Shown one piece after another: positions 1-64,000 of a stretch of DNA of 64,000 bases. The stretch lies in IMG/VR virus record IMGVR_UViG_3300027908_000021, positions 1 through 64,000 of that record. One strand, written 5' to 3'. Position 1 is the first letter of the stretch; every line of letters begins with the position of its first letter. This stretch comes from a virus. The notes below the pieces were generated by a model, which was given only the letters and a program-made list of their open reading frames with translations, did not search any database and was not told the origin of the DNA. Both the position numbers and the translations under genes were made by a program.

Positions 1-888
1 CTCAAGAATTTTCAGTAATGGCCTGATCGGCTCCAAGTTAACTACGGGACAAACAAAATCGCTTAGCTTGCCTACCTCAACAGCCGTATCTAACTTCAAC
101 AACTTTCGCGTCTTTGCCAACGATCCGCTTTCGACCGCCGCCTGCAAATTCTCACGCAACTTCGCACTCAGATTATACGCTCCGTCCAAAATACCGCCTA
201 TCGATCCGCACCGCGTTAACCACTTTGCCGCATTCCCTTTTCCCCAACCTTTCACACCTTCGATGTTGTCTACGCTGTCGCCCAAAAGACAAAAGAAGTC
301 TAAAAGCTGGTTGGTGCTTACTCCGAATTTTGCTCCCGCCGTTGCCTTCGCATACCACGCCTGTTTTACTGAATCGTAGACGAAAATATTATCGTTTGTG
401 CATAACTGAAAAAAGTCTTTGTCACGGGAGATGATGTTCACTTCAAGCTGCGGGCTTGCGTACTGAGTCGCCAGCGTAGCTATAACGTCGTCGGCTTCCT
501 CATTTTCTAAAGCGAGTGTTTCGATGGACAGCAATTTTAGTAACTGCTTGATTCGTCTTAGTTGAGGAATCACGCCATCCGCAACTTCCCCGCGATTTGC
601 TTTGTAGTTCTTGTCAATCGCAAGTCGCTTGGCACAACTGTTCTTGCCGTCAAAAACTACCGCCAAGTACTTCGGATTGTTGGTACGGATCGTTCTTAGT
701 ATTTCCCGCAAGAAAAGATAGGTTGCTTTCGTTGGTTCGTTGGTAGTTCCCTCACACGTCGGACAATCTTCCCAAAAGTCATCGCCCGTCTCGTCAAACT
801 GAGTACCGCCGCCTTCCCCGTTACAGTCAGAACACCTAACACTTAAATTTACAAACGGAGCGTGAAAACTTTGATAAAACAAAGCCAT
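1..888 (-). CDS. 5'-3' exonuclease / flap endonuclease (PolA N-terminal-like). The C-terminus lies beyond the window edge.
   Basis: Own translation of the minus frame from ATG 888 gives KYLAVVFDGKNSCAKRLAIDKNYKANR, EADDVIATLA, ISRDKDFFQL. N-terminal CSDCNGEG..CPTCEG zinc knuckles. No stop before position 1, so it is absent from the ORF track. Confidence 0.8.
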   Translation of the reverse strand, partial: MALFYQSFHAPFVNLSVRCSDCNGEGGGTQFDETGDDFWEDCPTCEGTTNEPTKATYLFLREILRTIRTNNPKYLAVVFDGKNSCAKRLAIDKNYKANRGEVADGVIPQLRRIKQLLKLLSIETLALENEEADDVIATLATQYASPQLEVNIISRDKDFFQLCTNDNIFVYDSVKQAWYAKATAGAKFGVSTNQLLDFFCLLGDSVDNIEGVKGWGKGNAAKWLTRCGSIGGILDGAYNLSAKLRENLQAAVESGSLAKTRKLLKLDTAVEVGKLSDFVCPVVNLEPIRPLLKILE

Positions 889-919
889 CGCGTCAATACA
901 CCAAAACTGATCGACTTGT

Positions 920-1282
920 TTAGAACGGGGTTGCATCTAGAATCTCTTTCGCTGCTTTATCCAGCTTTTCCGCCAGCGAATTTCCTTCGATTACCTTCCC
1001 ACCTTCGTCGAAACGCGGTGTGGTGCCGTCATCATACTTACTTGCTAAATATTCTGTCAGTTCCGCAACATCAACAGTTTTCGCAAATCGCCAGACACAC
1101 TGATGACCCACCTTTAACCTTACAAAACCATCTTTCTCTGTTTTAGTAATCTCTATTACCGAACCTCCCTTATTACCCTCGCATGTGAAGAAACCTTGCC
1201 AAAATTTCAAATCACGCACTAAACGCCTAATGCTTCGTAAAGCACCTTTCAAAGTTCTCGGCTTCAGACAAGGTACACTCAT
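920..1282 (-). CDS. hypothetical protein
   Basis: 120-aa ORF that overlaps the sbcC-like stop by 4 nt. No recognisable motif. Confidence 0.4.
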   Translation of the reverse strand: MSVPCLKPRTLKGALRSIRRLVRDLKFWQGFFTCEGNKGGSVIEITKTEKDGFVRLKVGHQCVWRFAKTVDVAELTEYLASKYDDGTTPRFDEGGKVIEGNSLAEKLDKAAKEILDATPF

Positions 1283-3129
1283 TGCTGTATTATACTCCCA
1301 TCATTCGTTAGTACGATTTCCGCACGCCCAGAAAACGCCCCGTTCGCGTTGGCATCATGCGATACAAGCCAAATTTCGTACTGCTGGTCGATTGCCCGAT
1401 TCGCTAAATACTCAATTTGATCTTGCACGCCTTCTACAGAAAGATTGTTGGATTGTTCATCGTGACACTCTGCCGGACAAGTAATGCCGTACCTGTCGCG
1501 TATCAATTTCGCTAGTCCTACCCGTCCTGCCATCACAAGACGGTTCTTCTCACCGCCCGACCACGATTCCCATCTCACCTTATCTTTCGACGTTGGCGAT
1601 TTAATAAACACTGCAAATCCCTTACTTACCGTTCCGGCTTGAGTCAGCGTTTCCACGTCAAATGTAATCTGCCAGCCGATCAAGCCTAGTTCTCTAAGCG
1701 GGTTGTTACACTCGATTTCTAATTGTTTCAAAGCCTCTGTTATCAACCACAACCGCACGTTCTTTAGTTCTTTTGCCCAGTAGCCGTAACCGTTTTCGTC
1801 GGCTCTTGCCAGAGCTAATTTATCGTTTACCGAAACTGAGTCTGCGGTTAACTGCCTTATTTTCGCTTCAAGTTGTTTGATCATTTCGTCATGCCGGTTC
1901 GTTTCTGTTTTCAAGTCGTGTAGTTCGGTTTCCGCTTGCTGCAAGTCGCGTTGAGCGTCTTTTAGTAAACTTTTCGTGTTTCGTTCGTTTTCTTCCGCCG
2001 CTCTGAACAATCCCTCCGCATACCGCACATCTTTTTCCAGTTTTTCTAAATCGCCTTCCAAGTCGAACAACGATTGTTCAACGGCTCGCACATCGTCAAA
2101 CGCCTGTCGTTCCTGCTCCGTTGCCTCAACGAACAGCTTTCGCACGCGGGCCGCTTCTCTCGCAATATGCGGAGCTTTCTGACCGCAAGTGGGACAAACG
2201 CTGTCAGACTCTTTCAAACGCTGCAATTGCTTTCCTAGGCCGTCTGCCGTGACTCTCCGCTCAATCTGTACGTCTATCGCAACACCGTGTTTCGTCTTGA
2301 GCGGGTTGAGCCTCTTTTTCAAGTCCGTTTGTTGGTCGATCAGTTTGTTTAGATCGGTATGTCGTTTATCCGCTTCCGCTTTAGCCCCAGTCAACGACTC
2401 GTTTATTTGATCGTACTCAACACGACAACCTTCAACCTCTTCTCTGACTTTAACTATCTTTTTCTCTTGCTCCACTTCAAAAGCGTCGGCTAGTTTCTGC
2501 TCACCGACTATCTGCTGTTTCAACAGATGAGTTTGTGCTTGTAACGATTGGGCCTCGCTTTCCAGTTTGATTGCTAACTCGGTTGCCTGTTTACCTAACT
2601 TTGACGCCTCAGATGCTTTATCAAGCCAATAGTCTAAATTCAGTATTTTAGAGAAGACGTTTAGCTTGTCGGTTGGCTTTAGCTTAAAGAAGTGGTCGGC
2701 GTCTTGGCCGGTCAGGATCGTTGCTAGAAACAGATCGTAGTCGAATCCCAGTAGTTCGTCAATTACCTCTTGCGTTACCGTCCTTGATTTGATTTCACCG
2801 GGATACAGCAGTTTTAAACTATTGGGCGACTGCTGGCGGGTTATTTTGTACTGCTGATTGTTTAACTTGAAATAGTAAACAACGTAGGTAGGGCCGGACT
2901 TTTCCCAGTTAACTACAGCGTTGGCAAACTGACCGCTCGCCGTCTTACCAAACTGTACCCAACACCAAGCATCTAATAGCGACGATTTTCCAGTTCCGTT
3001 TCCTCCCTTCTCGGGATACAGTTCGTTGCGTCCGACTAAATAAAACAAACCCGGTTTCTGCTGGAAATAGAAAGTTTGCTTGTCACGGAAAGATTTGAAG
3101 TACGAAATTACTAACTTTTGCGGAATCAC
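1279..3129 (-). CDS. sbcC: SbcC/Rad50-like SMC ATPase
   Basis: Walker A GGNGTGKSS, long coiled coil with a CPTCGQ zinc hook, signature WSGGEKNRL, and DE Walker B near the C-terminus. Confidence 0.85.
   Translation of the reverse strand: MIPQKLVISYFKSFRDKQTFYFQQKPGLFYLVGRNELYPEKGGNGTGKSSLLDAWCWVQFGKTASGQFANAVVNWEKSGPTYVVYYFKLNNQQYKITRQQSPNSLKLLYPGEIKSRTVTQEVIDELLGFDYDLFLATILTGQDADHFFKLKPTDKLNVFSKILNLDYWLDKASEASKLGKQATELAIKLESEAQSLQAQTHLLKQQIVGEQKLADAFEVEQEKKIVKVREEVEGCRVEYDQINESLTGAKAEADKRHTDLNKLIDQQTDLKKRLNPLKTKHGVAIDVQIERRVTADGLGKQLQRLKESDSVCPTCGQKAPHIAREAARVRKLFVEATEQERQAFDDVRAVEQSLFDLEGDLEKLEKDVRYAEGLFRAAEENERNTKSLLKDAQRDLQQAETELHDLKTETNRHDEMIKQLEAKIRQLTADSVSVNDKLALARADENGYGYWAKELKNVRLWLITEALKQLEIECNNPLRELGLIGWQITFDVETLTQAGTVSKGFAVFIKSPTSKDKVRWESWSGGEKNRLVMAGRVGLAKLIRDRYGITCPAECHDEQSNNLSVEGVQDQIEYLANRAIDQQYEIWLVSHDANANGAFSGRAEIVLTNDGSIIQQ
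1289..1294 (-). promoter_or_regulatory. -10 hexamer TATAAT, 6 nt upstream of ATG 1282 (candidate leaderless start)
   Basis: Minus strand reads gagTATAATacagcaATG. Confidence 0.3.
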
Positions 3130-3370
3130 TTTGCTTCCAGTATCCTTTTAGCTTCCGCCGCGATTCTCTCCGCGTTAGTTACTTCTCAATATCAGGTACT
3201 TTGACCATAAAACCGAAGTAGCCGCCATTAGATTCCGGCCTCTCGCAATCAAATCCGCAAGGAGCATTAGAATCCATGCGTTGAGCACACATCATCATAG
3301 CCTCAAAGTTACACACAGCGTCGCAAACCGAGCCTCGCCGTTTCCTCGACGATTTCGTTAGTTGTTTTGG

Positions 3371-4420
3371 TCATTTAACTAACTTCCTTCCGTATTCCAT
3401 CAACCCATCATCCACATTATACACTTTCGCATAATCAATCAGCGTGCTAAGCGGTGTTTTAGTCTTTGCCGTCTCTTCCGTTCGTCTTACCAAAATCGGT
3501 CGGCTTTTCTTCTCCACAACCGACAAAGACGTTGCTTTTATGCCCATTGTTTCCGCCTCTGCCTGAACCTGCTTACTTATTTCCTTCCAACTGCCAAACT
3601 CGGAACGCGGCAGCATTACCTCTACTTTTGCACAATCACCCTCCGCTTTTAGTTCTTCCGGCCTGTCAAACGCAATCGTCGCTTTAGCTACAAAGTCCGC
3701 TACCGACGTTACGTTTAGTTTTACTTTGCGGATCGACGGCACGTCAAAACTTGTCAATTCTCCGTCAACATCTATCAAAACTCTCGGTACGTACAAATCG
3801 TTCATATTTACCGGAAACGGTGCTCCCACTGAGATATACTTGCCTACTTGGTTTCGCGTATGGATGTCGCCAGCAAGGACGGAGCCTCCGCACGTACCAA
3901 GCACCGCAACATCAACCCCATTCGCGTACTCAATACCTTCTCCCGTACAAACAGGTTGATGGATAAGAACACGATCATACTTACTAAAATCATATTTCTG
4001 CACATACTCATCAAAGGTTTTCGAGTAGGGTAGGAAAAGGTATCGTTGCTGCCACAAGCCGATTTCCGCCGGTCGGGTAAAAAAGAAAATCCTGCCGTTC
4101 AGGCTACGGTGAAGGAAAGTAAAATACGGCTGAGTTTGATCTGTCGAATCATGATTCCCCGCCAGCAGAAATATTTTACCCGCCCCACCCGTATTGTCGT
4201 CCAGCACTTTGAGTAACCGCTTCAAGTGTCGGATAAATTTGTTTACTAAACTGCTGGCGTGATTGTCTTTGTCGTCCAGCAGATCACCTAGAATAAACAA
4301 ATATCGTACCTGCTTTTCAGCTAAGAACGATTCCAGCCAGCTAAGAAAGTTCCACCGGTAGTCGTCGCGGGGCTTGTCCGTTAGATGAAGGTCGGCGGTG
4401 TAGAGCGAAACGATTGCCAT
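3371..4420 (-). CDS. sbcD: SbcD/Mre11-like nuclease (calcineurin-like phosphoesterase)
   Basis: Motifs YTADLHLTD, LGDLLDD and LAGNHD. Lies adjacent to the SbcC-like gene. Confidence 0.85.
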   Translation of the reverse strand: MAIVSLYTADLHLTDKPRDDYRWNFLSWLESFLAEKQVRYLFILGDLLDDKDNHASSLVNKFIRHLKRLLKVLDDNTGGAGKIFLLAGNHDSTDQTQPYFTFLHRSLNGRIFFFTRPAEIGLWQQRYLFLPYSKTFDEYVQKYDFSKYDRVLIHQPVCTGEGIEYANGVDVAVLGTCGGSVLAGDIHTRNQVGKYISVGAPFPVNMNDLYVPRVLIDVDGELTSFDVPSIRKVKLNVTSVADFVAKATIAFDRPEELKAEGDCAKVEVMLPRSEFGSWKEISKQVQAEAETMGIKATSLSVVEKKSRPILVRRTEETAKTKTPLSTLIDYAKVYNVDDGLMEYGRKLVK

Positions 4421-4427
4421 AAAACCC

Positions 4428-4610
4428 TTACGGACGATCTAGCGGTTCCACTCTCCAGCATCCTAAACAAATAGACGTTTTCTCGTTATTAACTACAAGC
4501 AACTTTTTCTTGCAATACCGGCAACGATTTCTTAGCTGAGCATACAGCTTTTTCGTTCTACGACGATAACCCGAAACCATCCGCCACAAACGCCATAACC
4601 ACAAAAGCAT
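4428..4610 (-). CDS. small Cys-containing hypothetical protein
   Basis: 60-aa ORF with a CxxC..CxxC pattern (RYCKKK..CLGCW), tightly packed. Confidence 0.3.
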   Translation of the reverse strand: MLLWLWRLWRMVSGYRRRTKKLYAQLRNRCRYCKKKLLVVNNEKTSICLGCWRVEPLDRP

Positions 4611-4611
4611 C

Positions 4612-4815
4612 TCAACCCCTCCGCTTATACCGTTTTCTCGGTTTCGACGCTGGCGTTTCGTCCTGTGTGGTTCGGGGTAGGTTTTGCAAGCCGTCTACGG
4701 GAATGGAAACTTCCGTGTAGCCTGACAAACATTCCCATATCGCCTTGCTGGCGTTGAGCGTCATCGGTACGCCACAGTAGGGACAATCGGGAGGTTGTAA
4801 CGTCGGTTCGTTCAT
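4612..4815 (-). CDS. small zinc-ribbon-like hypothetical protein
   Basis: 67-aa ORF with CPYCG...C, abutting its neighbours. Confidence 0.35.
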   Translation of the reverse strand: MNEPTLQPPDCPYCGVPMTLNASKAIWECLSGYTEVSIPVDGLQNLPRTTQDETPASKPRKRYKRRG

Positions 4816-5246
4816 TAGTGATGAACTATGACAGGAAATGTAACCTCTTTATCAAGACAAAGCGGGATGAGCCAACGTAAATTAGGTATTACATTTACAG
4901 GCAAGTCGAAAGATTTATAAATACCGACCTTTTCATCCGTCATATTCTTAGCAAACGCAAGAACAGTTTCACATTTAAACACTTGAACCAACCAAGGCGA
5001 CTTCCCATGACCGTCCATCGTGCAAGCATGCGTCCATTGCTGCTCTGTAGTTGTTATTCCCGTTTCTTCCTCAAACTCCCTCATCATTGCAAAAACATCT
5101 GACGTGTCTGTTTCTTCTACTTTCCCACCTACACCGTTCAACTTTCCTTTCTGCCAATCAGGCTTGTTTTTCTCGATTAACAAAACTTGATTATGAGCAC
5201 CAAACGCAAAACCTAAAACGTACTCCGTCATAGTTATTCCCGTCAT
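4815..5246 (-). CDS. Nudix hydrolase
   Basis: Nudix box GVGGKVEETDTSDVFAMMREFEEETGI (Gx5Ex7REUxEExGU). Confidence 0.8.
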   Translation of the reverse strand: MTGITMTEYVLGFAFGAHNQVLLIEKNKPDWQKGKLNGVGGKVEETDTSDVFAMMREFEEETGITTTEQQWTHACTMDGHGKSPWLVQVFKCETVLAFAKNMTDEKVGIYKSFDLPVNVIPNLRWLIPLCLDKEVTFPVIVHH

Positions 5247-5249
5247 AAC

Positions 5250-5750
5250 TTACTCCATCCATTGAACACAATCCTTAGTGTCGCACGCCGCATGAACGTG
5301 TCCGTTGTACGACGACACGCTGTAATGCAATTTCCCAGTCTTACAAACGAGACAGGAAAACTCGCCTACTTTCGATACTTTTGGTTTACCTTTTTCGCAT
5401 CCCGCATGTTTCAAAATCATCGGTCGTACTATCGCTATTCGCTCAATCGACTCTTTTACTATACGTTCCGTTTCCGCTTCCTCTTTATCTAACTCCTCTG
5501 CCGTCTTAAACGAAAGTTTGTCGCACGTCGGCCAAATGCCGTCTGCGGGCATATTGTCGGTTTCAAGATGAAAACACGGCAACGCGACCATCCGTTTTCC
5601 TTGCTTGCGAACATCGTCATACTTAACGTGTGCTCTGCATTCCGCTTTCTCTTTCTTATCCAACAAATCGATCACCGAACCATCAGCACGGCAGCACAAG
5701 CCGGTAAAATGTCGGCATTTGTCGTGTTGTTCGCGAATCGAATATTTCAT
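5250..5750 (-). CDS. Cys-rich hypothetical protein
   Basis: 166-aa ORF with a C-terminal CLVCKTG..HAACDTKDC metal-binding-like pattern. Confidence 0.4.
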   Translation of the reverse strand: MKYSIREQHDKCRHFTGLCCRADGSVIDLLDKKEKAECRAHVKYDDVRKQGKRMVALPCFHLETDNMPADGIWPTCDKLSFKTAEELDKEEAETERIVKESIERIAIVRPMILKHAGCEKGKPKVSKVGEFSCLVCKTGKLHYSVSSYNGHVHAACDTKDCVQWME

Positions 5751-6298
5751 AAACTCTTCTTTATTGTACTAAACGGCTTAGCCAACACGCTCGCTAACGA
5801 CACTACGTAAATACTAGCAAACGGCTTTACCCTAAAAATAATATCGGCAGTTCCCAGTTTGAGCAAACTTATACCAAAAACAGATGTACAAACCAACTCA
5901 GGCCGTCCGTTCTGTTTCATTATCAACAGCGGCTCGCGTTTTCCATCGCACTCTTTGAGCAACCTCTCCCACCATTTGATAAACGGAATCTTTCTTTGCC
6001 AGAATAAACCGTCCAACTCCAACGATTCATAATGTTTACACTCGACAACAAATCTACTCAATAGAGCGTTCCCTGTTTCGTGCGTAGCAACTATATCGCC
6101 AGCGTGAGCATCTAATCGATTTCCCTTACTTCGTGCTCGCGTCGATCTTCCGCCAGATGAGGCAGATCGCCAGAAACAATCACTATGCTCCCCGTTACTG
6201 ACCCACTTCGACAACGCTACACAAATCTTGCGTTCAAAGCTCGGTCCTTTGCCGCGACAACGAATCTTGCGAAGTTTCTTTAACTTAACGCGGGTCAT
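5747..6298 (-). CDS. PD-(D/E)XK nuclease, Hjc-like Holliday junction resolvase candidate
   Basis: KGPSFERKI...SSGG...AGDIVAT...FVVECKH matches the Hjc-type G-x-ER / D-i-v-A / E-x-K arrangement. Confidence 0.5.
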   Translation of the reverse strand: MTRVKLKKLRKIRCRGKGPSFERKICVALSKWVSNGEHSDCFWRSASSGGRSTRARSKGNRLDAHAGDIVATHETGNALLSRFVVECKHYESLELDGLFWQRKIPFIKWWERLLKECDGKREPLLIMKQNGRPELVCTSVFGISLLKLGTADIIFRVKPFASIYVVSLASVLAKPFSTIKKSL

Positions 6299-6672
6299 TT
6301 ACTACGTTTCTCAATCTTATTGACTATTTCTTGTGCAACTTGCTGGCCTGTTTTCTTTGATGAAATGGGGTATGCAATGTTTCCGGCCCAATATTCCGCT
6401 ATTTCCTTACAAGCCTCTCTTTCCTCTAAACGCTGTTGCGAAGAATCTGCCGCGAGCTTTACTAACTCTTGCAACACGAAAACTAGCAGATTCAACGTTG
6501 ATTCGTTTTCGGCTCGCTTGTCTTCAATCCCAAAACCATACAAATCTTTCGCTTTACTGTTAGTGCCAAAATTAACTAACAACGTTGCTCGAATTTCTCC
6601 AAGCTGACGAGCGTTGTCCTGCCCTTCTCGAACAAATTTAGTCACTTCCGAAATTGCTTCTGCCAGTTCCAT
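6295..6672 (-). CDS. hypothetical protein
   Basis: 125-aa ORF with a 4-nt overlap with the downstream gene. Confidence 0.4.
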   Translation of the reverse strand: MELAEAISEVTKFVREGQDNARQLGEIRATLLVNFGTNSKAKDLYGFGIEDKRAENESTLNLLVFVLQELVKLAADSSQQRLEEREACKEIAEYWAGNIAYPISSKKTGQQVAQEIVNKIEKRSK

Positions 6673-6680
6673 AAAATCAC

Positions 6681-7730
6681 CTACTCATATTTCTTCCGCA
6701 CCGGAGCGAACCGACTTTCAATCTCATTCCAAACGCTAGTTAGTACGTTGTTTAAACAACTCCGAGTCGTATCAATCTGCCGCCGATCCATCGTATCTAA
6801 TTTGTGCAGCCATTTGCTAACTAACGCCGTCGATTCCTTCTTATTCAGCCCCTTCGCTTCCGGTATCAGTTTACTTAAACGATCCGATTCCAAAAGAAAA
6901 GTCAATCCGGTCTCGAACTCATCAATACCGTACCCATAGCGTATAAAAAACTCGCACTCCCGCCACGCAACGCCCGTCTTGTTCTTCTCGCACTTGGCTC
7001 GCGTCCATGCTCCAATTTTACGCTCTATGCCGCCTCTTGTCTCTTTTACCTTCCCTACATCCGCAAGCCATACTATTTGCGATGAGTAGAAGTCTAAAGC
7101 ATGTCCTCCGCTTCTCGTTAGTTTCTTACCGAACATTGCGTTTATCTTGTCTCGCACTTGAGAGACGATGAACAGAGTTATATTCAAACCCTCCAGCCGT
7201 CGAACTTCTTTTCTAAAAAGCTTGCCGATCAGTGCCGGTTTCTTTGTACCGTAACTGGCCGCTCCTAACTCTGCCTCTTTCTCTGCTTCATCTCCTATCG
7301 GATCAAGTGAATCGACAATGTACATTCCGGCTCTGTACTTACGCTTCTCCACCAATGTTGCAAATTTATCAATGTTTTTATGCAACAACTCTACTGTGTC
7401 CGTTCGCTCATTTTCGTTAAATTCCACACGATCAACCGGCAGGCCCACACCTTCCGCATACGCCATATCAAAAGCCGCTTCGGTTTCGTCATAACGAATT
7501 ACGGCTTGTTTTGATGTATACTTTTGAGCGAATGTAGTACACGCTTCGATTGCAAGCAAACTTTTCCCGGTCGAGGTATCTCCAACTAAGTTGATTACCC
7601 GTCCTTCCGCCCAACCACCGCCGATAGATAAATCAAGATTATGGCAACCTGTACCTATCCGCTGAACGGTTGAGACGGGAGGAAAATATTTTCCTCCGCT
7701 TGCTGGTTGGTTTAACTTAACTCTGTCCAC
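6681..7730 (-). CDS. recA: RecA-family recombinase
   Basis: GGGWAEGRVINLVGDTSTGKS (Walker A), YIVDSLDPIGDEAE, and SQVRDKINAMFGKKLTRSGGHALDFYSS, which resembles RecA NQiReKiGvmFGnpEtTtGGnALKFYaS. GTG start. Confidence 0.8.
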   Translation of the reverse strand: MDRVKLNQPASGGKYFPPVSTVQRIGTGCHNLDLSIGGGWAEGRVINLVGDTSTGKSLLAIEACTTFAQKYTSKQAVIRYDETEAAFDMAYAEGVGLPVDRVEFNENERTDTVELLHKNIDKFATLVEKRKYRAGMYIVDSLDPIGDEAEKEAELGAASYGTKKPALIGKLFRKEVRRLEGLNITLFIVSQVRDKINAMFGKKLTRSGGHALDFYSSQIVWLADVGKVKETRGGIERKIGAWTRAKCEKNKTGVAWRECEFFIRYGYGIDEFETGLTFLLESDRLSKLIPEAKGLNKKESTALVSKWLHKLDTMDRRQIDTTRSCLNNVLTSVWNEIESRFAPVRKKYE

Positions 7731-7822
7731 TAAATTTTCCTTCTATTGCACCAGATAATCACCAAAGCAACTGCCGTCGTCCACACTACCCAAACGATAA
7801 TTGCTTTGGTGAAATAAGTCAT
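7730..7822 (-). CDS. 30-aa single-TM micro-ORF
   Basis: Own translation gives MTYFTKAIIVWVVWTTAVALVIIWCNRRKI. ATGA overlap with the upstream stop, 1-nt overlap with the recA-like start, and GGGAG upstream. Confidence 0.3.
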   Translation of the reverse strand: MTYFTKAIIVWVVWTTAVALVIIWCNRRKI

Positions 7823-8052
7823 TCCAAGTCTACTCCCATTACTCTACCGATAATCACCTTTACCGACTTTTTATAAGACTCTCGCATGGCGGTTATCAAT
7901 TCCCAATTAGTACGCTGCGGAGTATTTAGAAATATCAAATTCGGTGGAGTACCCGGCAAGTGATGCTGCTCCATCGACGGCCAACCGTCCGGACAACGAA
8001 ACAACGTGTTAGCCGTATCGTCGATCAATTTGATAATTTCTTTTGAAGTCAT
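7819..8052 (-). CDS. hypothetical protein
   Basis: 77-aa ORF in the operon context. Confidence 0.4.
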   Translation of the reverse strand: MTSKEIIKLIDDTANTLFRCPDGWPSMEQHHLPGTPPNLIFLNTPQRTNWELITAMRESYKKSVKVIIGRVMGVDLE

Positions 8053-8058
8053 GTTTAA

Positions 8059-9168
8059 CTACCGCCTTGACCTGCGATCATCGTTTCGAGACGACCTTCT
8101 GTCATCGTCGGGCGGCACATCGTCGTCAAAATCTTCTGGAATGTCGCCAGTATCCAAAACCTCATCGAGCGGTTCGGAAGCGTCCTCAATCACTTCTCGC
8201 CTGCCGTCCCGTCTTCCGCTACGGCTTTCTGGTTCTCGTGCCTCAGAATCGCTCCTGAGCGGTCTACGCTCGGTTCCGGACGGCTCATCCCGCAACGGTC
8301 GGCGTTCGCTTCGGTCGTCGTCGCGGGTAAGCCTTGTCCGCTCCGTCCGCGTTCGGGGTGTCTCGTCAACGTCATCTTCTCGGACGAAACTACCGCCTAG
8401 GACTTTTTGAATATGCTCTGCCGGGTACAAAGTTAGTATTTTCGGCAAAGGGTTTTCGGCAACAAAATCGCACCATTTGTCTTGCAACCTCACATCGTCG
8501 CTGATCGGCGTTGCTCGCGGATCGATTTTCAAATTACCGATTACAGTAAATTCCTTGCCGTCGTCTCCCCGCTTTTTGATACCGTCAAACTCAATATCAT
8601 ACCCTTCTTCTTCATGATCCACGTAGTAAGTCTCACCTGTCCGCTTGTTCTTTGACAAATCAAGTATGGACTGGTTCTCCATCCACGGAATGACCCAAAT
8701 CTTCGGGCCGTCGTCTTCGTGGTCCCTGTCGATTACATATGCAATAAACGACTTCTTAGCCTTGAAGTTCTTTGCGGCTTTAGTATCGGTTCTCGACAAC
8801 TCCCGATACTCAGCACAGACAGGGCAAACTTCCCCTTCTTTGCCATGTGTTTCCAGACAAAGGTAGCGTTGATTGTCCGGTCCTACTTGCTTGTGTACCC
8901 AAACTGGATAAGCGTAGTGGTCCGCTCCGTCCCAACCATAGGGCGGCAGGATACGGACTTTGTAGTTAGTACCAGCCTTGATTGAAATAAACGGCAAGTC
9001 GGAACGAAAAATTGAATCGTACTTACCGCCGCCTTCCGTTGCCCGCTTCTGGACGCTTTCCGGCGTGCGGTAGGAAAAGTTTGCGGATCGTTCGCTACGT
9101 CGCGGGGCTTCTTCCCTTCGCGGTTCGTCCCTTCGTACTTCACGCCTGCTATCACGGTCGTCTCTCAT
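8059..9168 (-). CDS. T4 gp32-like ssDNA-binding protein with Arg/Asp/Ser-rich low-complexity tails
   Basis: Core reads YKVRILPP...H...C..THGKEGEVCPVCAEY (gp32-type Zn site and RxLP motif). N- and C-terminal RD/RS/RE-rich tails and an acidic DFDDDVPPDDD segment. Confidence 0.6.
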   Translation of the reverse strand: MRDDRDSRREVRRDEPRREEAPRRSERSANFSYRTPESVQKRATEGGGKYDSIFRSDLPFISIKAGTNYKVRILPPYGWDGADHYAYPVWVHKQVGPDNQRYLCLETHGKEGEVCPVCAEYRELSRTDTKAAKNFKAKKSFIAYVIDRDHEDDGPKIWVIPWMENQSILDLSKNKRTGETYYVDHEEEGYDIEFDGIKKRGDDGKEFTVIGNLKIDPRATPISDDVRLQDKWCDFVAENPLPKILTLYPAEHIQKVLGGSFVREDDVDETPRTRTERTRLTRDDDRSERRPLRDEPSGTERRPLRSDSEAREPESRSGRRDGRREVIEDASEPLDEVLDTGDIPEDFDDDVPPDDDRRSSRNDDRRSRR

Positions 9169-9311
9169 TTGAACCTTTCGGTAGAGTTTTCCTTGCCCTT
9201 ACAATAATGATCCGTTGCTTTTAACTTAGCGTATGTCCACACATAGCCGCATAGAAAAGTTAATCCGACTGCTCCGACAACAGTAGTAAACCATTCAAGT
9301 ATCTTCATCAT
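9165..9311 (-). CDS. 48-aa single-TM micro-ORF
   Basis: Own translation gives MMKILEWFTTVVGAVGLTFLCGYVWTYAKLKATDHYCKGKENSTERFK. GAGGA lies 7 nt upstream, and it overlaps both neighbours. Confidence 0.35.
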   Translation of the reverse strand: MMKILEWFTTVVGAVGLTFLCGYVWTYAKLKATDHYCKGKENSTERFK

Positions 9312-10000
9312 TGCGGTTTCCTCTGCTGCCTGCGGTCGTTCAACTCTTCACGCTGCCGTTGATATTGTACCGAACCGTTGTAACTTGTGGATTGACCGTG
9401 TTGAGAAATGTCTAAGTCACATGCTGCCTTGAGCATAAAGTTACGCATTTCCCAACTTGACTTCAAACCTTTATATCGCGACATTTCCTCGTTAGCCTTT
9501 ACCAAGTCACGTTGAGCGGTCATCAGCCTTTGAAATGCTACTTTACGTTTCGGATGTGTTTGTACTAAAGCTTCTACGGACGAGTCAGTTAACTTAACGG
9601 GCGGGTTAGGGTTGGTACGAATTTCGATAGCTGCTTCCGCCTCTGCCGTTTTTAAAGCGTCCTTCATTTCATCGCGGACGCACTCTGCCTCATCACGTCT
9701 CGATTCCGCCAGTACAAACCGCTCTGCTACCTGCTGGAAGATGCTCGCCTGTTGGGCGACTTCGTTATTCAAATCATGCAGGTTGATTTGTAACCGTTGC
9801 TCGAAACCGGCTATCTCTACATCGTTGGTTACAGGCTCTACTTGTTTTGGACGGACGTTGGCTACAAAATGTCGGCACGAACCTTTAATGCGGCAATAGC
9901 ACTCAGGGCCGCACGGGCAAACCGCCGGTACTTCGTTCGCGTGTTCGCAAAGAAAAGCACTTCCTGCCTCTGCCGATTTTCTTACTGGTTGTCGATGCAT
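9308..10000 (-). CDS. hypothetical protein (Cys-rich N-terminus, coiled coil)
   Basis: 230-aa ORF with CEH..CPCGPECYC..C followed by a heptad-like region. Confidence 0.4.
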   Translation of the reverse strand: MHRQPVRKSAEAGSAFLCEHANEVPAVCPCGPECYCRIKGSCRHFVANVRPKQVEPVTNDVEIAGFEQRLQINLHDLNNEVAQQASIFQQVAERFVLAESRRDEAECVRDEMKDALKTAEAEAAIEIRTNPNPPVKLTDSSVEALVQTHPKRKVAFQRLMTAQRDLVKANEEMSRYKGLKSSWEMRNFMLKAACDLDISQHGQSTSYNGSVQYQRQREELNDRRQQRKPQ

Positions 10001-10010
10001 ACTAACATCC

Positions 10011-10289
10011 TTATACTTGACGGTAAACGGCGTGCCAGCACCAACACTCTTTCAAAACGATAGCCACACTCACTAAGGCATAAGCCTCATTTTGAAATCC
10101 GACCTTAATCCCAACCGGCCCAAAAGGACTCTTCCATTCGTCACGTAACACCAAAGTAGTCGCATTTGCTGGAATGTCGGCGTAATCTTTCCAAGTGCTT
10201 TTATCGCTGTCCGTGTAGATAAAACCTGCTGTGTCGCTAAACGGTTGCGGTTCCAACGGACGCATTACAGTAAGTTGTCCTGTTTCCAT
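10011..10289 (-). CDS. hypothetical protein
   Basis: The ORF-track start at 10304 is a GTG inside TGTATAAT. ATG 10289 lies 6 nt after the -10 hexamer. Confidence 0.4.
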   Translation of the reverse strand: METGQLTVMRPLEPQPFSDTAGFIYTDSDKSTWKDYADIPANATTLVLRDEWKSPFGPVGIKVGFQNEAYALVSVAIVLKECWCWHAVYRQV

Positions 10290-10295
10290 ATCTCT

Positions 10296-10303
10296 ATTAT
10301 ACA
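10296..10303 (-). promoter_or_regulatory. extended -10 TGTATAAT, candidate leaderless promoter
   Basis: Minus strand reads tgTATAATagagatATG, directly after the terminator hairpin. Confidence 0.4.
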
Positions 10304-10310
10304 CAACGAA

Positions 10311-10340
10311 GAATGCCCGGCTATGTGTTGCCGGGCATTC
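10311..10340 (-). terminator. rho-independent terminator-like hairpin after the helicase gene
   Basis: GAATGCCCGGC-loop-GCCGGGCATTC (11-bp stem) followed on the minus strand by TTCTTCGTTG. Confidence 0.5.
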
Positions 10341-10364
10341 TTTCGCCTTTCTAAATTTTCACGC

Positions 10365-12290
10365 TCATGCCGCCACTGTCGCTTCCTCATCCTTCATAAC
10401 CGGAAGCGTACAACCGCTCATCGCACCGATTACCAAAAGATGTTTAGCGGCTCGACTAGCGGCGACATGGCGGCACGCTGCCGCTTCGTCCCTGTCACCG
10501 TTCCACGTAGCGTTGAATTTATCTACATCATCAACAACTACAACCGCTGCCTCATCGCCCTTGCACCTGTAAACCGTAGACAGCGTTCGGCAAGCTGTTT
10601 TGCTCGCAAAGAATAGGATAAATCGACGGGTGTTGCCGACTGTCAACTTGCCGTCAGTAATTCCAGCCTGTTGCAACAACTCAGGAGTCTTAGTTAACTC
10701 ACCAGCAATTTCAGCAAAGAACCGCTCGAAGCTGTTTGGATCGATTTCCCCGCCTTCCTCATTCTCTGCGGCTTGTTCCATCAAACCCTCAATCGCCTTA
10801 TTCAAAGGCATCTCATACTCACCGTGTTCGTCGCTCCAACCCACAACCGGAGCAATCGCGTTATCTAACGTTCCTTGGAAATCAGAACCACCGCGAAGGC
10901 ACACTTCCGCTTTCGCCCGCAACGTATCTAAAAACATCTTGGCAAGCGGAGCGTTGGTGCGAGTAATCCAAAGTGCGTTGTCGCCTTTCGACAGATTAAG
11001 CCATGCCGACCACGCTTGATGCGTAGAAACCTGAAACGCCGAACCATTGCCGGTCGGACGCGATGAACGAAGAACCGTATTCAATTGCTGGAACGCTCCG
11101 ACGACTTCCGGACAACAACGATGAGTAAGAGTTAGTTGACGCTCAATGGCAGTTTCGCCAGTTAACTCTTTCCAGAGACGGGCGATGAGTTGAAGCGAGC
11201 CACCAAACGCACCACGCCATCCATAAATCGCCTGTCCGGCCTTGTAGCCGTCTTTCCCATGCTCACCCGACTTGTCATCCCCAATAAGGATAATCTCGCC
11301 TGTACGCCACGCCTGAGCAAGAAACAAGGCAATCTGACAAAGGCTCAAGTCCTGTGCTTCGTCGATGACCAAACCCTTCGCTTGCGGAACCTGAATAGCT
11401 TTAATCAATGTGGCAAAATGCCGCACATCTTCGCCGACCCAAACAGCCCCGAGTTGCACAAGTTCCGGTTTGATCGTCCAGTTAAGTTTTGCGACCGCGT
11501 TTTGGACGGGACGGGTAATTTGTTCCTGAATATCGATGGTACCGTCTTGAGCATGAGCAGACAAAGCCAACAACGGCAGGTAATGTGCAACGTGGTCCTC
11601 AAAACCTTCGTACTTCTTAGCCAAACCGGGGAAACGAGCAATCGTAGTGCGGATAATACCGCTCCACGCTTCTCGGTTCTCAGTCGAATTAAACAAGCAA
11701 AGGTCGCGACTGCGTTCGATGATCTGCGGGATAATACCTGCGGGCTGCTTATCTTCTTTCGGAATGCCTGCTGTCATGTCTCGGTAGATACGACGAATCT
11801 TGCCCGCCTCATACTGCTTGTACTGATAACCTTGTGTCCTCGCACCGTAGCCATTGAGCGTAAAAACGTCCGGTACTTGAAGCGGAAGCTTCGACAAAAG
11901 CACATCCTTCGCGTTGACGTTGAACGCCAAAAACGCGAAACCCTCAAGATTTCCGAGCCTTTGGTAAATCGCTTCCGTTGCCCAACTAAGCGTAGTTGTT
12001 TTACCCGTACCCGGACCAGCGTTGATAATCATCGCCCGGCTGCCGCGTACAGTTGGGTTTACCGAAAGATCGGCTCTGATTTGCAACTGCTCATCGGTCG
12101 GGGTTGCGATGACCGGGAATGCTTTGGCACGCTCCACCAGTTTTTTAGTGTACGATCCGGACTTATTCCAGATAACACCGTCGCAAAGGCTCCACTTCTT
12201 GCCATCCCAACGATTGCCGGGCTTGGCACAACGGAAACCTTTTCCAGAACTCATCGGAACGACTTTTGATCCGCATTTCGGGCAATTCAT
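10365..12290 (-). CDS. UvrD/PcrA-like SF1 helicase with an N-terminal zinc ribbon
   Basis: CPKCGS...C N-terminus, Walker A INAGPGTGKTTT, Walker B LVIDEAQDLS, C-terminal STVYRCKGDEA. Confidence 0.8.
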   Translation of the reverse strand: MNCPKCGSKVVPMSSGKGFRCAKPGNRWDGKKWSLCDGVIWNKSGSYTKKLVERAKAFPVIATPTDEQLQIRADLSVNPTVRGSRAMIINAGPGTGKTTTLSWATEAIYQRLGNLEGFAFLAFNVNAKDVLLSKLPLQVPDVFTLNGYGARTQGYQYKQYEAGKIRRIYRDMTAGIPKEDKQPAGIIPQIIERSRDLCLFNSTENREAWSGIIRTTIARFPGLAKKYEGFEDHVAHYLPLLALSAHAQDGTIDIQEQITRPVQNAVAKLNWTIKPELVQLGAVWVGEDVRHFATLIKAIQVPQAKGLVIDEAQDLSLCQIALFLAQAWRTGEIILIGDDKSGEHGKDGYKAGQAIYGWRGAFGGSLQLIARLWKELTGETAIERQLTLTHRCCPEVVGAFQQLNTVLRSSRPTGNGSAFQVSTHQAWSAWLNLSKGDNALWITRTNAPLAKMFLDTLRAKAEVCLRGGSDFQGTLDNAIAPVVGWSDEHGEYEMPLNKAIEGLMEQAAENEEGGEIDPNSFERFFAEIAGELTKTPELLQQAGITDGKLTVGNTRRFILFFASKTACRTLSTVYRCKGDEAAVVVVDDVDKFNATWNGDRDEAAACRHVAASRAAKHLLVIGAMSGCTLPVMKDEEATVAA

Positions 12291-12319
12291 CTTTAGTCCT
12301 TTCGTTTGACTGAAAGTAT

Positions 12320-12347
12320 TCTATACTAAATCAATCGACGAAATCAA
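12320..12347 (-). promoter_or_regulatory. sigma70-type promoter (TTGATT-16-TATAGA) with the shared 5'UTR tcagtcaaacgaaagga
   Basis: Minus strand reads TTGATTtcgtcgattgatttagTATAGAatactttcagtcaaacgaaaggactaaagATG. Confidence 0.5.
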
Positions 12348-12361
12348 CTAAAATACTGAAT

Positions 12362-12823
12362 TTATTGTACTAAATTTTCAGTATGCCGACAAGTTCCCTT
12401 AATAAAACCGATGCAACCTAAAAACTTGCCGCTCTTGCCTTTACGCTCAACTAAAGGCAAACCACAATCAGGACAGGGCCTGGGTACGTCAAATTGCTGT
12501 ATCCTTTTTAGTAAATTATCCTTCCAGCCCGCTACCCGATGTACTCGTTTTGAACCGCCTAAAAGGATCGGTGCTGCCTCTGGCGACTGCCTGTAGAACA
12601 AACTTACGCAAATCGCGTCTTCTCCACAATCTCTACTTTCCCCACCAACAAGACTTGTGTAAACGCGAAGCGATAGAGCAAATTGATCTGATTTAATACG
12701 ACGGGCAAAAACAGCTTCTCTACAGCCACTTACATCGATTTTAGTAAACTTTCCTCCGACAAGGTTATCGTCGGTCAGAAACGCCGTCATTTCGGCTAAC
12801 GATATTGGAGTGAATTTTGCCAT
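12362..12823 (-). CDS. hypothetical protein with a C-terminal topoisomerase-type C4 zinc finger
   Basis: CPDCGLPLVERKGKSGKFLGCIGFIKGTCRH resembles the zf-C4 of topoisomerase I. Confidence 0.5.
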   Translation of the reverse strand: MAKFTPISLAEMTAFLTDDNLVGGKFTKIDVSGCREAVFARRIKSDQFALSLRVYTSLVGGESRDCGEDAICVSLFYRQSPEAAPILLGGSKRVHRVAGWKDNLLKRIQQFDVPRPCPDCGLPLVERKGKSGKFLGCIGFIKGTCRHTENLVQ

Positions 12824-12829
12824 TCCCTT

Positions 12830-12858
12830 ACTTTAGCTAAAAGTTTTAACTAAATCAA
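12830..12858 (-). promoter_or_regulatory. sigma70-type promoter (TTGATT-17-TAAAGT), 6 nt upstream of ATG 12823
   Basis: Minus strand reads aaatttctcTTGATTtagttaaaacttttagcTAAAGTaagggaATG. Confidence 0.4.
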
Positions 12859-12865
12859 GAGAAAT

Positions 12866-13798
12866 TTACTTACATGCTGCATCAATCGCCAGAACCACGT
12901 CCGCAAAACTGTTTACATTCACAAAAGGTTCTCGGAAGGCGTCCAGAATGTCTAAGGCTTTGTTTAACTGATCGCCTCCGCTATTCATTGCGACTTTGGT
13001 AAACCAACTCAACACGATTTGCCGTATCGATTCTGGCGACGTGCCATTCAGTTTTTTCAAAATATCGATCAGCCTCGACCACGATTGACTGCTGCCTAGT
13101 TCTCGGCAGAAATCGGCAACGTCGGGGTTGTCTTCAAGTACAGTTTGCAGCAGTTCCGCTGCCTCTGTTTTGTTCGTGCAACCGCCCACCTTTGCCAGCA
13201 TCGACAAAGCGGAGCGGGGAGAGCCGCCGCACTTTTGGATTATCAACTCTAGAACATCGCCCGTAGTTTCAAGCTTCTCACTATAAGCAACATTGTCCAA
13301 CAAAGCCCTAATGTCACTGTTAGATACGGGGTTTAATTGATACTCCGTACAACGTGTTTTGATCGCCTGCGGTATTTTACCTGCATCGGTAGTACAAAAC
13401 GACCAGTAGGTAAACTCATTCGGTTCCTCTACCGATTTCAGCATCGAAGTAATTGCAGCTTTACTTAAATTTTGGGCCTCATCGATAATCACCATTCGGG
13501 AGCGGTTCTTACCAAGTGTTGAGTAAATCAACCTGCTCAAAACTTGCTGTTCCATTTCATCCTTACCCGTACTACTCGCACCGTCGATTTCAATAATGTT
13601 TCTTGGTTCGCATCCTACCTCTTTAGCTACAATACGGGCTAGGGTGGTCTTGCCTATGCCCGGAATTCCAGTAAACAAAAAGGCATGGCTGGTTCTGTCT
13701 TTCAAGATTTGCTTGAGACTTCTTACAACGCTACCGTGCCCTACAATTTCATCTAGGGTCTGCGGGCGATAACGATTGATTAAAGATTCTGTTTCCAT
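12866..13798 (-). CDS. AAA+ clamp loader subunit (DNA pol III gamma/tau-like)
   Basis: RYRPQTLDEIVGH, FTGIPGIGKTTLARI, VIIDEAQNLS, KTRC (SRC-like). Start set to ATG 13798 (TAATG overlap with the upstream stop) rather than the track start 13879. Confidence 0.75.
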   Translation of the reverse strand: METESLINRYRPQTLDEIVGHGSVVRSLKQILKDRTSHAFLFTGIPGIGKTTLARIVAKEVGCEPRNIIEIDGASSTGKDEMEQQVLSRLIYSTLGKNRSRMVIIDEAQNLSKAAITSMLKSVEEPNEFTYWSFCTTDAGKIPQAIKTRCTEYQLNPVSNSDIRALLDNVAYSEKLETTGDVLELIIQKCGGSPRSALSMLAKVGGCTNKTEAAELLQTVLEDNPDVADFCRELGSSQSWSRLIDILKKLNGTSPESIRQIVLSWFTKVAMNSGGDQLNKALDILDAFREPFVNVNSFADVVLAIDAACK

Positions 13799-14619
13799 TA
13801 CTTCACGCCTTCCTTGTATCCCGCAGCACAACGATGACCACCACCGCCAAAAGCTTTCGCTACTTCTGATACATCCCAACCATCCGATTGCGAGCGTAGC
13901 GAATGTATCTTTTCGCCCTTCTCGTTAATATACCAAATATCCGCGTAAGCACGGTCTTTAGATAAGAGGTTGCCTAACTCTGATTGCATAACGGGAGAGT
14001 TAAGCGTAGGTATTCCGTCAACGAATCGAACGTTCTTAGCTAAACCCTCGGTTAGTTGATTTTGATACCGGAGGATTGCCGACCCTTCCTTTATCAAAGT
14101 CTGCTTATCGAACGTCTCCCACGCCTTAAAGTCTTTTGGATAGGATGCTATCGCCGCACTAATTTCCTTACTATTCTCTAACCACCACTTCCACAAATCC
14201 CTGTCTTCAACATAATCGACTAACCATTTCCAATCAGTTCGATGACTGCGAAAGCTTTCTAGATATTCGTACATCAACCGAGAACCGCACTTAGTTTCGT
14301 CGAAAGTCAACGTGACGTTGCTGCCAACGAATTTGTACTCATCACCTGCTACCGGACTTTTGTACGAATCGATTGCGGTTTTATGATGATCTAGTACAAT
14401 TACCTTTTTAACTTTGCTCGCCAATTCTTGCATCAAATCAGGCGGGTAACTAAAATCGGCAATCAATACCAATTCCGATTCGTCAAACCTCACTTGCGGT
14501 AAGCCTTCCCCGTATTGAGCGGCGATGTACTCCGTACGGCTGTCCTCTGCTTCCCACAACCAAAAGAGAAATGCGGCACAAAACCCGTCCGGACAGTCGC
14601 GATGGTAAATAAGCTTCAT
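13798..14619 (-). CDS. DHH-family phosphoesterase (RecJ/NrnA-like)
   Basis: HRDCPDGFCAA, VLDHHKT, GGGGHRCAAG (DHH and DHHA1 motifs). Confidence 0.75.
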   Translation of the reverse strand: MKLIYHRDCPDGFCAAFLFWLWEAEDSRTEYIAAQYGEGLPQVRFDESELVLIADFSYPPDLMQELASKVKKVIVLDHHKTAIDSYKSPVAGDEYKFVGSNVTLTFDETKCGSRLMYEYLESFRSHRTDWKWLVDYVEDRDLWKWWLENSKEISAAIASYPKDFKAWETFDKQTLIKEGSAILRYQNQLTEGLAKNVRFVDGIPTLNSPVMQSELGNLLSKDRAYADIWYINEKGEKIHSLRSQSDGWDVSEVAKAFGGGGHRCAAGYKEGVK

Positions 14620-14621
14620 AG

Positions 14622-17324
14622 TTAGATTATACTCTTAGCTAAAAGCTCGGGTATCTGCTTCGCTTGGTCGTCAATCTTGTCCGATGAGAACACGCCAACA
14701 AGCTTCTTTTGCCCCCAATTGTAACCGTGCGATACCTCAATTGACCAAGGCACTAACTCAGCGCCAGCAAAACGCACATCGGTCATGATTCGTGCTGCTA
14801 ACTCAATCGCTTTCGCTTCTTTTTCCTTGGGAATGCTGAATGTCGTCAAATCATCGTGAACCGCCAAGCTCGGATAAAACCACGGCATCTTGTTCTTATA
14901 CGAAAACTTGCCCGCTCGATACCACGCATCCATAGTTAAATCGCTGCCTCCCATCTGAATTCCATTATTACAAACTTGCGACTCTGACATAGGACCATGC
15001 CGCCGGGTTCCACCTATACCCTCCACATAGCCTAATTCTTTATACTTCCTCAAAGTCTCGATCTGCCAGACCTTTACTTGCGAGAATTCTTCCCAAAGTT
15101 CGTCGTCTAGTTTTTGCATTACCCTTGCAGGTATATCTAACGATCTGGCACGACTACTAACCGTTGCTCGATAAAAACCAGCAAATACAAATTTACTTTT
15201 TATCAAAGTACGGTATTGCTTGACGGCTTTCGCATCTAAACTACCGAAAAACTTGCGGCAGGAATCCGGCCACGCTTTAATTAACTTCTCAGCCCAAACC
15301 ATGTGAAAATCAAAGCCATCCCGCATGAACTTAATCAAGTTCGGGTCTTTCGACGCTACCGCAATTAATCGTGCCTCTTGTGCCCCAAAATCAGCAAAGA
15401 TAGCTACACAATCTTTTTCGGCTACATATTGTTTTTTTACCAACTCGCCGTCTCTAGGAATGTTCTGCAAAGCCGGATCAACAGAACCGACCCGCTTAGT
15501 TACCATCGCACAATGTTTATAACTCGTATGAGCCTTGCCGTCTGAAAATACATGAGTTTTAGGATGCTTGCTATCCATCCGTTCGAGATACGTACCACCG
15601 ATCTTTTTTACTTCCCTAACCTTTAGCAATGCTGCCGCTACCGGCTCATCGGCCATTTTCGCTAACGTTTCTTCCTTGTAATCAAAACCTTTTCTTGTCT
15701 GTCCTTCCGTCCTGCGTAGCATGTCCCTAAACAAAAGTGTGTTGCATTGTTTCGAGTCTTTATATTCGCCGTACTTTTTCTCAAAATCCCTGATCGCTTT
15801 TGTTTTATGTAATTCAACTATCGCATTCTGTATTCTCTTATCCGTCTGTATCCGTAACGTTTTATTGACTTGTTGACTGACAGGCACGCCGATAACTTGC
15901 CCTATCGCGATCGGTGGAACACGCTTCACCCACTGTAGGTACGCTTCCCATAAGCCGTCATCCTTCAATCGCTGCTTTTGCACGTCGTACAGCTTGTGGC
16001 AGTATTTAGTATCCCTGCCATCATAAGCCAGCACATCGTCAAGGTTAGTATCATCCAACCTGTTTCGATCAATCTCCCCATTGTCGTTCCAGCCCCACAT
16101 GTTTGCTATGCGAGCTTTCACGTCCTTCAAATCCAAGCCAAAGTTTAGTACACAACAGAAATTAAGCGAGATACCAAAACCTTCCTCTTTGCCGTGCGAC
16201 TTGGCCGACTGCCGTTCGTCGATACAGTACGCCATGCCCATCGTGTCATGCCAAAAACTCTCCCATGCCACCGAATCACCATACTCTTTTACCAACCACT
16301 CCAATTCAAACGGAGCGTTATGAGCAACTTTCGGCACTTTACTTATTAAGTAATTGTAGAAGATTTCTCGCAACTTGGCACGTTCCGCTTTCGTCCACGT
16401 TGCTTGCTTATGATCCAACGGAAAAGCGATTGTGTTATCTTTGGTGCCAATTGCGGCAGTTAGTATCTTTGCTCCATCTGCGTAGGGGCGATATCTATTG
16501 GTTTCCAAGTCGATGCCGTTGGTGCGTTCCTTGCTGATTTTGTCTAGAAAATTCCTAATCGCTTCGATACTACGCTTCTCAATCGTAATGCCTTTTAGCG
16601 TTGAAGCTAAATCGGGCGGTTCAATTACTGGTTTAGGTAAACCGTTATCTAAATCTTGAAATACTCTGGCAATGTCGAGTTCAAAATACCGTCGATGCTC
16701 GCTGGCGGGAACTTCTTGGTACTCGTTTGCACTTTCCATCCGTAAGATATGGCTAGGGTGTACTACTGGATAACACCAACAGGTATGACCCCCGATGCTA
16801 GCAGGAAACCGTCTACCCCTTACCGAGTTTATTCCGGCCTTGGCTACCGTTTCGCCCAGACACCACGCCGCAGAAATCGCTCCCACAGCCAATAGGACGC
16901 ACGGAGACGCATCTTTGACGGATTTTTGGACTTCCAGCCTGTAAGGCTCGGTCTCATTCCTTGTAGGCGTTCTGGAACCGTTTCGGAGAGGCGGGAGGGT
17001 ACGGCATACGTTATCAAAGCGATATTTGTAACCAGACGGAAGCAAATTTCGGATCATCTGTCCCGTAGGACCAACAAACGGGCAACCAGCCTCATCCTCT
17101 TTTTGACCGGGGCTTTCTCCACAAATGTAAACATCCGGTTTACTATTACCGGACGGTTGCATGTGTTTAGTTATCGCGTCGGGATTCATCTGCTCTACGG
17201 CGGCAAGCCCCAACGCCTGCAATCTATCGACGGACAAGCTTGATGCGTTTTGTCGGTTGCTCCCCCTCTTTATCTCCGTTCGCGTTTGAAAGAATCCTGT
17301 TTGAAATCCCATTAAACGCCTCAC
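14622..17324 (-). CDS. family-A DNA polymerase with an N-terminal family-4 UDG-like domain and a 3'-5' exonuclease
   Basis: UDG4 motifs VYICGESPGQKEDEAGCPFVGPTGQ and HPSHILR. Exo GIDLETN. Pol motif A ADFGAQEARLIA and motif C AVHDDL. The true start is uncertain (17324, 17312 or 17189). Confidence 0.85.
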   Translation of the reverse strand: MRRLMGFQTGFFQTRTEIKRGSNRQNASSLSVDRLQALGLAAVEQMNPDAITKHMQPSGNSKPDVYICGESPGQKEDEAGCPFVGPTGQMIRNLLPSGYKYRFDNVCRTLPPLRNGSRTPTRNETEPYRLEVQKSVKDASPCVLLAVGAISAAWCLGETVAKAGINSVRGRRFPASIGGHTCWCYPVVHPSHILRMESANEYQEVPASEHRRYFELDIARVFQDLDNGLPKPVIEPPDLASTLKGITIEKRSIEAIRNFLDKISKERTNGIDLETNRYRPYADGAKILTAAIGTKDNTIAFPLDHKQATWTKAERAKLREIFYNYLISKVPKVAHNAPFELEWLVKEYGDSVAWESFWHDTMGMAYCIDERQSAKSHGKEEGFGISLNFCCVLNFGLDLKDVKARIANMWGWNDNGEIDRNRLDDTNLDDVLAYDGRDTKYCHKLYDVQKQRLKDDGLWEAYLQWVKRVPPIAIGQVIGVPVSQQVNKTLRIQTDKRIQNAIVELHKTKAIRDFEKKYGEYKDSKQCNTLLFRDMLRRTEGQTRKGFDYKEETLAKMADEPVAAALLKVREVKKIGGTYLERMDSKHPKTHVFSDGKAHTSYKHCAMVTKRVGSVDPALQNIPRDGELVKKQYVAEKDCVAIFADFGAQEARLIAVASKDPNLIKFMRDGFDFHMVWAEKLIKAWPDSCRKFFGSLDAKAVKQYRTLIKSKFVFAGFYRATVSSRARSLDIPARVMQKLDDELWEEFSQVKVWQIETLRKYKELGYVEGIGGTRRHGPMSESQVCNNGIQMGGSDLTMDAWYRAGKFSYKNKMPWFYPSLAVHDDLTTFSIPKEKEAKAIELAARIMTDVRFAGAELVPWSIEVSHGYNWGQKKLVGVFSSDKIDDQAKQIPELLAKSII
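14626..14631 (-). promoter_or_regulatory. -10 hexamer TATAAT, 6 nt upstream of ATG 14619
   Basis: Minus strand reads gagTATAATctaactATG, inside the last codons of the polymerase gene. Confidence 0.3.
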
Positions 17325-18234
17325 TAAAGAATCCGCCTACAAAACGACTGGGTAACCGTCTTCTTGCACCAACACGCTCTGACGCTATACGCCGTACCGC
17401 TAATTCTTTGTACTCTTTGTTCAAGTCAACGTAAATACTGTTTCTAAGCATTCTTTCCGCAACTAAAGAAACCGTACCAGAACCTCCGAACATGTCCAAC
17501 ACAACATCACCCTTTTTAGTCGAAGACGACAAACACTGAACTACCAACTTCTGAGGAAAAGGTGCTGCATGATTCTCATGCAAAGCTTCCGAACTAATCG
17601 GCCATACAGATCGCAAAGAAGGTGTTGTTTGTTGAAAAAAGTAATCAGACTGCTTAACGAAAAGAAAAATCTGCTCGTGTTGTTTTGTCGGACGATCTTT
17701 GACACTTTCAGGCATTCCACCTACCTTATACCAAATAATCTCCGATCTCAAAATCCAACCAGCTTTTTGTAAAGCCAAGGTTACTTTCCACGGAATCCCT
17801 AGTAAATTTTTCGCTACACCGCCTTTTATCCCCCCAACATAACTAGAACCTAAATTTAACCAGAAAGTACCGTCGCTCCGCAAAACACTCTTCAGTCTAT
17901 CAAAAACACAAACCAAATTCTCTACATACAAATCAACCGAATCTTCTAAGCCAATTTGATTATCAATACGCCGAGCACCGCATTTACCACATACCTTTGA
18001 AAAAGGCATTCCGTGCGTTCGCAACTTCACATGCTCTCCTGAATACCCTTGTAACGTGCTTTTATTGGAACACAAAGGGTCGTTTAAATGATTACAATCA
18101 GCATTACCACCTTCCCATTTACCTAAGTAATCCCGCACACCGTAGTACGGAGGCGACGTGACACAACACTGCACGGAGTTTTCCGGCAACTCATTTAAAA
18201 TCTGTCGGCAATCTCCTACCAACCACTGGATCAT
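17224..18234 (-). CDS. DNA N6-adenine/N4-cytosine methyltransferase
   Basis: Catalytic TSPPYYG and the SAM motif VLDMFGGSGTV. Confidence 0.8.
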   Translation of the reverse strand: MIQWLVGDCRQILNELPENSVQCCVTSPPYYGVRDYLGKWEGGNADCNHLNDPLCSNKSTLQGYSGEHVKLRTHGMPFSKVCGKCGARRIDNQIGLEDSVDLYVENLVCVFDRLKSVLRSDGTFWLNLGSSYVGGIKGGVAKNLLGIPWKVTLALQKAGWILRSEIIWYKVGGMPESVKDRPTKQHEQIFLFVKQSDYFFQQTTPSLRSVWPISSEALHENHAAPFPQKLVVQCLSSSTKKGDVVLDMFGGSGTVSLVAERMLRNSIYVDLNKEYKELAVRRIASERVGARRRLPSRFVGGFFSEAFNGISNRILSNANGDKEGEQPTKRIKLVRR

Positions 18235-19202
18235 TTTTTCACCAACAAAATCCTGTTTGAAATCCCATTACCATTCCCGTTAAAGAATCTTTGTTCCGAC
18301 ATAAAACCCTTGGACTTTAACGCTCGCTCACAGTTTTTTACCGCTGCCGTGTGGTACTCATCTTTTAGCTCGCTTCCGTAACTACGCCTACCTAAACGCA
18401 ACGCACAATAAGGAACCGACCCTATCCCCGCAAACGGATCAAACACTATCTCGCCCGGATCAGAGAATAACCGAATGTAGCGGGTTATCAAATCAAGTTG
18501 TAAAGCACAGATATGTCGTGTATCGTCCTTGCCCTTCCCTTCTCGCACATTAAGCGTATCTGTAGGTCGAATATCCCGCCAACTGGATTCGGCCCACGCA
18601 ATCCAGTCGTTTCTACTAACTTGACCCTTGGAGCATAACTTGACTTGATTTTCTCCCGGTTGCATGAACTTGATTATGTAATCCGCAAGCTCTCCCCTGC
18701 TTCTAGCCCTGTCACTCTCAAGCCCGGCAAACTGAAGTTCTCTGGATCGCGTTCTTAGGGCTTGCATTTGCGGGTTGTGAGAAATCATCCAATCGTACTC
18801 ATAATCAAAACCAGCACGTTTTCCCAATCGAATCAGCAATCCACGAAAATCGATCAAACCCCTTCCTCCCACACGTTTCATATTCGGAATCTGCCAACAA
18901 TGTACTAAAAACACACGTCCCGGCTTAATCACCCTCCGCATTGCATTAAACCAAAAACTCAAGTGTAACTTGCCATCACCGGCAAGGTTCTCACTGTTAC
19001 CTATGTCTTGTTGTGAACTTGTATAAGAAAAAATTGCTGGGAAAGGCGGGCTACAGATTGCCATGTCCACCGAGTGTTTCGGCATTTCATACAAATGAGG
19101 AATCGTATCTCCGTGATAAATTTTATACAACTCTCCAGACTTTAACAAAGGACAGCTCGCCTGTACGCCCGCATCCAAAACTGGATAAGTCAAACGTTGC
19201 AT
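18231..19202 (-). CDS. DNA N6-adenine/N4-cytosine methyltransferase (second, divergent)
   Basis: CSPPFPA and VFDPFAGIGSV. Confidence 0.75.
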   Translation of the reverse strand: MQRLTYPVLDAGVQASCPLLKSGELYKIYHGDTIPHLYEMPKHSVDMAICSPPFPAIFSYTSSQQDIGNSENLAGDGKLHLSFWFNAMRRVIKPGRVFLVHCWQIPNMKRVGGRGLIDFRGLLIRLGKRAGFDYEYDWMISHNPQMQALRTRSRELQFAGLESDRARSRGELADYIIKFMQPGENQVKLCSKGQVSRNDWIAWAESSWRDIRPTDTLNVREGKGKDDTRHICALQLDLITRYIRLFSDPGEIVFDPFAGIGSVPYCALRLGRRSYGSELKDEYHTAAVKNCERALKSKGFMSEQRFFNGNGNGISNRILLVKK

Positions 19203-20686
19203 TTCAAAACCTCAGCATTAATTTCTTTGAAAAGCCGTTCCTGTTCCTCGGTATCTTGCTGAACGCGATGAGCCTTGCTCAAAACGGTGTCGATCATCGG
19301 ACGCTCAATAGGAAGCACGGGAAGATGTACGTTCAACGGCAACAAGGAACCCACGCGGTTGCTTCTCTTCACGCACTGGTAGTACGTTAAATAACTGTCA
19401 ACCAGACTGCTAAAAACCTGTCGAGTGGCTTTTTGCAAATTCAGACCAAAACCAAGCACTTTTCCTTTTGAGATAAGAACCTTTCGCCGTCCACTCTTAA
19501 AGTCGTCGATCAATGTTTCGCGTTTATGTAACGACGTAGTTCCATGAATACTTGCAGCATCAGGAAACAATCTCTCTAACGCTTGCTGCTCTTTATTAAA
19601 GAGGCACCAAATAATTGTCGATTCACTGTCCGACCACGAATCGACGCGATCTTTAATGTACTGCGGTTTTAGAGTATCAACAACAGTCCCTTTGTAGTTG
19701 CCCTTAGCCAACTGCGACAGCATCGACCGTCCAGTTATACCGCCCGTTTGATAGCTAAAAAACCCGTTTCTCGGTGCAAGCCTCTTTTGATCTTCTGTCA
19801 ACCTGACATCTTCAATGTGAACGTGGATCGGCGGTATTTTGCCTACATTGTCTTTCCATCCGTAGGTTGCCGGGTTAGTTAAGAAAATACACCAATCAGA
19901 CAAAGAACGGTAGAACGGCCTCAATGCGTGCGGTTTCAGTTCCCAACGATTAGCCGTCTCTCCACGATTGATAAAAAACTTGGCAAGAAAGCTGTTGATT
20001 GTAGGAAACCTATCAAGAAAGACGGAATGGTTGGCAAACTCAATGCGATCATTCGGAGCGGGCGTGCCAGTTAGAGCGAGTTTCCATTCCAGCCCTTTGC
20101 CTAAACGCACGCATGTTTGCGACCACTTACCGTAAGAGGACGATAGCGTGTGGGCTTCGTCACATATCAACGCACCTAACCGACCTTGCGGCGTTTCCGC
20201 ACTCAACCCGTCATAATTAGTAATCCCAACTCGGCCCTTCCCACCGACAAGCCATAGGGCTAAATCTCGTGCTGCAATTTGCTCTACTTTAAAGCTTTCG
20301 CCGTAAAACCGTCTCAACTCCCCCATAGCCTGTTTTACAACCATCAACGGACACACTATCAACACACACTTATCTTTTGACAAAACCTCAGAAACATATC
20401 GAGCAAATTCAAAAGCAATTAGTTGTTTTCCCATTCCGCAGTCCATGTAGACCGCATACTTGCGTTTCTGAATAGCCAGCTTGGTTATTGCTAACTGATA
20501 GTCAAAAAGACCTTTGATCGGTTCGTACTCGTGCTCTTTGCTTTTCGGTACGCTCACGCCTAACAATCGGGCATAGGAGTCGGGAAATTGAGCAGTACGG
20601 CCCTTGAACCGGTACTGAGGAAAAGACTTTATTTTGAGAAAAGTTTTGTAGTCTTCTAACGACTTAGGGCTTAGTACTAAATCCAT
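19190..20686 (-). CDS. SNF2/DEAD-like helicase
   Basis: DCGMGKQLIA, LICDEAHTLS, ALTGTPAPN, C-terminal helicase domain. Start set to ATG 20686, which overlaps the clamp stop. Confidence 0.75.
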   Translation of the reverse strand: MDLVLSPKSLEDYKTFLKIKSFPQYRFKGRTAQFPDSYARLLGVSVPKSKEHEYEPIKGLFDYQLAITKLAIQKRKYAVYMDCGMGKQLIAFEFARYVSEVLSKDKCVLIVCPLMVVKQAMGELRRFYGESFKVEQIAARDLALWLVGGKGRVGITNYDGLSAETPQGRLGALICDEAHTLSSSYGKWSQTCVRLGKGLEWKLALTGTPAPNDRIEFANHSVFLDRFPTINSFLAKFFINRGETANRWELKPHALRPFYRSLSDWCIFLTNPATYGWKDNVGKIPPIHVHIEDVRLTEDQKRLAPRNGFFSYQTGGITGRSMLSQLAKGNYKGTVVDTLKPQYIKDRVDSWSDSESTIIWCLFNKEQQALERLFPDAASIHGTTSLHKRETLIDDFKSGRRKVLISKGKVLGFGLNLQKATRQVFSSLVDSYLTYYQCVKRSNRVGSLLPLNVHLPVLPIERPMIDTVLSKAHRVQQDTEEQERLFKEINAEVLKCNV

Positions 20687-21759
20687 CAATCGCCCTCCGA
20701 CACTGCCCCAACCTTGCCGCTCGTTTGATGTGTACAAATCAAGTAGATAAAATTTCCCTTGCTCAACTTCACGCACTCCGGCACAATGGCAATCTTATCC
20801 GCCAACTCAAGACCTTTGGCGACCAGATCGGGGCTTACAAACACGTCGGCGTTTTCGTGCTCACAATCAATACTGTCCCGCACGTCGCCAGCGTCCGATT
20901 CCGTTTCCAGCTTCAAAGTACCGTCGTTGATGATTATACGAGTGTGCGGCACCTTGCTGTACTTCGCGGCCATTGACGCACGCTCCAAGGCTCGGTCAAG
21001 AAACTCCGGAATATCAACTGAGTTTTTAGTACGGTTCTGTATCTCCGCAATCGTTTCTACATAATCTTTGTCAGACTGACCGGCAACCGTTTTAGTAAAC
21101 AACCGCAAGCCTGATTGGAACCGAACTTCTCCCCACTCATCAGAAATCAGAAGTTTAGTGGGAATATCGGTTTTCGCCAGTGACAGCAGTAAATCGACGA
21201 ACCTAGGCGGGAAGAGGATTGCGTCCTTTCTGTCGCCTTTGGTGTTGCCGATCACATCGCGGGCGATGGTTTTAGTATCGGTGGCGTAGAGAATGTAGCC
21301 GTTGCCTTTCGGCGTCACCATTACGCCGTACCGCCATTGCTGCTTATCGTCGCGGCCCATCGAAATCGATACGCGGCTTAGAGCGGATAGAAAAGCATCG
21401 TTGACGGTCAATTCGGTTGCTTTCGATAGATCAGGTTCGACGAAAAGAAAAGAGGATTCCGGCAGTAGAGGGGTGTCTAGTTTAGCTCGTGCGGCTTTGA
21501 ATAGAATCGTGCGGTCGTTGGGAGTGATTTCTACGTCTTTAGCCTTGCTGGATGAAAGAAAGTCTCTCAACATGCCGCCCTTGATGCCGCCGGTAATACC
21601 TAATTTTGCCGGATAGTGGATTGCCGAAATATCGTCGAACGTATAGACGGAATCTTTAGTAAAACAAAAGCAATCGTGAATCGGTACTTTTGTCTTGTCA
21701 GACAGACACGCGTCGATTCGCTTGAGTATCGCCAGTAAGTTTTCACGGTCTAGTTTCAT
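20686..21759 (-). CDS. dnaN: DNA polymerase III beta sliding clamp-like protein
   Basis: 357 aa. MKLDRENLLAILKRI.., YILYATDTKTIAR (compare ATDghRLa), AILFPPRFVDLL and FTKTVAGQSDKDY (compare LidGrFPdY) are colinear with DnaN. Confidence 0.6.
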   Translation of the reverse strand: MKLDRENLLAILKRIDACLSDKTKVPIHDCFCFTKDSVYTFDDISAIHYPAKLGITGGIKGGMLRDFLSSSKAKDVEITPNDRTILFKAARAKLDTPLLPESSFLFVEPDLSKATELTVNDAFLSALSRVSISMGRDDKQQWRYGVMVTPKGNGYILYATDTKTIARDVIGNTKGDRKDAILFPPRFVDLLLSLAKTDIPTKLLISDEWGEVRFQSGLRLFTKTVAGQSDKDYVETIAEIQNRTKNSVDIPEFLDRALERASMAAKYSKVPHTRIIINDGTLKLETESDAGDVRDSIDCEHENADVFVSPDLVAKGLELADKIAIVPECVKLSKGNFIYLICTHQTSGKVGAVSEGD

Positions 21760-21953
21760 TGCTTGACGTTTCCAGCAAAATTTTCTAGTTCTTCGACGAA
21801 CACAGAAAGTTGTTGTATTTTGAGAACACCGACAGCAAACATCGTGTCGTATAAACTATCACCAATCATGTCCGCTTCACCTTTGAGATTAGCCAAACAT
21901 TGCAGATCGTCACCAATTTCACCCTCCACCACAATTGTTACACGCACTTTCAT
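21756..21953 (-). CDS. hypothetical protein
   Basis: 65-aa ORF with a 4-nt overlap with the clamp gene. Confidence 0.35.
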   Translation of the reverse strand: MKVRVTIVVEGEIGDDLQCLANLKGEADMIGDSLYDTMFAVGVLKIQQLSVFVEELENFAGNVKQ

Positions 21954-21968
21954 ACAAACCTTTCTGTT

Positions 21969-22061
21969 TCACGGATAAATCCTCTCAAAGACGAAGCACG
22001 CGAGGACTAAAAGTAAAGAAATACCTGTAACAATCAGTAAACATACAAGTCCGGAGTCCAT
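21969..22061 (-). CDS. 30-aa single-TM micro-ORF
   Basis: Own translation gives MDSGLVCLLIVTGISLLLVLACFVFERIYP. TAGGAG lies 7 nt upstream. Confidence 0.35.
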   Translation of the reverse strand: MDSGLVCLLIVTGISLLLVLACFVFERIYP

Positions 22062-22069
22062 AATAACTC

Positions 22070-22693
22070 CTAGCACGAACATGAAAAGTATTTTGGTCGA
22101 AGCGTGCATTTCTTACCTGTCACTACTTCGACATGTTCCCAAAACTCATCAGGTATTTCCGAATGAGCTTCCCTGCCGATAAAAGTAAGATACTCACCGT
22201 CATTGTAATAAGCTTGTTCTCCATACCCGCCGACTTCTGCAACAGGATCGCCCACAGCAGCAGCAAGTACTACAGCATAGTCAGGACAATCCGCCGTGCT
22301 GCAAAAAGAGCGAAGCCAAGACTCAGATGCCGATTTATCGACAACTTTCGGCACAACCGCATCCTCCCTAAAATCAGGGTGCGTCCAGTCATGCCGAAGC
22401 GACGTGATCGATCCGGGCTTTAGGTACATCCAAAACCGCTCTCCCGGCAAAACAACATGTTGCAGAAAAGGATCGACAACCCCTACGTAATCATCGCCCC
22501 GATCCACCGCCTTCACCTTGTCCACACTACCATGTTCACAAAATACAAGATAATTTCCGGGGAATAAAGTCTCCGTTGCCGTAACAGGAGCAACGGCAAT
22601 ATGAATCGCGTCCCGATTAGCAGAACCAACGATCAGCTTTCCCAAACCTATATCGCTCACCCTACACCAACCCTTTCTAGTAATATAAAGCAA
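22070..22693 (-). CDS. hypothetical protein
   Basis: 207-aa ORF. The TTG track start is doubtful; an internal GTG (VSDIGLGK) is possible. Confidence 0.45.
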   Translation of the reverse strand: MLYITRKGWCRVSDIGLGKLIVGSANRDAIHIAVAPVTATETLFPGNYLVFCEHGSVDKVKAVDRGDDYVGVVDPFLQHVVLPGERFWMYLKPGSITSLRHDWTHPDFREDAVVPKVVDKSASESWLRSFCSTADCPDYAVVLAAAVGDPVAEVGGYGEQAYYNDGEYLTFIGREAHSEIPDEFWEHVEVVTGKKCTLRPKYFSCSC

Positions 22694-22863
22694 GCAGCGG
22701 CGGTACTCCTACCGCTCTTTGTCTGCAATGTTTAGTAGCAGAGTATTCACTTAATCGCGTCAAAACCTTCGGCTGGACAGATTTTGAGTTAAACCCGATC
22801 AAGGATTCTTTCAACCGAACAACGCCGAGTACGCTTTAGAACTGCCTGCCTAAGTACTAAAAA

Positions 22864-22896
22864 CGGGAAGGGTCAATGTACGTTATCAACCCTTCC
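22864..22896 (-). terminator. rho-independent terminator
   Basis: GGGAAGGGT-15 nt-ACCCTTCCC followed on the minus strand by GTTTTTAG, about 180 nt downstream of the 23075 stop. Confidence 0.55.
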
Positions 22897-23074
22897 CGTC
22901 GTCAACTTCAAAACCGCAAAATATTAAAAGTTGGCGTCGTGTTCATCCACGACACTGCTTAGATACGGCTGACCTACACCGTTATAATATAAACCCTTGC
23001 GGGCGACCCCTAGTCCTCTGTCAGAGTCTAGTCATTTCTCTAAGCTGACCTGTCACCAGATCGCCAACTATTAC

Positions 23075-23833
23075 TTACTTAGTCTTCGGAGCCGTCCAGC
23101 CGAGTTCCTTGAGAATGGTAATCGTGTTGTGAGTACCGTACCAAAGAGTGTTGGCCGATGCTTCGGTGATTTCAAAGTTATTCTTGCGAACCGTGGCGAG
23201 AATAGTTTCCTTTTTCGCCTCCGGGTACTTACAAATCAGCCGTTGCATGAACTTACCAGCAGACGGCTTTTTCGGCTGTTCCGGCTCAACGGCAGCAGGC
23301 TTTTCAACTACGGGCCGTGCAACCGTCTTTCGGGCAATAGGCTTCTCTTCCTCAGGTTCCGCACGCCTGACGGAAGGACGGGTGGACGGTTTGGGGGCGA
23401 CCGGCTTTTCCTCCGGTTCCTCTTCAATGGTTTCATCAAGAGGAGGAGCGTCTTCCGCCAGCTCGTCGATCACTTCTTCGGCAGGCTTTTCCTTGGCAGG
23501 CCGTCCGCGACGTGCTGTAGGCTTTGGTTCCGGTTCTTCCAACACTTCCGGTTCTTCGATAATTTCTTCATCGAGAACTTCCAGAGCTTCCTCATCGGGG
23601 AAATCAGGAATATCCTTCTTATCGCGGTAGGCGTTTGCTCCGGCAGTGCACCACTTTTGAGTAGGGTCTTCCCGGAGAGCGTTCCACTGGTCGTCGGAGA
23701 ACTTTTCTCCGTCCGATGTAGCCAAAACAAGACGTTCCAGATACGCTTGCCGGTCTTCCTTCTTGCCTTGCGGCTTTTCCTTAGTCGCCTCAAGAATCTC
23801 ATCCTCAATCGTCATCGTATCAGTCTCAGGCAT
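23075..23833 (-). CDS. acidic Pro/Glu/Lys-rich protein with an AT-hook-like RRGRPAK
   Basis: Start set to ATG 23833 (GGGAGCTACT upstream). Disordered PEEKP repeats and a folded-looking C-terminal ~70 aa. Confidence 0.5.
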   Translation of the reverse strand: MPETDTMTIEDEILEATKEKPQGKKEDRQAYLERLVLATSDGEKFSDDQWNALREDPTQKWCTAGANAYRDKKDIPDFPDEEALEVLDEEIIEEPEVLEEPEPKPTARRGRPAKEKPAEEVIDELAEDAPPLDETIEEEPEEKPVAPKPSTRPSVRRAEPEEEKPIARKTVARPVVEKPAAVEPEQPKKPSAGKFMQRLICKYPEAKKETILATVRKNNFEITEASANTLWYGTHNTITILKELGWTAPKTK

Positions 23834-23902
23834 AGTAGCTCCCAATAAAAGGGGGTTTTTATTCGCCGCCCTAACATTAGGATCGGCTTTCTTATCGACA
23901 GT

Positions 23903-23910
23903 ATTATACA
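23903..23910 (-). promoter_or_regulatory. extended -10 TGTATAAT promoter
   Basis: Minus strand reads tgTATAATactgtcg, ~70 nt upstream of ATG 23833. It produces the spurious MYN.. track start. Confidence 0.4.
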
Positions 23911-23960
23911 CGAGTTTTAGTCGGATGTTTTAGAAAATTCAGAATCCCTTTCATAAACAA

Positions 23961-24530
23961 TCACACAACCTTTCTAACTGGCCTTTCGAGCCATTCCAAA
24001 ATTTCGCCCACAATGTCCCTACCGGCTTCCACGCCAGCAATCCGGCAGAGATAATCACTCAACGACTCTTTACGCTTACCTCTTGATTGTACTGCGGGAC
24101 GTTCTTTCGCATCCACCAGTTTAGTCAAAATATTCGCGATATGCGGAGGAGCCTCTTTCTTGTGCATTTCCAGTTCTACTTGCGACATGCCGTCTCGTGC
24201 TAACTCGACAGCAAAGGCGTCATCCGGACGGCCATCGGTGCCGATCAAAGTAGTGAACGGAATGCCAACCTTCTTCGGTCGTTTCACCGCAATCGACGAA
24301 AGCCTGTTTAGGTACGTGCGGCGGAACAAAGCTCCGAAATGACCGGGTTTGGTAACGTTGGGATAGCGGTTGACAACGATACAATAACTAAGACGTGCCT
24401 CAGAAATCAAATCCGACAGATCGTAATCCGGTACACATCGCCACAGTTGCGACAAGGCAACCTTCTTTGCCCATCGAAATATCGAACCTTCAAACGGTGG
24501 ACGTGTTCTTTCTAACTTCACCCTTTCCAT
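23961..24530 (-). CDS. possible ECF-like sigma factor / transcription regulator
   Basis: DLSDLISEARLSYCIVVNRYP...FGALFRRTYLNRL resembles sigma region 2. Weak, judged by eye only. Confidence 0.3.
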   Translation of the reverse strand: MERVKLERTRPPFEGSIFRWAKKVALSQLWRCVPDYDLSDLISEARLSYCIVVNRYPNVTKPGHFGALFRRTYLNRLSSIAVKRPKKVGIPFTTLIGTDGRPDDAFAVELARDGMSQVELEMHKKEAPPHIANILTKLVDAKERPAVQSRGKRKESLSDYLCRIAGVEAGRDIVGEILEWLERPVRKVV

Positions 24531-24552
24531 CTGTCACCTTTCCTTTCTTATT

Positions 24553-25026
24553 TTAAATACCCTCAGCCTGCTTGTATCGGTCGTAAGCAGCTCCTTCTCG
24601 CATAAAACCGGTTACTTTCTTACTTACAGGATCTTTAGAAACAAAAACTTTTCCGGGTTGATGCGTTTCACCGCCGCCTTTTACAGGAAAATCATTCATT
24701 ACCATTCCATGCTTTTTCTTCATCCAATCCTCGAAGTGACCGCGACGAGCAAGTTCATTTTCAGCATCGGATATTTCTTTCTCCAATCCTTCACGATAAG
24801 GGCTGTCTTTCGCCGTAACGGTCAAAAGCCCTTTCTGCTGGTTAATCCAACGATGACTTATTTTTTTAGGGACGCCTGCCCCTTGCTTTGCAGCCAGAAG
24901 TGCTTTTTGTGCGGGAGTGGAGGCCATGTTAGAAACAATTGGAATATGCTCACCGTTAATCGTTACCCAATGGTCCACAGGAGCGTCGTTTGATAGATTT
25001 TGAGCAAATCGACTAAGCAGCATCAT
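24553..25026 (-). CDS. hypothetical protein
   Basis: 157-aa ORF with GAAAGG just upstream of tandem ATGs. Confidence 0.4.
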   Translation of the reverse strand: MMLLSRFAQNLSNDAPVDHWVTINGEHIPIVSNMASTPAQKALLAAKQGAGVPKKISHRWINQQKGLLTVTAKDSPYREGLEKEISDAENELARRGHFEDWMKKKHGMVMNDFPVKGGGETHQPGKVFVSKDPVSKKVTGFMREGAAYDRYKQAEGI

Positions 25027-25069
25027 CAACCTTTCTGTTAAACTCTAAAGCTATAGAAAAACTTCAAAT

Positions 25070-25097
25070 ATCGTAGCAAGTAAAAAGCGAAAATCAA
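25070..25097 (-). promoter_or_regulatory. sigma70-type promoter (TTGATT-16-TACGAT)
   Basis: Minus strand reads ccccTTGATTttcgctttttacttgcTACGAT, in the 75-nt intergenic gap. Confidence 0.35.
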
Positions 25098-25104
25098 GGG
25101 GTTC

Positions 25105-26079
25105 TTACAAACCACAGACACTTTTCAAAAACGGTACTACAGCGTCATTTTCTAGATCGTCCGGCCCGTTAACACCTTCCGGCAGAAAGATGCTTTCCGC
25201 TCCGAACATCGACAACCGCGAAGCTAGATCAAAAGATGTGGCTTCGGCCTTTGGGTCAAACAAAATGAAGATTTTCTCGAATTTCGGTGCCAGCCGGTAC
25301 AAGAGGGAGACTTGATTTTCGGTAAAACTAACGCCCATCAAAGCAACGGCCCTTATCCCCAACGCCTGCCCGTAGTAATCGCACCTGACAGCCCCAAACG
25401 GCCCTTCGACCACTACAAGAGCTTTCCCGCCGTTAAAAGCTTTGCTGTAGTTGAATAGCAGCTTTTTGACCGTCTCACCCGGATAAGAAATGTATCTGAG
25501 CTTGGCCGGAGCTACGGCTCTGGCTTGGAATCCTAAAATCAAATCTTTCTTGAGCAGGATCGGCAGTATTATTCTCTGCTTATACTCCCCAAACCTTACA
25601 AAATTCAGACGGTACTTTTCGCAAACAAAGGGAATGTCCTTCTCCGGGTACTTGCGTTCATACCTCAGGTAATTCCACGCAATACCGCCCGGATTGATTG
25701 CCTCAGACTCTTTCGGCAACGGTTGAATCTTATAACCGCCTAGCCTCGTGTGTGGTTTATCGACGTAGCTTAACTCCCGCTCCATTGCCTCAAAAGTATC
25801 GGTTGACGGGGAGGGGTCGGCACTGCCGCCGGTTATCCGTTTTGCTTCGTCCCAACCACAACCCGTCAGTTTTTGTACTAATACGGTTGCATTTCCGCGA
25901 TGTTCTCGGTTTCTCAGACAGCCGTAAAACCCGGTACTCGGATCACAACCTAAATGCTCGGAAGGATCATTGCCGCAAAACGGACAGGCTATACTTATCC
26001 AGCCACGTTTAGTATTCTTCCCTTCCGTCACAAAAGGGACGTTGATCGATTGGAAGAAGCTGGTGTAGTCGAATCTCAT
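25105..26079 (-). CDS. DNA primase (zinc-binding domain plus TOPRIM)
   Basis: CPFCGNDPSEH..GCLRNREH zinc motif, VVVEGPFGAVR (Toprim Glu), ILFDPKAEA. Confidence 0.65.
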   Translation of the reverse strand: MRFDYTSFFQSINVPFVTEGKNTKRGWISIACPFCGNDPSEHLGCDPSTGFYGCLRNREHRGNATVLVQKLTGCGWDEAKRITGGSADPSPSTDTFEAMERELSYVDKPHTRLGGYKIQPLPKESEAINPGGIAWNYLRYERKYPEKDIPFVCEKYRLNFVRFGEYKQRIILPILLKKDLILGFQARAVAPAKLRYISYPGETVKKLLFNYSKAFNGGKALVVVEGPFGAVRCDYYGQALGIRAVALMGVSFTENQVSLLYRLAPKFEKIFILFDPKAEATSFDLASRLSMFGAESIFLPEGVNGPDDLENDAVVPFLKSVCGL

Positions 26080-26086
26080 GTATTGC

Positions 26087-26242
26087 TTAAAACGGATACC
26101 CGTCAGTTACATCGAACTGCATCGTATCTCTATTACTTGTAATCGCCTTACACCTTTTACAAATCGTCGCGTGACTTTTTTGTCCGCAATGATGTACTGA
26201 TAGGCTTTCTCCCACGCTTCCTGTCTCGGATACCTGCCCCAT
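26087..26242 (-). CDS. 51-aa hypothetical protein
   Basis: Own translation gives MGQVSETGSVGESLSVHHCGQKSHATICKRCKAITSNRDTMQFDVTDGYPF. It is preceded by the same 36-nt UTR with GAAAGG as the pentapeptide gene. Confidence 0.3.
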   Translation of the reverse strand: MGQVSETGSVGESLSVHHCGQKSHATICKRCKAITSNRDTMQFDVTDGYPF

Positions 26243-26280
26243 CCGAACCTTTCTTTAGTAAAACAATGTAAACACTAAAG

Positions 26281-26352
26281 TGTGGCTGTCGGATGTCGAA
26301 CCGAATCTCTCGGGCTTCAACCGAGTGCTTTTACCAATTAAGCTACAGCCAC
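26281..26352 (-). tRNA. tRNA-Phe (anticodon GAA)
   Basis: Minus strand reads GTGGCTG-TA-GCTT..AAGC-A-CTCGG-TTGAAGC-CCGAG-..GGTTCGACATCC..-CAGCCAC-A. Perfect acceptor and anticodon stems, slightly irregular T arm, no encoded CCA. Confidence 0.75.
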
Positions 26353-26455
26353 AATAAAACTTGCGGCGTTAGAGCGTCCTCCATCTTTATTCCTCGCAAT
26401 GCTCTACGAACAATGCTGAACCTATCCGACTTTGGACCGCAAGTTACGCGTTTTT

Positions 26456-26951
26456 TTACTTAACAGCACATTCCCCAACTTCCGGCACGCCCTTCGGACG
26501 CGGAATCCAACCAGCATCGAAATAAGTAACGAACTGCCGTGCTCGCGGTTGATGCAGTATCGGAATCTTTGACGAACAATCAACGCTAAAAGCGTGTGCC
26601 ATCGGGCAGTTAGTCCAAGAATGACAACCCCACGACTCGCCAAACGATTCTAACGCCTTACCCGCAGCCGTAAGCAAAGCAGGAACAACTTCTTCAAGGT
26701 AAGTCTTCCACGACTCGCCCGTCTCAATGATGGTTTTCTCATCAAACTTCAAGTTGGCACCCTTCAAGTTTGGCACCCTCCAAGTAGGCACCCTTCAAGT
26801 TGGCACCCTCCAAGTAGGCACCCTTCAAGTTGGCACCCTCCAAGTAGGCACCCTTTTCAACCGCCACCTCAGTAGCCGCCCGCAAAGTTTCTGCCTCACC
26901 CGTCCACAAAACCGCACCTGTAATTTTGTGCGTGATTGAAATCGTACCCAT
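26456..26951 (-). pseudogene. pentapeptide-repeat protein gene split by a 1-nt insertion (ORFs 26742..26951 and 26456..26791)
   Basis: GAYLEGANLK repeats. An extra T at 26769-26771 (aagtttggc versus aagttggc in the other copies) shifts the frame. Removing it joins ..GANLKGANLKFDEKTIIETG.. Confidence 0.6.
26747..26855. repeat. tandem 30-bp repeat (about 3.5 copies, each two 15-bp half-units)
   Basis: ccttcaagttggcaccctccaagtaggcac is repeated at 26761 (31 nt), 26792 and 26822, with partial copies at both ends. It encodes the pentapeptide repeats. Confidence 0.9.
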
Positions 26952-26989
26952 AAAACACCGAACCTTTCTTTAGTAAAACAATGTGAACA

Positions 26990-27451
26990 CTAAACCAACG
27001 CATCAATTAGAACACGTCCTTTTCCGCCTTCGCGTGCCTCAAGAGAAAACTGATTTACGCTAAAACCGATGCCCGTCGCTTCCATCAAAACAGTTTCGAG
27101 TTTGATTGCCTTCGTTTCCAGTGCTGCTCCGTTTTTGCCAGCACCGCGAGCGGTATAACCTTGAAACGCAATAAAACGAAACTTCAACGTACCCGGAATC
27201 GGCGTTGCTGTAATATTTACCTTGACTTTACTTCCATTGTCAGGCAAGTATTGAGTAAGCGTGTCGATTTCCAGCCCCGCCCCAGTCAAAGCAGTGACAA
27301 GCGACGGCAGCTTTTCCTTCAAACGAGCAAGAGCGTTTTTATAATTCTCTTGTTGCGTTTGAATAGCAGCGATTGCGTCCGCCGATTTCTTCTCAAAGGC
27401 AGCGTAAGACTTGTCCAGTTCCGACTCGATTGCTTCCGTCTGAATTGCCAT
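26990..27451 (-). CDS. hypothetical protein
   Basis: 153-aa ORF with its own promoter and a GAAAGGA RBS. Confidence 0.45.
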   Translation of the reverse strand: MAIQTEAIESELDKSYAAFEKKSADAIAAIQTQQENYKNALARLKEKLPSLVTALTGAGLEIDTLTQYLPDNGSKVKVNITATPIPGTLKFRFIAFQGYTARGAGKNGAALETKAIKLETVLMEATGIGFSVNQFSLEAREGGKGRVLIDALV

Positions 27452-27478
27452 TTAGTTCCTTTCGTTTGAACTTTGAAT

Positions 27479-27507
27479 ACTGTATCGTACTAAATCCGCT
27501 CTGTCAA
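27479..27507 (-). promoter_or_regulatory. sigma70-type promoter (TTGACA-17-TACAGT) with the shared UTR
   Basis: Minus strand reads aaatttagttaaaattgttgTTGACAgagcggatttagtacgaTACAGTattcaaagttcaaacgaaaggaactaaATG. Confidence 0.55.
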
Positions 27508-27515
27508 CAACAATT

Positions 27516-29084
27516 TTAACTAAATTTCTCTAAATTCTCCCTGCCGTCCACTATCGCCGCGAACAAGCTTTCTCCGGCTTCGTGTCCTTTTATCAACTTC
27601 TCATCCACACTGCCTTTTACGTAAAGATCGATCAGCCTGACAGTTTTAGTCTGCCCGATGCGATGCAAACGCTTCCGCTCTTGTTTGTACAATATTATAT
27701 CCGCTGGCCGCTCGAACCAGATTGAGTACGTCGCGACTTGCAGATTCAATCCGTAAGCCCCTGCCGATGACGACACCAGCACTCGTACGCCCGGTTTAGC
27801 TAATCTGTCCGCTACCGATTGCTTGTCGCTACCTTTAGTACCAGAAAACAACGTGATGTGATTGATTTTCGCTTTCTTCAGCGCTTCGACGATCATCGCC
27901 AGCGTCAATCGGTACTCAACCCATACTACAATTTTGGCATCTTTCGGGATTTCGTCCAGCAGTTCTAACAAACCGTCCAATTTAGGCCGATCTTTGAACG
28001 TTATTTGTACTTTATCGTCATTAGCACCCTTCACACTCAAGTAACCGCTGGTTATTTGCCGAAGTCTGTGAAAGCTGGCTTGGCATTCTTGGAAATTACC
28101 CCTTGACTTGCGTATCTCCATTATCAACGCATCGTAGTAAGTAAACGCCTCTTTCGGCATCACTACAGGCCGCATGATTTCAATCAACGGCGGCAGGTCA
28201 GCACACTCGCCGTCATCGTACCTGATACTGTTGTGCCGGAGCATCCTGTTTAAGTGATAACGCTTGGATTCGTCAAATTTGTAGTCGTATGCCGTCCAAT
28301 AATTCGCTTGCTTTTTAAAGAACGCTTCTCGGTACAAGCCTAACGTTGGTCCTAGCGTTTCGCCTTTATCGATTGTGTAAAATAAGCTCCACAGGTCGAT
28401 AGGATCGGAACCTTGCGGAGTACCTGTTAGTGCGTAGGCGTGCTCACAACTCCAGCTAATCGCACGGCACGCTTTCGCCATGAGGGAGGATTTCTTACGT
28501 AGAGTGGAGGCTTCGTCGGCTACGAAGAAATTGAATATAGTTTGGATTTCTTTTAACTTAGACTTATTGAGTACCCATTTCTTTTTATCGTCAACTTCTC
28601 CGTCATCATTTACTATTTCTTCGCTGTCGGACAGGAGACGAATCAACCCCATGTAGGTAATCACAGTTATGTCCGCACTACCACGTATCTGCATCATGCG
28701 GTTGCCGTAACCGTCCGCATCAACACCTTGCACGGATAGATCAGTGTGCTTTTTTACTTCATCGCACCACGCACCTACGTTGCTGGAACCGGGGACCAGT
28801 ACTAAGGCTTTGGGTTTTCGGTTTAGCTGTTTTAGGTAATGGAAGATTGCAAGGGTGATTAAGGTCTTACCCAATCCCATATCTAATAGCAGTAAGTATC
28901 GTTTTCTCAGCAATCCGAGAAGGAAACAAGCTTTTTGATGTGTGCGTAACTGAACATTTAATTTTGGTTTCGGACTAAGGTTTTCAATTTTCTTAGTTAA
29001 CGCGGCATCACTAAAAAGCTTCGTTTTATTGCTGTCACGGAGCGAGCGGGAAAGAAAGTCGGTTATTGCTTTGGGAGAGATCAT
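27516..29084 (-). CDS. SNF2-family helicase (second copy)
   Basis: DMGLGKTLITLA, VADEASTLR, ALTGTPQGS, RLHRIGQTKTV. Start at ATG 29084 (ATGA overlap). Confidence 0.75.
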   Translation of the reverse strand: MISPKAITDFLSRSLRDSNKTKLFSDAALTKKIENLSPKPKLNVQLRTHQKACFLLGLLRKRYLLLLDMGLGKTLITLAIFHYLKQLNRKPKALVLVPGSSNVGAWCDEVKKHTDLSVQGVDADGYGNRMMQIRGSADITVITYMGLIRLLSDSEEIVNDDGEVDDKKKWVLNKSKLKEIQTIFNFFVADEASTLRKKSSLMAKACRAISWSCEHAYALTGTPQGSDPIDLWSLFYTIDKGETLGPTLGLYREAFFKKQANYWTAYDYKFDESKRYHLNRMLRHNSIRYDDGECADLPPLIEIMRPVVMPKEAFTYYDALIMEIRKSRGNFQECQASFHRLRQITSGYLSVKGANDDKVQITFKDRPKLDGLLELLDEIPKDAKIVVWVEYRLTLAMIVEALKKAKINHITLFSGTKGSDKQSVADRLAKPGVRVLVSSSAGAYGLNLQVATYSIWFERPADIILYKQERKRLHRIGQTKTVRLIDLYVKGSVDEKLIKGHEAGESLFAAIVDGRENLEKFS

Positions 29085-29278
29085 TCTGTGTGCTTCAAAT
29101 CCCAAACAAACTGGCCCCAAAACGGTTCCAATTTACTAAAAACCTCATCCGTCATTTCAACCGAACATTCTCCCTCGTAAACCTCCCCGTGTACCACAAC
29201 ACCCAAAGACTCCAGAAAAGCCTTCTCTCCGGCTTCGTCGTCACTGTCGCCCGATATGCCGAGCCAACCGCTGTACAT
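29081..29278 (-). CDS. hypothetical acidic protein
   Basis: 65-aa ORF with a GAAAGGA RBS upstream. Confidence 0.35.
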   Translation of the reverse strand: MYSGWLGISGDSDDEAGEKAFLESLGVVVHGEVYEGECSVEMTDEVFSKLEPFWGQFVWDLKHTE

Positions 29279-29369
29279 CTTTTATCCTTTCGCCAAACCG
29301 CACAGGACGCACGGAGACGCACGATTCGCCTTCCGACCGTACCGGAACAGGGTCTAACGCCTGAAAACG

Positions 29370-29567
29370 TCAGAGAATATCATCCAATGACTGCGGAACC
29401 ATTTCCGTGAACACTTCGTCAAGCCGTGCCGCCAGTTCTTCTTTGGCGGCAATAAGTCGGCTGGGGTTGTCCTTGTACCCCTCCCGCTCCTCGCAATACT
29501 CTTCAATCAACCCGGCAACGATGTAACCGTAAGTTAAGCCCTCCTTCTCAGTTCTCTTCGACATCAC
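29370..29567 (-). CDS. hypothetical protein
   Basis: 65-aa ORF abutting the AAA+ gene stop. Confidence 0.35.
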   Translation of the reverse strand: MMSKRTEKEGLTYGYIVAGLIEEYCEEREGYKDNPSRLIAAKEELAARLDEVFTEMVPQSLDDIL

Positions 29568-31199
29568 TTAACTCCTACTTTCTTCCATGTCCTGAAATCT
29601 CGCGATCCATTTGAACATGCTCAAATCCAACGGCTTGCTCAGCCGTACCGACATTGTTTTAGCTAACCGGCAAAGCTGCTTGACCGTTCGGGGCGATACA
29701 GTCGGAAACTCAGTCAGTAATTGCACCGCCAAGCTGTCGGTTAGTTTAGCCTGACAGAACAATTCAAACATCAACTTCCACACTTTCTTCGCGTCCTCTT
29801 TCTCCGGCACTTTGTAGCGAATGTGAACAACACAACGACTAAGAATCGCGTCATCGACCATGGTAGATCGATTCGTCGTCATAAACAAGACACCCGTGTA
29901 GTATTCCAGCAACCGCAGGAAGACGCCGACTACCGCGTTTTGATTAATATCATCACCGCGAGCACGAATATAAACATCCGCTTCATCCAACAAAAGGATC
30001 GCTCCCCATCGCATCGCACGATTTAGTACGATTCCCAACTCTTTTTCCAGCGATTCGGGATCAAGTCCTAGTTGTGAGCACTGGACGGAATACAGCGGCT
30101 TGTGGGAACGTTCTGAATACGCCTCAGCCGTGATCGTCTTGCCCGTTCCCGGACTACCCGAACTAAGAATAACAACACCCTTCCCCTTGCCCGCAACCAA
30201 ATCATCACCAGAACGATCTGACGTAACTAAAGCATCAATTAGTTCTTTATGGTCGGCGGGAATAACGATCCTATCGAAAATAGTACGGTCGTAAAGATAT
30301 TCCCGTGTGTTGTCAACGTGCGTGACGCAGTAGGTATGAGTACGCATGTCAAAAACACGAACGTAGGGATGCTCCGGCAACAATGTTGCTTCGGCGTGCT
30401 CCTCTTCATCCTCACTTTTAGCACGCTTGATTGAATCTCTTAATACAACCGTGTTTTTATCCTCACCCCACTTTTCGCCGTCGTCCAGTACAGCACGGCC
30501 TACAACCCCATCACGATCAAGCCGCACTCTCTTTACATCCCAATAACGGCCACTATCGCTTTCCGCTTCCGCAAGTCCCCGTACCGTTAGCTGCAAACCT
30601 TCTTTCTGCCTGATTCGTGAATAACGGTTACAGGAGTTTTGGTACTCTTCTACCAACTCAGGCGTCTCAAGTACCCATTCCGCCAGTGGAAACATTCCTT
30701 CGGCTGTAAAATCGTTGCCGTTCATGTTTTCGCGATGAATCGAACGGGTTAAGCTTACTTCCTCTCCTCGACAGATCGCTTTTGCTCCAACGCGAATGTG
30801 AGCCGGAATATAGTAATCAGATCGACTCTCGGCAGGAATAAACTCAATGCTCGTGACTAAGTACGGATCGCAAGTATTGGCCGCAAGATCGTTTTCTTTG
30901 AAAATCCAACGGTGAGGCAGCTTTTGCACCACCGCTCGCATTTCGTCGGCCAGCAGTTCAAGGTTGTGATGAGCCTTGCCGTTGCCAAGTTTACTTAACT
31001 GATTGATCTTGCGAACCAATCGACGGGCGGCAGGCGTATCAAACTTCGCGGCAGCTTCTACCAGCAAAGGTAAGTCCGATTGTTCCAAGTCGGTATGATC
31101 GACTTGGAGACTGCCCCAGTCACGAGATTCTTTCAATACGTGACTAGAGCACTTAGGCTTTACTTTCGTTACGATTCCTTCCGGTATTTCCAGCTTCAT
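29568..31199 (-). CDS. AAA+ ATPase with a ~330-aa N-terminal domain of unknown function
   Basis: C-terminal SGSPGTGKTITA (Walker A) and ILLLDEADVY (Walker B), classic AAA layout. Confidence 0.7.
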   Translation of the reverse strand: MKLEIPEGIVTKVKPKCSSHVLKESRDWGSLQVDHTDLEQSDLPLLVEAAAKFDTPAARRLVRKINQLSKLGNGKAHHNLELLADEMRAVVQKLPHRWIFKENDLAANTCDPYLVTSIEFIPAESRSDYYIPAHIRVGAKAICRGEEVSLTRSIHRENMNGNDFTAEGMFPLAEWVLETPELVEEYQNSCNRYSRIRQKEGLQLTVRGLAEAESDSGRYWDVKRVRLDRDGVVGRAVLDDGEKWGEDKNTVVLRDSIKRAKSEDEEEHAEATLLPEHPYVRVFDMRTHTYCVTHVDNTREYLYDRTIFDRIVIPADHKELIDALVTSDRSGDDLVAGKGKGVVILSSGSPGTGKTITAEAYSERSHKPLYSVQCSQLGLDPESLEKELGIVLNRAMRWGAILLLDEADVYIRARGDDINQNAVVGVFLRLLEYYTGVLFMTTNRSTMVDDAILSRCVVHIRYKVPEKEDAKKVWKLMFELFCQAKLTDSLAVQLLTEFPTVSPRTVKQLCRLAKTMSVRLSKPLDLSMFKWIARFQDMEESRS

Positions 31200-31456
31200 G
31201 GCGTACCTCTCGTTGCGTTCATTAAATCAATTTCCGTCTGTTTTCTCTCAGGTGCCTCAGTTATTAAATCTTCAGCGACATAACCGGGGCTTAGGTTTAA
31301 ATCAAACGGTGCGATCCAAACCTCACCTTTTGAATTATAGTAATCACTTCCGTATCCAACAAGACAAAGTACCTTTTCCGGCAATGCACTGCCCAACCAC
31401 AGCCAAAAGTCTCTGCCAACGTAGACCCTCTGACCGCTTGTGAATTTTCTTGTCAT
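31196..31456 (-). CDS. hypothetical protein
   Basis: 86-aa ORF with 4-nt overlaps on both sides. Confidence 0.4.
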   Translation of the reverse strand: MTRKFTSGQRVYVGRDFWLWLGSALPEKVLCLVGYGSDYYNSKGEVWIAPFDLNLSPGYVAEDLITEAPERKQTEIDLMNATRGTP

Positions 31457-32220
31457 GTTTCCTTTCGTACTACTTCGTTGTCTTCCCTTTTAATCAACTT
31501 CGGACGCTCCATGCCTGATCCAAGGAACTTGATGGATTTTACTTCCGCCAGCGTTGCGTTTACCTTTTCCGGCGAAAGTAAGTCGGTCAGTTTCTTTAGT
31601 AAACTTCCGAAACCTTCTGATATTGCGTCCAGTGCCGTCCGGTTTTCTGGCGTATCGGGCACCAAGGCTCGCATTTCAAAATAATCCTTGCTTCGATGCG
31701 ACCACTTATACTCATCCTGAACCGGTTTTCCAACAGACGGCCAACCTTCGCAAGCCTGAGCGTAATAAGTATGCCCATTATGGTAATTGTTAAAATCGCG
31801 TTGCATCTTTTGCTCGCCAATCTGCCCTAACTGCAACCGCTCATATTCCAAAGTAATGTCGCACTTAGCGTCTTTTCCAATCAAATCCTGTAAGTCGGTA
31901 ATGGGGTCGTCGTCTGGTTCCGGTTTTTTGATTATATTGCCGACATAACCGTTAACTTGAACGTAAAGCCAATCCGTCCATTGGATCGACAACTTAGTAT
32001 CCAGTTCCTTCCATACTTTCTTTTTCAACTCGTTGATGTCCGTATCGTCAACCGAAATACCTAATTCCGTCACATCCACGCGAAAGTAAGTACGTGCTCC
32101 GTCCTGCCTGCTGTTGTAGGCATCGTTTGCCAGTTCGATCAAGTAGACCGACATTTCCAAGGATGCTTTATCCTTTTCGTACTTCCACGTCGCTACTTTC
32201 TTTTCGCCTCTGCGTCCCAT
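31453..32220 (-). CDS. hypothetical protein
   Basis: 255-aa ORF with a promoter and GAAAGGA RBS upstream. Confidence 0.45.
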   Translation of the reverse strand: MGRRGEKKVATWKYEKDKASLEMSVYLIELANDAYNSRQDGARTYFRVDVTELGISVDDTDINELKKKVWKELDTKLSIQWTDWLYVQVNGYVGNIIKKPEPDDDPITDLQDLIGKDAKCDITLEYERLQLGQIGEQKMQRDFNNYHNGHTYYAQACEGWPSVGKPVQDEYKWSHRSKDYFEMRALVPDTPENRTALDAISEGFGSLLKKLTDLLSPEKVNATLAEVKSIKFLGSGMERPKLIKREDNEVVRKET

Positions 32221-32240
32221 TGTTTCCTTTCGTTATCAGT

Positions 32241-32246
32241 ATTATA
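32241..32246 (-). promoter_or_regulatory. -10 TATAAT with a 20-nt leader containing a GAAAGGA RBS
   Basis: Minus strand reads tagTATAATactgataacgaaaggaaacaATG. Confidence 0.4.
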
Positions 32247-33269
32247 CTAAAGTTCTCTCCGGCTTCCCAATAATTTATCCACTTCTATTTCGGCTACCTC
32301 TTTACTAAGCCCTGTGTACTTGACCAAACTCAAAATCTTCTCGTCCCGCTCCGAAAGGTGCTTGCCGTTTCCGTTGATGAGCGGCCTCTTTACTCGCGTA
32401 CCGATCTTACTCTTCAAGTAAGTTACTAAATCGACAAAATTATCAAAATCAACATCGTCCGGATCACCAACGCAGTAATCGTCAAGTTTACTTAAAACTT
32501 CTTCATCTGAATCTAGTTCTTCCAAACGTTCACTACTAGAAAGGTGACGTGCCAACTCGACACTGATCTTACCTGCGGCAGATCGTAGTAAAAGTCTGAC
32601 AAGTAAACGAGCAGCGGTATCAGGATTCTTTTTAAAGATGGATGGTGCTGAGTATACTCCGAACTCTTGAAGGTTGGTTTGTATGAAGCTCCGCACACTG
32701 TTCCATCTTTTATCAAAAACATCAAGCAGCGAAGCCGCAACACCGCCCGCTCCGGAGCGAGCTTTTACAGAGATATTCTTCTTAAGAGAGATATCTACAG
32801 AGTATAGTGGGGCTACGTGGTCCCTAGTTTCGTGTCGTTTGGTCCCTAGTTTCGGTTTCATTTGGTCCCTAGTTTCGTGTCGTTTGGTCCCTAGTTTCTC
32901 CCTCTGTTTTTCTAGGGACTCCGTCGTCCCTAGTTTCTCTGTTTTATCTAACCAGTCAAAGCTCATTGCTCGAATCGTACACCTGTACCGACCGCCCTTA
33001 CTTTCGTCCACAGTTTTGATAAACCCCAACTCTTGTAATCGGTTCAAAGCCTTGTATCCCTTTTTGGACATGCTACTTAATCTGTACCCGGCCCCGTGTA
33101 GAATTTTAGCAATTCCGTATTCAATTTCCATCGTGTAGTTATCGGCCAAGCTAAAGAGACTAAAAAGAATCTTTGTCTCGGCGGTGTTCAGCGAAACTAA
33201 AGCACCTTGCTTAGTTACTGCTGCAAGCCATTGAAAGAGTGGGGGTTGTTTTTTAGTATTATCTAGCAC
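32247..33269 (-). CDS. winged-helix protein, replication-initiator candidate (iterons inside its own gene)
   Basis: The N-terminal ~100 aa look like a wHTH (..GYKALNRLQELGFIKTV..). The central KLGTKRHETRD peptide repeats are encoded by the iteron array. Confidence 0.45.
   Translation of the reverse strand: MLDNTKKQPPLFQWLAAVTKQGALVSLNTAETKILFSLFSLADNYTMEIEYGIAKILHGAGYRLSSMSKKGYKALNRLQELGFIKTVDESKGGRYRCTIRAMSFDWLDKTEKLGTTESLEKQREKLGTKRHETRDQMKPKLGTKRHETRDHVAPLYSVDISLKKNISVKARSGAGGVAASLLDVFDKRWNSVRSFIQTNLQEFGVYSAPSIFKKNPDTAARLLVRLLLRSAAGKISVELARHLSSSERLEELDSDEEVLSKLDDYCVGDPDDVDFDNFVDLVTYLKSKIGTRVKRPLINGNGKHLSERDEKILSLVKYTGLSKEVAEIEVDKLLGSRREL
32819..32937. repeat. iteron-like array: 5 direct copies of G(G)TCCCTAGTTTC plus one inverted core
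   Basis: Copies start at 32819, 32841, 32864, 32886 and 32926 (22-23-bp spacing for the first four). Inverted CTAGGGAC at 32912-32919. Confidence 0.7.
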
Positions 33270-33586
33270 CCTTCTCCCCCAAACACTAAACGACGAATAG
33301 CCGGTTGCTTTACATCACAAACTATTATCGACTCTTGTACTGTTTCGATAATGCCTTTTAGTGTCATTGCATCGACAGCGTCGGCTACTGGCTGTTTCGG
33401 TACGTTTAACTTTTTACTTAATTGACTAATACTGAGTTGACAAATTCCGGTTTCAGAGTCAGCAACGCAATATAAAGCAAGAAGTGATTTTGATTCGAGA
33501 TCGGTCAGAGCCGCCCCTTGGGGAGATACGCAAAATCGAGCGAAGCGTTCTTGCAACGGCGAAGGCTTAGTTTTTGATGTGTTCAT
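33263..33586 (-). CDS. winged-helix DNA-binding protein
   Basis: 107 aa. ..ICQLSISQLSKKLNVPKQPVADAVDAMTLKGIIE.. is an HTH/wHTH pattern, and the N-terminal domain is paralogous in style to the next gene. Confidence 0.4.
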   Translation of the reverse strand: MNTSKTKPSPLQERFARFCVSPQGAALTDLESKSLLALYCVADSETGICQLSISQLSKKLNVPKQPVADAVDAMTLKGIIETVQESIIVCDVKQPAIRRLVFGGEGC

Positions 33587-33754
33587 ACAAAAAGAACGAC
33601 AGCCTATTAAGCCGGGTCCGCTAGGAATTGCCGTAAATCAAGGCTACGGGTTCCCGGTTCAAAGGGCTGTCGTTTAGTTGTCTGACTTTGGATTTACTTT
33701 CCGGTTCCTAGGCCGGTCAGAGCTTCCAACCGAAAAGCTTACTCGAATTATACA
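33587..33754 (-). promoter_or_regulatory. extended -10 promoter (TGTATAAT at 33747-33754) plus a ~150-nt highly structured leader / candidate cis-regulatory RNA
   Basis: Three nested or serial helices, including the 10-bp AACGACAGCC/GGCTGTCGTT (33595-33604 / 33665-33674), ending in CUUUUUGU immediately before ATG 33586. No SD is visible. Confidence 0.35.
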
Positions 33755-33907
33755 CCAGCTTTCAAGAACAAAATAAAAACGGTTGGTGCCACCGAACCTT
33801 GGACCCCGGAAAGCACCAACCGTCGAAAGGTGATGCAAGGTTTGGAACGTCCCTTGCATCTATGGCGTCTATAAGCGATTATACCGCGACTATTGTACAA
33901 TACTGCA

Positions 33908-34177
33908 ATGGTGTACTTGATCTATTTCGATTCTCCGCTTGGACACGCTCGGCATTATTTAGGCTTTTGCGACGATCTTGAGAAAAGAATCACCCGGCAC
34001 AAGAGCGGCAGCGGTGCTAAGATTCTGGCGGAATGCAAGCGGGTCGGCATCGACTAGAAGATTGTAAGAGTTTGGGAGAACGGCACTAAAGCGTTTGAAA
34101 GTAAGGTAAAGAAGGCTCAGCACAACCGCCGTCTTTGCCCGATTTGTACTAAACGGCCAAGAAATCCAGAAATTTAG
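33908..34177 (+). pseudogene. small GIY-YIG (URI/YhbQ-like) nuclease gene with an in-frame TAG at 34055
   Basis: Own translation gives MVYLIYFDSPLGHARHYLGFCDDLEKRITRHKSGSGAKILAECKRVGID*KIVRVWENGTKAFESKVKKAQHNRRLCPIC. GIY / YLG / R..H..G.GAK / E motifs are in order. Confidence 0.5.
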
Positions 34178-34189
34178 TAAATTTTCCCC

Positions 34190-34218
34190 TTGACTTAGCC
34201 GATTTAGTACAGTATAGT
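34190..34218 (+). promoter_or_regulatory. sigma70-type promoter (TTGACT-17-TATAGT), class consensus copy 1
   Basis: aatttagtaaattttccccTTGACTtagccgatttagtacagTATAGTgttctcagtcaaacgaaaggac. Differs from the copy at 42768-42838 at only 2 positions over ~70 nt. Confidence 0.7.
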
Positions 34219-34244
34219 GTTCTCAGTCAAACGAAAGGACGCAG

Positions 34245-34469
34245 TTGGAAAAAGAAATTGAAATACCGTGGTTTGTACGCGGAAACGACGTTTTGGCAAA
34301 TCGAATTGATGCTGCCGTTGAAGGACTTTCGGATGATCAGGTTTTGACTACCGTACAGGTAGACGAGATTATGGGTTTTCGAGACAATGGGGCAAAAACC
34401 GTCCGTTGGTTGCGTCAATTCGCACAACAAAAACGGGAATCTTTTAATAAAGCAGTTTACGGTAAGTAA
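34245..34469 (+). CDS. hypothetical protein (TTG start)
   Basis: 74-aa ORF, first gene behind the consensus promoter, with GAAAGGA 6 nt upstream. Confidence 0.4.
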   Translation: MEKEIEIPWFVRGNDVLANRIDAAVEGLSDDQVLTTVQVDEIMGFRDNGAKTVRWLRQFAQQKRESFNKAVYGK

Positions 34470-34502
34470 AAACAACTCTTTTACAGAAAGGTTTGGTGTC
34501 TC

Positions 34503-35291
34503 ATGGCGACAGGTACGTTCATGGTTCATGCTGGTGGAGAAATCGTGGACAAGGTAGCAGTCAAGCGTGTAACTACGCCAACGGCTACCGAAAGCTGGTG
34601 TCCGATTGCTCACGACCGTTTGATTGATTTGGTACAGGGAGCGATGCAAAACATGGGCATCGCAATTGCCCGCGAGCAGTACGCACTTGCCAAGGACGGC
34701 AATCTTTTCTTCGGCCTGTTTGACTTGAAGGGAGACCAGCCCGACTACGATTTGGTATTCGGTTTGAGAAATTCCCACAACAAGATGTTCCCCGCCGCCT
34801 TGTCTTTAGGTAGCCGCTGTTTTGTGTGCGACAACTTGGCGTTTTCCGGTGAGGTGCAAATTGCCCGCAAGCACACGCGACATATCGAACGCGACTTGCC
34901 TGCATTAGTTGCCAAGGCTACAGCAGCGTTGGTTTCAAGTCGGCAGATCGAGCACACTCGGATTGCTACTTACAAGACGGTCAATTTCGATGACAAGTCC
35001 GCTCACGATTTGATTATCCGAGCGGCACAGATGAATTACTTCCCGGCATCGGATATAATTCCTGTCGTGAATGAATGGCACAAACCGCGACACGAAGAAT
35101 TTGCTCCGCGTACTGGATGGAGCTTGATCAATGCTTTTACTGAAATCGGAAAGTCATGGGGCAAGTCCCTGCCACAGCGTACCCAACGCCTGTACGGATT
35201 GTTCGATGCGGCGTGCGGCGTTACGTCGAAACTGACCGCACTTAGGCAGGAAAACAACGCGGATACTGAAATTACTGTCAACGTCAACTAA
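34503..35291 (+). CDS. DUF932-family protein
   Basis: LRNSHNKMFPAALSLGSRCFVCDNLAFSGE..ARKHT matches the conserved DUF932 core (NSHD..G..vFVCdNlaF..KHT). Confidence 0.6.
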   Translation: MATGTFMVHAGGEIVDKVAVKRVTTPTATESWCPIAHDRLIDLVQGAMQNMGIAIAREQYALAKDGNLFFGLFDLKGDQPDYDLVFGLRNSHNKMFPAALSLGSRCFVCDNLAFSGEVQIARKHTRHIERDLPALVAKATAALVSSRQIEHTRIATYKTVNFDDKSAHDLIIRAAQMNYFPASDIIPVVNEWHKPRHEEFAPRTGWSLINAFTEIGKSWGKSLPQRTQRLYGLFDAACGVTSKLTALRQENNADTEITVNVN

Positions 35292-35310
35292 CAAAAGGGA
35301 AAGGTGACTA

Positions 35311-35535
35311 ATGGAACAGGTGACTAACAGTTACGGCGGCATGGATTTGTTTGAAAACACCGAAATCAAAGTATTTTCAAACAGTTCTAGCGAGGTATTT
35401 GTCAAAAACAAGCGTAACAACGTTTCGCTTCGCTTGTCAGACACGCGAGAAGGCTTCAACATTTCTTGCGAAAACGCGTGGCTTATCCCGTCCGCTCAAA
35501 ACACCATCGCAACGGTATTAAAACACCGAAGCTAG
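35311..35535 (+). CDS. hypothetical protein
   Basis: 74-aa ORF with a GGGAAAGG RBS. Confidence 0.4.
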   Translation: MEQVTNSYGGMDLFENTEIKVFSNSSSEVFVKNKRNNVSLRLSDTREGFNISCENAWLIPSAQNTIATVLKHRS

Positions 35536-35608
35536 CCCGCAATGCGTGAAAGTCTCTGCCGCTCGCAACGGCAGGGCGGGTTTAGGTAACTCTAATGAAA
35601 GGTTTGGT

Positions 35609-35851
35609 ATGATGATGCGGATGGAAATGTTTCAAACTGTTGCGATGGAATGTGCTTGCTGCCGCCGATTGATTTTTGATGAAAACAATGATCCGGTTGT
35701 CACTAAGCTGTTTGGAGCGGCAAAGTATGCCGTTTGTCCGATTTGTTATCAAGAAGTCGGAGAAGAGTTGATGAAAGATGTGAACTATCGTGCGAGATGG
35801 CGTCGTCGTGTAGCTAAAATTCAGATGGAACTGAATCAACGCGATGAGTAG
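35609..35851 (+). CDS. small Cys4 hypothetical protein
   Basis: Start moved to ATG 35609 (GAAAGGTTTGGT upstream). CACC..CPIC pattern. Confidence 0.4.
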   Translation: MMMRMEMFQTVAMECACCRRLIFDENNDPVVTKLFGAAKYAVCPICYQEVGEELMKDVNYRARWRRRVAKIQMELNQRDE

Positions 35852-35862
35852 AAAGGCTTCTC

Positions 35863-36249
35863 ATGCTCAACGACGAAATACTAAACCTCACAGAACTTTC
35901 CGACAACGCCTTGTGCTGGTGGGACGATGCTTTGAGCGTAGCAGGTATGCTTTTTGACGATGAAGTAAAGTTACGTTATGAAATCGTCAGGCACATGACC
36001 TGCGAGCAACAAAATGAACTAAGTGATGCGATTGATGATGAAACGCAACGCCGGGCCGACGCTAAACGAAACGCCTTAGTTGCTCACACTATCGAACAGG
36101 GTGAGGCTAAGATTGACGACGGCAAAGACATATCAAATCTTCAATTGATGAAGTACCGAGCCGCTCGTTTAGTCAAGATGATCGAACTAAACGCACCGGA
36201 ACCGATTATCGAACACTCGTTTAATCTTTTGGTGAAGATGAAAGTGTAA
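35863..36249 (+). CDS. hypothetical protein
   Basis: 128-aa ORF with an AGAAAGG RBS, last gene of the plus-strand operon. Confidence 0.4.
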   Translation: MLNDEILNLTELSDNALCWWDDALSVAGMLFDDEVKLRYEIVRHMTCEQQNELSDAIDDETQRRADAKRNALVAHTIEQGEAKIDDGKDISNLQLMKYRAARLVKMIELNAPEPIIEHSFNLLVKMKV

Positions 36250-36348
36250 GGGGGCAGGTTCTTCTGGTTGCCAACCCTCACCATTCGCATTCTGCCGCAC
36301 GATCCCACATTAAACCGTCCCTAAACACCCCGGACGTTCAAAAGTCTC

Positions 36349-37806
36349 TTATTCTGCTTCCTGTGGCTCGTTCTCGTTCTCATCGATCAGCTTCCAGTAT
36401 TCTTTCGGCTTCATCAAGGCACTATCGATTCTGAACTGGCCGCAATCCAAAGCCTGCGAGATCAGTACAGTTACGCCGCTCACTTCGTCGCGTACCTTGG
36501 CGGCATGAGCACGGAGCAGACTCATTTCTTTTTCCGTCTCGGTTTGATTCAAGGTAACGATAATGTCTGCCGTGTGTTCTTTGGCACGGCTCTCGTGTGC
36601 TCTGCCCAGTTTAATCACCCGCCCCTGTTTCGTTTCATTGACTTGACTAAACCCCACTACAGCCGCATTTCGTTCCGCTGCAATGCCTCTCAAATCAACG
36701 GCTATACGTTCCAAGTCTTCTCGTTTGTTCTTGCCGGTCAGTTCCATCAGGTCCGGATAGTCAATTAAAAATTCATCAAAACACACTCCGTCAACACTTT
36801 CCTTGTAAGCGATGTATGCTTTTAACTTGCGAACAGTCAGTGAGCCGGAGGGGAAATCTTTGATGTAGAGTGGTGGGCGGTTAGCTAACGGTTTCAGCTT
36901 CTTAGTTAAAAAGCTTAGAATGTCTTCGTCTTGCAATGTTGGTCTAGTAATCGTCTTGTCATCGAACTGTAGCATTCTCCCTTTTTCATCTTTAGTAATT
37001 AACCGACTAAGAATTCTCTTTTCTCGCTTGCTGGTGGATGTGAGCATTTGCACATAACGGCGTGCAACCTTCTCTTTGCTCATTTCCAAAGTGATATGAC
37101 AGACTCGATGCCCGGCCCGCAACCCCGCTACTCCGATATGCACGGCACAAAACGTCTTACCTGTGCCGCTATTTGCCATCACAAGTAAATACTCTTTGCG
37201 TGCCGGACAGATGCCTAAAGCATCGAATTCAGGAATACCAATCGGCAGACGGCTCGCTTCTTCCAGCGTTAGAAAGGACAAGGCTTGTTGCGGATCGTTG
37301 AGTAGTATGTCGTTACCGAGATCAGTAATAGCATTCGGTTTTAGATAATTCGCCAGCAGTACGTCTACTTCGTTTAACTCAGTCTCCCCGGCCTTTGGAT
37401 TCTTCAACAGAGCGAATACTTTTTGAAACGTTGCCCGCGATCTTTGCAGTCTTACAAATATTCCGGCTTGCTCTACTAGAAACGGCTTGTTCTCCGTTCC
37501 CTTTACATTTTGCAGGGATTGGAAAATCGTTTCATACTGCTCTTGTCGATCAGGGAATTGCAGGCTGAGTTTGTTGATTAAATCGAGGGTGTGCTCGCCG
37601 GGAGCACAACCGAACTTTTCGATGTACTTATCAGCCTCAGCAGCAATATCTTTGAAGTAGTAATCGTAGGCAGTCAGCGGAACGTAAGTACGAAAGAACT
37701 TAGCCCCCTTGTCTGAATTGTCATAGCAGAGAATACTGACTAAACTTTCTTGAATTGCGTAAGTAAGACCCCCCTCACGGCCCTGTATCTTCGTCCTTCC
37801 CGCCAT
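36349..37806 (-). CDS. DnaB-family replicative helicase
   Basis: RecA-like C-terminal domain with VMANSGTGKTFCAV (Walker A) and FLIDYPDLM (Walker B). The N-terminal ~190 aa are a helical domain. Confidence 0.7.
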   Translation of the reverse strand: MAGRTKIQGREGGLTYAIQESLVSILCYDNSDKGAKFFRTYVPLTAYDYYFKDIAAEADKYIEKFGCAPGEHTLDLINKLSLQFPDRQEQYETIFQSLQNVKGTENKPFLVEQAGIFVRLQRSRATFQKVFALLKNPKAGETELNEVDVLLANYLKPNAITDLGNDILLNDPQQALSFLTLEEASRLPIGIPEFDALGICPARKEYLLVMANSGTGKTFCAVHIGVAGLRAGHRVCHITLEMSKEKVARRYVQMLTSTSKREKRILSRLITKDEKGRMLQFDDKTITRPTLQDEDILSFLTKKLKPLANRPPLYIKDFPSGSLTVRKLKAYIAYKESVDGVCFDEFLIDYPDLMELTGKNKREDLERIAVDLRGIAAERNAAVVGFSQVNETKQGRVIKLGRAHESRAKEHTADIIVTLNQTETEKEMSLLRAHAAKVRDEVSGVTVLISQALDCGQFRIDSALMKPKEYWKLIDENENEPQEAE

Positions 37807-37818
37807 AGACTAACTCCG

Positions 37819-38355
37819 TTATTTCTCATTAAAGTAATCGATTATCTTTCTCACGTCATCAAGCGTCAACCCTACCGTGCTGTTAGTTTTCAGGAATGAA
37901 AGACCTAGTTTTGAAAAACCTAAATCTTCATCGTCCAGAACTAAATACTTATCAACACCTAGATTCCAAGTAAGCCAGTGTTTTGTCTGCTCGCCTCGCG
38001 TGATTTCTATTTTGCAACTCAGGCACTCTCTGTACCCGTTTTCATTGAACGAGCTTACTTGTGTAGTAGAGCATCGCGGGCAAGCTTCATCACTTCCAGT
38101 GCAATCGACAATTCTGTTTTTACAGTACAGCCCGTGCGTACGTAACAAGTACTCAAAACCGGAAAGGCTCATTGCCCCGTTCCGTATCATATACCGCCAT
38201 GCCGAAGATATGACTAGATTTAAATCGGGTAACGCATCCAACAAAGTATTGAACCTGTAAACACATTCCGGCAGTATCACACAACTCTCGGCTTTTGGGT
38301 CGTATTGATGGGCATTCAGCACGCCGTCGATGTCAAGAAAAAGAATTTGTGTCAC
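37819..38355 (-). CDS. HAD-superfamily phosphatase (HAD_SAK-like)
   Basis: N-terminal LFLDIDGVLN (DxDGV motif I) and SSAWR further on. Confidence 0.55.
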   Translation of the reverse strand: MTQILFLDIDGVLNAHQYDPKAESCVILPECVYRFNTLLDALPDLNLVISSAWRYMIRNGAMSLSGFEYLLRTHGLYCKNRIVDCTGSDEACPRCSTTQVSSFNENGYRECLSCKIEITRGEQTKHWLTWNLGVDKYLVLDDEDLGFSKLGLSFLKTNSTVGLTLDDVRKIIDYFNEK

Positions 38356-38675
38356 TTAATCGTCCTTTCTAGTACAAACTCCTGAAACGCCAGAGAAGGT
38401 CGAAGGTTGTGAGAATTTACATAATGCTGCAAACTTCCCATCCACGTCCAGCCGCCAAACTCGTACTCTATGTTTCCCGCCTGTAACTTGCACAACCGAC
38501 ACATCAATGGGCGAACAGCTTTAGCACGAGCCTTCGCTTCCAACCGTGCCAGTTTCCTAAGAAACTCTGCCATGCCGACCCACGGTTCATCCCCGGCGAC
38601 AGGCAGCGGCAGTTGAGAATCAGGGCCGGATTTCCAGTAACCTTCCCGACAGATCATTACAATAAGAGGTTCCAT
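38352..38675 (-). CDS. hypothetical protein
   Basis: 107-aa ORF with a 4-nt overlap. Confidence 0.4.
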   Translation of the reverse strand: MEPLIVMICREGYWKSGPDSQLPLPVAGDEPWVGMAEFLRKLARLEAKARAKAVRPLMCRLCKLQAGNIEYEFGGWTWMGSLQHYVNSHNLRPSLAFQEFVLERTIK

Positions 38676-38950
38676 TATTTAATTCCCAAAATCTGTTTGG
38701 CATGTTTTCGACAAGCAGCCCGAGCTTTCAATTCGGTCGGTTCTCCGGCTTCTTCGGCTAAAAACGTATTACGACCGTCAAAGGCTTTCCAATGAAACTT
38801 CCCGTCAACTATCCACAACTGTCCAACACATTTATGGCCGTCAACAAAGCTTCCGAACCATAAAACACTACCGACCCATTTAAGGCTGTTTTCCTTTAGT
38901 GCATCAAGCCGAGCTTTTGATATATCCGGAGCCATACAAAAACCTTTCAA
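38675..38950 (-). CDS. hypothetical protein
   Basis: 91-aa ORF, abutting. Confidence 0.4.
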   Translation of the reverse strand: MKGFCMAPDISKARLDALKENSLKWVGSVLWFGSFVDGHKCVGQLWIVDGKFHWKAFDGRNTFLAEEAGEPTELKARAACRKHAKQILGIK

Positions 38951-39183
38951 GGCGTGTAGATAAAAAATTTCTTTCTACTCAATCCGCCTGATTTGCAAGT
39001 GTAAACGAGAACTTTTAGAAGAGGGTTGTTAGCCGCCAGAATTGCATCCGGCAGATCGACAATATCCTGCTCTTTCCAACCGTTTTCGACTAGTAAGGGT
39101 ATCAACTCAGCTAGTTTGGCTCCACCAGAAAACCGAGAATTTAATAGCCAAAAAACTTGGTTTATCGAATGGAAAGTCATCAT
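38947..39183 (-). CDS. hypothetical protein
   Basis: 78-aa ORF with a 4-nt overlap. Confidence 0.35.
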   Translation of the reverse strand: MMTFHSINQVFWLLNSRFSGGAKLAELIPLLVENGWKEQDIVDLPDAILAANNPLLKVLVYTCKSGGLSRKKFFIYTP

Positions 39184-39371
39184 TTTCGACCTTTCGTGAT
39201 CTCGTCTAATCGTTCAAAAGCACTGCCTTCCGGCAGGTTTTGTGCTTCTACAAATTCGACTTTAATTATCCGCATACCCGCATCACTTTCGTTGACAAAA
39301 ACAGGACCGAGAAAATAACCCGTTCTGCCGTCTTCAAGAGTGATCTTAACTATCTGTGATTGTTCGCTCAT
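39180..39371 (-). CDS. hypothetical protein
   Basis: 63-aa ORF with a 4-nt overlap. Confidence 0.35.
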   Translation of the reverse strand: MSEQSQIVKITLEDGRTGYFLGPVFVNESDAGMRIIKVEFVEAQNLPEGSAFERLDEITKGRK

Positions 39372-39395
39372 TTGTAGCTAGATCCTAATTTCAAC

Positions 39396-39419
39396 AAAAG
39401 ACCGTCCGGCGGTCCTTTT
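39396..39419. terminator. short terminator hairpin, potentially bidirectional
   Basis: AAAA-GACCG-tccgg-CGGTC-CTTTT. On the minus strand it directly follows the tRNA-like gene and ends in TCTTTTGTT. Confidence 0.5.
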
Positions 39420-39427
39420 AAGCATAA

Positions 39428-39518
39428 CGCTATGGGGAGGACTCGAACCTCTCAGGTTGTACCCCGCTACCAATGCGGACCCGGCAGGCAACTTGTACAT
39501 TAGTGCCGCCGCCATAGC
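39428..39518 (-). tRNA. atypical 91-nt tRNA-like gene (possible anticodon UGG; isotype uncertain)
   Basis: Perfect 7-bp acceptor GCTATGG/CCATAGC. Canonical T arm AGAGG-TTCGAGT-CCTCC. Hairpin TCCGC-ATTGGTA-GCGGG. The D region is replaced by a 30-nt bulged hairpin CGGCGGCA..TGCC(T)GCCG. 10-nt variable region. Confidence 0.5.
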
Positions 39519-39526
39519 ATGTCAGT

Positions 39527-39534
39527 ATTATACA
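39527..39534 (-). promoter_or_regulatory. extended -10 TGTATAAT, 8 nt upstream of the tRNA-like 5' end
   Basis: Minus strand reads tgTATAATactgacatGCTATGG. Confidence 0.45.
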
Positions 39535-39548
39535 AAACCAGTGTAAAT

Positions 39549-39589
39549 AAAAAAAACCGGACGACTTTGATGTTATCGCGGTCGTCCGG
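39549..39589 (-). terminator. strong rho-independent terminator
   Basis: CCGGACGAC-loop-GTCGTCCGG with an 8-U tail on the minus strand (A8 at 39549-39556). Confidence 0.7.
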
Positions 39590-39713
39590 TTTCATTGCTG
39601 GCAGGTGTTGTCCTGCTTACGTTCTTTCGCGGCCCCTATCACGTGTAGTTTGGCCGTTACTTTCGTCGCACAGATTTCGGCTGCGGGCAATACAGATTGC
39701 ATCAGCAACTAAT

Positions 39714-40226
39714 TCACACCTTACAAGGCATTTTCAAAACGGCAGGCAGCAAGCCGGATTCCATGTACGACGGAAACTGCCGATCCACCACGTTTGCGAT
39801 CCGCTCCATTGCCTGAGAAACCGTCTTAGGGCAAATCGGCACGGACCTTTGATTCAAGTCCTTGGCGATGCACCGCAACAGGATGCGGATTGCCTTTAAC
39901 TTGTCAACCTTCTTTGCGGGTTTGAAGTTCTGCCGGACAAATATGCACAGCACTTTTACACCACGTTTGAAGGCTTGGCCGGTGGTGTTGATTTTCAACA
40001 ACACGGACAGGGGAATCTTCCGCGTATCGCCCGCAGCAGCCAAAATGCCGTGCAACTCGGACAAAACCATCTGTTCGTCCTCATCGTCGTGCTTTCGTGG
40101 CTCTACGTCGTCCGTGTTGGCTTTGCCGGTCGGATTGAGCAGAAACGACAGGCGTGCGTGAGCCTCCCGCTGTTGTGCTGGCGTCAGCGTGCCGAGCGAT
40201 TCGAGAATGTTGGGGGTTTCGACCAT
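39714..40226 (-). CDS. hypothetical protein
   Basis: 170-aa ORF. Confidence 0.4.
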   Translation of the reverse strand: MVETPNILESLGTLTPAQQREAHARLSFLLNPTGKANTDDVEPRKHDDEDEQMVLSELHGILAAAGDTRKIPLSVLLKINTTGQAFKRGVKVLCIFVRQNFKPAKKVDKLKAIRILLRCIAKDLNQRSVPICPKTVSQAMERIANVVDRQFPSYMESGLLPAVLKMPCKV

Positions 40227-40239
40227 TGCCGTAAATACG

Positions 40240-40437
40240 CTACTCTTCCGATACTTCTGACGTTGCCGGATACTTGATTAGTAAGTCAGAAAGAAATTTT
40301 CTTTCGCTGTCGAGCAGATTGTAACCGACTTTTAGTGCATCGTGTTCCGGTGGATTGACAACTTCACTCCAAACAACAACACAAGCATTTATGATGCGGT
40401 CAATTTCCTTAATGCGTTTTTCGATTTCCTCACGCAT
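40240..40437 (-). CDS. hypothetical protein
   Basis: 65-aa ORF with a GAAAGGTTCGGT RBS and its own promoter. Confidence 0.4.
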   Translation of the reverse strand: MREEIEKRIKEIDRIINACVVVWSEVVNPPEHDALKVGYNLLDSERKFLSDLLIKYPATSEVSEE

Positions 40438-40467
40438 ACCGAACCTTTCAATGCAAACTCAATACCA

Positions 40468-40496
40468 ACAATAGTGAGAGTTTTTGACAAAAGCAA
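40468..40496 (-). promoter_or_regulatory. sigma70-type promoter (TTGCTT-17-TATTGT)
   Basis: Minus strand reads cTTGCTTttgtcaaaaactctcacTATTGTtggtattgagtttgcattgaaaggttcggtATG. Confidence 0.35.
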
Positions 40497-40498
40497 GA

Positions 40499-40741
40499 TT
40501 AATTTACAGAAAATTCTTCCTCATCCATCGCGAACTGTACAACCTGTTTACGGGCGAATTCCCGACACGGCACGCAATACTTACCTTCTCCTATAGGAGT
40601 AAAAGTATGGTAAACGTCGAAGCCGGTCTTGCCGCACCTGACGCACTTTCGTTCGGGAATCATCACATGCCCGCAACACTCCGTAGTTTCGTTTTCGCTG
40701 ACGTTGATTAGCCGCTTACAATTTTCGCACATGAAACGCAT
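40499..40741 (-). CDS. zinc-ribbon hypothetical protein
   Basis: CENCKR...CCGH...CVRCGKTG...CVPC. Confidence 0.4.
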   Translation of the reverse strand: MRFMCENCKRLINVSENETTECCGHVMIPERKCVRCGKTGFDVYHTFTPIGEGKYCVPCREFARKQVVQFAMDEEEFSVN

Positions 40742-40745
40742 TGAT

Positions 40746-41165
40746 TTACCTCACATCGGAAGGGACAAATTTACCTTTGTTTCTAATCACATTTTCCATC
40801 ATCGCTGTGAGCCGTTTAGCTCGATTCTTGAACTTGCGACAGAACAGACCTAGCGGGTTATAATTTTCTCCATAACGCGAATAATCTTCAAACTCCGCTT
40901 CAAGTACCATCAACTGTTTAGCAGAGAACGGAGATTTGAAAGTCCGGTCACCCGCTGCTTCGGCAAGATAATCGCCGCCGTTATGACGTTCAATTGCCCC
41001 TTTTGTTACCGGCATATTATCAAAACGTAAAATAGAGGAAACCATAACAGCCCCCACAGCACAAACTTGACACGTCTTCATTTTCTTTTTCAACACGTCC
41101 CGCACGTCTTTTCCAACGTCCTTTTCGTCAAAAAGTCTAAGCTCCTTCCTTTGTAGTTTCTTCAA
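40746..41165 (-). CDS. hypothetical protein, probably the C-terminal part of a frameshifted gene
   Basis: TTG track start without an RBS. Contains CQVCAVGA. The upstream 43-aa ORF (41137..41268) overlaps in the +1 frame. Confidence 0.35.
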   Translation of the reverse strand: MKKLQRKELRLFDEKDVGKDVRDVLKKKMKTCQVCAVGAVMVSSILRFDNMPVTKGAIERHNGGDYLAEAAGDRTFKSPFSAKQLMVLEAEFEDYSRYGENYNPLGLFCRKFKNRAKRLTAMMENVIRNKGKFVPSDVR

Positions 41166-41268
41166 AATAAACGGTCAGGTCCGTTCTAAACTTTTTCGCC
41201 TTGATCTGTTTGATAATATCCTTGGCAATCAAAACACGCTGCTTCGCCTTTACACTCATCACTTTCAT
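41137..41268 (-). CDS. 43-aa ORF, probably the N-terminal part of the same gene
   Basis: Own translation gives MKVMSVKAKQRVLIAKDIIKQIKAKKFRTDLTVYFEETTKEGA. Good RBS GAAAGGTTTAGT. Confidence 0.35.
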   Translation of the reverse strand: MKVMSVKAKQRVLIAKDIIKQIKAKKFRTDLTVYFEETTKEGA

Positions 41269-41310
41269 ACTAAACCTTTCGTTATGCCGTCCACTTGGAT
41301 AGGCGTTAGT

Positions 41311-41316
41311 ATTATA
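41311..41316 (-). promoter_or_regulatory. -10 TATAAT upstream of the 41268 gene
   Basis: Minus strand reads gggTATAATactaacgcc...cgaaaggtttagtATG. Confidence 0.35.
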
Positions 41317-41412
41317 CCCGCATCGCCAATCTTACTTGCGAAATTGCTTTAGCAAGCGTTACTTTAGCAAATAAGCTGTTCTTGTCTTTCGAGTCGTTAA
41401 AAACCGTCAGCA

Positions 41413-41655
41413 CTAAGAAATACTCCGTCGAACGAGATTTCTTTTGCTCATTGAACCATTCAACACCGCTCTGATCCGCCTTACCGCTTCCATCATGCAA
41501 TTGTGGGCGTGGTTGTGGCCGGGAGCGAATTTGCTTTGGATCAGTTTCCATTGCAGGCTGAAAACCTCTTCGCGTAAATGTGCGTTTTGCTCTCGATTCA
41601 GCAGCACTTCTTGTAGCCAGTCTTCGTTGCTCCGTTGAAGCTTTACTCTAGTCAT
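41413..41655 (-). CDS. hypothetical protein
   Basis: 80-aa ORF with an ATGA overlap with the HNH gene stop. Preferred over the overlapping alternative frame 41312..41551. Confidence 0.35.
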   Translation of the reverse strand: MTRVKLQRSNEDWLQEVLLNREQNAHLREEVFSLQWKLIQSKFAPGHNHAHNCMMEAVRRIRAVLNGSMSKRNLVRRSIS

Positions 41656-42734
41656 GACGGCAAATCCTTATGCGTTCTGCCTGATGTAATTTGCCAACAA
41701 CCAATGATGCTTATTCCAAAATCTTTGGCAATTTTGTGTAGTTGATTTCCGGCCCCTCCGACTTTACGCCTACGCCTGATCTCGATTACCTCAGCGTCTG
41801 TCAACTTCTTGGCAGCACCCTTCTTCTTATACTTACCAGCTTGATTCTTTGGAACCGCCAGCAAATGAGTAGGATTGATGCAAAGATCGTTATGACAGGT
41901 ACGGACGACAGCGTTGCCGTTCGATTCGCCGTTATACAGAAAATGAACGTACTTGTATAAGTTAACCTGCCTACCTCTTACCCTTAACCGTTCCCGCCAC
42001 GCCGATTTGTGCCATTCCCAACACGCTTCGGCTTGTCCGTCAAGTTGTCGTTTAGTTACTAAATTAGGTAGGGAGTTTTTAGTAATCAACTCAGTTAAAG
42101 TTTTTGTGCGTTTCGGAACTACGCCTAGTTTTTCAAGAAAATAGGTAATGGTTGATGCAATAACGGGTTTTGGGTAAACTGCTGCCAGTTCTGTAGGCGT
42201 CAGTTGCGACAACCATTTACGATCCGCGTTGAACCATTCTCGAAAATCGATAAATGACTGGTTGCGGTGGTGATCGGGCGATCTCGGTTTATTCAACTTA
42301 CGCCTGACTTGCCGTACCCGCTCCCGGCTTACTCCAAGTAGCTTAGCTAAATCAACGTCCCGTTTTGTCCAATCTACCTCTTCCCACTGCTTACCGGAAA
42401 CGATAGTGTTGTTTCGATCCGTTAACGGCTTTATTTCAAAAGTCGGGGTGACGTTGTGCGACAGGCAGGCATGTTTTACTAAATTTAACGTGCAATTGAA
42501 TCTTTGTGCGACCGCTTCGGCAGTTTCGCCACCGGCACACGCTTCGGCTATTGCCCTACGGCGTAGTTCCGGACGAGTTATCGGTGGCCCCGCACTAGAC
42601 AAGTGCTCAATCTTCGCAGAATTAACGGTTTTCGGATGGACGTTAAACTCTGCTGATACCTCAAATACCGTCTTGCCCGCTGCCAATGCTTCCGCCATTT
42701 TCGCCCGGCGTTCGCGTTTTTCTTGATGCGTCAT
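41652..42734 (-). CDS. HNH endonuclease with multiple HTH modules (homing-endonuclease-like)
   Basis: VRTCHNDLCINPTHL (HNH_3-type), at least three HTH segments including LAKLLGVSRERVRQVRRKL, and C-terminal IAKDFGIS... ATG 42734 lies 7 nt after TGTATAAT. Confidence 0.65.
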   Translation of the reverse strand: MTHQEKRERRAKMAEALAAGKTVFEVSAEFNVHPKTVNSAKIEHLSSAGPPITRPELRRRAIAEACAGGETAEAVAQRFNCTLNLVKHACLSHNVTPTFEIKPLTDRNNTIVSGKQWEEVDWTKRDVDLAKLLGVSRERVRQVRRKLNKPRSPDHHRNQSFIDFREWFNADRKWLSQLTPTELAAVYPKPVIASTITYFLEKLGVVPKRTKTLTELITKNSLPNLVTKRQLDGQAEACWEWHKSAWRERLRVRGRQVNLYKYVHFLYNGESNGNAVVRTCHNDLCINPTHLLAVPKNQAGKYKKKGAAKKLTDAEVIEIRRRRKVGGAGNQLHKIAKDFGISIIGCWQITSGRTHKDLPS

Positions 42735-42741
42735 GTACAAT

Positions 42742-42749
42742 ATTATACA
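42742..42749 (-). promoter_or_regulatory. extended -10 TGTATAAT, candidate leaderless promoter
   Basis: Minus strand reads tgTATAATattgtacATG. Confidence 0.4.
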
Positions 42750-42788
42750 GCAAGCGAACGGTTTGGGGAAATTTAGTAAATTTTCCTC

Positions 42789-42817
42789 TTGACTTAACCG
42801 ATTTAGTACAGTATAGT
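42789..42817 (+). promoter_or_regulatory. sigma70-type promoter (TTGACT-17-TATAGT), class consensus copy 2
   Basis: aatttagtaaattttcctcTTGACTtaaccgatttagtacagTATAGTgttctcagtcaaacgaaaggaaagaaATG. Confidence 0.7.
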
Positions 42818-42843
42818 GTTCTCAGTCAAACGAAAGGAAAGAA

Positions 42844-43176
42844 ATGATTTGTCAATGGGACATGGAGCACACGTCAGCCGAAAAGACTTACTCGTGCAAG
42901 GTCGGTATGACCGGGGATTCTTTCTGGATTGAGTCGCCGCGTACTGGATCGGTCATTTCGATTGGTTTTGGTAACTGGCCGTTGTTGCCGAAAGGTTTCG
43001 TTTCCAAGATTCAGTACGCTTGCGGTCGGAGTCGCGGAACCGTCCATCTTCACACGTATGCCAGTTTTACTACGGAAGAACTAGCGGCATTGCGGGAACT
43101 GGACCGTCGGTTGAATCAAGAGGCTCGCGAACGGGTTTCCGCCGATGGACCGTTGAAGATTCGGCATTATCAGTAA
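42844..43176 (+). CDS. hypothetical protein
   Basis: 110-aa ORF behind the consensus promoter. Confidence 0.45.
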   Translation: MICQWDMEHTSAEKTYSCKVGMTGDSFWIESPRTGSVISIGFGNWPLLPKGFVSKIQYACGRSRGTVHLHTYASFTTEELAALRELDRRLNQEARERVSADGPLKIRHYQ

Positions 43177-43197
43177 ACTTTTACTAAAGAAAGGTTT

Positions 43198-43767
43198 TTG
43201 TATGGAGTTGTTACTAAACGAGTGGAGGATGAAATCGGCGGCAGATACTCTTTTACCACAAACCTAGCAGGGCACGGTTGTTACCTAAATCATGTCAATA
43301 AAACACTAACGCCGAGCGACAGCAATCAAACCATCGAAGACGTTATTCGACACCAACAGGCCGACTTACCGCCAACGCAAATTGAGGCGTGGTCGATTAA
43401 TCGTGTAGCTATAAATACGGCTTTGTTGCTGGCAAGTCATCCCACAATGCGAGTTAAGTCAGAGCGTCAACGGGAGTGGGCAAAGATTGCCAAGAAAAGC
43501 AATGACAGGCGGAAAGCTCAAGAGGCAAAAGAAAAGCTGCGGTTGCAACCTCAGTTAATCCGTTTCGTTAAAGAACCGTCCTTCTGTACGCCGAAAGATT
43601 CTGAGTTGGCGTTGCGTTCAGTTCGCCCGCACTGGCGTAGGGGCCATTGGCGTAGCCAACCGTGCGGACCTAAAAACGTTAACCGTAAGGTTATATTTAT
43701 TCAACGGTTACTCGTACATGGCGATTCAGCAGAGGGTACTAAAAACGAGATTCTTTACGTCGGTTGA
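43198..43767 (+). CDS. hypothetical protein (TTG start)
   Basis: 189-aa ORF with an AGAAAGG RBS 4 nt upstream. Contains RPHWRRGHWR. Confidence 0.4.
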   Translation: MYGVVTKRVEDEIGGRYSFTTNLAGHGCYLNHVNKTLTPSDSNQTIEDVIRHQQADLPPTQIEAWSINRVAINTALLLASHPTMRVKSERQREWAKIAKKSNDRRKAQEAKEKLRLQPQLIRFVKEPSFCTPKDSELALRSVRPHWRRGHWRSQPCGPKNVNRKVIFIQRLLVHGDSAEGTKNEILYVG

Positions 43768-43797
43768 TTAATTTTAGTTAATCCTAGCATTTTCCTC

Positions 43798-43825
43798 TTG
43801 CATTAACTAAAACATCCGCTATAGT
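43798..43825 (+). promoter_or_regulatory. sigma70-type promoter (TTGCAT-16-TATAGT) with the shared UTR
   Basis: attttcctcTTGCATtaactaaaacatccgcTATAGTacgcaagtcaaacgaaaggacacATG. Confidence 0.55.
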
Positions 43826-43848
43826 ACGCAAGTCAAACGAAAGGACAC

Positions 43849-44163
43849 ATGAAACGCAATCAGAAACAAATCGACCGGCAGAAACTTGTAACCGCCGCTC
43901 TTACTGACGAAATGAGCCGATTTAATAAGGCTATCAGCAACGGCAAGGTTGCACTTCTGACTACGTCTTCCGGTACTTATCCAGCAGTGCAGTACGTGGA
44001 TCGTGATTTCTGGTATCATACCAAAAACCAATCGTGGTGCGGTTGCAATGATGGCACTTGGCACGATTTGATGAAACAAGTCGGAGAGAAGCGGAATCCT
44101 CTGTTTGAGGAAACTCCCGCCGAACGTGCCGCCTACTTACAGTTCCTTCAACGGACAAATTAA
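43849..44163 (+). CDS. hypothetical protein
   Basis: 104-aa ORF. Confidence 0.45.
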   Translation: MKRNQKQIDRQKLVTAALTDEMSRFNKAISNGKVALLTTSSGTYPAVQYVDRDFWYHTKNQSWCGCNDGTWHDLMKQVGEKRNPLFEETPAERAAYLQFLQRTN

Positions 44164-44197
44164 CTTAACCGCCCGAACGGGCGAAGAAAGGTTTGAT

Positions 44198-44440
44198 ATG
44201 GAAGAGACAAAGAAAGGTAGCGGCGTTTTGTTGGTTCGTTCGTCGTTGACTGCAACAATGCAAAACAAGTACGCGAAGATACTCGCGGACATGCCGTACT
44301 TAAAGAAGAACCAGCGGTTTGATTTGATGGCAGGTTTTGAAGACGGTTTTCGATCCGCCATCAACAGTCTTGTTGGAATGGGCGTAATCGTCGTTCAAAA
44401 TGAGGTAGTTAATGAACCTAAACCAGAACAATCAGCCTAA
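44198..44440 (+). CDS. hypothetical protein
   Basis: Start moved to ATG 44198 (GAAGAAAGGTTTGAT upstream); 80 aa. Confidence 0.4.
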   Translation: MEETKKGSGVLLVRSSLTATMQNKYAKILADMPYLKKNQRFDLMAGFEDGFRSAINSLVGMGVIVVQNEVVNEPKPEQSA

Positions 44441-45560
44441 ATTCTGGTATCGCCTGTCTGGCCGTGGCGATACTAAAGAACTGACCGAAATGCAGGCCAG
44501 AATTTTGAATCGAAACAGGGAACACAGCGGCTACGAAGGTCGCTGGCAACAAGAAAGGTTTGAGGATAGCGATATGGCACGAAACGTAACAAACGAAGAC
44601 GGTACGCCGGTCAAGCGAGAAAACGTTTACTGCTACGACCCCGAATGGGTTGTAGTCAAACCCTCTAACGCACGCTGGCAGTCAAAGCTCAACATGGCGA
44701 AAGTCGTTGAGTACGCGAAGTCCTATGGCGTCAAGGGACAGGTACAGCCGGTAGTCGTGCGGCCTATCGAAAACAAGCGGGTACAGCTTTCGGCGGGCTA
44801 TCACCGCCAAGCTGCCGCCGTTTTGTTCAAACTCGGTAGCAAGGAACACGGCATTGAGCCCCATCCGGATTTTAAGCTTCGCTGTACGATTTCTGACTTG
44901 AACGAGCGGGAAGCTTACGAAACGTCGGTTATCGAAAACAAGCAGCGTAGCGAAGTCTCTCCAATGGACGATGCCCACAACATGCGGACGTTGCAAACGC
45001 TGTACAGTTACACGTCCGAACAAGTGTGTGAGATTCTTGGCTGTACTCCGGCTTGGCTCACGACGCTCCGCAGCTTGCTTCTGCTCCCCGACGACATTCA
45101 AGAAGCCGTCCACAACCGGATTATCTCTGTCCGGCAAGCTGCCGATCTTGCGGCAATGTCTGAGGAACAACGCCGAACCGCAATAGCAGCATCAATGAGC
45201 GACGATCAAAGGGAAATCGTCTTCCAGCCCGCCTTGCTCGATATGACGCGGCAAACGCCTGCGGAGACGAAAGCAGAGGCCGACGGGGAAGCAGTTGCGG
45301 AGTTGGCAAAGGCGGAGCTTGCCAAGATCGACGGCAGGAAGCTCACGAAGGCGATTAAGCGTGTCCAGACTGAGGCCGGAAAACGGGTATCCGTTTCGAT
45401 GAAGGAATTGAGGGATTATCTGGCGACGAAAACCGACAACGCCAACGTTGATACAATCAAGTCAGCAGTACTAGCTTTCGTGCGGGGAGAAATGAAGGGG
45501 GAGGAGTTGGATACTAAGCTGGCGGGATGTGTGTGGGATGAAACCGCGGTAGAGGCATGA
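44412..45560 (+). CDS. ParB-like N-terminal-domain protein with an HTH
   Basis: VVVRPIENKRVQLSAGYHRQAAA (ParB/Srx GxxRxxA box) followed by an HTH, SEQVCEILGCTPAWLTTLRSLLLLPDDIQEAV. Confidence 0.65.
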   Translation: MNLNQNNQPKFWYRLSGRGDTKELTEMQARILNRNREHSGYEGRWQQERFEDSDMARNVTNEDGTPVKRENVYCYDPEWVVVKPSNARWQSKLNMAKVVEYAKSYGVKGQVQPVVVRPIENKRVQLSAGYHRQAAAVLFKLGSKEHGIEPHPDFKLRCTISDLNEREAYETSVIENKQRSEVSPMDDAHNMRTLQTLYSYTSEQVCEILGCTPAWLTTLRSLLLLPDDIQEAVHNRIISVRQAADLAAMSEEQRRTAIAASMSDDQREIVFQPALLDMTRQTPAETKAEADGEAVAELAKAELAKIDGRKLTKAIKRVQTEAGKRVSVSMKELRDYLATKTDNANVDTIKSAVLAFVRGEMKGEELDTKLAGCVWDETAVEA

Positions 45561-45645
45561 AGTGAATAGACGTGCCAGAGAGGGTTTAAGACTAGTTTAC
45601 TAACTCTTGCTCTCCGGCACTTGTTTTAACTAAGAAGGGTTTACA

Positions 45646-45870
45646 ATGCGTGTCTATACAATAACTAATTTTACTGGGCACTACCCTGTTGGGGTGTCAG
45701 CGGTGGTTTTTGCCAAGAACGAAGGAGAAGCTGCAATTGTGCTGATGAGCGAATTAAAACGCATCGAAGCCCCGCCCCAAAAACCTTCTGAGTGGAGGTT
45801 TGACGACACGGGCTACAAAACTAACTGCAAAAAGCCTGAGGCGATAATTTTACAAGACGGCAACTACTGA
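45646..45870 (+). CDS. hypothetical protein
   Basis: 74-aa ORF with a GAAGGG RBS. Confidence 0.4.
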   Translation: MRVYTITNFTGHYPVGVSAVVFAKNEGEAAIVLMSELKRIEAPPQKPSEWRFDDTGYKTNCKKPEAIILQDGNY

Positions 45871-45883
45871 GAGGATTTTGACT

Positions 45884-46066
45884 ATGACTTGCCCAACGGG
45901 AAAGGTCGGTTGGCGGAAAGAGAAATCGGCAGAGAACGTGGCCCGATCCATGCGGCGTACTAACGTGGATTTGTTTATCGGACATTACCTCTGTACTAGG
46001 TGCGGGCAATGGCACGTCGGGCATCCGCACGAAACCAAGAAATTCAACAAAGGAAGAAAGGTTTAG
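45884..46066 (+). CDS. small Cys/His hypothetical protein
   Basis: MTCPTGK...CTRCGQWHVGH; GAGAGGA upstream. Confidence 0.4.
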   Translation: MTCPTGKVGWRKEKSAENVARSMRRTNVDLFIGHYLCTRCGQWHVGHPHETKKFNKGRKV

Positions 46067-46067
46067 T

Positions 46068-46268
46068 ATGATCTACAAAATTCGTCGCCAGCTTACAACA
46101 ACTGCCTACAGAATCACCGGCACCGGCTACACGGAGACGATTGAAGCCGGAGAGTCAGCAGTTATCTCGCACAAAGAAGGCGGTAAGTATTGTGTCATGA
46201 CTTTGGCAGGATTGGTGGTTGTCGATCCTGTTGATTTGGAACCAAACCCGGAGGCAAGAGCGAAGTGA
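46068..46268 (+). CDS. hypothetical protein
   Basis: 66-aa ORF with a GAAAGGTTTAGT RBS. Confidence 0.4.
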   Translation: MIYKIRRQLTTTAYRITGTGYTETIEAGESAVISHKEGGKYCVMTLAGLVVVDPVDLEPNPEARAK

Positions 46269-46401
46269 TTGTCGTACTAGAACAAGATTTGAGCAAACGT
46301 AGCGGCAGGCGGTTTACTTGGAAACCGGGCTTGTTTCGCGGAGATTGGGACAAGGGACGTTGCTGGCGGATTTGGTGGGGTTTGTAAAGGAAAGGTTTAG
46401 T

Positions 46402-47526
46402 ATGCCGAAGATAATCTACGAACCAAAGAAATTCAGTACGGAAAAACTAAACGTTATCCGTACCGCCAATCGCATCATTGCGGATTATCAACAGCAAGGC
46501 TTCCGTCTAACAGTTCGCCAACTTTACTACCGCTTTGTTGCAGGCGACTTGTTTCCGCCGTCTTGGAAATATTCAAGCGTTGGCGGTAAGTGGGTACGCG
46601 ATGCGGAAAACGGCACCAACAACGCTCAGCCTAACTACAACAACCTTGGAGTAATTCTAGGCGATGCTCGCATGGCAGGTTTAGTCGATTGGGACGCGAT
46701 TGAGGATCGTACGCGAGAAATCACAACCGTACCTCACTGGGAAAACCCAGCGTCGATTATTGAAGCATGTGAACGTTCGTTCCGGCTTGATAAATGGAAC
46801 GATCAGCAGTTTCGTGTAGAATGCTGGGTAGAGAAAGATGCGCTTGAAGGAATCGTTAGTCAAGCCGCCAATGCTGAGGATGTGGCGGCATTTTCTTGTA
46901 GAGGTTACAGCTCTCTGTCGTCGTTATGGGAAGCTTCCCAACGGCTAGGCAAATATGTTAATGCTGGACAGAGGCCGATTATTTTGCACCTAGGCGACCA
47001 CGATCCAAGCGGTATCGACATGACGCGGGATATTAGTGAAAGGCTCAACACCTTTGTTGAAAGGGATTGGTATAACAAAAACGGCAAAGAATTGGGCAAT
47101 CAAACTACTATAGGTAAGATTTGGGAAAGCTTGGAAATTCATTTTCGGGAGCGGCACGGAGAAGTAGACGACGATTTAATACCCGGCGTTCAGGTAGGTT
47201 CCATTTCTGGTTACGTGCGAAAACCTGTTACCGTCATTCGCATTGCTTTAAATATGAATCAGATTGAAGAGTACAACCCGCCGCCCAATCCAGCAAAAGC
47301 AACCGACAGCCGTTACCAAAAGTACAAAGATTTGCATGGCGACGAAAGCTGGGAATTGGATGCTTTAGAACCTGCCGTACTTACTCAATTGGTTGTAGAC
47401 AATATCAATAAGTTTAGAAATACCGAAAAGTACTCAGCACGGCAAGCAGAAGAAACGGAGCACCGAGCGGATTTGAATAAAGCTGCCAGAGCATGGCCTA
47501 GGATTGCTGATTTTCTGTCAGAGTAA
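46402..47526 (+). CDS. Topo VI-A/Spo11/JetD-like protein (5Y-CAP-like plus Toprim)
   Basis: LTVRQLYYRFV (winged-helix Tyr motif), ECWVEKDALEGIV (Toprim Glu), ILHLGDHDPSGIDM (DxD). Start at ATG 46402 after GGAAAGGTTTAGT. Confidence 0.55.
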   Translation: MPKIIYEPKKFSTEKLNVIRTANRIIADYQQQGFRLTVRQLYYRFVAGDLFPPSWKYSSVGGKWVRDAENGTNNAQPNYNNLGVILGDARMAGLVDWDAIEDRTREITTVPHWENPASIIEACERSFRLDKWNDQQFRVECWVEKDALEGIVSQAANAEDVAAFSCRGYSSLSSLWEASQRLGKYVNAGQRPIILHLGDHDPSGIDMTRDISERLNTFVERDWYNKNGKELGNQTTIGKIWESLEIHFRERHGEVDDDLIPGVQVGSISGYVRKPVTVIRIALNMNQIEEYNPPPNPAKATDSRYQKYKDLHGDESWELDALEPAVLTQLVVDNINKFRNTEKYSARQAEETEHRADLNKAARAWPRIADFLSE

Positions 47527-48334
47527 ATCCAGCAAACGCTGCCGACCCTGTACAAGTATGTGAGTCGTTACCGAAACGGATGACGATTTTCGCATCGTTA
47601 GTAGCCGTAAACGGAATGGTTATTTTCGACCAATCGGACATACCTAGTTTATTCTCGCTCTTGGCATTACCTACACTGATACTGACGCCTTGCGGAGCGG
47701 ATGGAGTTTCAACATCTGTAACATCCTTGGTTGTCACCCATCCGGTTAGTACGTAGCGTTTGCCGATCTGTAGTTGTGCAATTTTAGTCAATCGAATATG
47801 ATCTGGCTTAGCTGTAGTCAGTACCGCAACCAAACCTTTGTCCGGCAAGTTATCGAACGAAAGGCAATGCTGGTTTTCCAGCCAGCTAACCAATGTCCAA
47901 GTACGAAAGTCGTCAATCGTTTTATCGACAGTCGGCGTAGGAACAAAATTAGTGAAATTGCTGACCACTCTAGCTAAAGCATCGTCCCACGTTTTGGTTG
48001 CTACTGCTACCGCACTATCGTAATCAATAGCTATCTTATGTTTAGCCTCAGCCGACCAGTACACGAAAGCATCGTCTTGACTTAAAACAGCTTTCGGTGG
48101 ATTAAGCTTGGCGTTTACATCGTTGTGCCGATCAACACCCCATCGAAAGTAAGTTGTCGGTGATGACAAGTCGGGAGGGTTTTGTTGAAAAAGAGATTTC
48201 CAACTGTTTTGGCACTCTCCGCACGGGATTCGGCTGTTGAATTGAGTCAGCCAGCTTAGCTCATCGTTCAGATTTACTACAAAGAACGGCCTTAGATGAA
48301 ATTCCGCCCACAAACTTGATCCGTCGAAAGACAT
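47498..48334 (-). CDS. Erv1/ALR-like sulfhydryl oxidase domain fused to a beta-rich C-terminal domain
   Basis: LWAEFHLRP, IPCGECQNSW (CxxC) and FRWGVDRHNDVNAKL (HNxVNxxL) in Erv order within the first ~95 aa. The C-terminal ~150 aa are beta-rich and CBM-like by eye. Confidence 0.55.
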   Translation of the reverse strand: MSFDGSSLWAEFHLRPFFVVNLNDELSWLTQFNSRIPCGECQNSWKSLFQQNPPDLSSPTTYFRWGVDRHNDVNAKLNPPKAVLSQDDAFVYWSAEAKHKIAIDYDSAVAVATKTWDDALARVVSNFTNFVPTPTVDKTIDDFRTWTLVSWLENQHCLSFDNLPDKGLVAVLTTAKPDHIRLTKIAQLQIGKRYVLTGWVTTKDVTDVETPSAPQGVSISVGNAKSENKLGMSDWSKITIPFTATNDAKIVIRFGNDSHTCTGSAAFAGFTLTENQQS

Positions 48335-48342
48335 TTAACGCC

Positions 48343-48348
48343 TATAAT
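48343..48348 (+). promoter_or_regulatory. -10 TATAAT, 6 nt upstream of ATG 48355 (candidate leaderless)
   Basis: cgccTATAATgataacATG. Confidence 0.35.
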
Positions 48349-48354
48349 GATAAC

Positions 48355-49035
48355 ATGATCGACTTAGCAGTCCTGTTCCTTTATCATTGTACAAACGACG
48401 CGACCTTACAGAACTTGGAGTTTGTCAAACGAAACAACCCTAATGTCCCAATCTTTTGTTTAGGCTATACATGCCGTGACTTACCGAACACCATCCTTGT
48501 AGCCGAAACAGGAAAATGGGCGATGGGAGACGCGAACTACGTTAAATTTGAAGCAGATTCCAAACCCTCAGCAGGCTGGTATCAAACCGACATGCCTGCC
48601 TACCAATTCTTTGAGTTAAAAGTATGCGAAGCAAAGCGTTACTTTTTGATGGAATGGGACACGTTGGTTAACTGCTCAATCCAAGAACGTTTTGCGGATG
48701 TGTGGGATGCCGATGTAGGAACGGCCACTATTGTACGACCCTACATGCCGTGGTGCTGGTGGCACGATTTAAAACACTACCCGCCTCATCTGCACTCATC
48801 AGCGTTGGGAGTCAAGCCCGTCGCTGGTGCAGTTTTATTAAGTAACCGCTGTTTATCAATGCTGGCAAACAGCCCCCGTCTAGTTGGCATGAGCGAAATG
48901 CGAATCGGAACTTTAGCTAATTACCACAAACTCGATATAAGAAAGTGTGATGATTTAGCAAAAACAGTGACTTGCGATCCTGCCAGATTCGATAATCAAA
49001 GAACGGTTTACCATTCGATCAAGACTTTGGTTTAG
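48355..49035 (+). CDS. hypothetical protein
   Basis: 226 aa from ATG 48355. No motif recognised. Confidence 0.4.
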   Translation: MIDLAVLFLYHCTNDATLQNLEFVKRNNPNVPIFCLGYTCRDLPNTILVAETGKWAMGDANYVKFEADSKPSAGWYQTDMPAYQFFELKVCEAKRYFLMEWDTLVNCSIQERFADVWDADVGTATIVRPYMPWCWWHDLKHYPPHLHSSALGVKPVAGAVLLSNRCLSMLANSPRLVGMSEMRIGTLANYHKLDIRKCDDLAKTVTCDPARFDNQRTVYHSIKTLV

Positions 49036-49430
49036 TGCTCTGGCAGGCAGCTATCGACGGGGTGCTCTTTCAAAGCTTCGGTTACAGTAAAGCCGTTGCG
49101 AGCATAAGATTCGTAAACTTGCGTTTCATCGATCCAACGTCTATTGAAGTAAGTTTGGCGTATCTCCAACAACTGGCCTTGCAAACCGCCTGTGCCAGAA
49201 CGTTGTTCGTCAAACAAGGTGTTCTTAGTCTTTTGATGGGTGTCGCGATCAGCAAAGAAATCCTCCCATTCCTGCTTGAAAACTTCCCGTGCTTCGGCGT
49301 GCTTTTGTTCGACACGCTTTAGGTAAATTTCGTGAATGTAGAGGGATACGCCTGTGCCACATATAATCAACAGTAGAACGACACCGCTTATGACAGTGGC
49401 TACGATGAGCTTGGTTTGTTTCGGAGACAT
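49032..49430 (-). CDS. membrane-anchored hypothetical protein
   Basis: N-terminal TM segment LIVATVISGVVLLLIICGTGVSLYI. Confidence 0.45.
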   Translation of the reverse strand: MSPKQTKLIVATVISGVVLLLIICGTGVSLYIHEIYLKRVEQKHAEAREVFKQEWEDFFADRDTHQKTKNTLFDEQRSGTGGLQGQLLEIRQTYFNRRWIDETQVYESYARNGFTVTEALKEHPVDSCLPEH

Positions 49431-49447
49431 TTTAGTTAATTTTCCTC

Positions 49448-49476
49448 TTGACTTTTACTAAAACAGGCGATATAGT
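49448..49476 (+). promoter_or_regulatory. sigma70-type promoter (TTGACT-17-TATAGT)
   Basis: attttagttaattttcctcTTGACTtttactaaaacaggcgaTATAGT. Confidence 0.6.
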
Positions 49477-49503
49477 ATTAGCGTACTCAATAGGGAGTAC
49501 CAA

Positions 49504-49728
49504 ATGAAAGGATTAGTCATGGAAAAGTTTGTTGTAATGACTGCTGCGGCCTGTATGCCCGGTTCCTGCAAGTTTGGCATTTACAAGAAAGTCGCCGTAG
49601 TCGAAACAGATGGCGTAGTTATGCCTAAACAGATCAACCCCAAACACAATGCCGTAAAATCGTTTCGGCATGCTCTGGCAGAAGCAAGGGAAATTGCTGC
49701 GAAGCTAAACGCAAAGAACGCGGCGTGA
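49504..49728 (+). CDS. hypothetical protein
   Basis: 74-aa ORF. An alternative start at ATG 49519 also has an RBS. Confidence 0.4.
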   Translation: MKGLVMEKFVVMTAAACMPGSCKFGIYKKVAVVETDGVVMPKQINPKHNAVKSFRHALAEAREIAAKLNAKNAA

Positions 49729-49781
49729 TGTTGCCCACACTGGTCTGTTTCTAAACCGCTAACACCTGAATTGGAGATCGC

Positions 49782-50051
49782 ATGTTAACCAACAATCAAC
49801 TTAAAGAACTCGACAAACTGATCTTCCCGAACGGAAGGTCTTACCTTTACGGTGCTCTTTCAGGTCAAGGACGAGTAAAGATTCGTCAAGCCGTCATGCT
49901 GTACTTGACAGGCGAAAAGCTGCCACAAGCAAAGTGCAGCCTCACAGCTTTAATGGATTTGTTGATAGAAAAGACGGAACCGTCTTTCGTTTGCCACTGC
50001 CTCAGCACGACCCGCTCTGCTGAGGCAGTTTTGTTTCTAGACGCGATTTAA
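49782..50051 (+). CDS. hypothetical protein
   Basis: 89-aa ORF with a GGAG RBS. Confidence 0.4.
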   Translation: MLTNNQLKELDKLIFPNGRSYLYGALSGQGRVKIRQAVMLYLTGEKLPQAKCSLTALMDLLIEKTEPSFVCHCLSTTRSAEAVLFLDAI

Positions 50052-51292
50052 GCCCCGATTCGTGTGTTGTCCTGTCCAAGTATAGGAAATGACGGAATCG
50101 CGTGTCTCGGTTCGTCCTGTGCGGTTTGTTGGTCACTCTGAGAAGGCATCGGAGCAAGACAATCAAGGCTGCACGGCAGGTCTAGCCTGCCCCATCCCGT
50201 ACCGACCCCTGCCACTATGTGGTCGAAATACTCTTGATACATCCACTTGACGCGATCTATCGACCACAGACTAATTGCCCGTTGCCGGATGTAATTGCGG
50301 TCAAGGTTATCTACTCGTTTCAGTGCTTCGACAAACTGGCGTAGGTTATTGCAGCGGAAACCTGTCTTGCCGTGCTCTACTGTTTCATTAAAATTTCCGA
50401 AATCACTGCTGACCACAGGCGAACCAGTCAATGCGGATTCTGCTGCAACACCCTCAAACGGGCCGTTATAAACCGTTGGAACGAGTACCGCCTTAGCCGC
50501 TCCCATTACTTTCGCCCGTTCTTCGTACCCCAAAACGCCGATGTACTTAACATGCGGTTTATCTATAGTAAAATCCTTGGTGATAATCTTAGTAGTGTGC
50601 TTTTCAGTAATCCCCTGTCCGGCAATCAGCAAAGGTATTCGTACTGCTTCTGTAGCCGCAACCGCTATCTCTACCCCCTTCATTTTAGTTAACCGCCCGA
50701 TGTACAGACAGTAGTTTTCTCTCTCGTGCGGATAAGGAAAGTCGTTTACATCGTAGTAATTTGGTATAACGGCGTCGTAAAAACTCATGCTGTTGTATTG
50801 ACGGTTCAGGCCCATAATTTGACTACGATGCGAGTAGCTTTCAAATACTCGAAACTGACTGAACACCCCCTCGTAGCCGATTCCGTACTCTACTACAAAG
50901 ACGTCCGGGCCAACGTTCTCCGCAATGTACTGCTGGCAGTTACCGCCGATGATGCAAATGAAATCCTTTGGCTGTTTCCGCTTGTGGATTTCAACTACAG
51001 CGTTTCGATTCGTCACCACCCAAATCGGCAACTCCGCTTTCCATTCGAGCGGGTACATGCTCTCTGTGGGATGCACGCCGTACAGTTGCTCTTGTTCTTT
51101 AGTAGAGATAATTTGTGCAAAATCGTCGCACTCTACCTCACTGCCTTCCGGTCCGTAGAAGTAAACTACGTGACCGAGAGACTTCATCATTTGACAAAAT
51201 AATCTCACTTTTTGCGTATAAGCACACGGCGAGTTCTTTTTGTTTGTAGCTAGATGAGGGAGAGAAATTACGTGGAACCTGTGAATGTTCAT
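50048..51292 (-). CDS. GT-B glycosyltransferase (GT1/GT4-like)
   Basis: IGRLTKMKGVEIAV and EGVAAESALTGSPVVSSDFGNFNETVEHGKTGF (the E-x7-E region of group-1 glycosyltransferases). Confidence 0.75.
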   Translation of the reverse strand: MNIHRFHVISLPHLATNKKNSPCAYTQKVRLFCQMMKSLGHVVYFYGPEGSEVECDDFAQIISTKEQEQLYGVHPTESMYPLEWKAELPIWVVTNRNAVVEIHKRKQPKDFICIIGGNCQQYIAENVGPDVFVVEYGIGYEGVFSQFRVFESYSHRSQIMGLNRQYNSMSFYDAVIPNYYDVNDFPYPHERENYCLYIGRLTKMKGVEIAVAATEAVRIPLLIAGQGITEKHTTKIITKDFTIDKPHVKYIGVLGYEERAKVMGAAKAVLVPTVYNGPFEGVAAESALTGSPVVSSDFGNFNETVEHGKTGFRCNNLRQFVEALKRVDNLDRNYIRQRAISLWSIDRVKWMYQEYFDHIVAGVGTGWGRLDLPCSLDCLAPMPSQSDQQTAQDEPRHAIPSFPILGQDNTRIGA

Positions 51293-51298
51293 TTAGAA

Positions 51299-51304
51299 AT
51301 TATA
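51299..51304 (-). promoter_or_regulatory. -10 TATAAT, 6 nt upstream of ATG 51292 (candidate leaderless)
   Basis: Minus strand reads ggTATAATttctaaATG. Confidence 0.35.
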
Positions 51305-51312
51305 CCGTTCGA

Positions 51313-53502
51313 CTATAAAGCACTGTTGATGGCAGTTATCTGACCGCCAGATACGACAATCGACCCTCCCAGAGACGCCGAAATAGGATAGGTGCCGTCC
51401 GGCAACGCCACGCCCCCCGCACCTGTAGCTCCTGTCGCTCCCGTTGCACCATCCATGCCATTAGTTCCGTTAGTTCCGTTCGTGCCGGGACTTCCTGTTG
51501 CTCCCGTTGCACCAGTAGCTCCAGTGGCACCAACCAAGCCGCTGATTACTGAAAAGTCGTAAGATTGATCGCAACCGCTCGTAGAGGGTGTAATAATTAC
51601 ACTGCCGTCTCCTGACGTTAGCGATAAATTTAACGCCAGTGTTGCCGGAGCTGTGCAGTCAGGACTAGATGTGCCCGTAACAACTAACCCTAACCCCGCA
51701 ATCACCCCACTACTTTTAAGTACCGGCGAACCTGTAGAACAAGCATAAAACTGTGTAGCAAAGTCACAGGGATTTATGTAAGTAAAAGCATTGATATTCA
51801 GTAGATTTACACTGCCTGTCGCTCCCGTACACGCATTGGGTGCCGACGTTTGACCTAGATCAAGAAAAGTGTAGTACTTGTTTACCGAGCCGCTAGGGGT
51901 TTTTGTAGTAATACCGCTGGTAGGCTCAGAAACGCTATTCGATTGTGCCGTTAAGTTGGTAGTTAGTACCGTATTATTGCAATACTTTGATCCTGTTGCC
52001 GTACCTGAAATATACTGGAATTCTACCGCTGGGAACGTGAATGCACCGCCCGACGCGGTTACCGTAGCCGTCTGCGTACAACCTGCACCGCTAAACGTTA
52101 CTGCCAATCCCGTACTAAAAACAATCGTACTGACTTGATTGGTATGCGTGCCGTCCGAAACTGTAGTTGCAAAGTCGCAAGGGTTAATGTAAACATTCGC
52201 GTTGAAGTCTAAGACGTTGTAAGTATTGGTATCGCCGGAACAGGCACAAGGATCGGTGATTTGCCGCTGAGATAGACCGATCCAAACGGGGTACTGGTTA
52301 AATGCTCCGGTACAGTTCGGACCTTTGTAAGTAATCGCACCGCCCGTACAACCTGTCGCTCCTGGCTCTTGGTAGCCTAAGTTCGCTACGGCAAGGTTAG
52401 TGGAGATGATCGTATTGTTACAATAATCCGCCTTAGTGGGAGAAGGGTTGTTGTAGTACTGAATGCCAGTTAGACCCGTCCAGTCAACTAAAGAGATTGG
52501 ATTACAAACCGCTCCTGTTCCGCCCGTTCTCGGTTGCTGAACACTGAAATGGTTATAGTTAAAATCAAGGGTTGTGGCCGGTGCAGGCGTTGCGTAGCTC
52601 GGCTTGGTCGCACCGGAACATGACGGAGGACCGGAACCTTGCAGACAGAACTGACCTATTAGCAACTGCGGTGCGACTTCGATTACGTAATGTAACGTGC
52701 CGTTGGTATCATATACCCCATGAACTAAAACCTCAGTTCCCGCAGCTACGCTATGCGTACCGGAGGTGAATTCGTTCAAGTTGGTGGCGACGATAATATA
52801 GGGCGTTGGACTCGGACAACTATTTGCAGAGCATACGTTAGGTATCGGCGTGCTGTCTGCAAACGAAATAGTGCTAGTAATGGACGATGGGGTTACGTCC
52901 TGAATCTGTATCCAGTACTGAGATCCCGTCAGATCAGCTTGTTCGCACGGGCCGGAAGTAACGACTGCTCCTGTCTTATTAACAGGAGCATGCAAGAAAG
53001 TAAATCTGACTGCTCCATTGTTCGGGTCAGACGTTTGGAACATCAATACAATAGTTCCAACCGCAGTAGGCTCAACAGGAGCACCGCCGCTGTTATCCCC
53101 TGAGTACATCGACAATGCCCAAAAGCATTGCGTAGCTCCACTAAACTCGGGATTGCCGTTGCACTCACCTAACGAACAACCGGACGCCGTGCCGGTTCTA
53201 GCTCCTGTAGCTGTTGTCCAATTAAACTCGGTTCTTAGTACCTGTTCCCACGAGTATTTAAACCTGCCCGTAGGATTGGAACCTTCTTGCAGTGGAGCAT
53301 AGCCAGTTATCCTTGCCCAAAACCAGTTAGTAGAGCCTTGAAAGGATATGAATGGGCCGTCTCTATCATCTATACTTAGAGGCGACGAAACATTGATCCG
53401 TAGTAACCACTCTAAGTCGGTTACCATTTGATTATAAATAGTACCGGGTAGTACGTATTTATTATCAGGGGAGACACGGGGGTAGGGTGTTTGATTAGGC
53501 AC
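51313..53502 (-). CDS. tail fibre / receptor-binding protein, Cys-rich with a C-terminal collagen-like G-X-Y tract
   Basis: 22 Cys. Duplicated motifs YINPCDFAT and YCNNT..TNL. GATGATGATGATGSPGTNGTNGTNGMDGATGATGATGAGG near the C-terminus. Confidence 0.65.
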   Translation of the reverse strand: MPNQTPYPRVSPDNKYVLPGTIYNQMVTDLEWLLRINVSSPLSIDDRDGPFISFQGSTNWFWARITGYAPLQEGSNPTGRFKYSWEQVLRTEFNWTTATGARTGTASGCSLGECNGNPEFSGATQCFWALSMYSGDNSGGAPVEPTAVGTIVLMFQTSDPNNGAVRFTFLHAPVNKTGAVVTSGPCEQADLTGSQYWIQIQDVTPSSITSTISFADSTPIPNVCSANSCPSPTPYIIVATNLNEFTSGTHSVAAGTEVLVHGVYDTNGTLHYVIEVAPQLLIGQFCLQGSGPPSCSGATKPSYATPAPATTLDFNYNHFSVQQPRTGGTGAVCNPISLVDWTGLTGIQYYNNPSPTKADYCNNTIISTNLAVANLGYQEPGATGCTGGAITYKGPNCTGAFNQYPVWIGLSQRQITDPCACSGDTNTYNVLDFNANVYINPCDFATTVSDGTHTNQVSTIVFSTGLAVTFSGAGCTQTATVTASGGAFTFPAVEFQYISGTATGSKYCNNTVLTTNLTAQSNSVSEPTSGITTKTPSGSVNKYYTFLDLGQTSAPNACTGATGSVNLLNINAFTYINPCDFATQFYACSTGSPVLKSSGVIAGLGLVVTGTSSPDCTAPATLALNLSLTSGDGSVIITPSTSGCDQSYDFSVISGLVGATGATGATGATGSPGTNGTNGTNGMDGATGATGATGAGGVALPDGTYPISASLGGSIVVSGGQITAINSAL

Positions 53503-53503
53503 G

Positions 53504-54403
53504 TCAAACGTTCACAGTCAGCAGAGAGTTCAAGTCGGCGGTAGAAAACAAGGTTTGTGTTCCAGCCTGATCAGTAAAAAAGTCATACCACCCGTTACCA
53601 ACTCCGTTAATAAAAGTACGCCACTGTTTGTTCCATCCTGCCGTAGTTCCAGCCATTTCTACACCATTCCATTCAAAATGAAGAATGATGTCCCAATTCA
53701 ACGCTCCGGCGGGTGTGAGTTTTCTACTGCTTTTCGGACCTTGAAACAGTACAGTACCAGCAGGAGCACCAAAGAAAGCCTCGGAATTGACTTTATTTAT
53801 TAGCGAAGTGAACAACTGAACGTTCAGTGACGGTCGATTAAATAGAGTTTGCGTAAAACGGATGGTAGGGAACTTAATTGGTACGTTTTGATCTAATTGT
53901 AGAGGCGTGCCGTCGTCCCAGTAGAACGAAGTGATGTTTTGAGTTAACGGAACAGTATTATTGCACCAGTCTAACTCTTGTTCTCCTATATTCGGCGTTT
54001 GTGCTTGCGTGTAGTCCGGTACTCCAAAGTTAACCGTCAATTCAGCCATCGGATAGATAGCTAAATCGCCTTCATCCTCTCCGCTCTGCATTAAAGATTG
54101 GTCGCGGGGAGCGTAAGGCTTCATATCTATGCTTTTGACGATCCACGCGGGGTTGTCCGGATAAGGAAAACCGTTTGAGTAAACGTAAGTTCCGGAAACA
54201 TCCAGCGTACCGCCAATCAGTGCCGTGGCGACTTGGTACCGATCTTCCCAAAGGCATTGGCACGTCCAGACGGCCCCTTGCTCCTCCGCTTTCCTGCTTA
54301 GTTTTTCAGTGCGATAAATATCCCATACTAAAGCTGTGTATCCAGCCCACTTGATTGAGATACGCTGATTGAGCGGAAGAGTTGCACTAGCGGGAAATGC
54401 CAT
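53504..54403 (-). CDS. virion structural protein (distal tail/baseplate position)
   Basis: 299-aa ORF between the tape-measure-like and fibre genes. Called by position only. Confidence 0.4.
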   Translation of the reverse strand: MAFPASATLPLNQRISIKWAGYTALVWDIYRTEKLSRKAEEQGAVWTCQCLWEDRYQVATALIGGTLDVSGTYVYSNGFPYPDNPAWIVKSIDMKPYAPRDQSLMQSGEDEGDLAIYPMAELTVNFGVPDYTQAQTPNIGEQELDWCNNTVPLTQNITSFYWDDGTPLQLDQNVPIKFPTIRFTQTLFNRPSLNVQLFTSLINKVNSEAFFGAPAGTVLFQGPKSSRKLTPAGALNWDIILHFEWNGVEMAGTTAGWNKQWRTFINGVGNGWYDFFTDQAGTQTLFSTADLNSLLTVNV

Positions 54404-57024
54404 TAGCCACCTACAGTATATAACGGAGCACTATCGACTATTTTCTTAGCGGCAGCGGTCAATGCCTTCGACGCCGCACCAAAAGCATCCAGCTTATCCA
54501 TCGCACCATGTAAGTCAGCAGCTTGCGGGCCGTTTCCGCCACCGAACAGACTACCCAAAGCACTGCCTACAGGGTTATCGAACAAGCCACCCAAACCGTG
54601 TTTCAGTTTATCGAAAGCATCATCTGCCTGTTTCTTTTTCTGCAACTCTTCCTGTAGATGTTTTTGCTCAATATTTAGTTGTGCTTGAGCATTTGCCCCG
54701 CCAGCAGTATTACCACCGAAAGTAGATTGTCCGAGTAAGTTAAACCAGACGCCGCGAGGATCATCGGCACTGCCAGCGGCACCACGAATAAAACTTTGTG
54801 TTTCGGCTACTTGACGGCGTAGAATAGCTGCTCGTTTGATAGGATCGTTGGCGTTTTCTTCCAACTCTTTTTGATGCTCATACTTCAAATGTTCCAGCGA
54901 TGCTCCACGGGTATCACCGCGATTACGCATTTCTAGTTCAGTAGACTCTTCGTTAATGTCCCTAATACCTAAATCGTGCTGATGCTCATATTGTCTCAGA
55001 GCGGATTGCTTTTGTTGCTCTAAAAGTCTGGCTGTAGCAGGGTCATTTCGAGCAACCTCCGCAATTCGTTGGTTGTACTGATCGGCTATGGCTTGCTGAC
55101 CAGCTTCGTAAGAACGGCCTTGCGTGCGTAGGCCCGTTTCTCTTGTTTTGCCGACGATTTCCCAATCCTTCATGTTATCCGCAAAACTTTGCATAGCCGC
55201 TCGGTCATCAATCAAACCTTGCCTAGATTCCTCCAAAGCCTTCTTTTCCGCCAACGCAGCGTTAGATACGTTAATGTCGATTAACTTATACTTATCCGCC
55301 TTGTCTTGAAGTAACTGTATTTGCTCATCCAACGAATGCTTGAATTCAATATTACCCGCCTCTGTAGTCTTGCCTTGAGCACGGAGATTAGAAACGTCGG
55401 AACGAAAAACCGTATTGGCGATTCGCTCATTAGCAGATCGATTTGCAAAACGTTCTTCCACATCCTCTTTTTGATTAAACTGCCGCAGATTAAGATCGTT
55501 TTCATCTTCCGTCGTTTTGTGCAATAGCTCCAGCCGCCGATACTTTGGAATATCTCCTTTATTAGCCGCTTCTAATTGCTCAGTTTCAATATCCCATAAT
55601 TTTCTAGTTTGAGAATTCTGTAAACTCTTTTCCCGAGCCGCTCTGCCTTGTCCAGACATGCTTAACTCCGTAACATCCATTCCCGCCCGAATACCTAAAA
55701 TCTCGTTTACGTGCTGCTGTTTGGCAACTTCCTCGTTATCAACTGCTTCCTCGGTCGCTCTACGGAAAGCTTCGTCATTGGCGTCTTTCTTAGCCTTACT
55801 CATAGCATCAACAGCACGCTGCCTTTCCGTAGCAGTCTGAGTACGAGAAAGTCTGCTTTGTTCGGTGAAATTACCTCCAAAGTTTTTATCCCACCATTCG
55901 TTATAAACAGACTCGGACCCCGAAAAAAGATTCCTTTGCCCGAACCAGCCTTGACCGACTCCCGCCTCAGATTCATCTAACTTATTTAATCGATCAACTT
56001 CTTCTCGTGATTCTTTTGACTGCTTCATTAACTCATCATTCCGTCTATCTTTATCCATTTGAGCCTGAAGCAGTGCTTTTTCCAAACCTCCTGATTGTCG
56101 GATTTTATTTTGATATGTAACATCACGTAACGAAGTCGAAGCTTTATCCTGCATTTCGGCAAAACGAATACCTGTCTCGGCTTGCTTCTCGATTATTTTA
56201 TTTTCAGCAGAAACTGGGCTTGTCAAAATCTCCCAACCGGCGGTTGCTATAGGTCCGATTACAGGAATCGCTTCAACACCGCGTTCCAAAGATTGCTGTA
56301 CTCTTTCTGCCGCGTGAACGTGCTCCATTGGCGTGTAGGCTACCGCTTCTGCGGATTGAGCTTCGTCGATACTACGAATCGCATTAGCAATTCGTCGCAT
56401 CATGTACATCCCCATTACTGCACGAGCCAAACGGGTGTTTTGCGGTTGATTCTGTCCTCCCCCACCGCCGCTGCCGGGCCAGTTTACCCCCGCCATTGCC
56501 ATTCCGTTTTGCGTATTAAAAAATTGACCGCTCCCCGGATCATAAGCCAAGGGAACGGCTTGTCCTGTTGCCGGATTCCAAGCCGCAAATGTTCCGCCAC
56601 CAACACCCCCACCTCCTCCACCAGCAGAAGTAATACTTGCAGAAATCGCATTACCAATCGTCTGACCGATAACCGAAGCGGAGTTTAGTAAAGATGTGCT
56701 GACCGCCTGTCCAATATCAAAACCAATTTGCGGAGCGTTGACTACATTTATTGAAATCCCTGCACCGCCCAAACCGCTCACCCATTGATTCCATTGCTGC
56801 TGTGCATTGGTCAAATCCAGTTTTACTTGAATTGGTTGCAGATTTGAAGTAAACTGATTCCACTGTTGCTGCATCAAATTGGCGTCAAATGCAGCAGACG
56901 GCCCCAACTTGGTTTGATTGACTTGATCGGCAAAGCTCTGAAAATCGGAGAGTGCTCGCCGCAACTGATCTTGCATTTGCTGCAAGTCAAGCGTTAGTTC
57001 TGAGGTTATTTGAATATCAGACAA
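54403..57024 (-). CDS. tape-measure-like / large coiled-coil virion protein
   Basis: 873 aa, Gln/Ala-rich coiled coils, poly-Gly patches (GGGGGVGGG, GSGGGGG). Preceded by two small overlapping chaperone-like ORFs. TTG start uncertain. Confidence 0.45.
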   Translation of the reverse strand: MSDIQITSELTLDLQQMQDQLRRALSDFQSFADQVNQTKLGPSAAFDANLMQQQWNQFTSNLQPIQVKLDLTNAQQQWNQWVSGLGGAGISINVVNAPQIGFDIGQAVSTSLLNSASVIGQTIGNAISASITSAGGGGGGVGGGTFAAWNPATGQAVPLAYDPGSGQFFNTQNGMAMAGVNWPGSGGGGGQNQPQNTRLARAVMGMYMMRRIANAIRSIDEAQSAEAVAYTPMEHVHAAERVQQSLERGVEAIPVIGPIATAGWEILTSPVSAENKIIEKQAETGIRFAEMQDKASTSLRDVTYQNKIRQSGGLEKALLQAQMDKDRRNDELMKQSKESREEVDRLNKLDESEAGVGQGWFGQRNLFSGSESVYNEWWDKNFGGNFTEQSRLSRTQTATERQRAVDAMSKAKKDANDEAFRRATEEAVDNEEVAKQQHVNEILGIRAGMDVTELSMSGQGRAAREKSLQNSQTRKLWDIETEQLEAANKGDIPKYRRLELLHKTTEDENDLNLRQFNQKEDVEERFANRSANERIANTVFRSDVSNLRAQGKTTEAGNIEFKHSLDEQIQLLQDKADKYKLIDINVSNAALAEKKALEESRQGLIDDRAAMQSFADNMKDWEIVGKTRETGLRTQGRSYEAGQQAIADQYNQRIAEVARNDPATARLLEQQKQSALRQYEHQHDLGIRDINEESTELEMRNRGDTRGASLEHLKYEHQKELEENANDPIKRAAILRRQVAETQSFIRGAAGSADDPRGVWFNLLGQSTFGGNTAGGANAQAQLNIEQKHLQEELQKKKQADDAFDKLKHGLGGLFDNPVGSALGSLFGGGNGPQAADLHGAMDKLDAFGAASKALTAAAKKIVDSAPLYTVGG

Positions 57025-57026
57025 GG

Positions 57027-57032
57027 TATAAT
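57027..57032 (+). promoter_or_regulatory. -10 TATAAT, 6 nt upstream of ATG 57039 (candidate leaderless)
   Basis: aggTATAATactcttATG. Confidence 0.3.
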
Positions 57033-57038
57033 ACTCTT

Positions 57039-57290
57039 ATGAGCAACGACGAATTACGAGAACAGATACTCAAAGCATGCAGTGACTTAGGATTATCCAC
57101 GTCGGACATAATCGATGCTGCAACTCTTAGCATGCGACTGTTCGACGTGATTAGGTTTGAAACGAGGTCGTATACTAAAGAAAGATCGTTACGCATAGGA
57201 AAGTCAGCGTTGTTTTTAGCCTTACAAGTCAGCGAATCTTTGTACCCCTCTACTTCAACGTCTCCACGTACAGAAGATAATCCGAAATAG
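57039..57290 (+). CDS. hypothetical protein
   Basis: 83 aa from ATG 57039. Its 3' end overlaps the convergent gene 57250..57600, so it is uncertain. Confidence 0.3.
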   Translation: MSNDELREQILKACSDLGLSTSDIIDAATLSMRLFDVIRFETRSYTKERSLRIGKSALFLALQVSESLYPSTSTSPRTEDNPK

Positions 57291-57600
57291 CTTTCTTTAG
57301 TTGATCTTTCGGTATCTGCAAATCAGATTGCATCTTACGCAAAGCACGAATCAACCAATCGTAGTCAACAAAGGGTAGTTGCTCTGGTCGTAGGTATTCT
57401 TGCAGGCAGACAGAATCCAGTAATTCCCGTTGCCGTAAAATTTCCGCACTGACCTCAAACTGCTTGCTTGGATCAGGCAAGTCATCCTCTTGCGAAAACT
57501 CTGCAATGATTTGATGGATCGCTAACTTGCGTACTTCGGACGGCGGTAGTTGTCGTTTCTCACGTAATTGCTTAAAGATTCGTTCCCAGTTGTAACTCAC
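57250..57600 (-). CDS. hypothetical protein (tail assembly chaperone position)
   Basis: 116-aa ORF with an ATGA overlap with the upstream ORF, immediately upstream of the tape-measure-like gene. Confidence 0.35.
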   Translation of the reverse strand: MSYNWERIFKQLREKRQLPPSEVRKLAIHQIIAEFSQEDDLPDPSKQFEVSAEILRQRELLDSVCLQEYLRPEQLPFVDYDWLIRALRKMQSDLQIPKDQLKKAISDYLLYVETLK

Positions 57601-58082
57601 GGGATTGCGGGAGACGCTCCCGCTTGTTCGTTTTTTGGTTCGTCTTTCTTCGGCCTCAAGATATGCGACATATCAAAACCAAAAGCTTCGGCCACCGTTG
57701 CCTGTACTTTCTCAAAATGGGTGCCGTCCAATGTCTTTAGTAAAGCTGTTGCCTTGTCCATCGTGAATGACGGATCGTTTTGACTAAGCAATGATTGCAG
57801 AAAAAAGGGAAGTTGAGACTTGGACGTAACTAAATGGAAGAAGCCGGGAAAGCCGAATTTGAGGCGTGATAGAACTACATCCGACGTCGCGTTCGCTATC
57901 AACCGATCCGCCACGTCAGAACGCAAGCCTATGCCCGCAGCGGCAGCTTTACGGAGATGGGTACGCTCGATCATTTCCTCTACCGCACCTAACGTAGCTA
58001 GTTCACATTTAGGAATGGGCGGGAAGTTAGTCGGCAGGTCAAGACTCGGACTTGCTGCAAGATTCGCTAGGCTTTCGGACAT
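57597..58082 (-). CDS. hypothetical protein (tail assembly chaperone position)
   Basis: 161-aa ORF with an AAAGGA RBS. Called by position only. Confidence 0.35.
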   Translation of the reverse strand: MSESLANLAASPSLDLPTNFPPIPKCELATLGAVEEMIERTHLRKAAAAGIGLRSDVADRLIANATSDVVLSRLKFGFPGFFHLVTSKSQLPFFLQSLLSQNDPSFTMDKATALLKTLDGTHFEKVQATVAEAFGFDMSHILRPKKDEPKNEQAGASPAIP

Positions 58083-58097
58083 GGAGATTCCTTTTAG

Positions 58098-59093
58098 CTA
58101 ATAAGATAAACCGCATTCTTGCCAAAACTGATACAACAACTTCTCGTCGCCTTCCACAAACCACATCGACTCATCCGCCACGCCAAAGGGATGGGTTATC
58201 TTTTCGGGTACTTTCTTTAACTGCCGGATCGTGTAGGCAATGCACGGCCCTTTATTCATACAGTCTTCCAACTGAGGAGCGTGTAACAACCCGTAAAACT
58301 CTACCAGTTCTGTTTTCGGCGGGAAGGGATAAAATTTCTGCATTACTTGCCGTTGCAAATAGACAGGCGTACTTACATCAAGCGATGCGATTGTCGGCAC
58401 CGACACTTCGTTCAATAGCATTTCAACGGGACGGTTGGCTGTCCGAGCCAACAAACCCTTTTTACGAAAGTAGCTGCCTCGCCTTTTTACGCCTTGCGGA
58501 GCGTTTGCGGGTATGGTGCGGATGTCAAAACTAACTCGCGTGCTCTCTGTATCATTTAGTACAGAACCGTGTATTTGCGAACAACAGAAAGAAAACAAAG
58601 CTGGCTTGTCCGTCACTATCGGTACAGCAGTTTGTTTAGCGGCGGTTTCAAACTTCTCCAAAGAGTAGCCGGACTTCAACCGCAAATGCAAGGACTTGGT
58701 AAAGTCATCGTCACAGATGTACAGACTGTTTGTATCAAAAGACGGTGTAAGTGCCAGCCAGTAATTCGTTTCGTGGGGACTATGACCAAAAAGCGTGTCT
58801 GAGTGAAAAGATACGCTAGTCGGCTGTCCCGGCAAGTGGATTCTTAGATTAGGGACGGCTTGGATGTAATCGTTATCACCAGAAATAGATTCGATCAGAT
58901 TATAAACGAGCGGCGATAGAACAGTTTTTAGCTGAAAGGATAAGGCGGAAACTGCCTTTTCATCCAACCAATGCAATCGACACAAAGGACAACCGCCCGT
59001 TACAGCTAGAGACGCGGCACAAATCGTTGCAACCGCGTCGTCAACTTCTGGATTTGAAATCTGCTTGAGCATCAGTCTCCTCTTGCCGTGCAT
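58098..59093 (-). CDS. Fe(II)/2-oxoglutarate dioxygenase, PhyH-like
   Basis: SFHSDTLFGH (HxD), NYWLALTP, IHGSVLNDTESTRVSFDIR (distal His plus Arg) in the order typical of the PhyH family. Confidence 0.5.
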   Translation of the reverse strand: MHGKRRLMLKQISNPEVDDAVATICAASLAVTGGCPLCRLHWLDEKAVSALSFQLKTVLSPLVYNLIESISGDNDYIQAVPNLRIHLPGQPTSVSFHSDTLFGHSPHETNYWLALTPSFDTNSLYICDDDFTKSLHLRLKSGYSLEKFETAAKQTAVPIVTDKPALFSFCCSQIHGSVLNDTESTRVSFDIRTIPANAPQGVKRRGSYFRKKGLLARTANRPVEMLLNEVSVPTIASLDVSTPVYLQRQVMQKFYPFPPKTELVEFYGLLHAPQLEDCMNKGPCIAYTIRQLKKVPEKITHPFGVADESMWFVEGDEKLLYQFWQECGLSY

Positions 59094-59159
59094 TCCTAGC
59101 GATTTTCGGACGGTTAGGCTATTTCGGTATCGTTTGAAAGCATTTCGTCGCTCTACGTT

Positions 59160-59945
59160 CTACGTTGCGGCCACAGCCTTTGGCTCGTGCAATAATCCCC
59201 AGTCCAGAACCTTTCCGACGTTCTTTTGCACAAATTCCGGATAACTGCCGTCAATGCCGACGACCTTCAAATTGCCATCTCGAACTAACCGCTCTACGAT
59301 TGTACCGTTTCGGTATTCCTCAATTTCGCTTTCGTGCCATTCACAGCCAGCATGAGCAAACGATTCCAGTTTGTACTTAAACTCTTCCGCCCCTCCCGTG
59401 CTGGTAAAATGCCAACCAGCGTCTTCAATGAACTTACATCCGATTTCTTCCGCGTGCCAGCGAATAAAATCAGGCGGGTGTTTTTTCAGTACACTACCCG
59501 GAACAATTTTAGTACCGATCCACCGCTCTTTAGTTAAGCAATTGATGTAGTAGCGGTACATCGATTGATGTAAACCGACAACGCCTTGCTCGATTTTGTA
59601 GCGTTTAACTACAGCGGCTCGCGGTATCTCATCCACATCTGAAATCATTACAACATCGCTATCTTTCAAATCAGGTAGGCCGCGAATAATGGCGTTGCGT
59701 TCAAAAGCTTCTCTTTGGTGGGGATCAAAGCTGACCGGCGTGTCGTTTACTTTAACTCGAATAATCTTCCGCAACCAATTAGCGTAGCGTAGAAATTGAG
59801 TATCGAAATAGAAAGGTTTGGGGTTGCCTGTGAACGACCTGCTTGACTCGACAATGACGAATTTATCTGCTACCGCATCCAACTCTCGCAAACGAATTTC
59901 GAGAAGATCGAATTCCCGTAAAAACATGAAGCAATCGATAATCAT
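59160..59945 (-). CDS. glycosyltransferase family 17-like
   Basis: MIIDCFMFLREFDLLEIRLRELDAVADKFVIVESSRSFTGNPKPFYF matches the GT17 N-terminal signature (F.NE.DlLeiRl.eL...VD.FvivEs..TFtG..KpL.f). Confidence 0.7.
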   Translation of the reverse strand: MIIDCFMFLREFDLLEIRLRELDAVADKFVIVESSRSFTGNPKPFYFDTQFLRYANWLRKIIRVKVNDTPVSFDPHQREAFERNAIIRGLPDLKDSDVVMISDVDEIPRAAVVKRYKIEQGVVGLHQSMYRYYINCLTKERWIGTKIVPGSVLKKHPPDFIRWHAEEIGCKFIEDAGWHFTSTGGAEEFKYKLESFAHAGCEWHESEIEEYRNGTIVERLVRDGNLKVVGIDGSYPEFVQKNVGKVLDWGLLHEPKAVAAT

Positions 59946-60319
59946 TTGTGCGGATCAAACCTCCTTTCGCCGTCCACGTACAAACACTCGTCAATTTCAT
60001 GCAAAACAGCTTTGCGAATTAACGAACGAAAGTTACTAAACCAATAATCGTCGTCTCCGTTGTCAAATTCAAGTTGAATCGGATCAACGTGTTCCTCAAT
60101 AATTAACGGCCCCAACAGTCCGGTATCCCAATGCTTTACTTCTAAAATTACTTGAAGAGTTATCGAATTAGAAAAAGACTCGCGGTAGTCTTTTACTTTT
60201 AGTTCGATAGGAAACGGAGCGTGTTGTATTTTGAAACGAGAAACCAAACCCTGCAACTTATAGTAAGCCACTCGAAGTCGAGCAAGATGATACGGACTTG
60301 TCGCAGAATTACTATTCAT
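59942..60319 (-). CDS. hypothetical protein
   Basis: 125-aa ORF with 4-nt overlaps. Confidence 0.4.
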   Translation of the reverse strand: MNSNSATSPYHLARLRVAYYKLQGLVSRFKIQHAPFPIELKVKDYRESFSNSITLQVILEVKHWDTGLLGPLIIEEHVDPIQLEFDNGDDDYWFSNFRSLIRKAVLHEIDECLYVDGERRFDPHK

Positions 60320-61122
60320 TTCGGCTCACAAAGTAAGTCGCACCGCTCGTCTTCAAACCGACCGATAGCTACCCGCCATTGGTAATCTACAGACTCAAAG
60401 AAATCCAGAACATCCTGCCGTTTAAAGCCCTGCTTAGCTAAAAGAGCGTCGTAGACTTCGATTAACACTCTACACTTTGTTCGATTGATCGTTTCCCGCA
60501 TTCCTTCCAGTACGCGAACCTCGAAGCCTTCTACGTCAATTTTAGCTAACGTAACGTTCTCAAAGTTTAAGTCGTCGATTCGTACTGACGGGAATCCATC
60601 GTTTGCGGTTTCCACCATTTGCGTACCTAGATTGTTCTTACGCGGACCCTCCCCACTCTCACCCAACGCACCGCTCATTTTAACTAAGCTACCGTCACCA
60701 ACCGCTACGTTGTACTTGTGCACGTTAGGCCAAGGGCAATTGTGGCACAAGCAGAGGAACGACAGGGAATGCACCTCAAAGGCGTGCACTTCACAACGTC
60801 GCTGTGCCGGTATCAAACACGTCTCGCCGTATAAAGCACCTATATCAAGAAAAACATCACCCAACTGCAATGTTTGTACTTCCGGCAGGTCGTTTAACCA
60901 ATGCTCCAACAAGATCGTCTTTTCCTTCAAAGCGTAGTGCGTTAGGGACGTGTCCTCAGTCAATGTGACGTAAGGGGTGTTCGGTATCTTAGTGAATCGC
61001 GGATCGTTTAGAACGTCTACTCGCATAAAAACAATTTCCGTCTTACAGCCATTAGGGCAAAGGAGCGGGGCTTTTGTGCCGCCTCCATACTTAAAATTGC
61101 AAATAGGACAGTAGTAAGTCAT
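60316..61122 (-). CDS. FkbM-family methyltransferase with an N-terminal zinc ribbon
   Basis: CPICNF..CPNGC, VFLDIGALYGETC, AFEVHS, LAKIDVEGFEVRVLEGM. Confidence 0.7.
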   Translation of the reverse strand: MTYYCPICNFKYGGGTKAPLLCPNGCKTEIVFMRVDVLNDPRFTKIPNTPYVTLTEDTSLTHYALKEKTILLEHWLNDLPEVQTLQLGDVFLDIGALYGETCLIPAQRRCEVHAFEVHSLSFLCLCHNCPWPNVHKYNVAVGDGSLVKMSGALGESGEGPRKNNLGTQMVETANDGFPSVRIDDLNFENVTLAKIDVEGFEVRVLEGMRETINRTKCRVLIEVYDALLAKQGFKRQDVLDFFESVDYQWRVAIGRFEDERCDLLCEPK

Positions 61123-61130
61123 CAAAAACT

Positions 61131-61136
61131 ATTATA
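61131..61136 (-). promoter_or_regulatory. -10 TATAAT, 8 nt upstream of ATG 61122
   Basis: Minus strand reads cgTATAATagtttttgATG. Confidence 0.3.
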
Positions 61137-61178
61137 CGTCAGTATCCGCTGATTTCCGTTCCTTTCCTTTGCACCGCT

Positions 61179-61186
61179 CAATAACG
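61179..61186. repeat. target-site duplication CAATAACG (left copy)
   Basis: Identical 8-mer directly outside both inverted repeats. Confidence 0.8.
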
Positions 61187-61267
61187 GGTAGTGGTATACT
61201 TTGAATTCCGCCGCTCGGCAAAAAGTCGTACCGTTATTTCTCGGCACCGGCGCGGTACAATACACCC

Positions 61268-61486
61268 ATGAAATCCAAGACGCCAGCAATGGACGCCAGC
61301 CAGACAGCGGCCCGCGTAGTCGGTGAGACGATCCGACGCCACGAGGAACCGCTTCCCGCCGACCTGGAAGCGGCCTGGACGAAGTGGATCGCGGGCATCG
61401 CGAACGTGGATGATCGTGCAAGGGCGCTCTTGCGGGCGGCGTTTGAAGCGGGGGCGGAAGCGGCCCGATTGCGGAAAAAAGAGTGA
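61268..61486 (+). CDS. hypothetical protein (IS cargo)
   Basis: 72-aa Ala/Arg-rich ORF with GC-rich codon usage. Confidence 0.35.
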   Translation: MKSKTPAMDASQTAARVVGETIRRHEEPLPADLEAAWTKWIAGIANVDDRARALLRAAFEAGAEAARLRKKE

Positions 61487-61488
61487 GC

Positions 61489-61761
61489 CTAAAGAACTGG
61501 GTAGAATGGCAATGCCACGTCTAGATTTCGCTTTATGCTGTCGAGCGTGAACGGGCTTGGCGGCATGCTCTTGTCCGGTTGATTTGGATCAAAGTCAATC
61601 GGCAACGGGAAAAGCAATACCAAGGTTCCGACCGTGCGGACCAAGGCATATCCAGATTCTGTTTTTTCAATGGCTCCCCCAACCGCCTGCACAGACCTGA
61701 TGACCGCGCTCCATGTAGCTTCCCAGTGCGGGCGCATGTCTTGTAATGCGTCATCGATCAT
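61489..61761 (-). CDS. hypothetical protein (IS cargo)
   Basis: 90-aa ORF. Confidence 0.35.
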   Translation of the reverse strand: MIDDALQDMRPHWEATWSAVIRSVQAVGGAIEKTESGYALVRTVGTLVLLFPLPIDFDPNQPDKSMPPSPFTLDSIKRNLDVALPFYPVL

Positions 61762-61782
61762 GTAGAGGCAGCTTTCGGAAGT

Positions 61783-62175
61783 TTACGCAGCCATTGCTTC
61801 TTCAAACAAAACGCTTCCGACCGGCTTACGCCAGCGAAGCGCAGTAGCAAGTGCCATTGCAACCTCTGCCTTGAGTGTGATGCATCCTTGCCGAATGCCG
61901 TTGGATGATCTCCATTGATCTCGCACTGCCTTCGGTGGTTCTCCGATACTCGAAAACGGAGCTTCGCCGTGGGCTACAGCAATTTCGTAAGAGATCGTGA
62001 TGGCATGCGCTAATTCTGCCAAGAGTTGATCCTCATCCGGTCCTTGGACGGCGATATCCAACTCCAGCAGCTGCGCCTGCAATCCGCCTGGGCAGCGGTG
62101 CACGATCGCACGGAGGGTGTTGTTTTGATCGTCTGTCATATTGTTATCCCTGCGCTCGGGCTTTTGATGAGCCAA
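61783..62175 (-). CDS. HicB-like antitoxin-fold protein (IS cargo), weak call
   Basis: ..RAIVHRCPGGLQAQLLELDIAVQGPDEDQLLAELAHAI.. resembles the HicB N-terminal domain pattern. An alternative start at ATG 62139 is possible. Confidence 0.3.
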   Translation of the reverse strand: MAHQKPERRDNNMTDDQNNTLRAIVHRCPGGLQAQLLELDIAVQGPDEDQLLAELAHAITISYEIAVAHGEAPFSSIGEPPKAVRDQWRSSNGIRQGCITLKAEVAMALATALRWRKPVGSVLFEEAMAA

Positions 62176-62235
62176 CTTGAAAGAGCCTCCAAAATAGTGC
62201 CTACAGAAGTTATCGGACCGTGTTGCCGAGCCACC

Positions 62236-62436
62236 TTAACCCGTTCTCTTTTTCTCACGTTCAGCTTTCGTGACCTCTTTGCGAGCGAGGCGTAAAATAA
62301 CGGGGCGAACCCAAGCAGCCAAGTCATTCCCCGACAGCGCGGCAGCCTGAAAGACTAGCTCCTTTTGTGCAGCCGTCACAGGAATGCGCAAGTCAACGCT
62401 CATCCGTAGAGAAGGGTCTTTCGGTGGCCGTGGCAT
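62236..62436 (-). CDS. ribbon-helix-helix-like small protein (IS cargo)
   Basis: The last 66 codons of the track ORF 62236..63012 read MPRPPKDPSLRMSVDLRIPVTAAQKELVFQAAALSGNDLAAWVRPVILRLA.., an RHH/DUF1778-like pattern. Confidence 0.35.
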   Translation of the reverse strand: MPRPPKDPSLRMSVDLRIPVTAAQKELVFQAAALSGNDLAAWVRPVILRLARKEVTKAEREKKRTG

Positions 62437-62520
62437 GTTGTAACTGTAGCAATAAAAACTATTGTAGTCAAGTACGATTTCGCCATTGACTGTAGGATAA
62501 CTATTACTACAATAACGTGC

Positions 62521-63420
62521 ATGAACAAGTTGGCCACCGAACAACGTGCTCAAATCCTTTCGGCCCTCGTGGAAGGCAATTCGATCAACGCAACGTGCCG
62601 TCTCTTCGGCGCGAACAAGGTCACCGTCCTTCGATTGCTGGCCGATGCCGGAACGCTCGCGAAGGACTTTCACGATAAGGTCGTCCGCAATCTCTCGACT
62701 AAGCATGTCCAGCTTGACGAGATTTGGAGCTTCGTCGGCAGCAAGAACAAGAACGTCCAGTCGAAGAACTGGGGCAAAGGCCATGGCGATTGCTGGACAT
62801 GGGTTTCGATGGATGCTGATTCCAAACTGGTCATCAACTGGGCTGTCGGCGGGCGCGATGCGGGTTCCGGTCATCCGTTCGTCCAAGACCTTGCGGATCG
62901 TCTTATGGACCGCGTGCAAATCACGTCGGACGGATGGCAAGTCTACCGCAACGCGATCAAACTGGCCTTTGGCGATGATGTTGACTACGCGATGCTCGTA
63001 AAAGAGTACCAAACCGAGCGGGCTGGATTTGCACGTTACAGTCCTTCCCGGATCGTCTCATGTGCGGCTACGGTCATTGCGGGAAATCCGGAGCGTGAGC
63101 ACATCAACACGAGCTACGTTGAGCGGCAAAACCTCACGATGCGAATGGGATCACGACGCTTCACCCGGCTTACAAATGCCTTCAGCAAAAAGATCGAGAA
63201 CCACAGGCATGCGATCGCGCTGCACTACTTCCACTACAATTTCATCCGCAAGCACATGACACTAAAGACGACGCCTGCCGTTGCGGCGGGTATCACCAAT
63301 CAGGTATGCACCATGGTAGAATTCGTGCAGATGCTGGAGCGGCAAGAGGCTCGCGTTGGCGGAAGGGTAACGGATTACAAACCCGCCGCGTCAAAACGGC
63401 GGAATCGGGATCAGCGGTGA
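62521..63420 (+). CDS. IS1-family DDE transposase (single-ORF type)
   Basis: N-terminal HTH; LDEIWSFVGSK, ITSDGWQVY and NTSYVERQNLTMRMGSRRFTRLTNAFSKKIENH are colinear with IS1 InsB motifs. Confidence 0.8.
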   Translation: MNKLATEQRAQILSALVEGNSINATCRLFGANKVTVLRLLADAGTLAKDFHDKVVRNLSTKHVQLDEIWSFVGSKNKNVQSKNWGKGHGDCWTWVSMDADSKLVINWAVGGRDAGSGHPFVQDLADRLMDRVQITSDGWQVYRNAIKLAFGDDVDYAMLVKEYQTERAGFARYSPSRIVSCAATVIAGNPEREHINTSYVERQNLTMRMGSRRFTRLTNAFSKKIENHRHAIALHYFHYNFIRKHMTLKTTPAVAAGITNQVCTMVEFVQMLERQEARVGGRVTDYKPAASKRRNRDQR

Positions 63421-63430
63421 AAGTATACCA

Positions 63431-63604
63431 CTACCCAATAACGTCACCTAACATGAAGCCCAGATAAAGCACCCAAGCAGCAGGCCACAACAATCCAGCA
63501 AGAGTGATTTTAATCAACGACAAGTCCTCGTAAGCATCAAAGTTTCCTACAAGTTGAACCATGCAACCTAAAACGCCGCCTATATAAATCCATAGTAACC
63601 ACAT
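63431..63604 (-). CDS. small two-TM membrane protein, 3' end replaced by the IS insertion
   Basis: MWLLWIYIGGVLGCMV...LLWPAAWVLYLGFML. Its stop codon TAG lies inside the right IR. Without the IS the frame would continue for 16 more codons. Confidence 0.45.
   Translation of the reverse strand: MWLLWIYIGGVLGCMVQLVGNFDAYEDLSLIKITLAGLLWPAAWVLYLGFMLGDVIG
63436..63443. repeat. target-site duplication CAATAACG (right copy)
   Basis: See the left copy. Confidence 0.8.
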
Positions 63605-63610
63605 ATCTTC

Positions 63611-63618
63611 ATTATACA
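63611..63618 (-). promoter_or_regulatory. extended -10 TGTATAAT, 6 nt upstream of ATG 63604 (candidate leaderless)
   Basis: Minus strand reads tgTATAATgaagatATG. Confidence 0.4.
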
Positions 63619-64000
63619 CTACTCACTGTAGTAACCACTCGTGCAAGTTCTACAAAGCAGCGGTTTCGATTCGTCCTCATGTGCTGCCAACAATTCCAAG
63701 TATTCCGGCTTCTTGAAAACGTCTTCGTACCGTTCGTGATTCAAATCGCCTAAGATATGCTCCAACTTCCATGACTCGCAACAAAGGGTCAGCTTACCGT
63801 TTGGCAGCAAGTGGCCCCGCTCCAGCCACAAGCAACGTTTCAGCGTTCCCTTGTGCCGCTCCACGGTCGGCATTACCGCAACGTTGTTCGCTCTACTGTG
63901 CAGCGTCGTGAAGAAATCCTTCGGTTCGGCAGCATCAACAATTGCCTTGATTTCTTTACTGAGGATACCGAAGTAGACAAAGCACTTATGGCAGGGGTTA
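63619..64000 (-). CDS. Cys-rich protein with a SPASM/twitch-like C-terminus; N-terminus beyond the window (possible radical SAM enzyme)
   Basis: The frame is open to the window edge. The edge reads ..NPCHKCFVY (could be the end of Cx3Cx2C). The C-terminus reads LLPNGKLTLCCES..LGDL..Y.DVF......C..C. Confidence 0.35.
   Translation of the reverse strand, partial: NPCHKCFVYFGILSKEIKAIVDAAEPKDFFTTLHSRANNVAVMPTVERHKGTLKRCLWLERGHLLPNGKLTLCCESWKLEHILGDLNHERYEDVFKKPEYLELLAAHEDESKPLLCRTCTSGYYSE

Follow-up and report, generated by a model that had tools for sequence, protein, structure and literature searches.

A tailed phage carries an enzyme of the Erv type, a family that until now was known from eukaryotes and giant viruses. 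FAD-linked oxidases of this family occur in eukaryotes as well as in cytoplasmic large DNA viruses (poxvirus E10R, ASFV B119L), in which they make virion disulfides in a reducing cytoplasm. The phage gene was found in a stretch of 64,000 nucleotides from the virus record IMGVR_UViG_3300027908_000021 (hereafter the window), which is part of a tailed-phage genome of approximately 107 kb from soil. In related phages, the Erv gene is linked to an upstream ORF rich in cysteine. This linkage is new here, and the combination of Erv with a cysteine-rich neighbour suggests that these phages conduct their own disulfide formation inside the bacterial cell. An earlier note, made from the DNA sequence alone, had inferred that the phage makes disulfides for virion maturation in the cytoplasm, and its interpretation is supported overall.

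The gene, which is also called in three public assemblies, and the parts of its oxidase domain are located as follows.

47498..48334, minus strand: Erv-CBM fusion gene with ATG start, 278 aa (ORF list and sequence).
48035..48334, minus strand: Erv/ALR FAD-type sulfhydryl oxidase domain, residues 1-100 (PF04777, PDB sequences, AlphaFold2, Foldseek).
48296..48310, minus strand: W9-x3-H13 motif in helix 1 (alignment).
48212..48223, minus strand: active-site C38-G-E-C41 at the N-terminus of helix 3 (TGC GGA GAG TGC in the sequence).
48113..48127, minus strand: H70-N-D-V-N74 motif in helix 4 (alignment).

The N-terminal half is confirmed as an Erv/ALR-fold domain with intact CxxC and flavin-site motifs, from which FAD binding and activity are inferred. 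The earlier note had named a profile search and a structure prediction as ways to check this assignment, and both agreed with it. The Pfam family Evr1_Alr (PF04777) is matched with 40.9 bits (E = 2.8e-10) against a gathering cut-off of 27.6, and phmmer against PDB sequences returned ASFV pB119L (3gwl, 7.6e-5) as the best match, together with yeast Erv1, ALR and Erv2. The three motifs that had been read in this order from the sequence were verified at residues 8-13 (LWAEFH), 36-41 (IPCGEC) and 69-77 (RHNDVNAKL); finding all three in place is far beyond chance. All 44 sequences of alignment A1 share W9 and H13, which also align to the W and H of ASFV pB119L; by analogy with the Erv family in general, W-x3-H is assigned to the flavin pocket. 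The CGEC of the phage protein is aligned with the PCxxC of pB119L and Erv1, and its HNDVN with the HNxVN of Erv1, ALR and pB119L. Over 149 aligned domains, conservation reaches 95% for C38, 99% for C41, 100% for H70, 95% for N71 and 91% for both V73 and N74. Two positions deviate: residue 44 after the CxxC is Ser instead of the family-conserved His, and the family motif LGKP is replaced by LNPPK with a two-residue insertion.

A single-sequence AlphaFold2 model was unusable (pLDDT 29), hence an alignment-based run with 29 sequences was used instead, which gave pLDDT values of 80-95 over residues 11-100 (means of 10-residue blocks). The predicted, not solved, structure is a five-helix bundle (helices 3-17, 22-35, 39-51, 59-77 and 86-112) with the CxxC at the start of helix 3, and agrees with the family layout of a four-helix FAD-binding bundle to which a fifth helix is added. 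When this model was compared with the PDB by Foldseek, the top 22 matches were all Erv/ALR proteins at probability 1.00, with target-normalised TM values of 0.49-0.77 (at least 0.60 in 21 of them), an rmsd of 2.2-3.1 Å and 84-101 aligned columns. Apart from the CxxC, the only cysteines of the protein are C157 and C261, both in the beta domain; there is no second CxxC or CxC, and no cysteine between residues 42 and 156. Furthermore, the protein has no signal peptide, no membrane segment and no N-terminal extension, and helix 1 begins within approximately 4 residues of residue 1. Hence, it should stay cytoplasmic.

The C-terminal half holds a second domain.

47507..47908, minus strand: CBM4/9-like beta-sandwich, residues ~143-276, putative targeting module (relatives and profile).

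This half can be called CBM4/9-like at the profile level only, and carbohydrate binding is inferred from that resemblance. The relatives of the domain are P0002, P0083 and P0021, the last with three repeats; P0083 matches CBM_4_9 (PF02018, 4e-7). Profile A3, which comprises six sequences of the domain, matches CBM70 of the pneumococcal hyaluronate lyase (4d0q) at 1e-5 and, more weakly, an alginate lyase (4q8k) at 3.6e-4. The earlier claim of a fusion to a carbohydrate-binding-like beta domain thus holds for profiles and relatives, but a Pfam scan of the window protein itself returned no CBM family. AlphaFold2 places beta strands in this half with low confidence (pLDDT mostly below 60). Among the best 150 matches, the Erv-CBM architecture is shared only by the near-identical P0001, and a CBM in fusion with an Erv domain is not known otherwise.

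In the window, the Erv gene forms a separate minus-strand unit between plus-strand genes. On one side of it are replication-type genes (the phrog_6247 'DNA topoisomerase' family, ParB), on the other is the tail cluster; an AcrVA2-like gene lies 4 kb away. A scan for promoters and terminators gave nothing better than shuffled sequence. One ORF is transcribed divergently from the Erv gene.

48316..49035, plus strand: ORF of unknown function, divergent to the Erv gene (ORF list).

Its length varies between 170 and 239 aa by start codon, on which the gene calls disagree; it has 9 Cys (3.8%) and no match in Pfam, PHROG or PDB.

The view that Erv is not a standard tailed-phage function, already held in the earlier note, is supported. 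No PHROG family exists for the domain, and tblastn with the window protein and two more typical family members against 50,697 phage genome records found only ml_435 of Mollivirus, a misfiled giant virus. Nor did megablast return anything when 24 kb of the window were compared with phages. Many relatives of the Erv domain, with 40-55% identity, are present in metagenomes; they were recovered by a full HMMER scan, whereas a word-indexed homologue search gave only the near-identical copy. Most of them are small proteins of 100-200 aa without a CBM. Matches in Phycisphaerae MAGs hint at a place where relatives may be sought. An N-terminal extension bearing a further CxxC, absent from the window protein, was found in 44 of 146 relatives, and some are fused to GT8, GT9, Mannosyl_trans3, Stealth or MptE-like domains (L008, L010 and L013 among the loci).

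The genomic loci of such relatives were retrieved with a 10-sequence Erv alignment. Where their context is readable, they are located in tail modules of tailed phages, downstream of the tape measure gene. In 13 related loci from IMG/VR and Logan, the neighbours of Erv are mostly genes for the tape measure, tail chaperone, tail completion, terminator, tube and fibre; MCP, terminase and endolysin genes are found among them as well. A metagenome scan for further loci provided only short contigs and L031, which encodes a membrane-anchored Erv, probably not of the phage type, and was left out.

The new signal from these loci concerns the ORF immediately upstream of Erv on the same strand. In 10 of 11 independent lineages its cysteine content is at least 4% (4-12%), compared to only 3 of 142 among the other ORFs with 150 aa or more (Fisher p = 2e-12). 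The median cysteine content is 5.2% for the upstream ORFs versus 0.9% for the others (Mann-Whitney p = 4e-7); examples are 38 cysteines in 315 residues, 41 in 305, 28 in 359 and 48 in 931. A tight pair is present in L019, where an ORF with 41 Cys (8735-9652) is followed by Erv (9671-10291). The mean cysteine content of the whole loci is unremarkable (0.7-2.0%), and the signal is specific to this one neighbouring ORF. Three further lineages outside the 11 have no separate upstream ORF by the rule of our script. In two of them (L011, L013) the cysteine-rich region is fused to the oxidase, and in L010 a 266-aa ORF with 16 Cys overlaps the start of a gene in which Erv is flanked by glycosyltransferase domains (GT-Erv-GT).

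It must be mentioned that the partner ORFs of the IMG/VR loci were called with a crude method that takes the longest ORF. Their GC3 follows that of the neighbouring genes in most loci; the codon statistics of the L026 partner are ambiguous, and the L007 partner is likely a wrong-frame artefact. The partners match neither Zn nor Fe-S families, nor any Pfam or PHROG family, and no homology was detectable among them, with the exception of the pair L014 and L019, or between them and the window fibre described below. Hence, it is not justified to treat them as a single protein family.

The window itself does not have the adjacent cassette of Erv and cysteine-rich gene that is seen in the relatives. 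Its best substrate candidate is a collagen-like fibre with 22 Cys, for which no disulfide has been observed. The following genes of the tail region are relevant here.

50048..51292, minus strand: GT1-family glycosyltransferase directly downstream of the fibre gene (Glyco_trans_1_4, 1.6e-15; phrog_3408, 7e-67).
51313..53502, minus strand: tail fibre, 729 aa, 22 Cys (3.0%) (collagen and tail-fibre PHROG matches).
53504-54403, minus strand: gene of 299 aa, in distal-tail position (judged by place, size and composition alone).
54403-57024, minus strand: tape-measure-like gene, 873 aa, cysteine-free (position, size and composition only).

The last two have no Pfam or PHROG match. The earlier description of the fibre was accurate: it has exactly 22 Cys, CxxxxC occurs twice (109/114 and 224/229), and the protein is internally duplicated, with two copies each of YCNNT and INPCDFAT. 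A collagen-like G-X-Y run covers residues 654-698, and a comparison with PDB sequences gave nothing informative past this repeat. No other ORF of the window has as many cysteines, and in the tail run 51313-59093 no other unannotated ORF reaches its fraction of 3.0%. However, this value is modest compared with the 4-12% of the partners elsewhere and falls under the 4% threshold of our test. The oxidase had been placed next to the fibre gene. Indeed, 2,979 nt separate the Erv start from the fibre stop, but the two genes are not directly adjacent. The even number of cysteines had also been used as an argument, which is weak: of the 73 ORFs in the window with 80 aa or more, 31 have even and 42 odd cysteine counts. 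Since there is no even bias, we dropped parity as evidence.

Based on these findings, we propose that a cytoplasmic, FAD-dependent Erv-type oxidase would be active during infection and would use O2 to generate disulfides de novo at C38-x-x-C41, next to the flavin. These disulfides may then be handed, directly or via an unidentified partner, to cysteine-rich tail proteins that fold in the reducing cytoplasm; in the window phage, the most likely client would be the 22-Cys fibre, an identity that is inferred. The role of the CBM-like domain is inferred as well: it could recruit the oxidase to its client, possibly via glycans made by the surrounding glycosyltransferases. We regard this mechanism as a whole as probable, with considerable room for doubt. 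The earlier note had spoken of the phage's own disulfide pathway for virion maturation. The linkage to tail modules and cysteine-rich ORFs in the relatives speaks for it, but its function is inferred and a pathway is not shown, because no thioredoxin, glutaredoxin or PDI-like partner was found among approximately 40 window ORFs searched with Pfam and the Pfam labels of L001, L024 and L025, a scan that leaves aside numerous small ORFs and approximately 30 kb of the genome.

Other explanations must be considered. The protein could be virion-borne or released as an extracellular enzyme, with the CBM-like domain binding host polysaccharide and the Erv domain acting on envelope thiols or making H2O2 during adsorption. 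CBM4/9-like modules are found in phage receptor-binding proteins (P0083 matches CBM_4_9_1, 'BppA domain 1'), among solved structures, the CBM of a polysaccharide lyase comes closest to the C-terminal domain, and the Erv gene is near the tail module. We nevertheless consider such a role unlikely: most relatives are CBM-free and tightly coupled to the upstream cysteine-rich ORF, the protein has no recognisable tail-attachment domain, and the CBM assignment itself rests on profiles in a region of low model confidence.

It is also conceivable that the enzyme serves host takeover or counter-defence without any role in virion folding, by oxidising host thioredoxin, glutathione-type thiols or a defence protein, or by making H2O2. 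Enzymes of the Erv family act on a variety of thiols, with H2O2 as a product (PMC2936869). In the window, moreover, the gene stands alone between replication-type genes and the tail cluster, with the AcrVA2-like gene close by. However, neither the recurrent placement in tail modules nor the association with cysteine-rich ORFs in the relatives (p = 2e-12) would be explained, and we think this role improbable.

We see only a slim chance that Erv acts with glycosyltransferases and a methyltransferase on a thiol-containing sugar or cofactor instead of protein cysteines. The glycosyltransferase-rich cluster around the window tail genes (GT1, GT17-like, FkbM-methyltransferase, SPASM), the CBM-like fusion and the fusions of relatives to GT8, GT9, Mannosyl_trans3, Stealth and MptE-like domains would fit. 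But Erv enzymes are not known to act on non-protein glycan substrates, a fusion with glycosyltransferases would be no less likely if the two activities served the maturation of one and the same virion protein, and the 16-Cys ORF of L010 directly precedes the GT-Erv-GT gene. Finally, a catalytically dead Erv fold kept as scaffold or adaptor, to which the Ser at position 44, the altered LGKP motif and the absence of shuttle cysteines could point, is hardly credible with CxxC, W-x3-H and HNxVN all intact and with ALR presumably also devoid of His at the equivalent of His44. As a separate matter, disulfides could form spontaneously after lysis, which counts against the proposed mechanism.

Returning to the proposed disulfide formation in cysteine-rich tail proteins, a broader picture can be offered only tentatively, and it may well not hold. 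Tailed phages could possess a widespread, undescribed two-gene tail module of a hyper-cysteine-rich protein and its dedicated Erv oxidase, as a counterpart of the giant-virus disulfide pathway. The window phage would have elaborated it to an 'ER-like' maturation kit, in which the fibre receives sugars from the glycosyltransferases and, once glycosylated, attracts a CBM-tethered oxidase that installs its disulfides. Disulfide-crosslinked tails and virions are now seen by cryo-EM, and their formation in a reducing cytoplasm lacks an explanation. Such crosslinked phage tails are documented, and no dedicated disulfide machinery had been described in phages according to a 2026 paper (PMC13576161). 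The coupling of a phage Erv to cysteine-rich tail-module genes makes the disulfide question directly testable and points to a new class of hyper-cysteine-rich tail-module proteins. Furthermore, a feature regarded as a hallmark of giant eukaryotic viruses is now seen in viruses of bacteria as well, which is relevant to the question of where viral Erv genes came from. In practical terms, compact natural oxidases of approximately 95 residues that evolved for the bacterial cytoplasm would be alternatives to yeast Erv1p for the production of disulfide-rich proteins.

Compared with the cellular Erv/ALR family (yeast Erv1 and Erv2, mammalian ALR, Arabidopsis Erv1), the phage protein shares the helical-bundle fold, the CxxC that starts helix 3, W-x3-H and HNxVN. 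However, it is only 22-26% identical to solved members, lacks the shuttle disulfide and the C-terminal structural Cys pair, carries a CBM-like beta-sandwich as a fusion partner and comes from a tailed bacteriophage. The shuttle disulfide, which sits on a flexible arm in Erv1, Erv2, ALR and R596, is not universal. The CBM4/9/22-type and CBM70 modules are reached by the C-terminal-domain profile (4d0q) and a relative (PF02018), whereas the window protein remains below Pfam detection.

The oxidases of large eukaryotic DNA viruses (ASFV pB119L, vaccinia E10R, mimivirus R596, baculovirus P33) have in common with the phage protein that they are virus-encoded Erv folds for a reducing cytoplasm with a genetic link to virion morphogenesis. 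Among them, pB119L is the best PDB sequence match, reaches the highest target-normalised TM (0.74-0.77) and is likewise a minimal domain without shuttle cysteines. In contrast, the phage has a bacterial host, and its oxidase is linked to cysteine-rich genes of the tail module, not to membrane or core proteins. The cytoplasmic disulfide pathway of poxviruses (E10R-A2.5L-G4L type) includes a relay protein of thioredoxin or glutaredoxin fold that is encoded by the same virus. In an NCLDV contig a glutaredoxin gene adjoins Erv, whereas no thioredoxin- or glutaredoxin-like relay partner was found among the phage ORFs scanned.

The closest parallel in a bacterial cytoplasm is CyDisCo, in which yeast Erv1p provides the oxidising equivalents for disulfides in E. 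coli (PMC8601162). Like the proposed phage system, it combines an Erv oxidase with disulfide-rich clients. CyDisCo, however, is an engineered pair of Erv1p and PDI, whereas the phage system, for which no isomerase has been identified, is natural, and its client is proposed to be encoded next door.

The gene in question is an open reading frame (ORF) of 278 aa with an ATG start at 47498..48334 on the minus strand. The three Erv/ALR landmarks that the earlier note had read from its sequence are all found, in the correct order:

Residues 8-13, minus strand: LWAEFH, Erv landmark
Residues 36-41, minus strand: IPCGEC, Erv landmark (codons TGC GGA GAG TGC at nt 48212-48223)
Residues 69-77, minus strand: RHNDVNAKL, Erv landmark

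This is no chance motif match, and the observation is confirmed. The Pfam profile Evr1_Alr (PF04777) matched with 40.9 bits (E = 2.8e-10; curated cut-off 27.6 bits), and a phmmer search of all PDB sequences returned Erv-family oxidases as the sole matches below E = 0.2, led by ASFV pB119L (3gwl, 7.6e-5) and followed by yeast Erv1, ALR, Erv2 and Arabidopsis Erv1. AlphaFold2 on the single sequence reached a pLDDT of only 29; the model used instead was built with a 29-sequence alignment and gave pLDDT 80-95 for residues 11-100 (means of 10-residue blocks). It predicts a helical bundle (helices 3-17, 22-35, 39-51, 59-77 and 86-112) with the CxxC at the beginning of helix 3, its usual place in the Erv family. 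All 22 top Foldseek matches in the PDB were Erv/ALR structures (probability 1.00; target-normalised TM 0.49-0.77, at least 0.60 in 21 of 22; rmsd 2.2-3.1 A over 84-101 aligned columns). We regard the Erv-fold identity as very probable; sequence profile, predicted fold and motifs place the protein in the Erv/ALR family, which does not include a statement on its activity.

The view that such an enzyme is not a standard function of tailed phages was borne out. No PHROG family matches the Erv domain, and tblastn searches of 50,697 deposited phage records with the query and two more typical family members found only Mollivirus, a misfiled giant virus. No report of a phage Erv oxidase turned up in full-text literature searches. 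According to a paper of September 2026 on siphovirus tails with disulfide crosslinks, poxviruses and mimiviruses have dedicated thiol oxidoreductases of their own, and for phages no dedicated machinery is on record (PMC13576161). The protein is not an orphan, however, as an exhaustive HMMER scan over 1.84 billion cluster representatives returned 918 matches at E <= 1e-3 and 143 at E <= 1e-10. The best 150 of these 918 relatives are mostly 100-200 aa long with 40-55% identity over the Erv domain, and the landmark residues are highly conserved in a 149-domain alignment (W9 99%, H13 98%, C38 95%, C41 99%, H70 100%, N71 95%, V73 91%, N74 91%). More distant Erv genes were found on one NCLDV contig, with an adjoining glutaredoxin gene, and in one fungus.

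Unlike the window protein, most relatives are extended at the N-terminus by 40-100 aa. A CxxC lies in this extension in 44 of 146 relatives, and many relatives (e.g. P0005, P0033, L009, L012, L016) show the pattern C-x2-C ... C ... C-P-x-G there, which may form a shuttle disulfide or else a zinc site or zinc ribbon. Long C-terminal fusions occur in 12 relatives, and those examined are of the glycosyltransferase type (GT8, GT9, Mannosyl_trans3, Stealth, MptE-like). The following are single polypeptides of Erv plus a glycosyltransferase-type domain:

Homologous proteins from the HMMER scan: P0028, P0033, P0061, P0089, P0112, P0140
Genes in retrieved loci: L008 8657-10918; L010 8714-10903; L013 9440-11266

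The window protein itself begins four residues ahead of helix 1, without an N-terminal arm, and has neither a signal peptide nor a membrane segment; a CBM-like domain stands in place of the relatives' arm. Among the best 150 relatives, the near-identical P0001 is the only other protein to combine Erv and CBM in this way. The C-terminal half has low confidence in the AlphaFold2 model. In the full HMMER scan, residues ~143-276 were related to three proteins: P0002 (41% identity); P0083, with a Pfam CBM_4_9 match at 4e-7; and P0021, in which the domain is repeated three times in tandem beside a transglutaminase-like core. A profile of these C-terminal-domain sequences matches the CBM70 module of a pneumococcal hyaluronate lyase (4d0q, 1e-5) and an alginate lyase (4q8k, 3.6e-4). 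Hence, the description as beta-rich and carbohydrate-binding-like holds at the profile level, whereas the C-terminal half of the window protein alone stays below Pfam detection.

The gene context was analyzed in one Logan contig (L004), 17 IMG/VR loci and three loci from a species-representative genome collection. The latter (L026, L027, L028), the only hits in that collection, all belong to Phycisphaerae or Tepidisphaerales (Planctomycetota) MAGs, which hints at the hosts of the family, not necessarily of the window phage with its 47% GC. Among 111 neighbouring ORFs, tape measure, tail assembly chaperone, tail completion, terminator, tube and minor tail genes dominate; MCP, terminase and endolysin also occur. 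In L014, the tape measure gene is followed by two ORFs, Erv, a small ORF and a tail fibre gene; in L023, by three ORFs and Erv; and in L028, where the tape measure is PHROG-confirmed, by three ORFs, a 931-aa ORF and Erv. L026 has a 922-aa ORF without family match at the tape-measure position, and in L004, a SU10-type phage, the Erv gene lies amid structural genes downstream of the capsid gene.

Immediately upstream of Erv, these relatives carry an ORF on the same strand, usually abutting or overlapping by a few bases, and extremely rich in Cys; all three Planctomycetota loci have such a Cys-rich ORF:

L004, 8922-10001: 359 aa, 28 Cys
L014, 8727-9674: 315 aa, 38 Cys
L019, 8735-9652: 305 aa, 41 Cys
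L016, 8775-9800: 341 aa, 23 Cys
L017, 9085-9879: 264 aa, 19 Cys
L022, 8421-9854: 477 aa, 31 Cys
L023, 8655-9857: 400 aa, 17 Cys
L028, 4888-7683: 931 aa, 48 Cys
L009: 203 aa, 10 Cys
L026: 345 aa, 14 Cys
L027: 284 aa, 12 Cys

The first eight contain 4-13% Cys. With one representative per lineage, 10 of 11 upstream ORFs contained at least 4% Cys; among the remaining ORFs of these loci that are 150 aa or longer, only 3 of 142 did (Fisher p = 2e-12). The medians were 5.2% and 0.9%, respectively (Mann-Whitney p = 4e-7). Three further lineages remained outside the 11, having no separate upstream ORF under the rule of the test: in L011 and L013 the Cys-rich region is fused to the oxidase, and in L010 a 266-aa ORF with 16 Cys overlaps the start of the Erv-glycosyltransferase gene. 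Other structural proteins are Cys-poor (0-0.7% in the portal, MCP and a 2,800-aa protein of L004). In most loci, the third-position GC of the partners follows that of the genes around them; it is ambiguous for L026, and the upstream ORF of L007 was rejected as a likely wrong-frame artefact. The L004 partner is also predicted by a public gene caller. BLAST detected no homology among partners except between L014 and L019, and none to the window fibre; no Pfam or PHROG family matched them, Zn and Fe-S families included. A CC or CCC motif close to the N-terminus recurs in several partners. At the family level, a cassette of a Cys-rich tail-module gene plus Erv oxidase appears to be undescribed.

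The window's Erv gene is present in identical form on ~107 kb contigs from two metagenome assemblies of soil, and also on a JGI contig of 10.7 kb. Both ends of the 106,997-bp public record fall within the window near 26.8 kb, and this wrapping of coordinates indicates a complete genome, circular or circularly permuted. Replication and partition genes comprise DNA polymerase A with a UDG domain, RecA, an SbcCD-like pair and ParB, besides the helicases UvrD, SNF2 and DnaB and the phrog_6247 member listed below. The Erv gene forms a separate minus-strand unit with plus-strand genes on both sides, and the stop codon of the fibre gene is 2,979 nt away. Further features of the genome are:

14622-17324, minus strand: DNA polymerase A, 900 aa, N-terminal uracil-DNA-glycosylase-superfamily and 3'-5' exonuclease domains in one ORF
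26280-26352, minus strand: tRNA-Phe, adjoining the record-end point
~43198-43767, plus strand: candidate anti-CRISPR gene (precomputed Pfam AcrVA2-like label, PF26125)
46318-47526, plus strand: phrog_6247 member (PHROG annotation 'DNA topoisomerase'), convergent with Erv, 3' ends overlapping by 29 nt (47498-47526)
L025 17686-18921, same genome outside the window: DDE_Tnp_1 transposase with SWIM domain, which points to an insertion sequence

A minus-strand run was read as the tail module, with family matches for just two of its genes:

58098-59093, minus strand: 324-aa ORF, upstream of two small ORFs, 9 Cys (2.8%), no Pfam/PHROG match
Between this ORF and the tape-measure-like gene, minus strand: two small ORFs, no family match
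54403-57024, minus strand: Cys-free 873-aa ORF, 'tape-measure-like' from position and composition only
53504-54403, minus strand: 299-aa ORF, no match
51313..53502, minus strand: 729-aa fibre, collagen-like run, tail-fibre PHROGs matched
50048-51292, minus strand: GT1 glycosyltransferase

Glycan-type genes are interleaved with these tail genes (50048-51292, 59160-59945, 60316-61125, 63619-64000 and beyond, L024 1283-6327, same genome). They include Glyco_transf_17-like, FkbM methyltransferase and SPASM-domain proteins, and a 539-aa GT-like, a PAPS-reductase-like and a 307-aa GT-A-like protein; GT-like and PAPS-reductase-like genes lie just past the window. Such a dense set suggests virion glycosylation.

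The client of the oxidase in the window phage is inferred to be, most plausibly, the fibre, because it has the most Cys of any window ORF and the highest Cys fraction among unannotated tail-run ORFs. The count of 22 (3.0%), the two CxxxxC motifs and the distance of about 3 kb agree with the earlier note, and an internal duplication keeps some of the cysteines. The 324-aa ORF, guessed from position alone to be the tail tube gene, could be a second client. The oxidase-client link is nevertheless weaker here than in the relatives, since both genes lie 3 kb apart and are transcribed separately, the fibre stays below the 4% threshold, and no thioredoxin-fold partner was found in the annotated part of the genome. 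Furthermore, the even Cys number carries little weight, because the window proteome shows no even bias (31 even, 42 odd).

In the best-supported reading, the window protein would act as a cytoplasmic, O2-dependent Erv oxidase installing disulfides into Cys-rich tail proteins during folding. This is feasible: in the CyDisCo system, yeast Erv1p expressed in the cytoplasm of E. coli supplies the oxidising equivalents with which disulfides are formed de novo (PMC8601162). By inference only, the CBM-like domain may recruit the oxidase to a glycosylated client, since it replaces the N-terminal arm, fusions to glycosyltransferases recur among the relatives, and the fibre is surrounded by glycosyltransferase genes. 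Four rivals are not excluded for this one protein: a virion-borne enzyme acting at the surface, an enzyme of host redox or counter-defence, involvement in the chemistry of glycans or small molecules, and a dead scaffold domain. All four, however, explain the tail-module linkage to Cys-rich ORFs less well. The proposed phage-encoded cytoplasmic disulfide formation has in silico support from the Erv fold and the family coupling, with no thioredoxin-fold partner found in the annotated part of the genome. While fold and motifs, phage origin, tail-module placement in relatives and statistical coupling to Cys-rich genes are established, flavin binding, catalysis, client identity and direct or relayed transfer are inferred, and we consider the virion-disulfide role moderately probable.

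Regarding known systems, the NCLDV oxidases pB119L, E10R and R596 represent the functional parallel of the window protein, as far as its activity can be inferred, and it shares the minimal domain with ASFV pB119L. In contrast to known Erv/ALR members, no relay partner has been identified for it, it is a CBM-like fusion without shuttle cysteines, and it comes from a tailed phage of bacteria, linked to tail-module genes.
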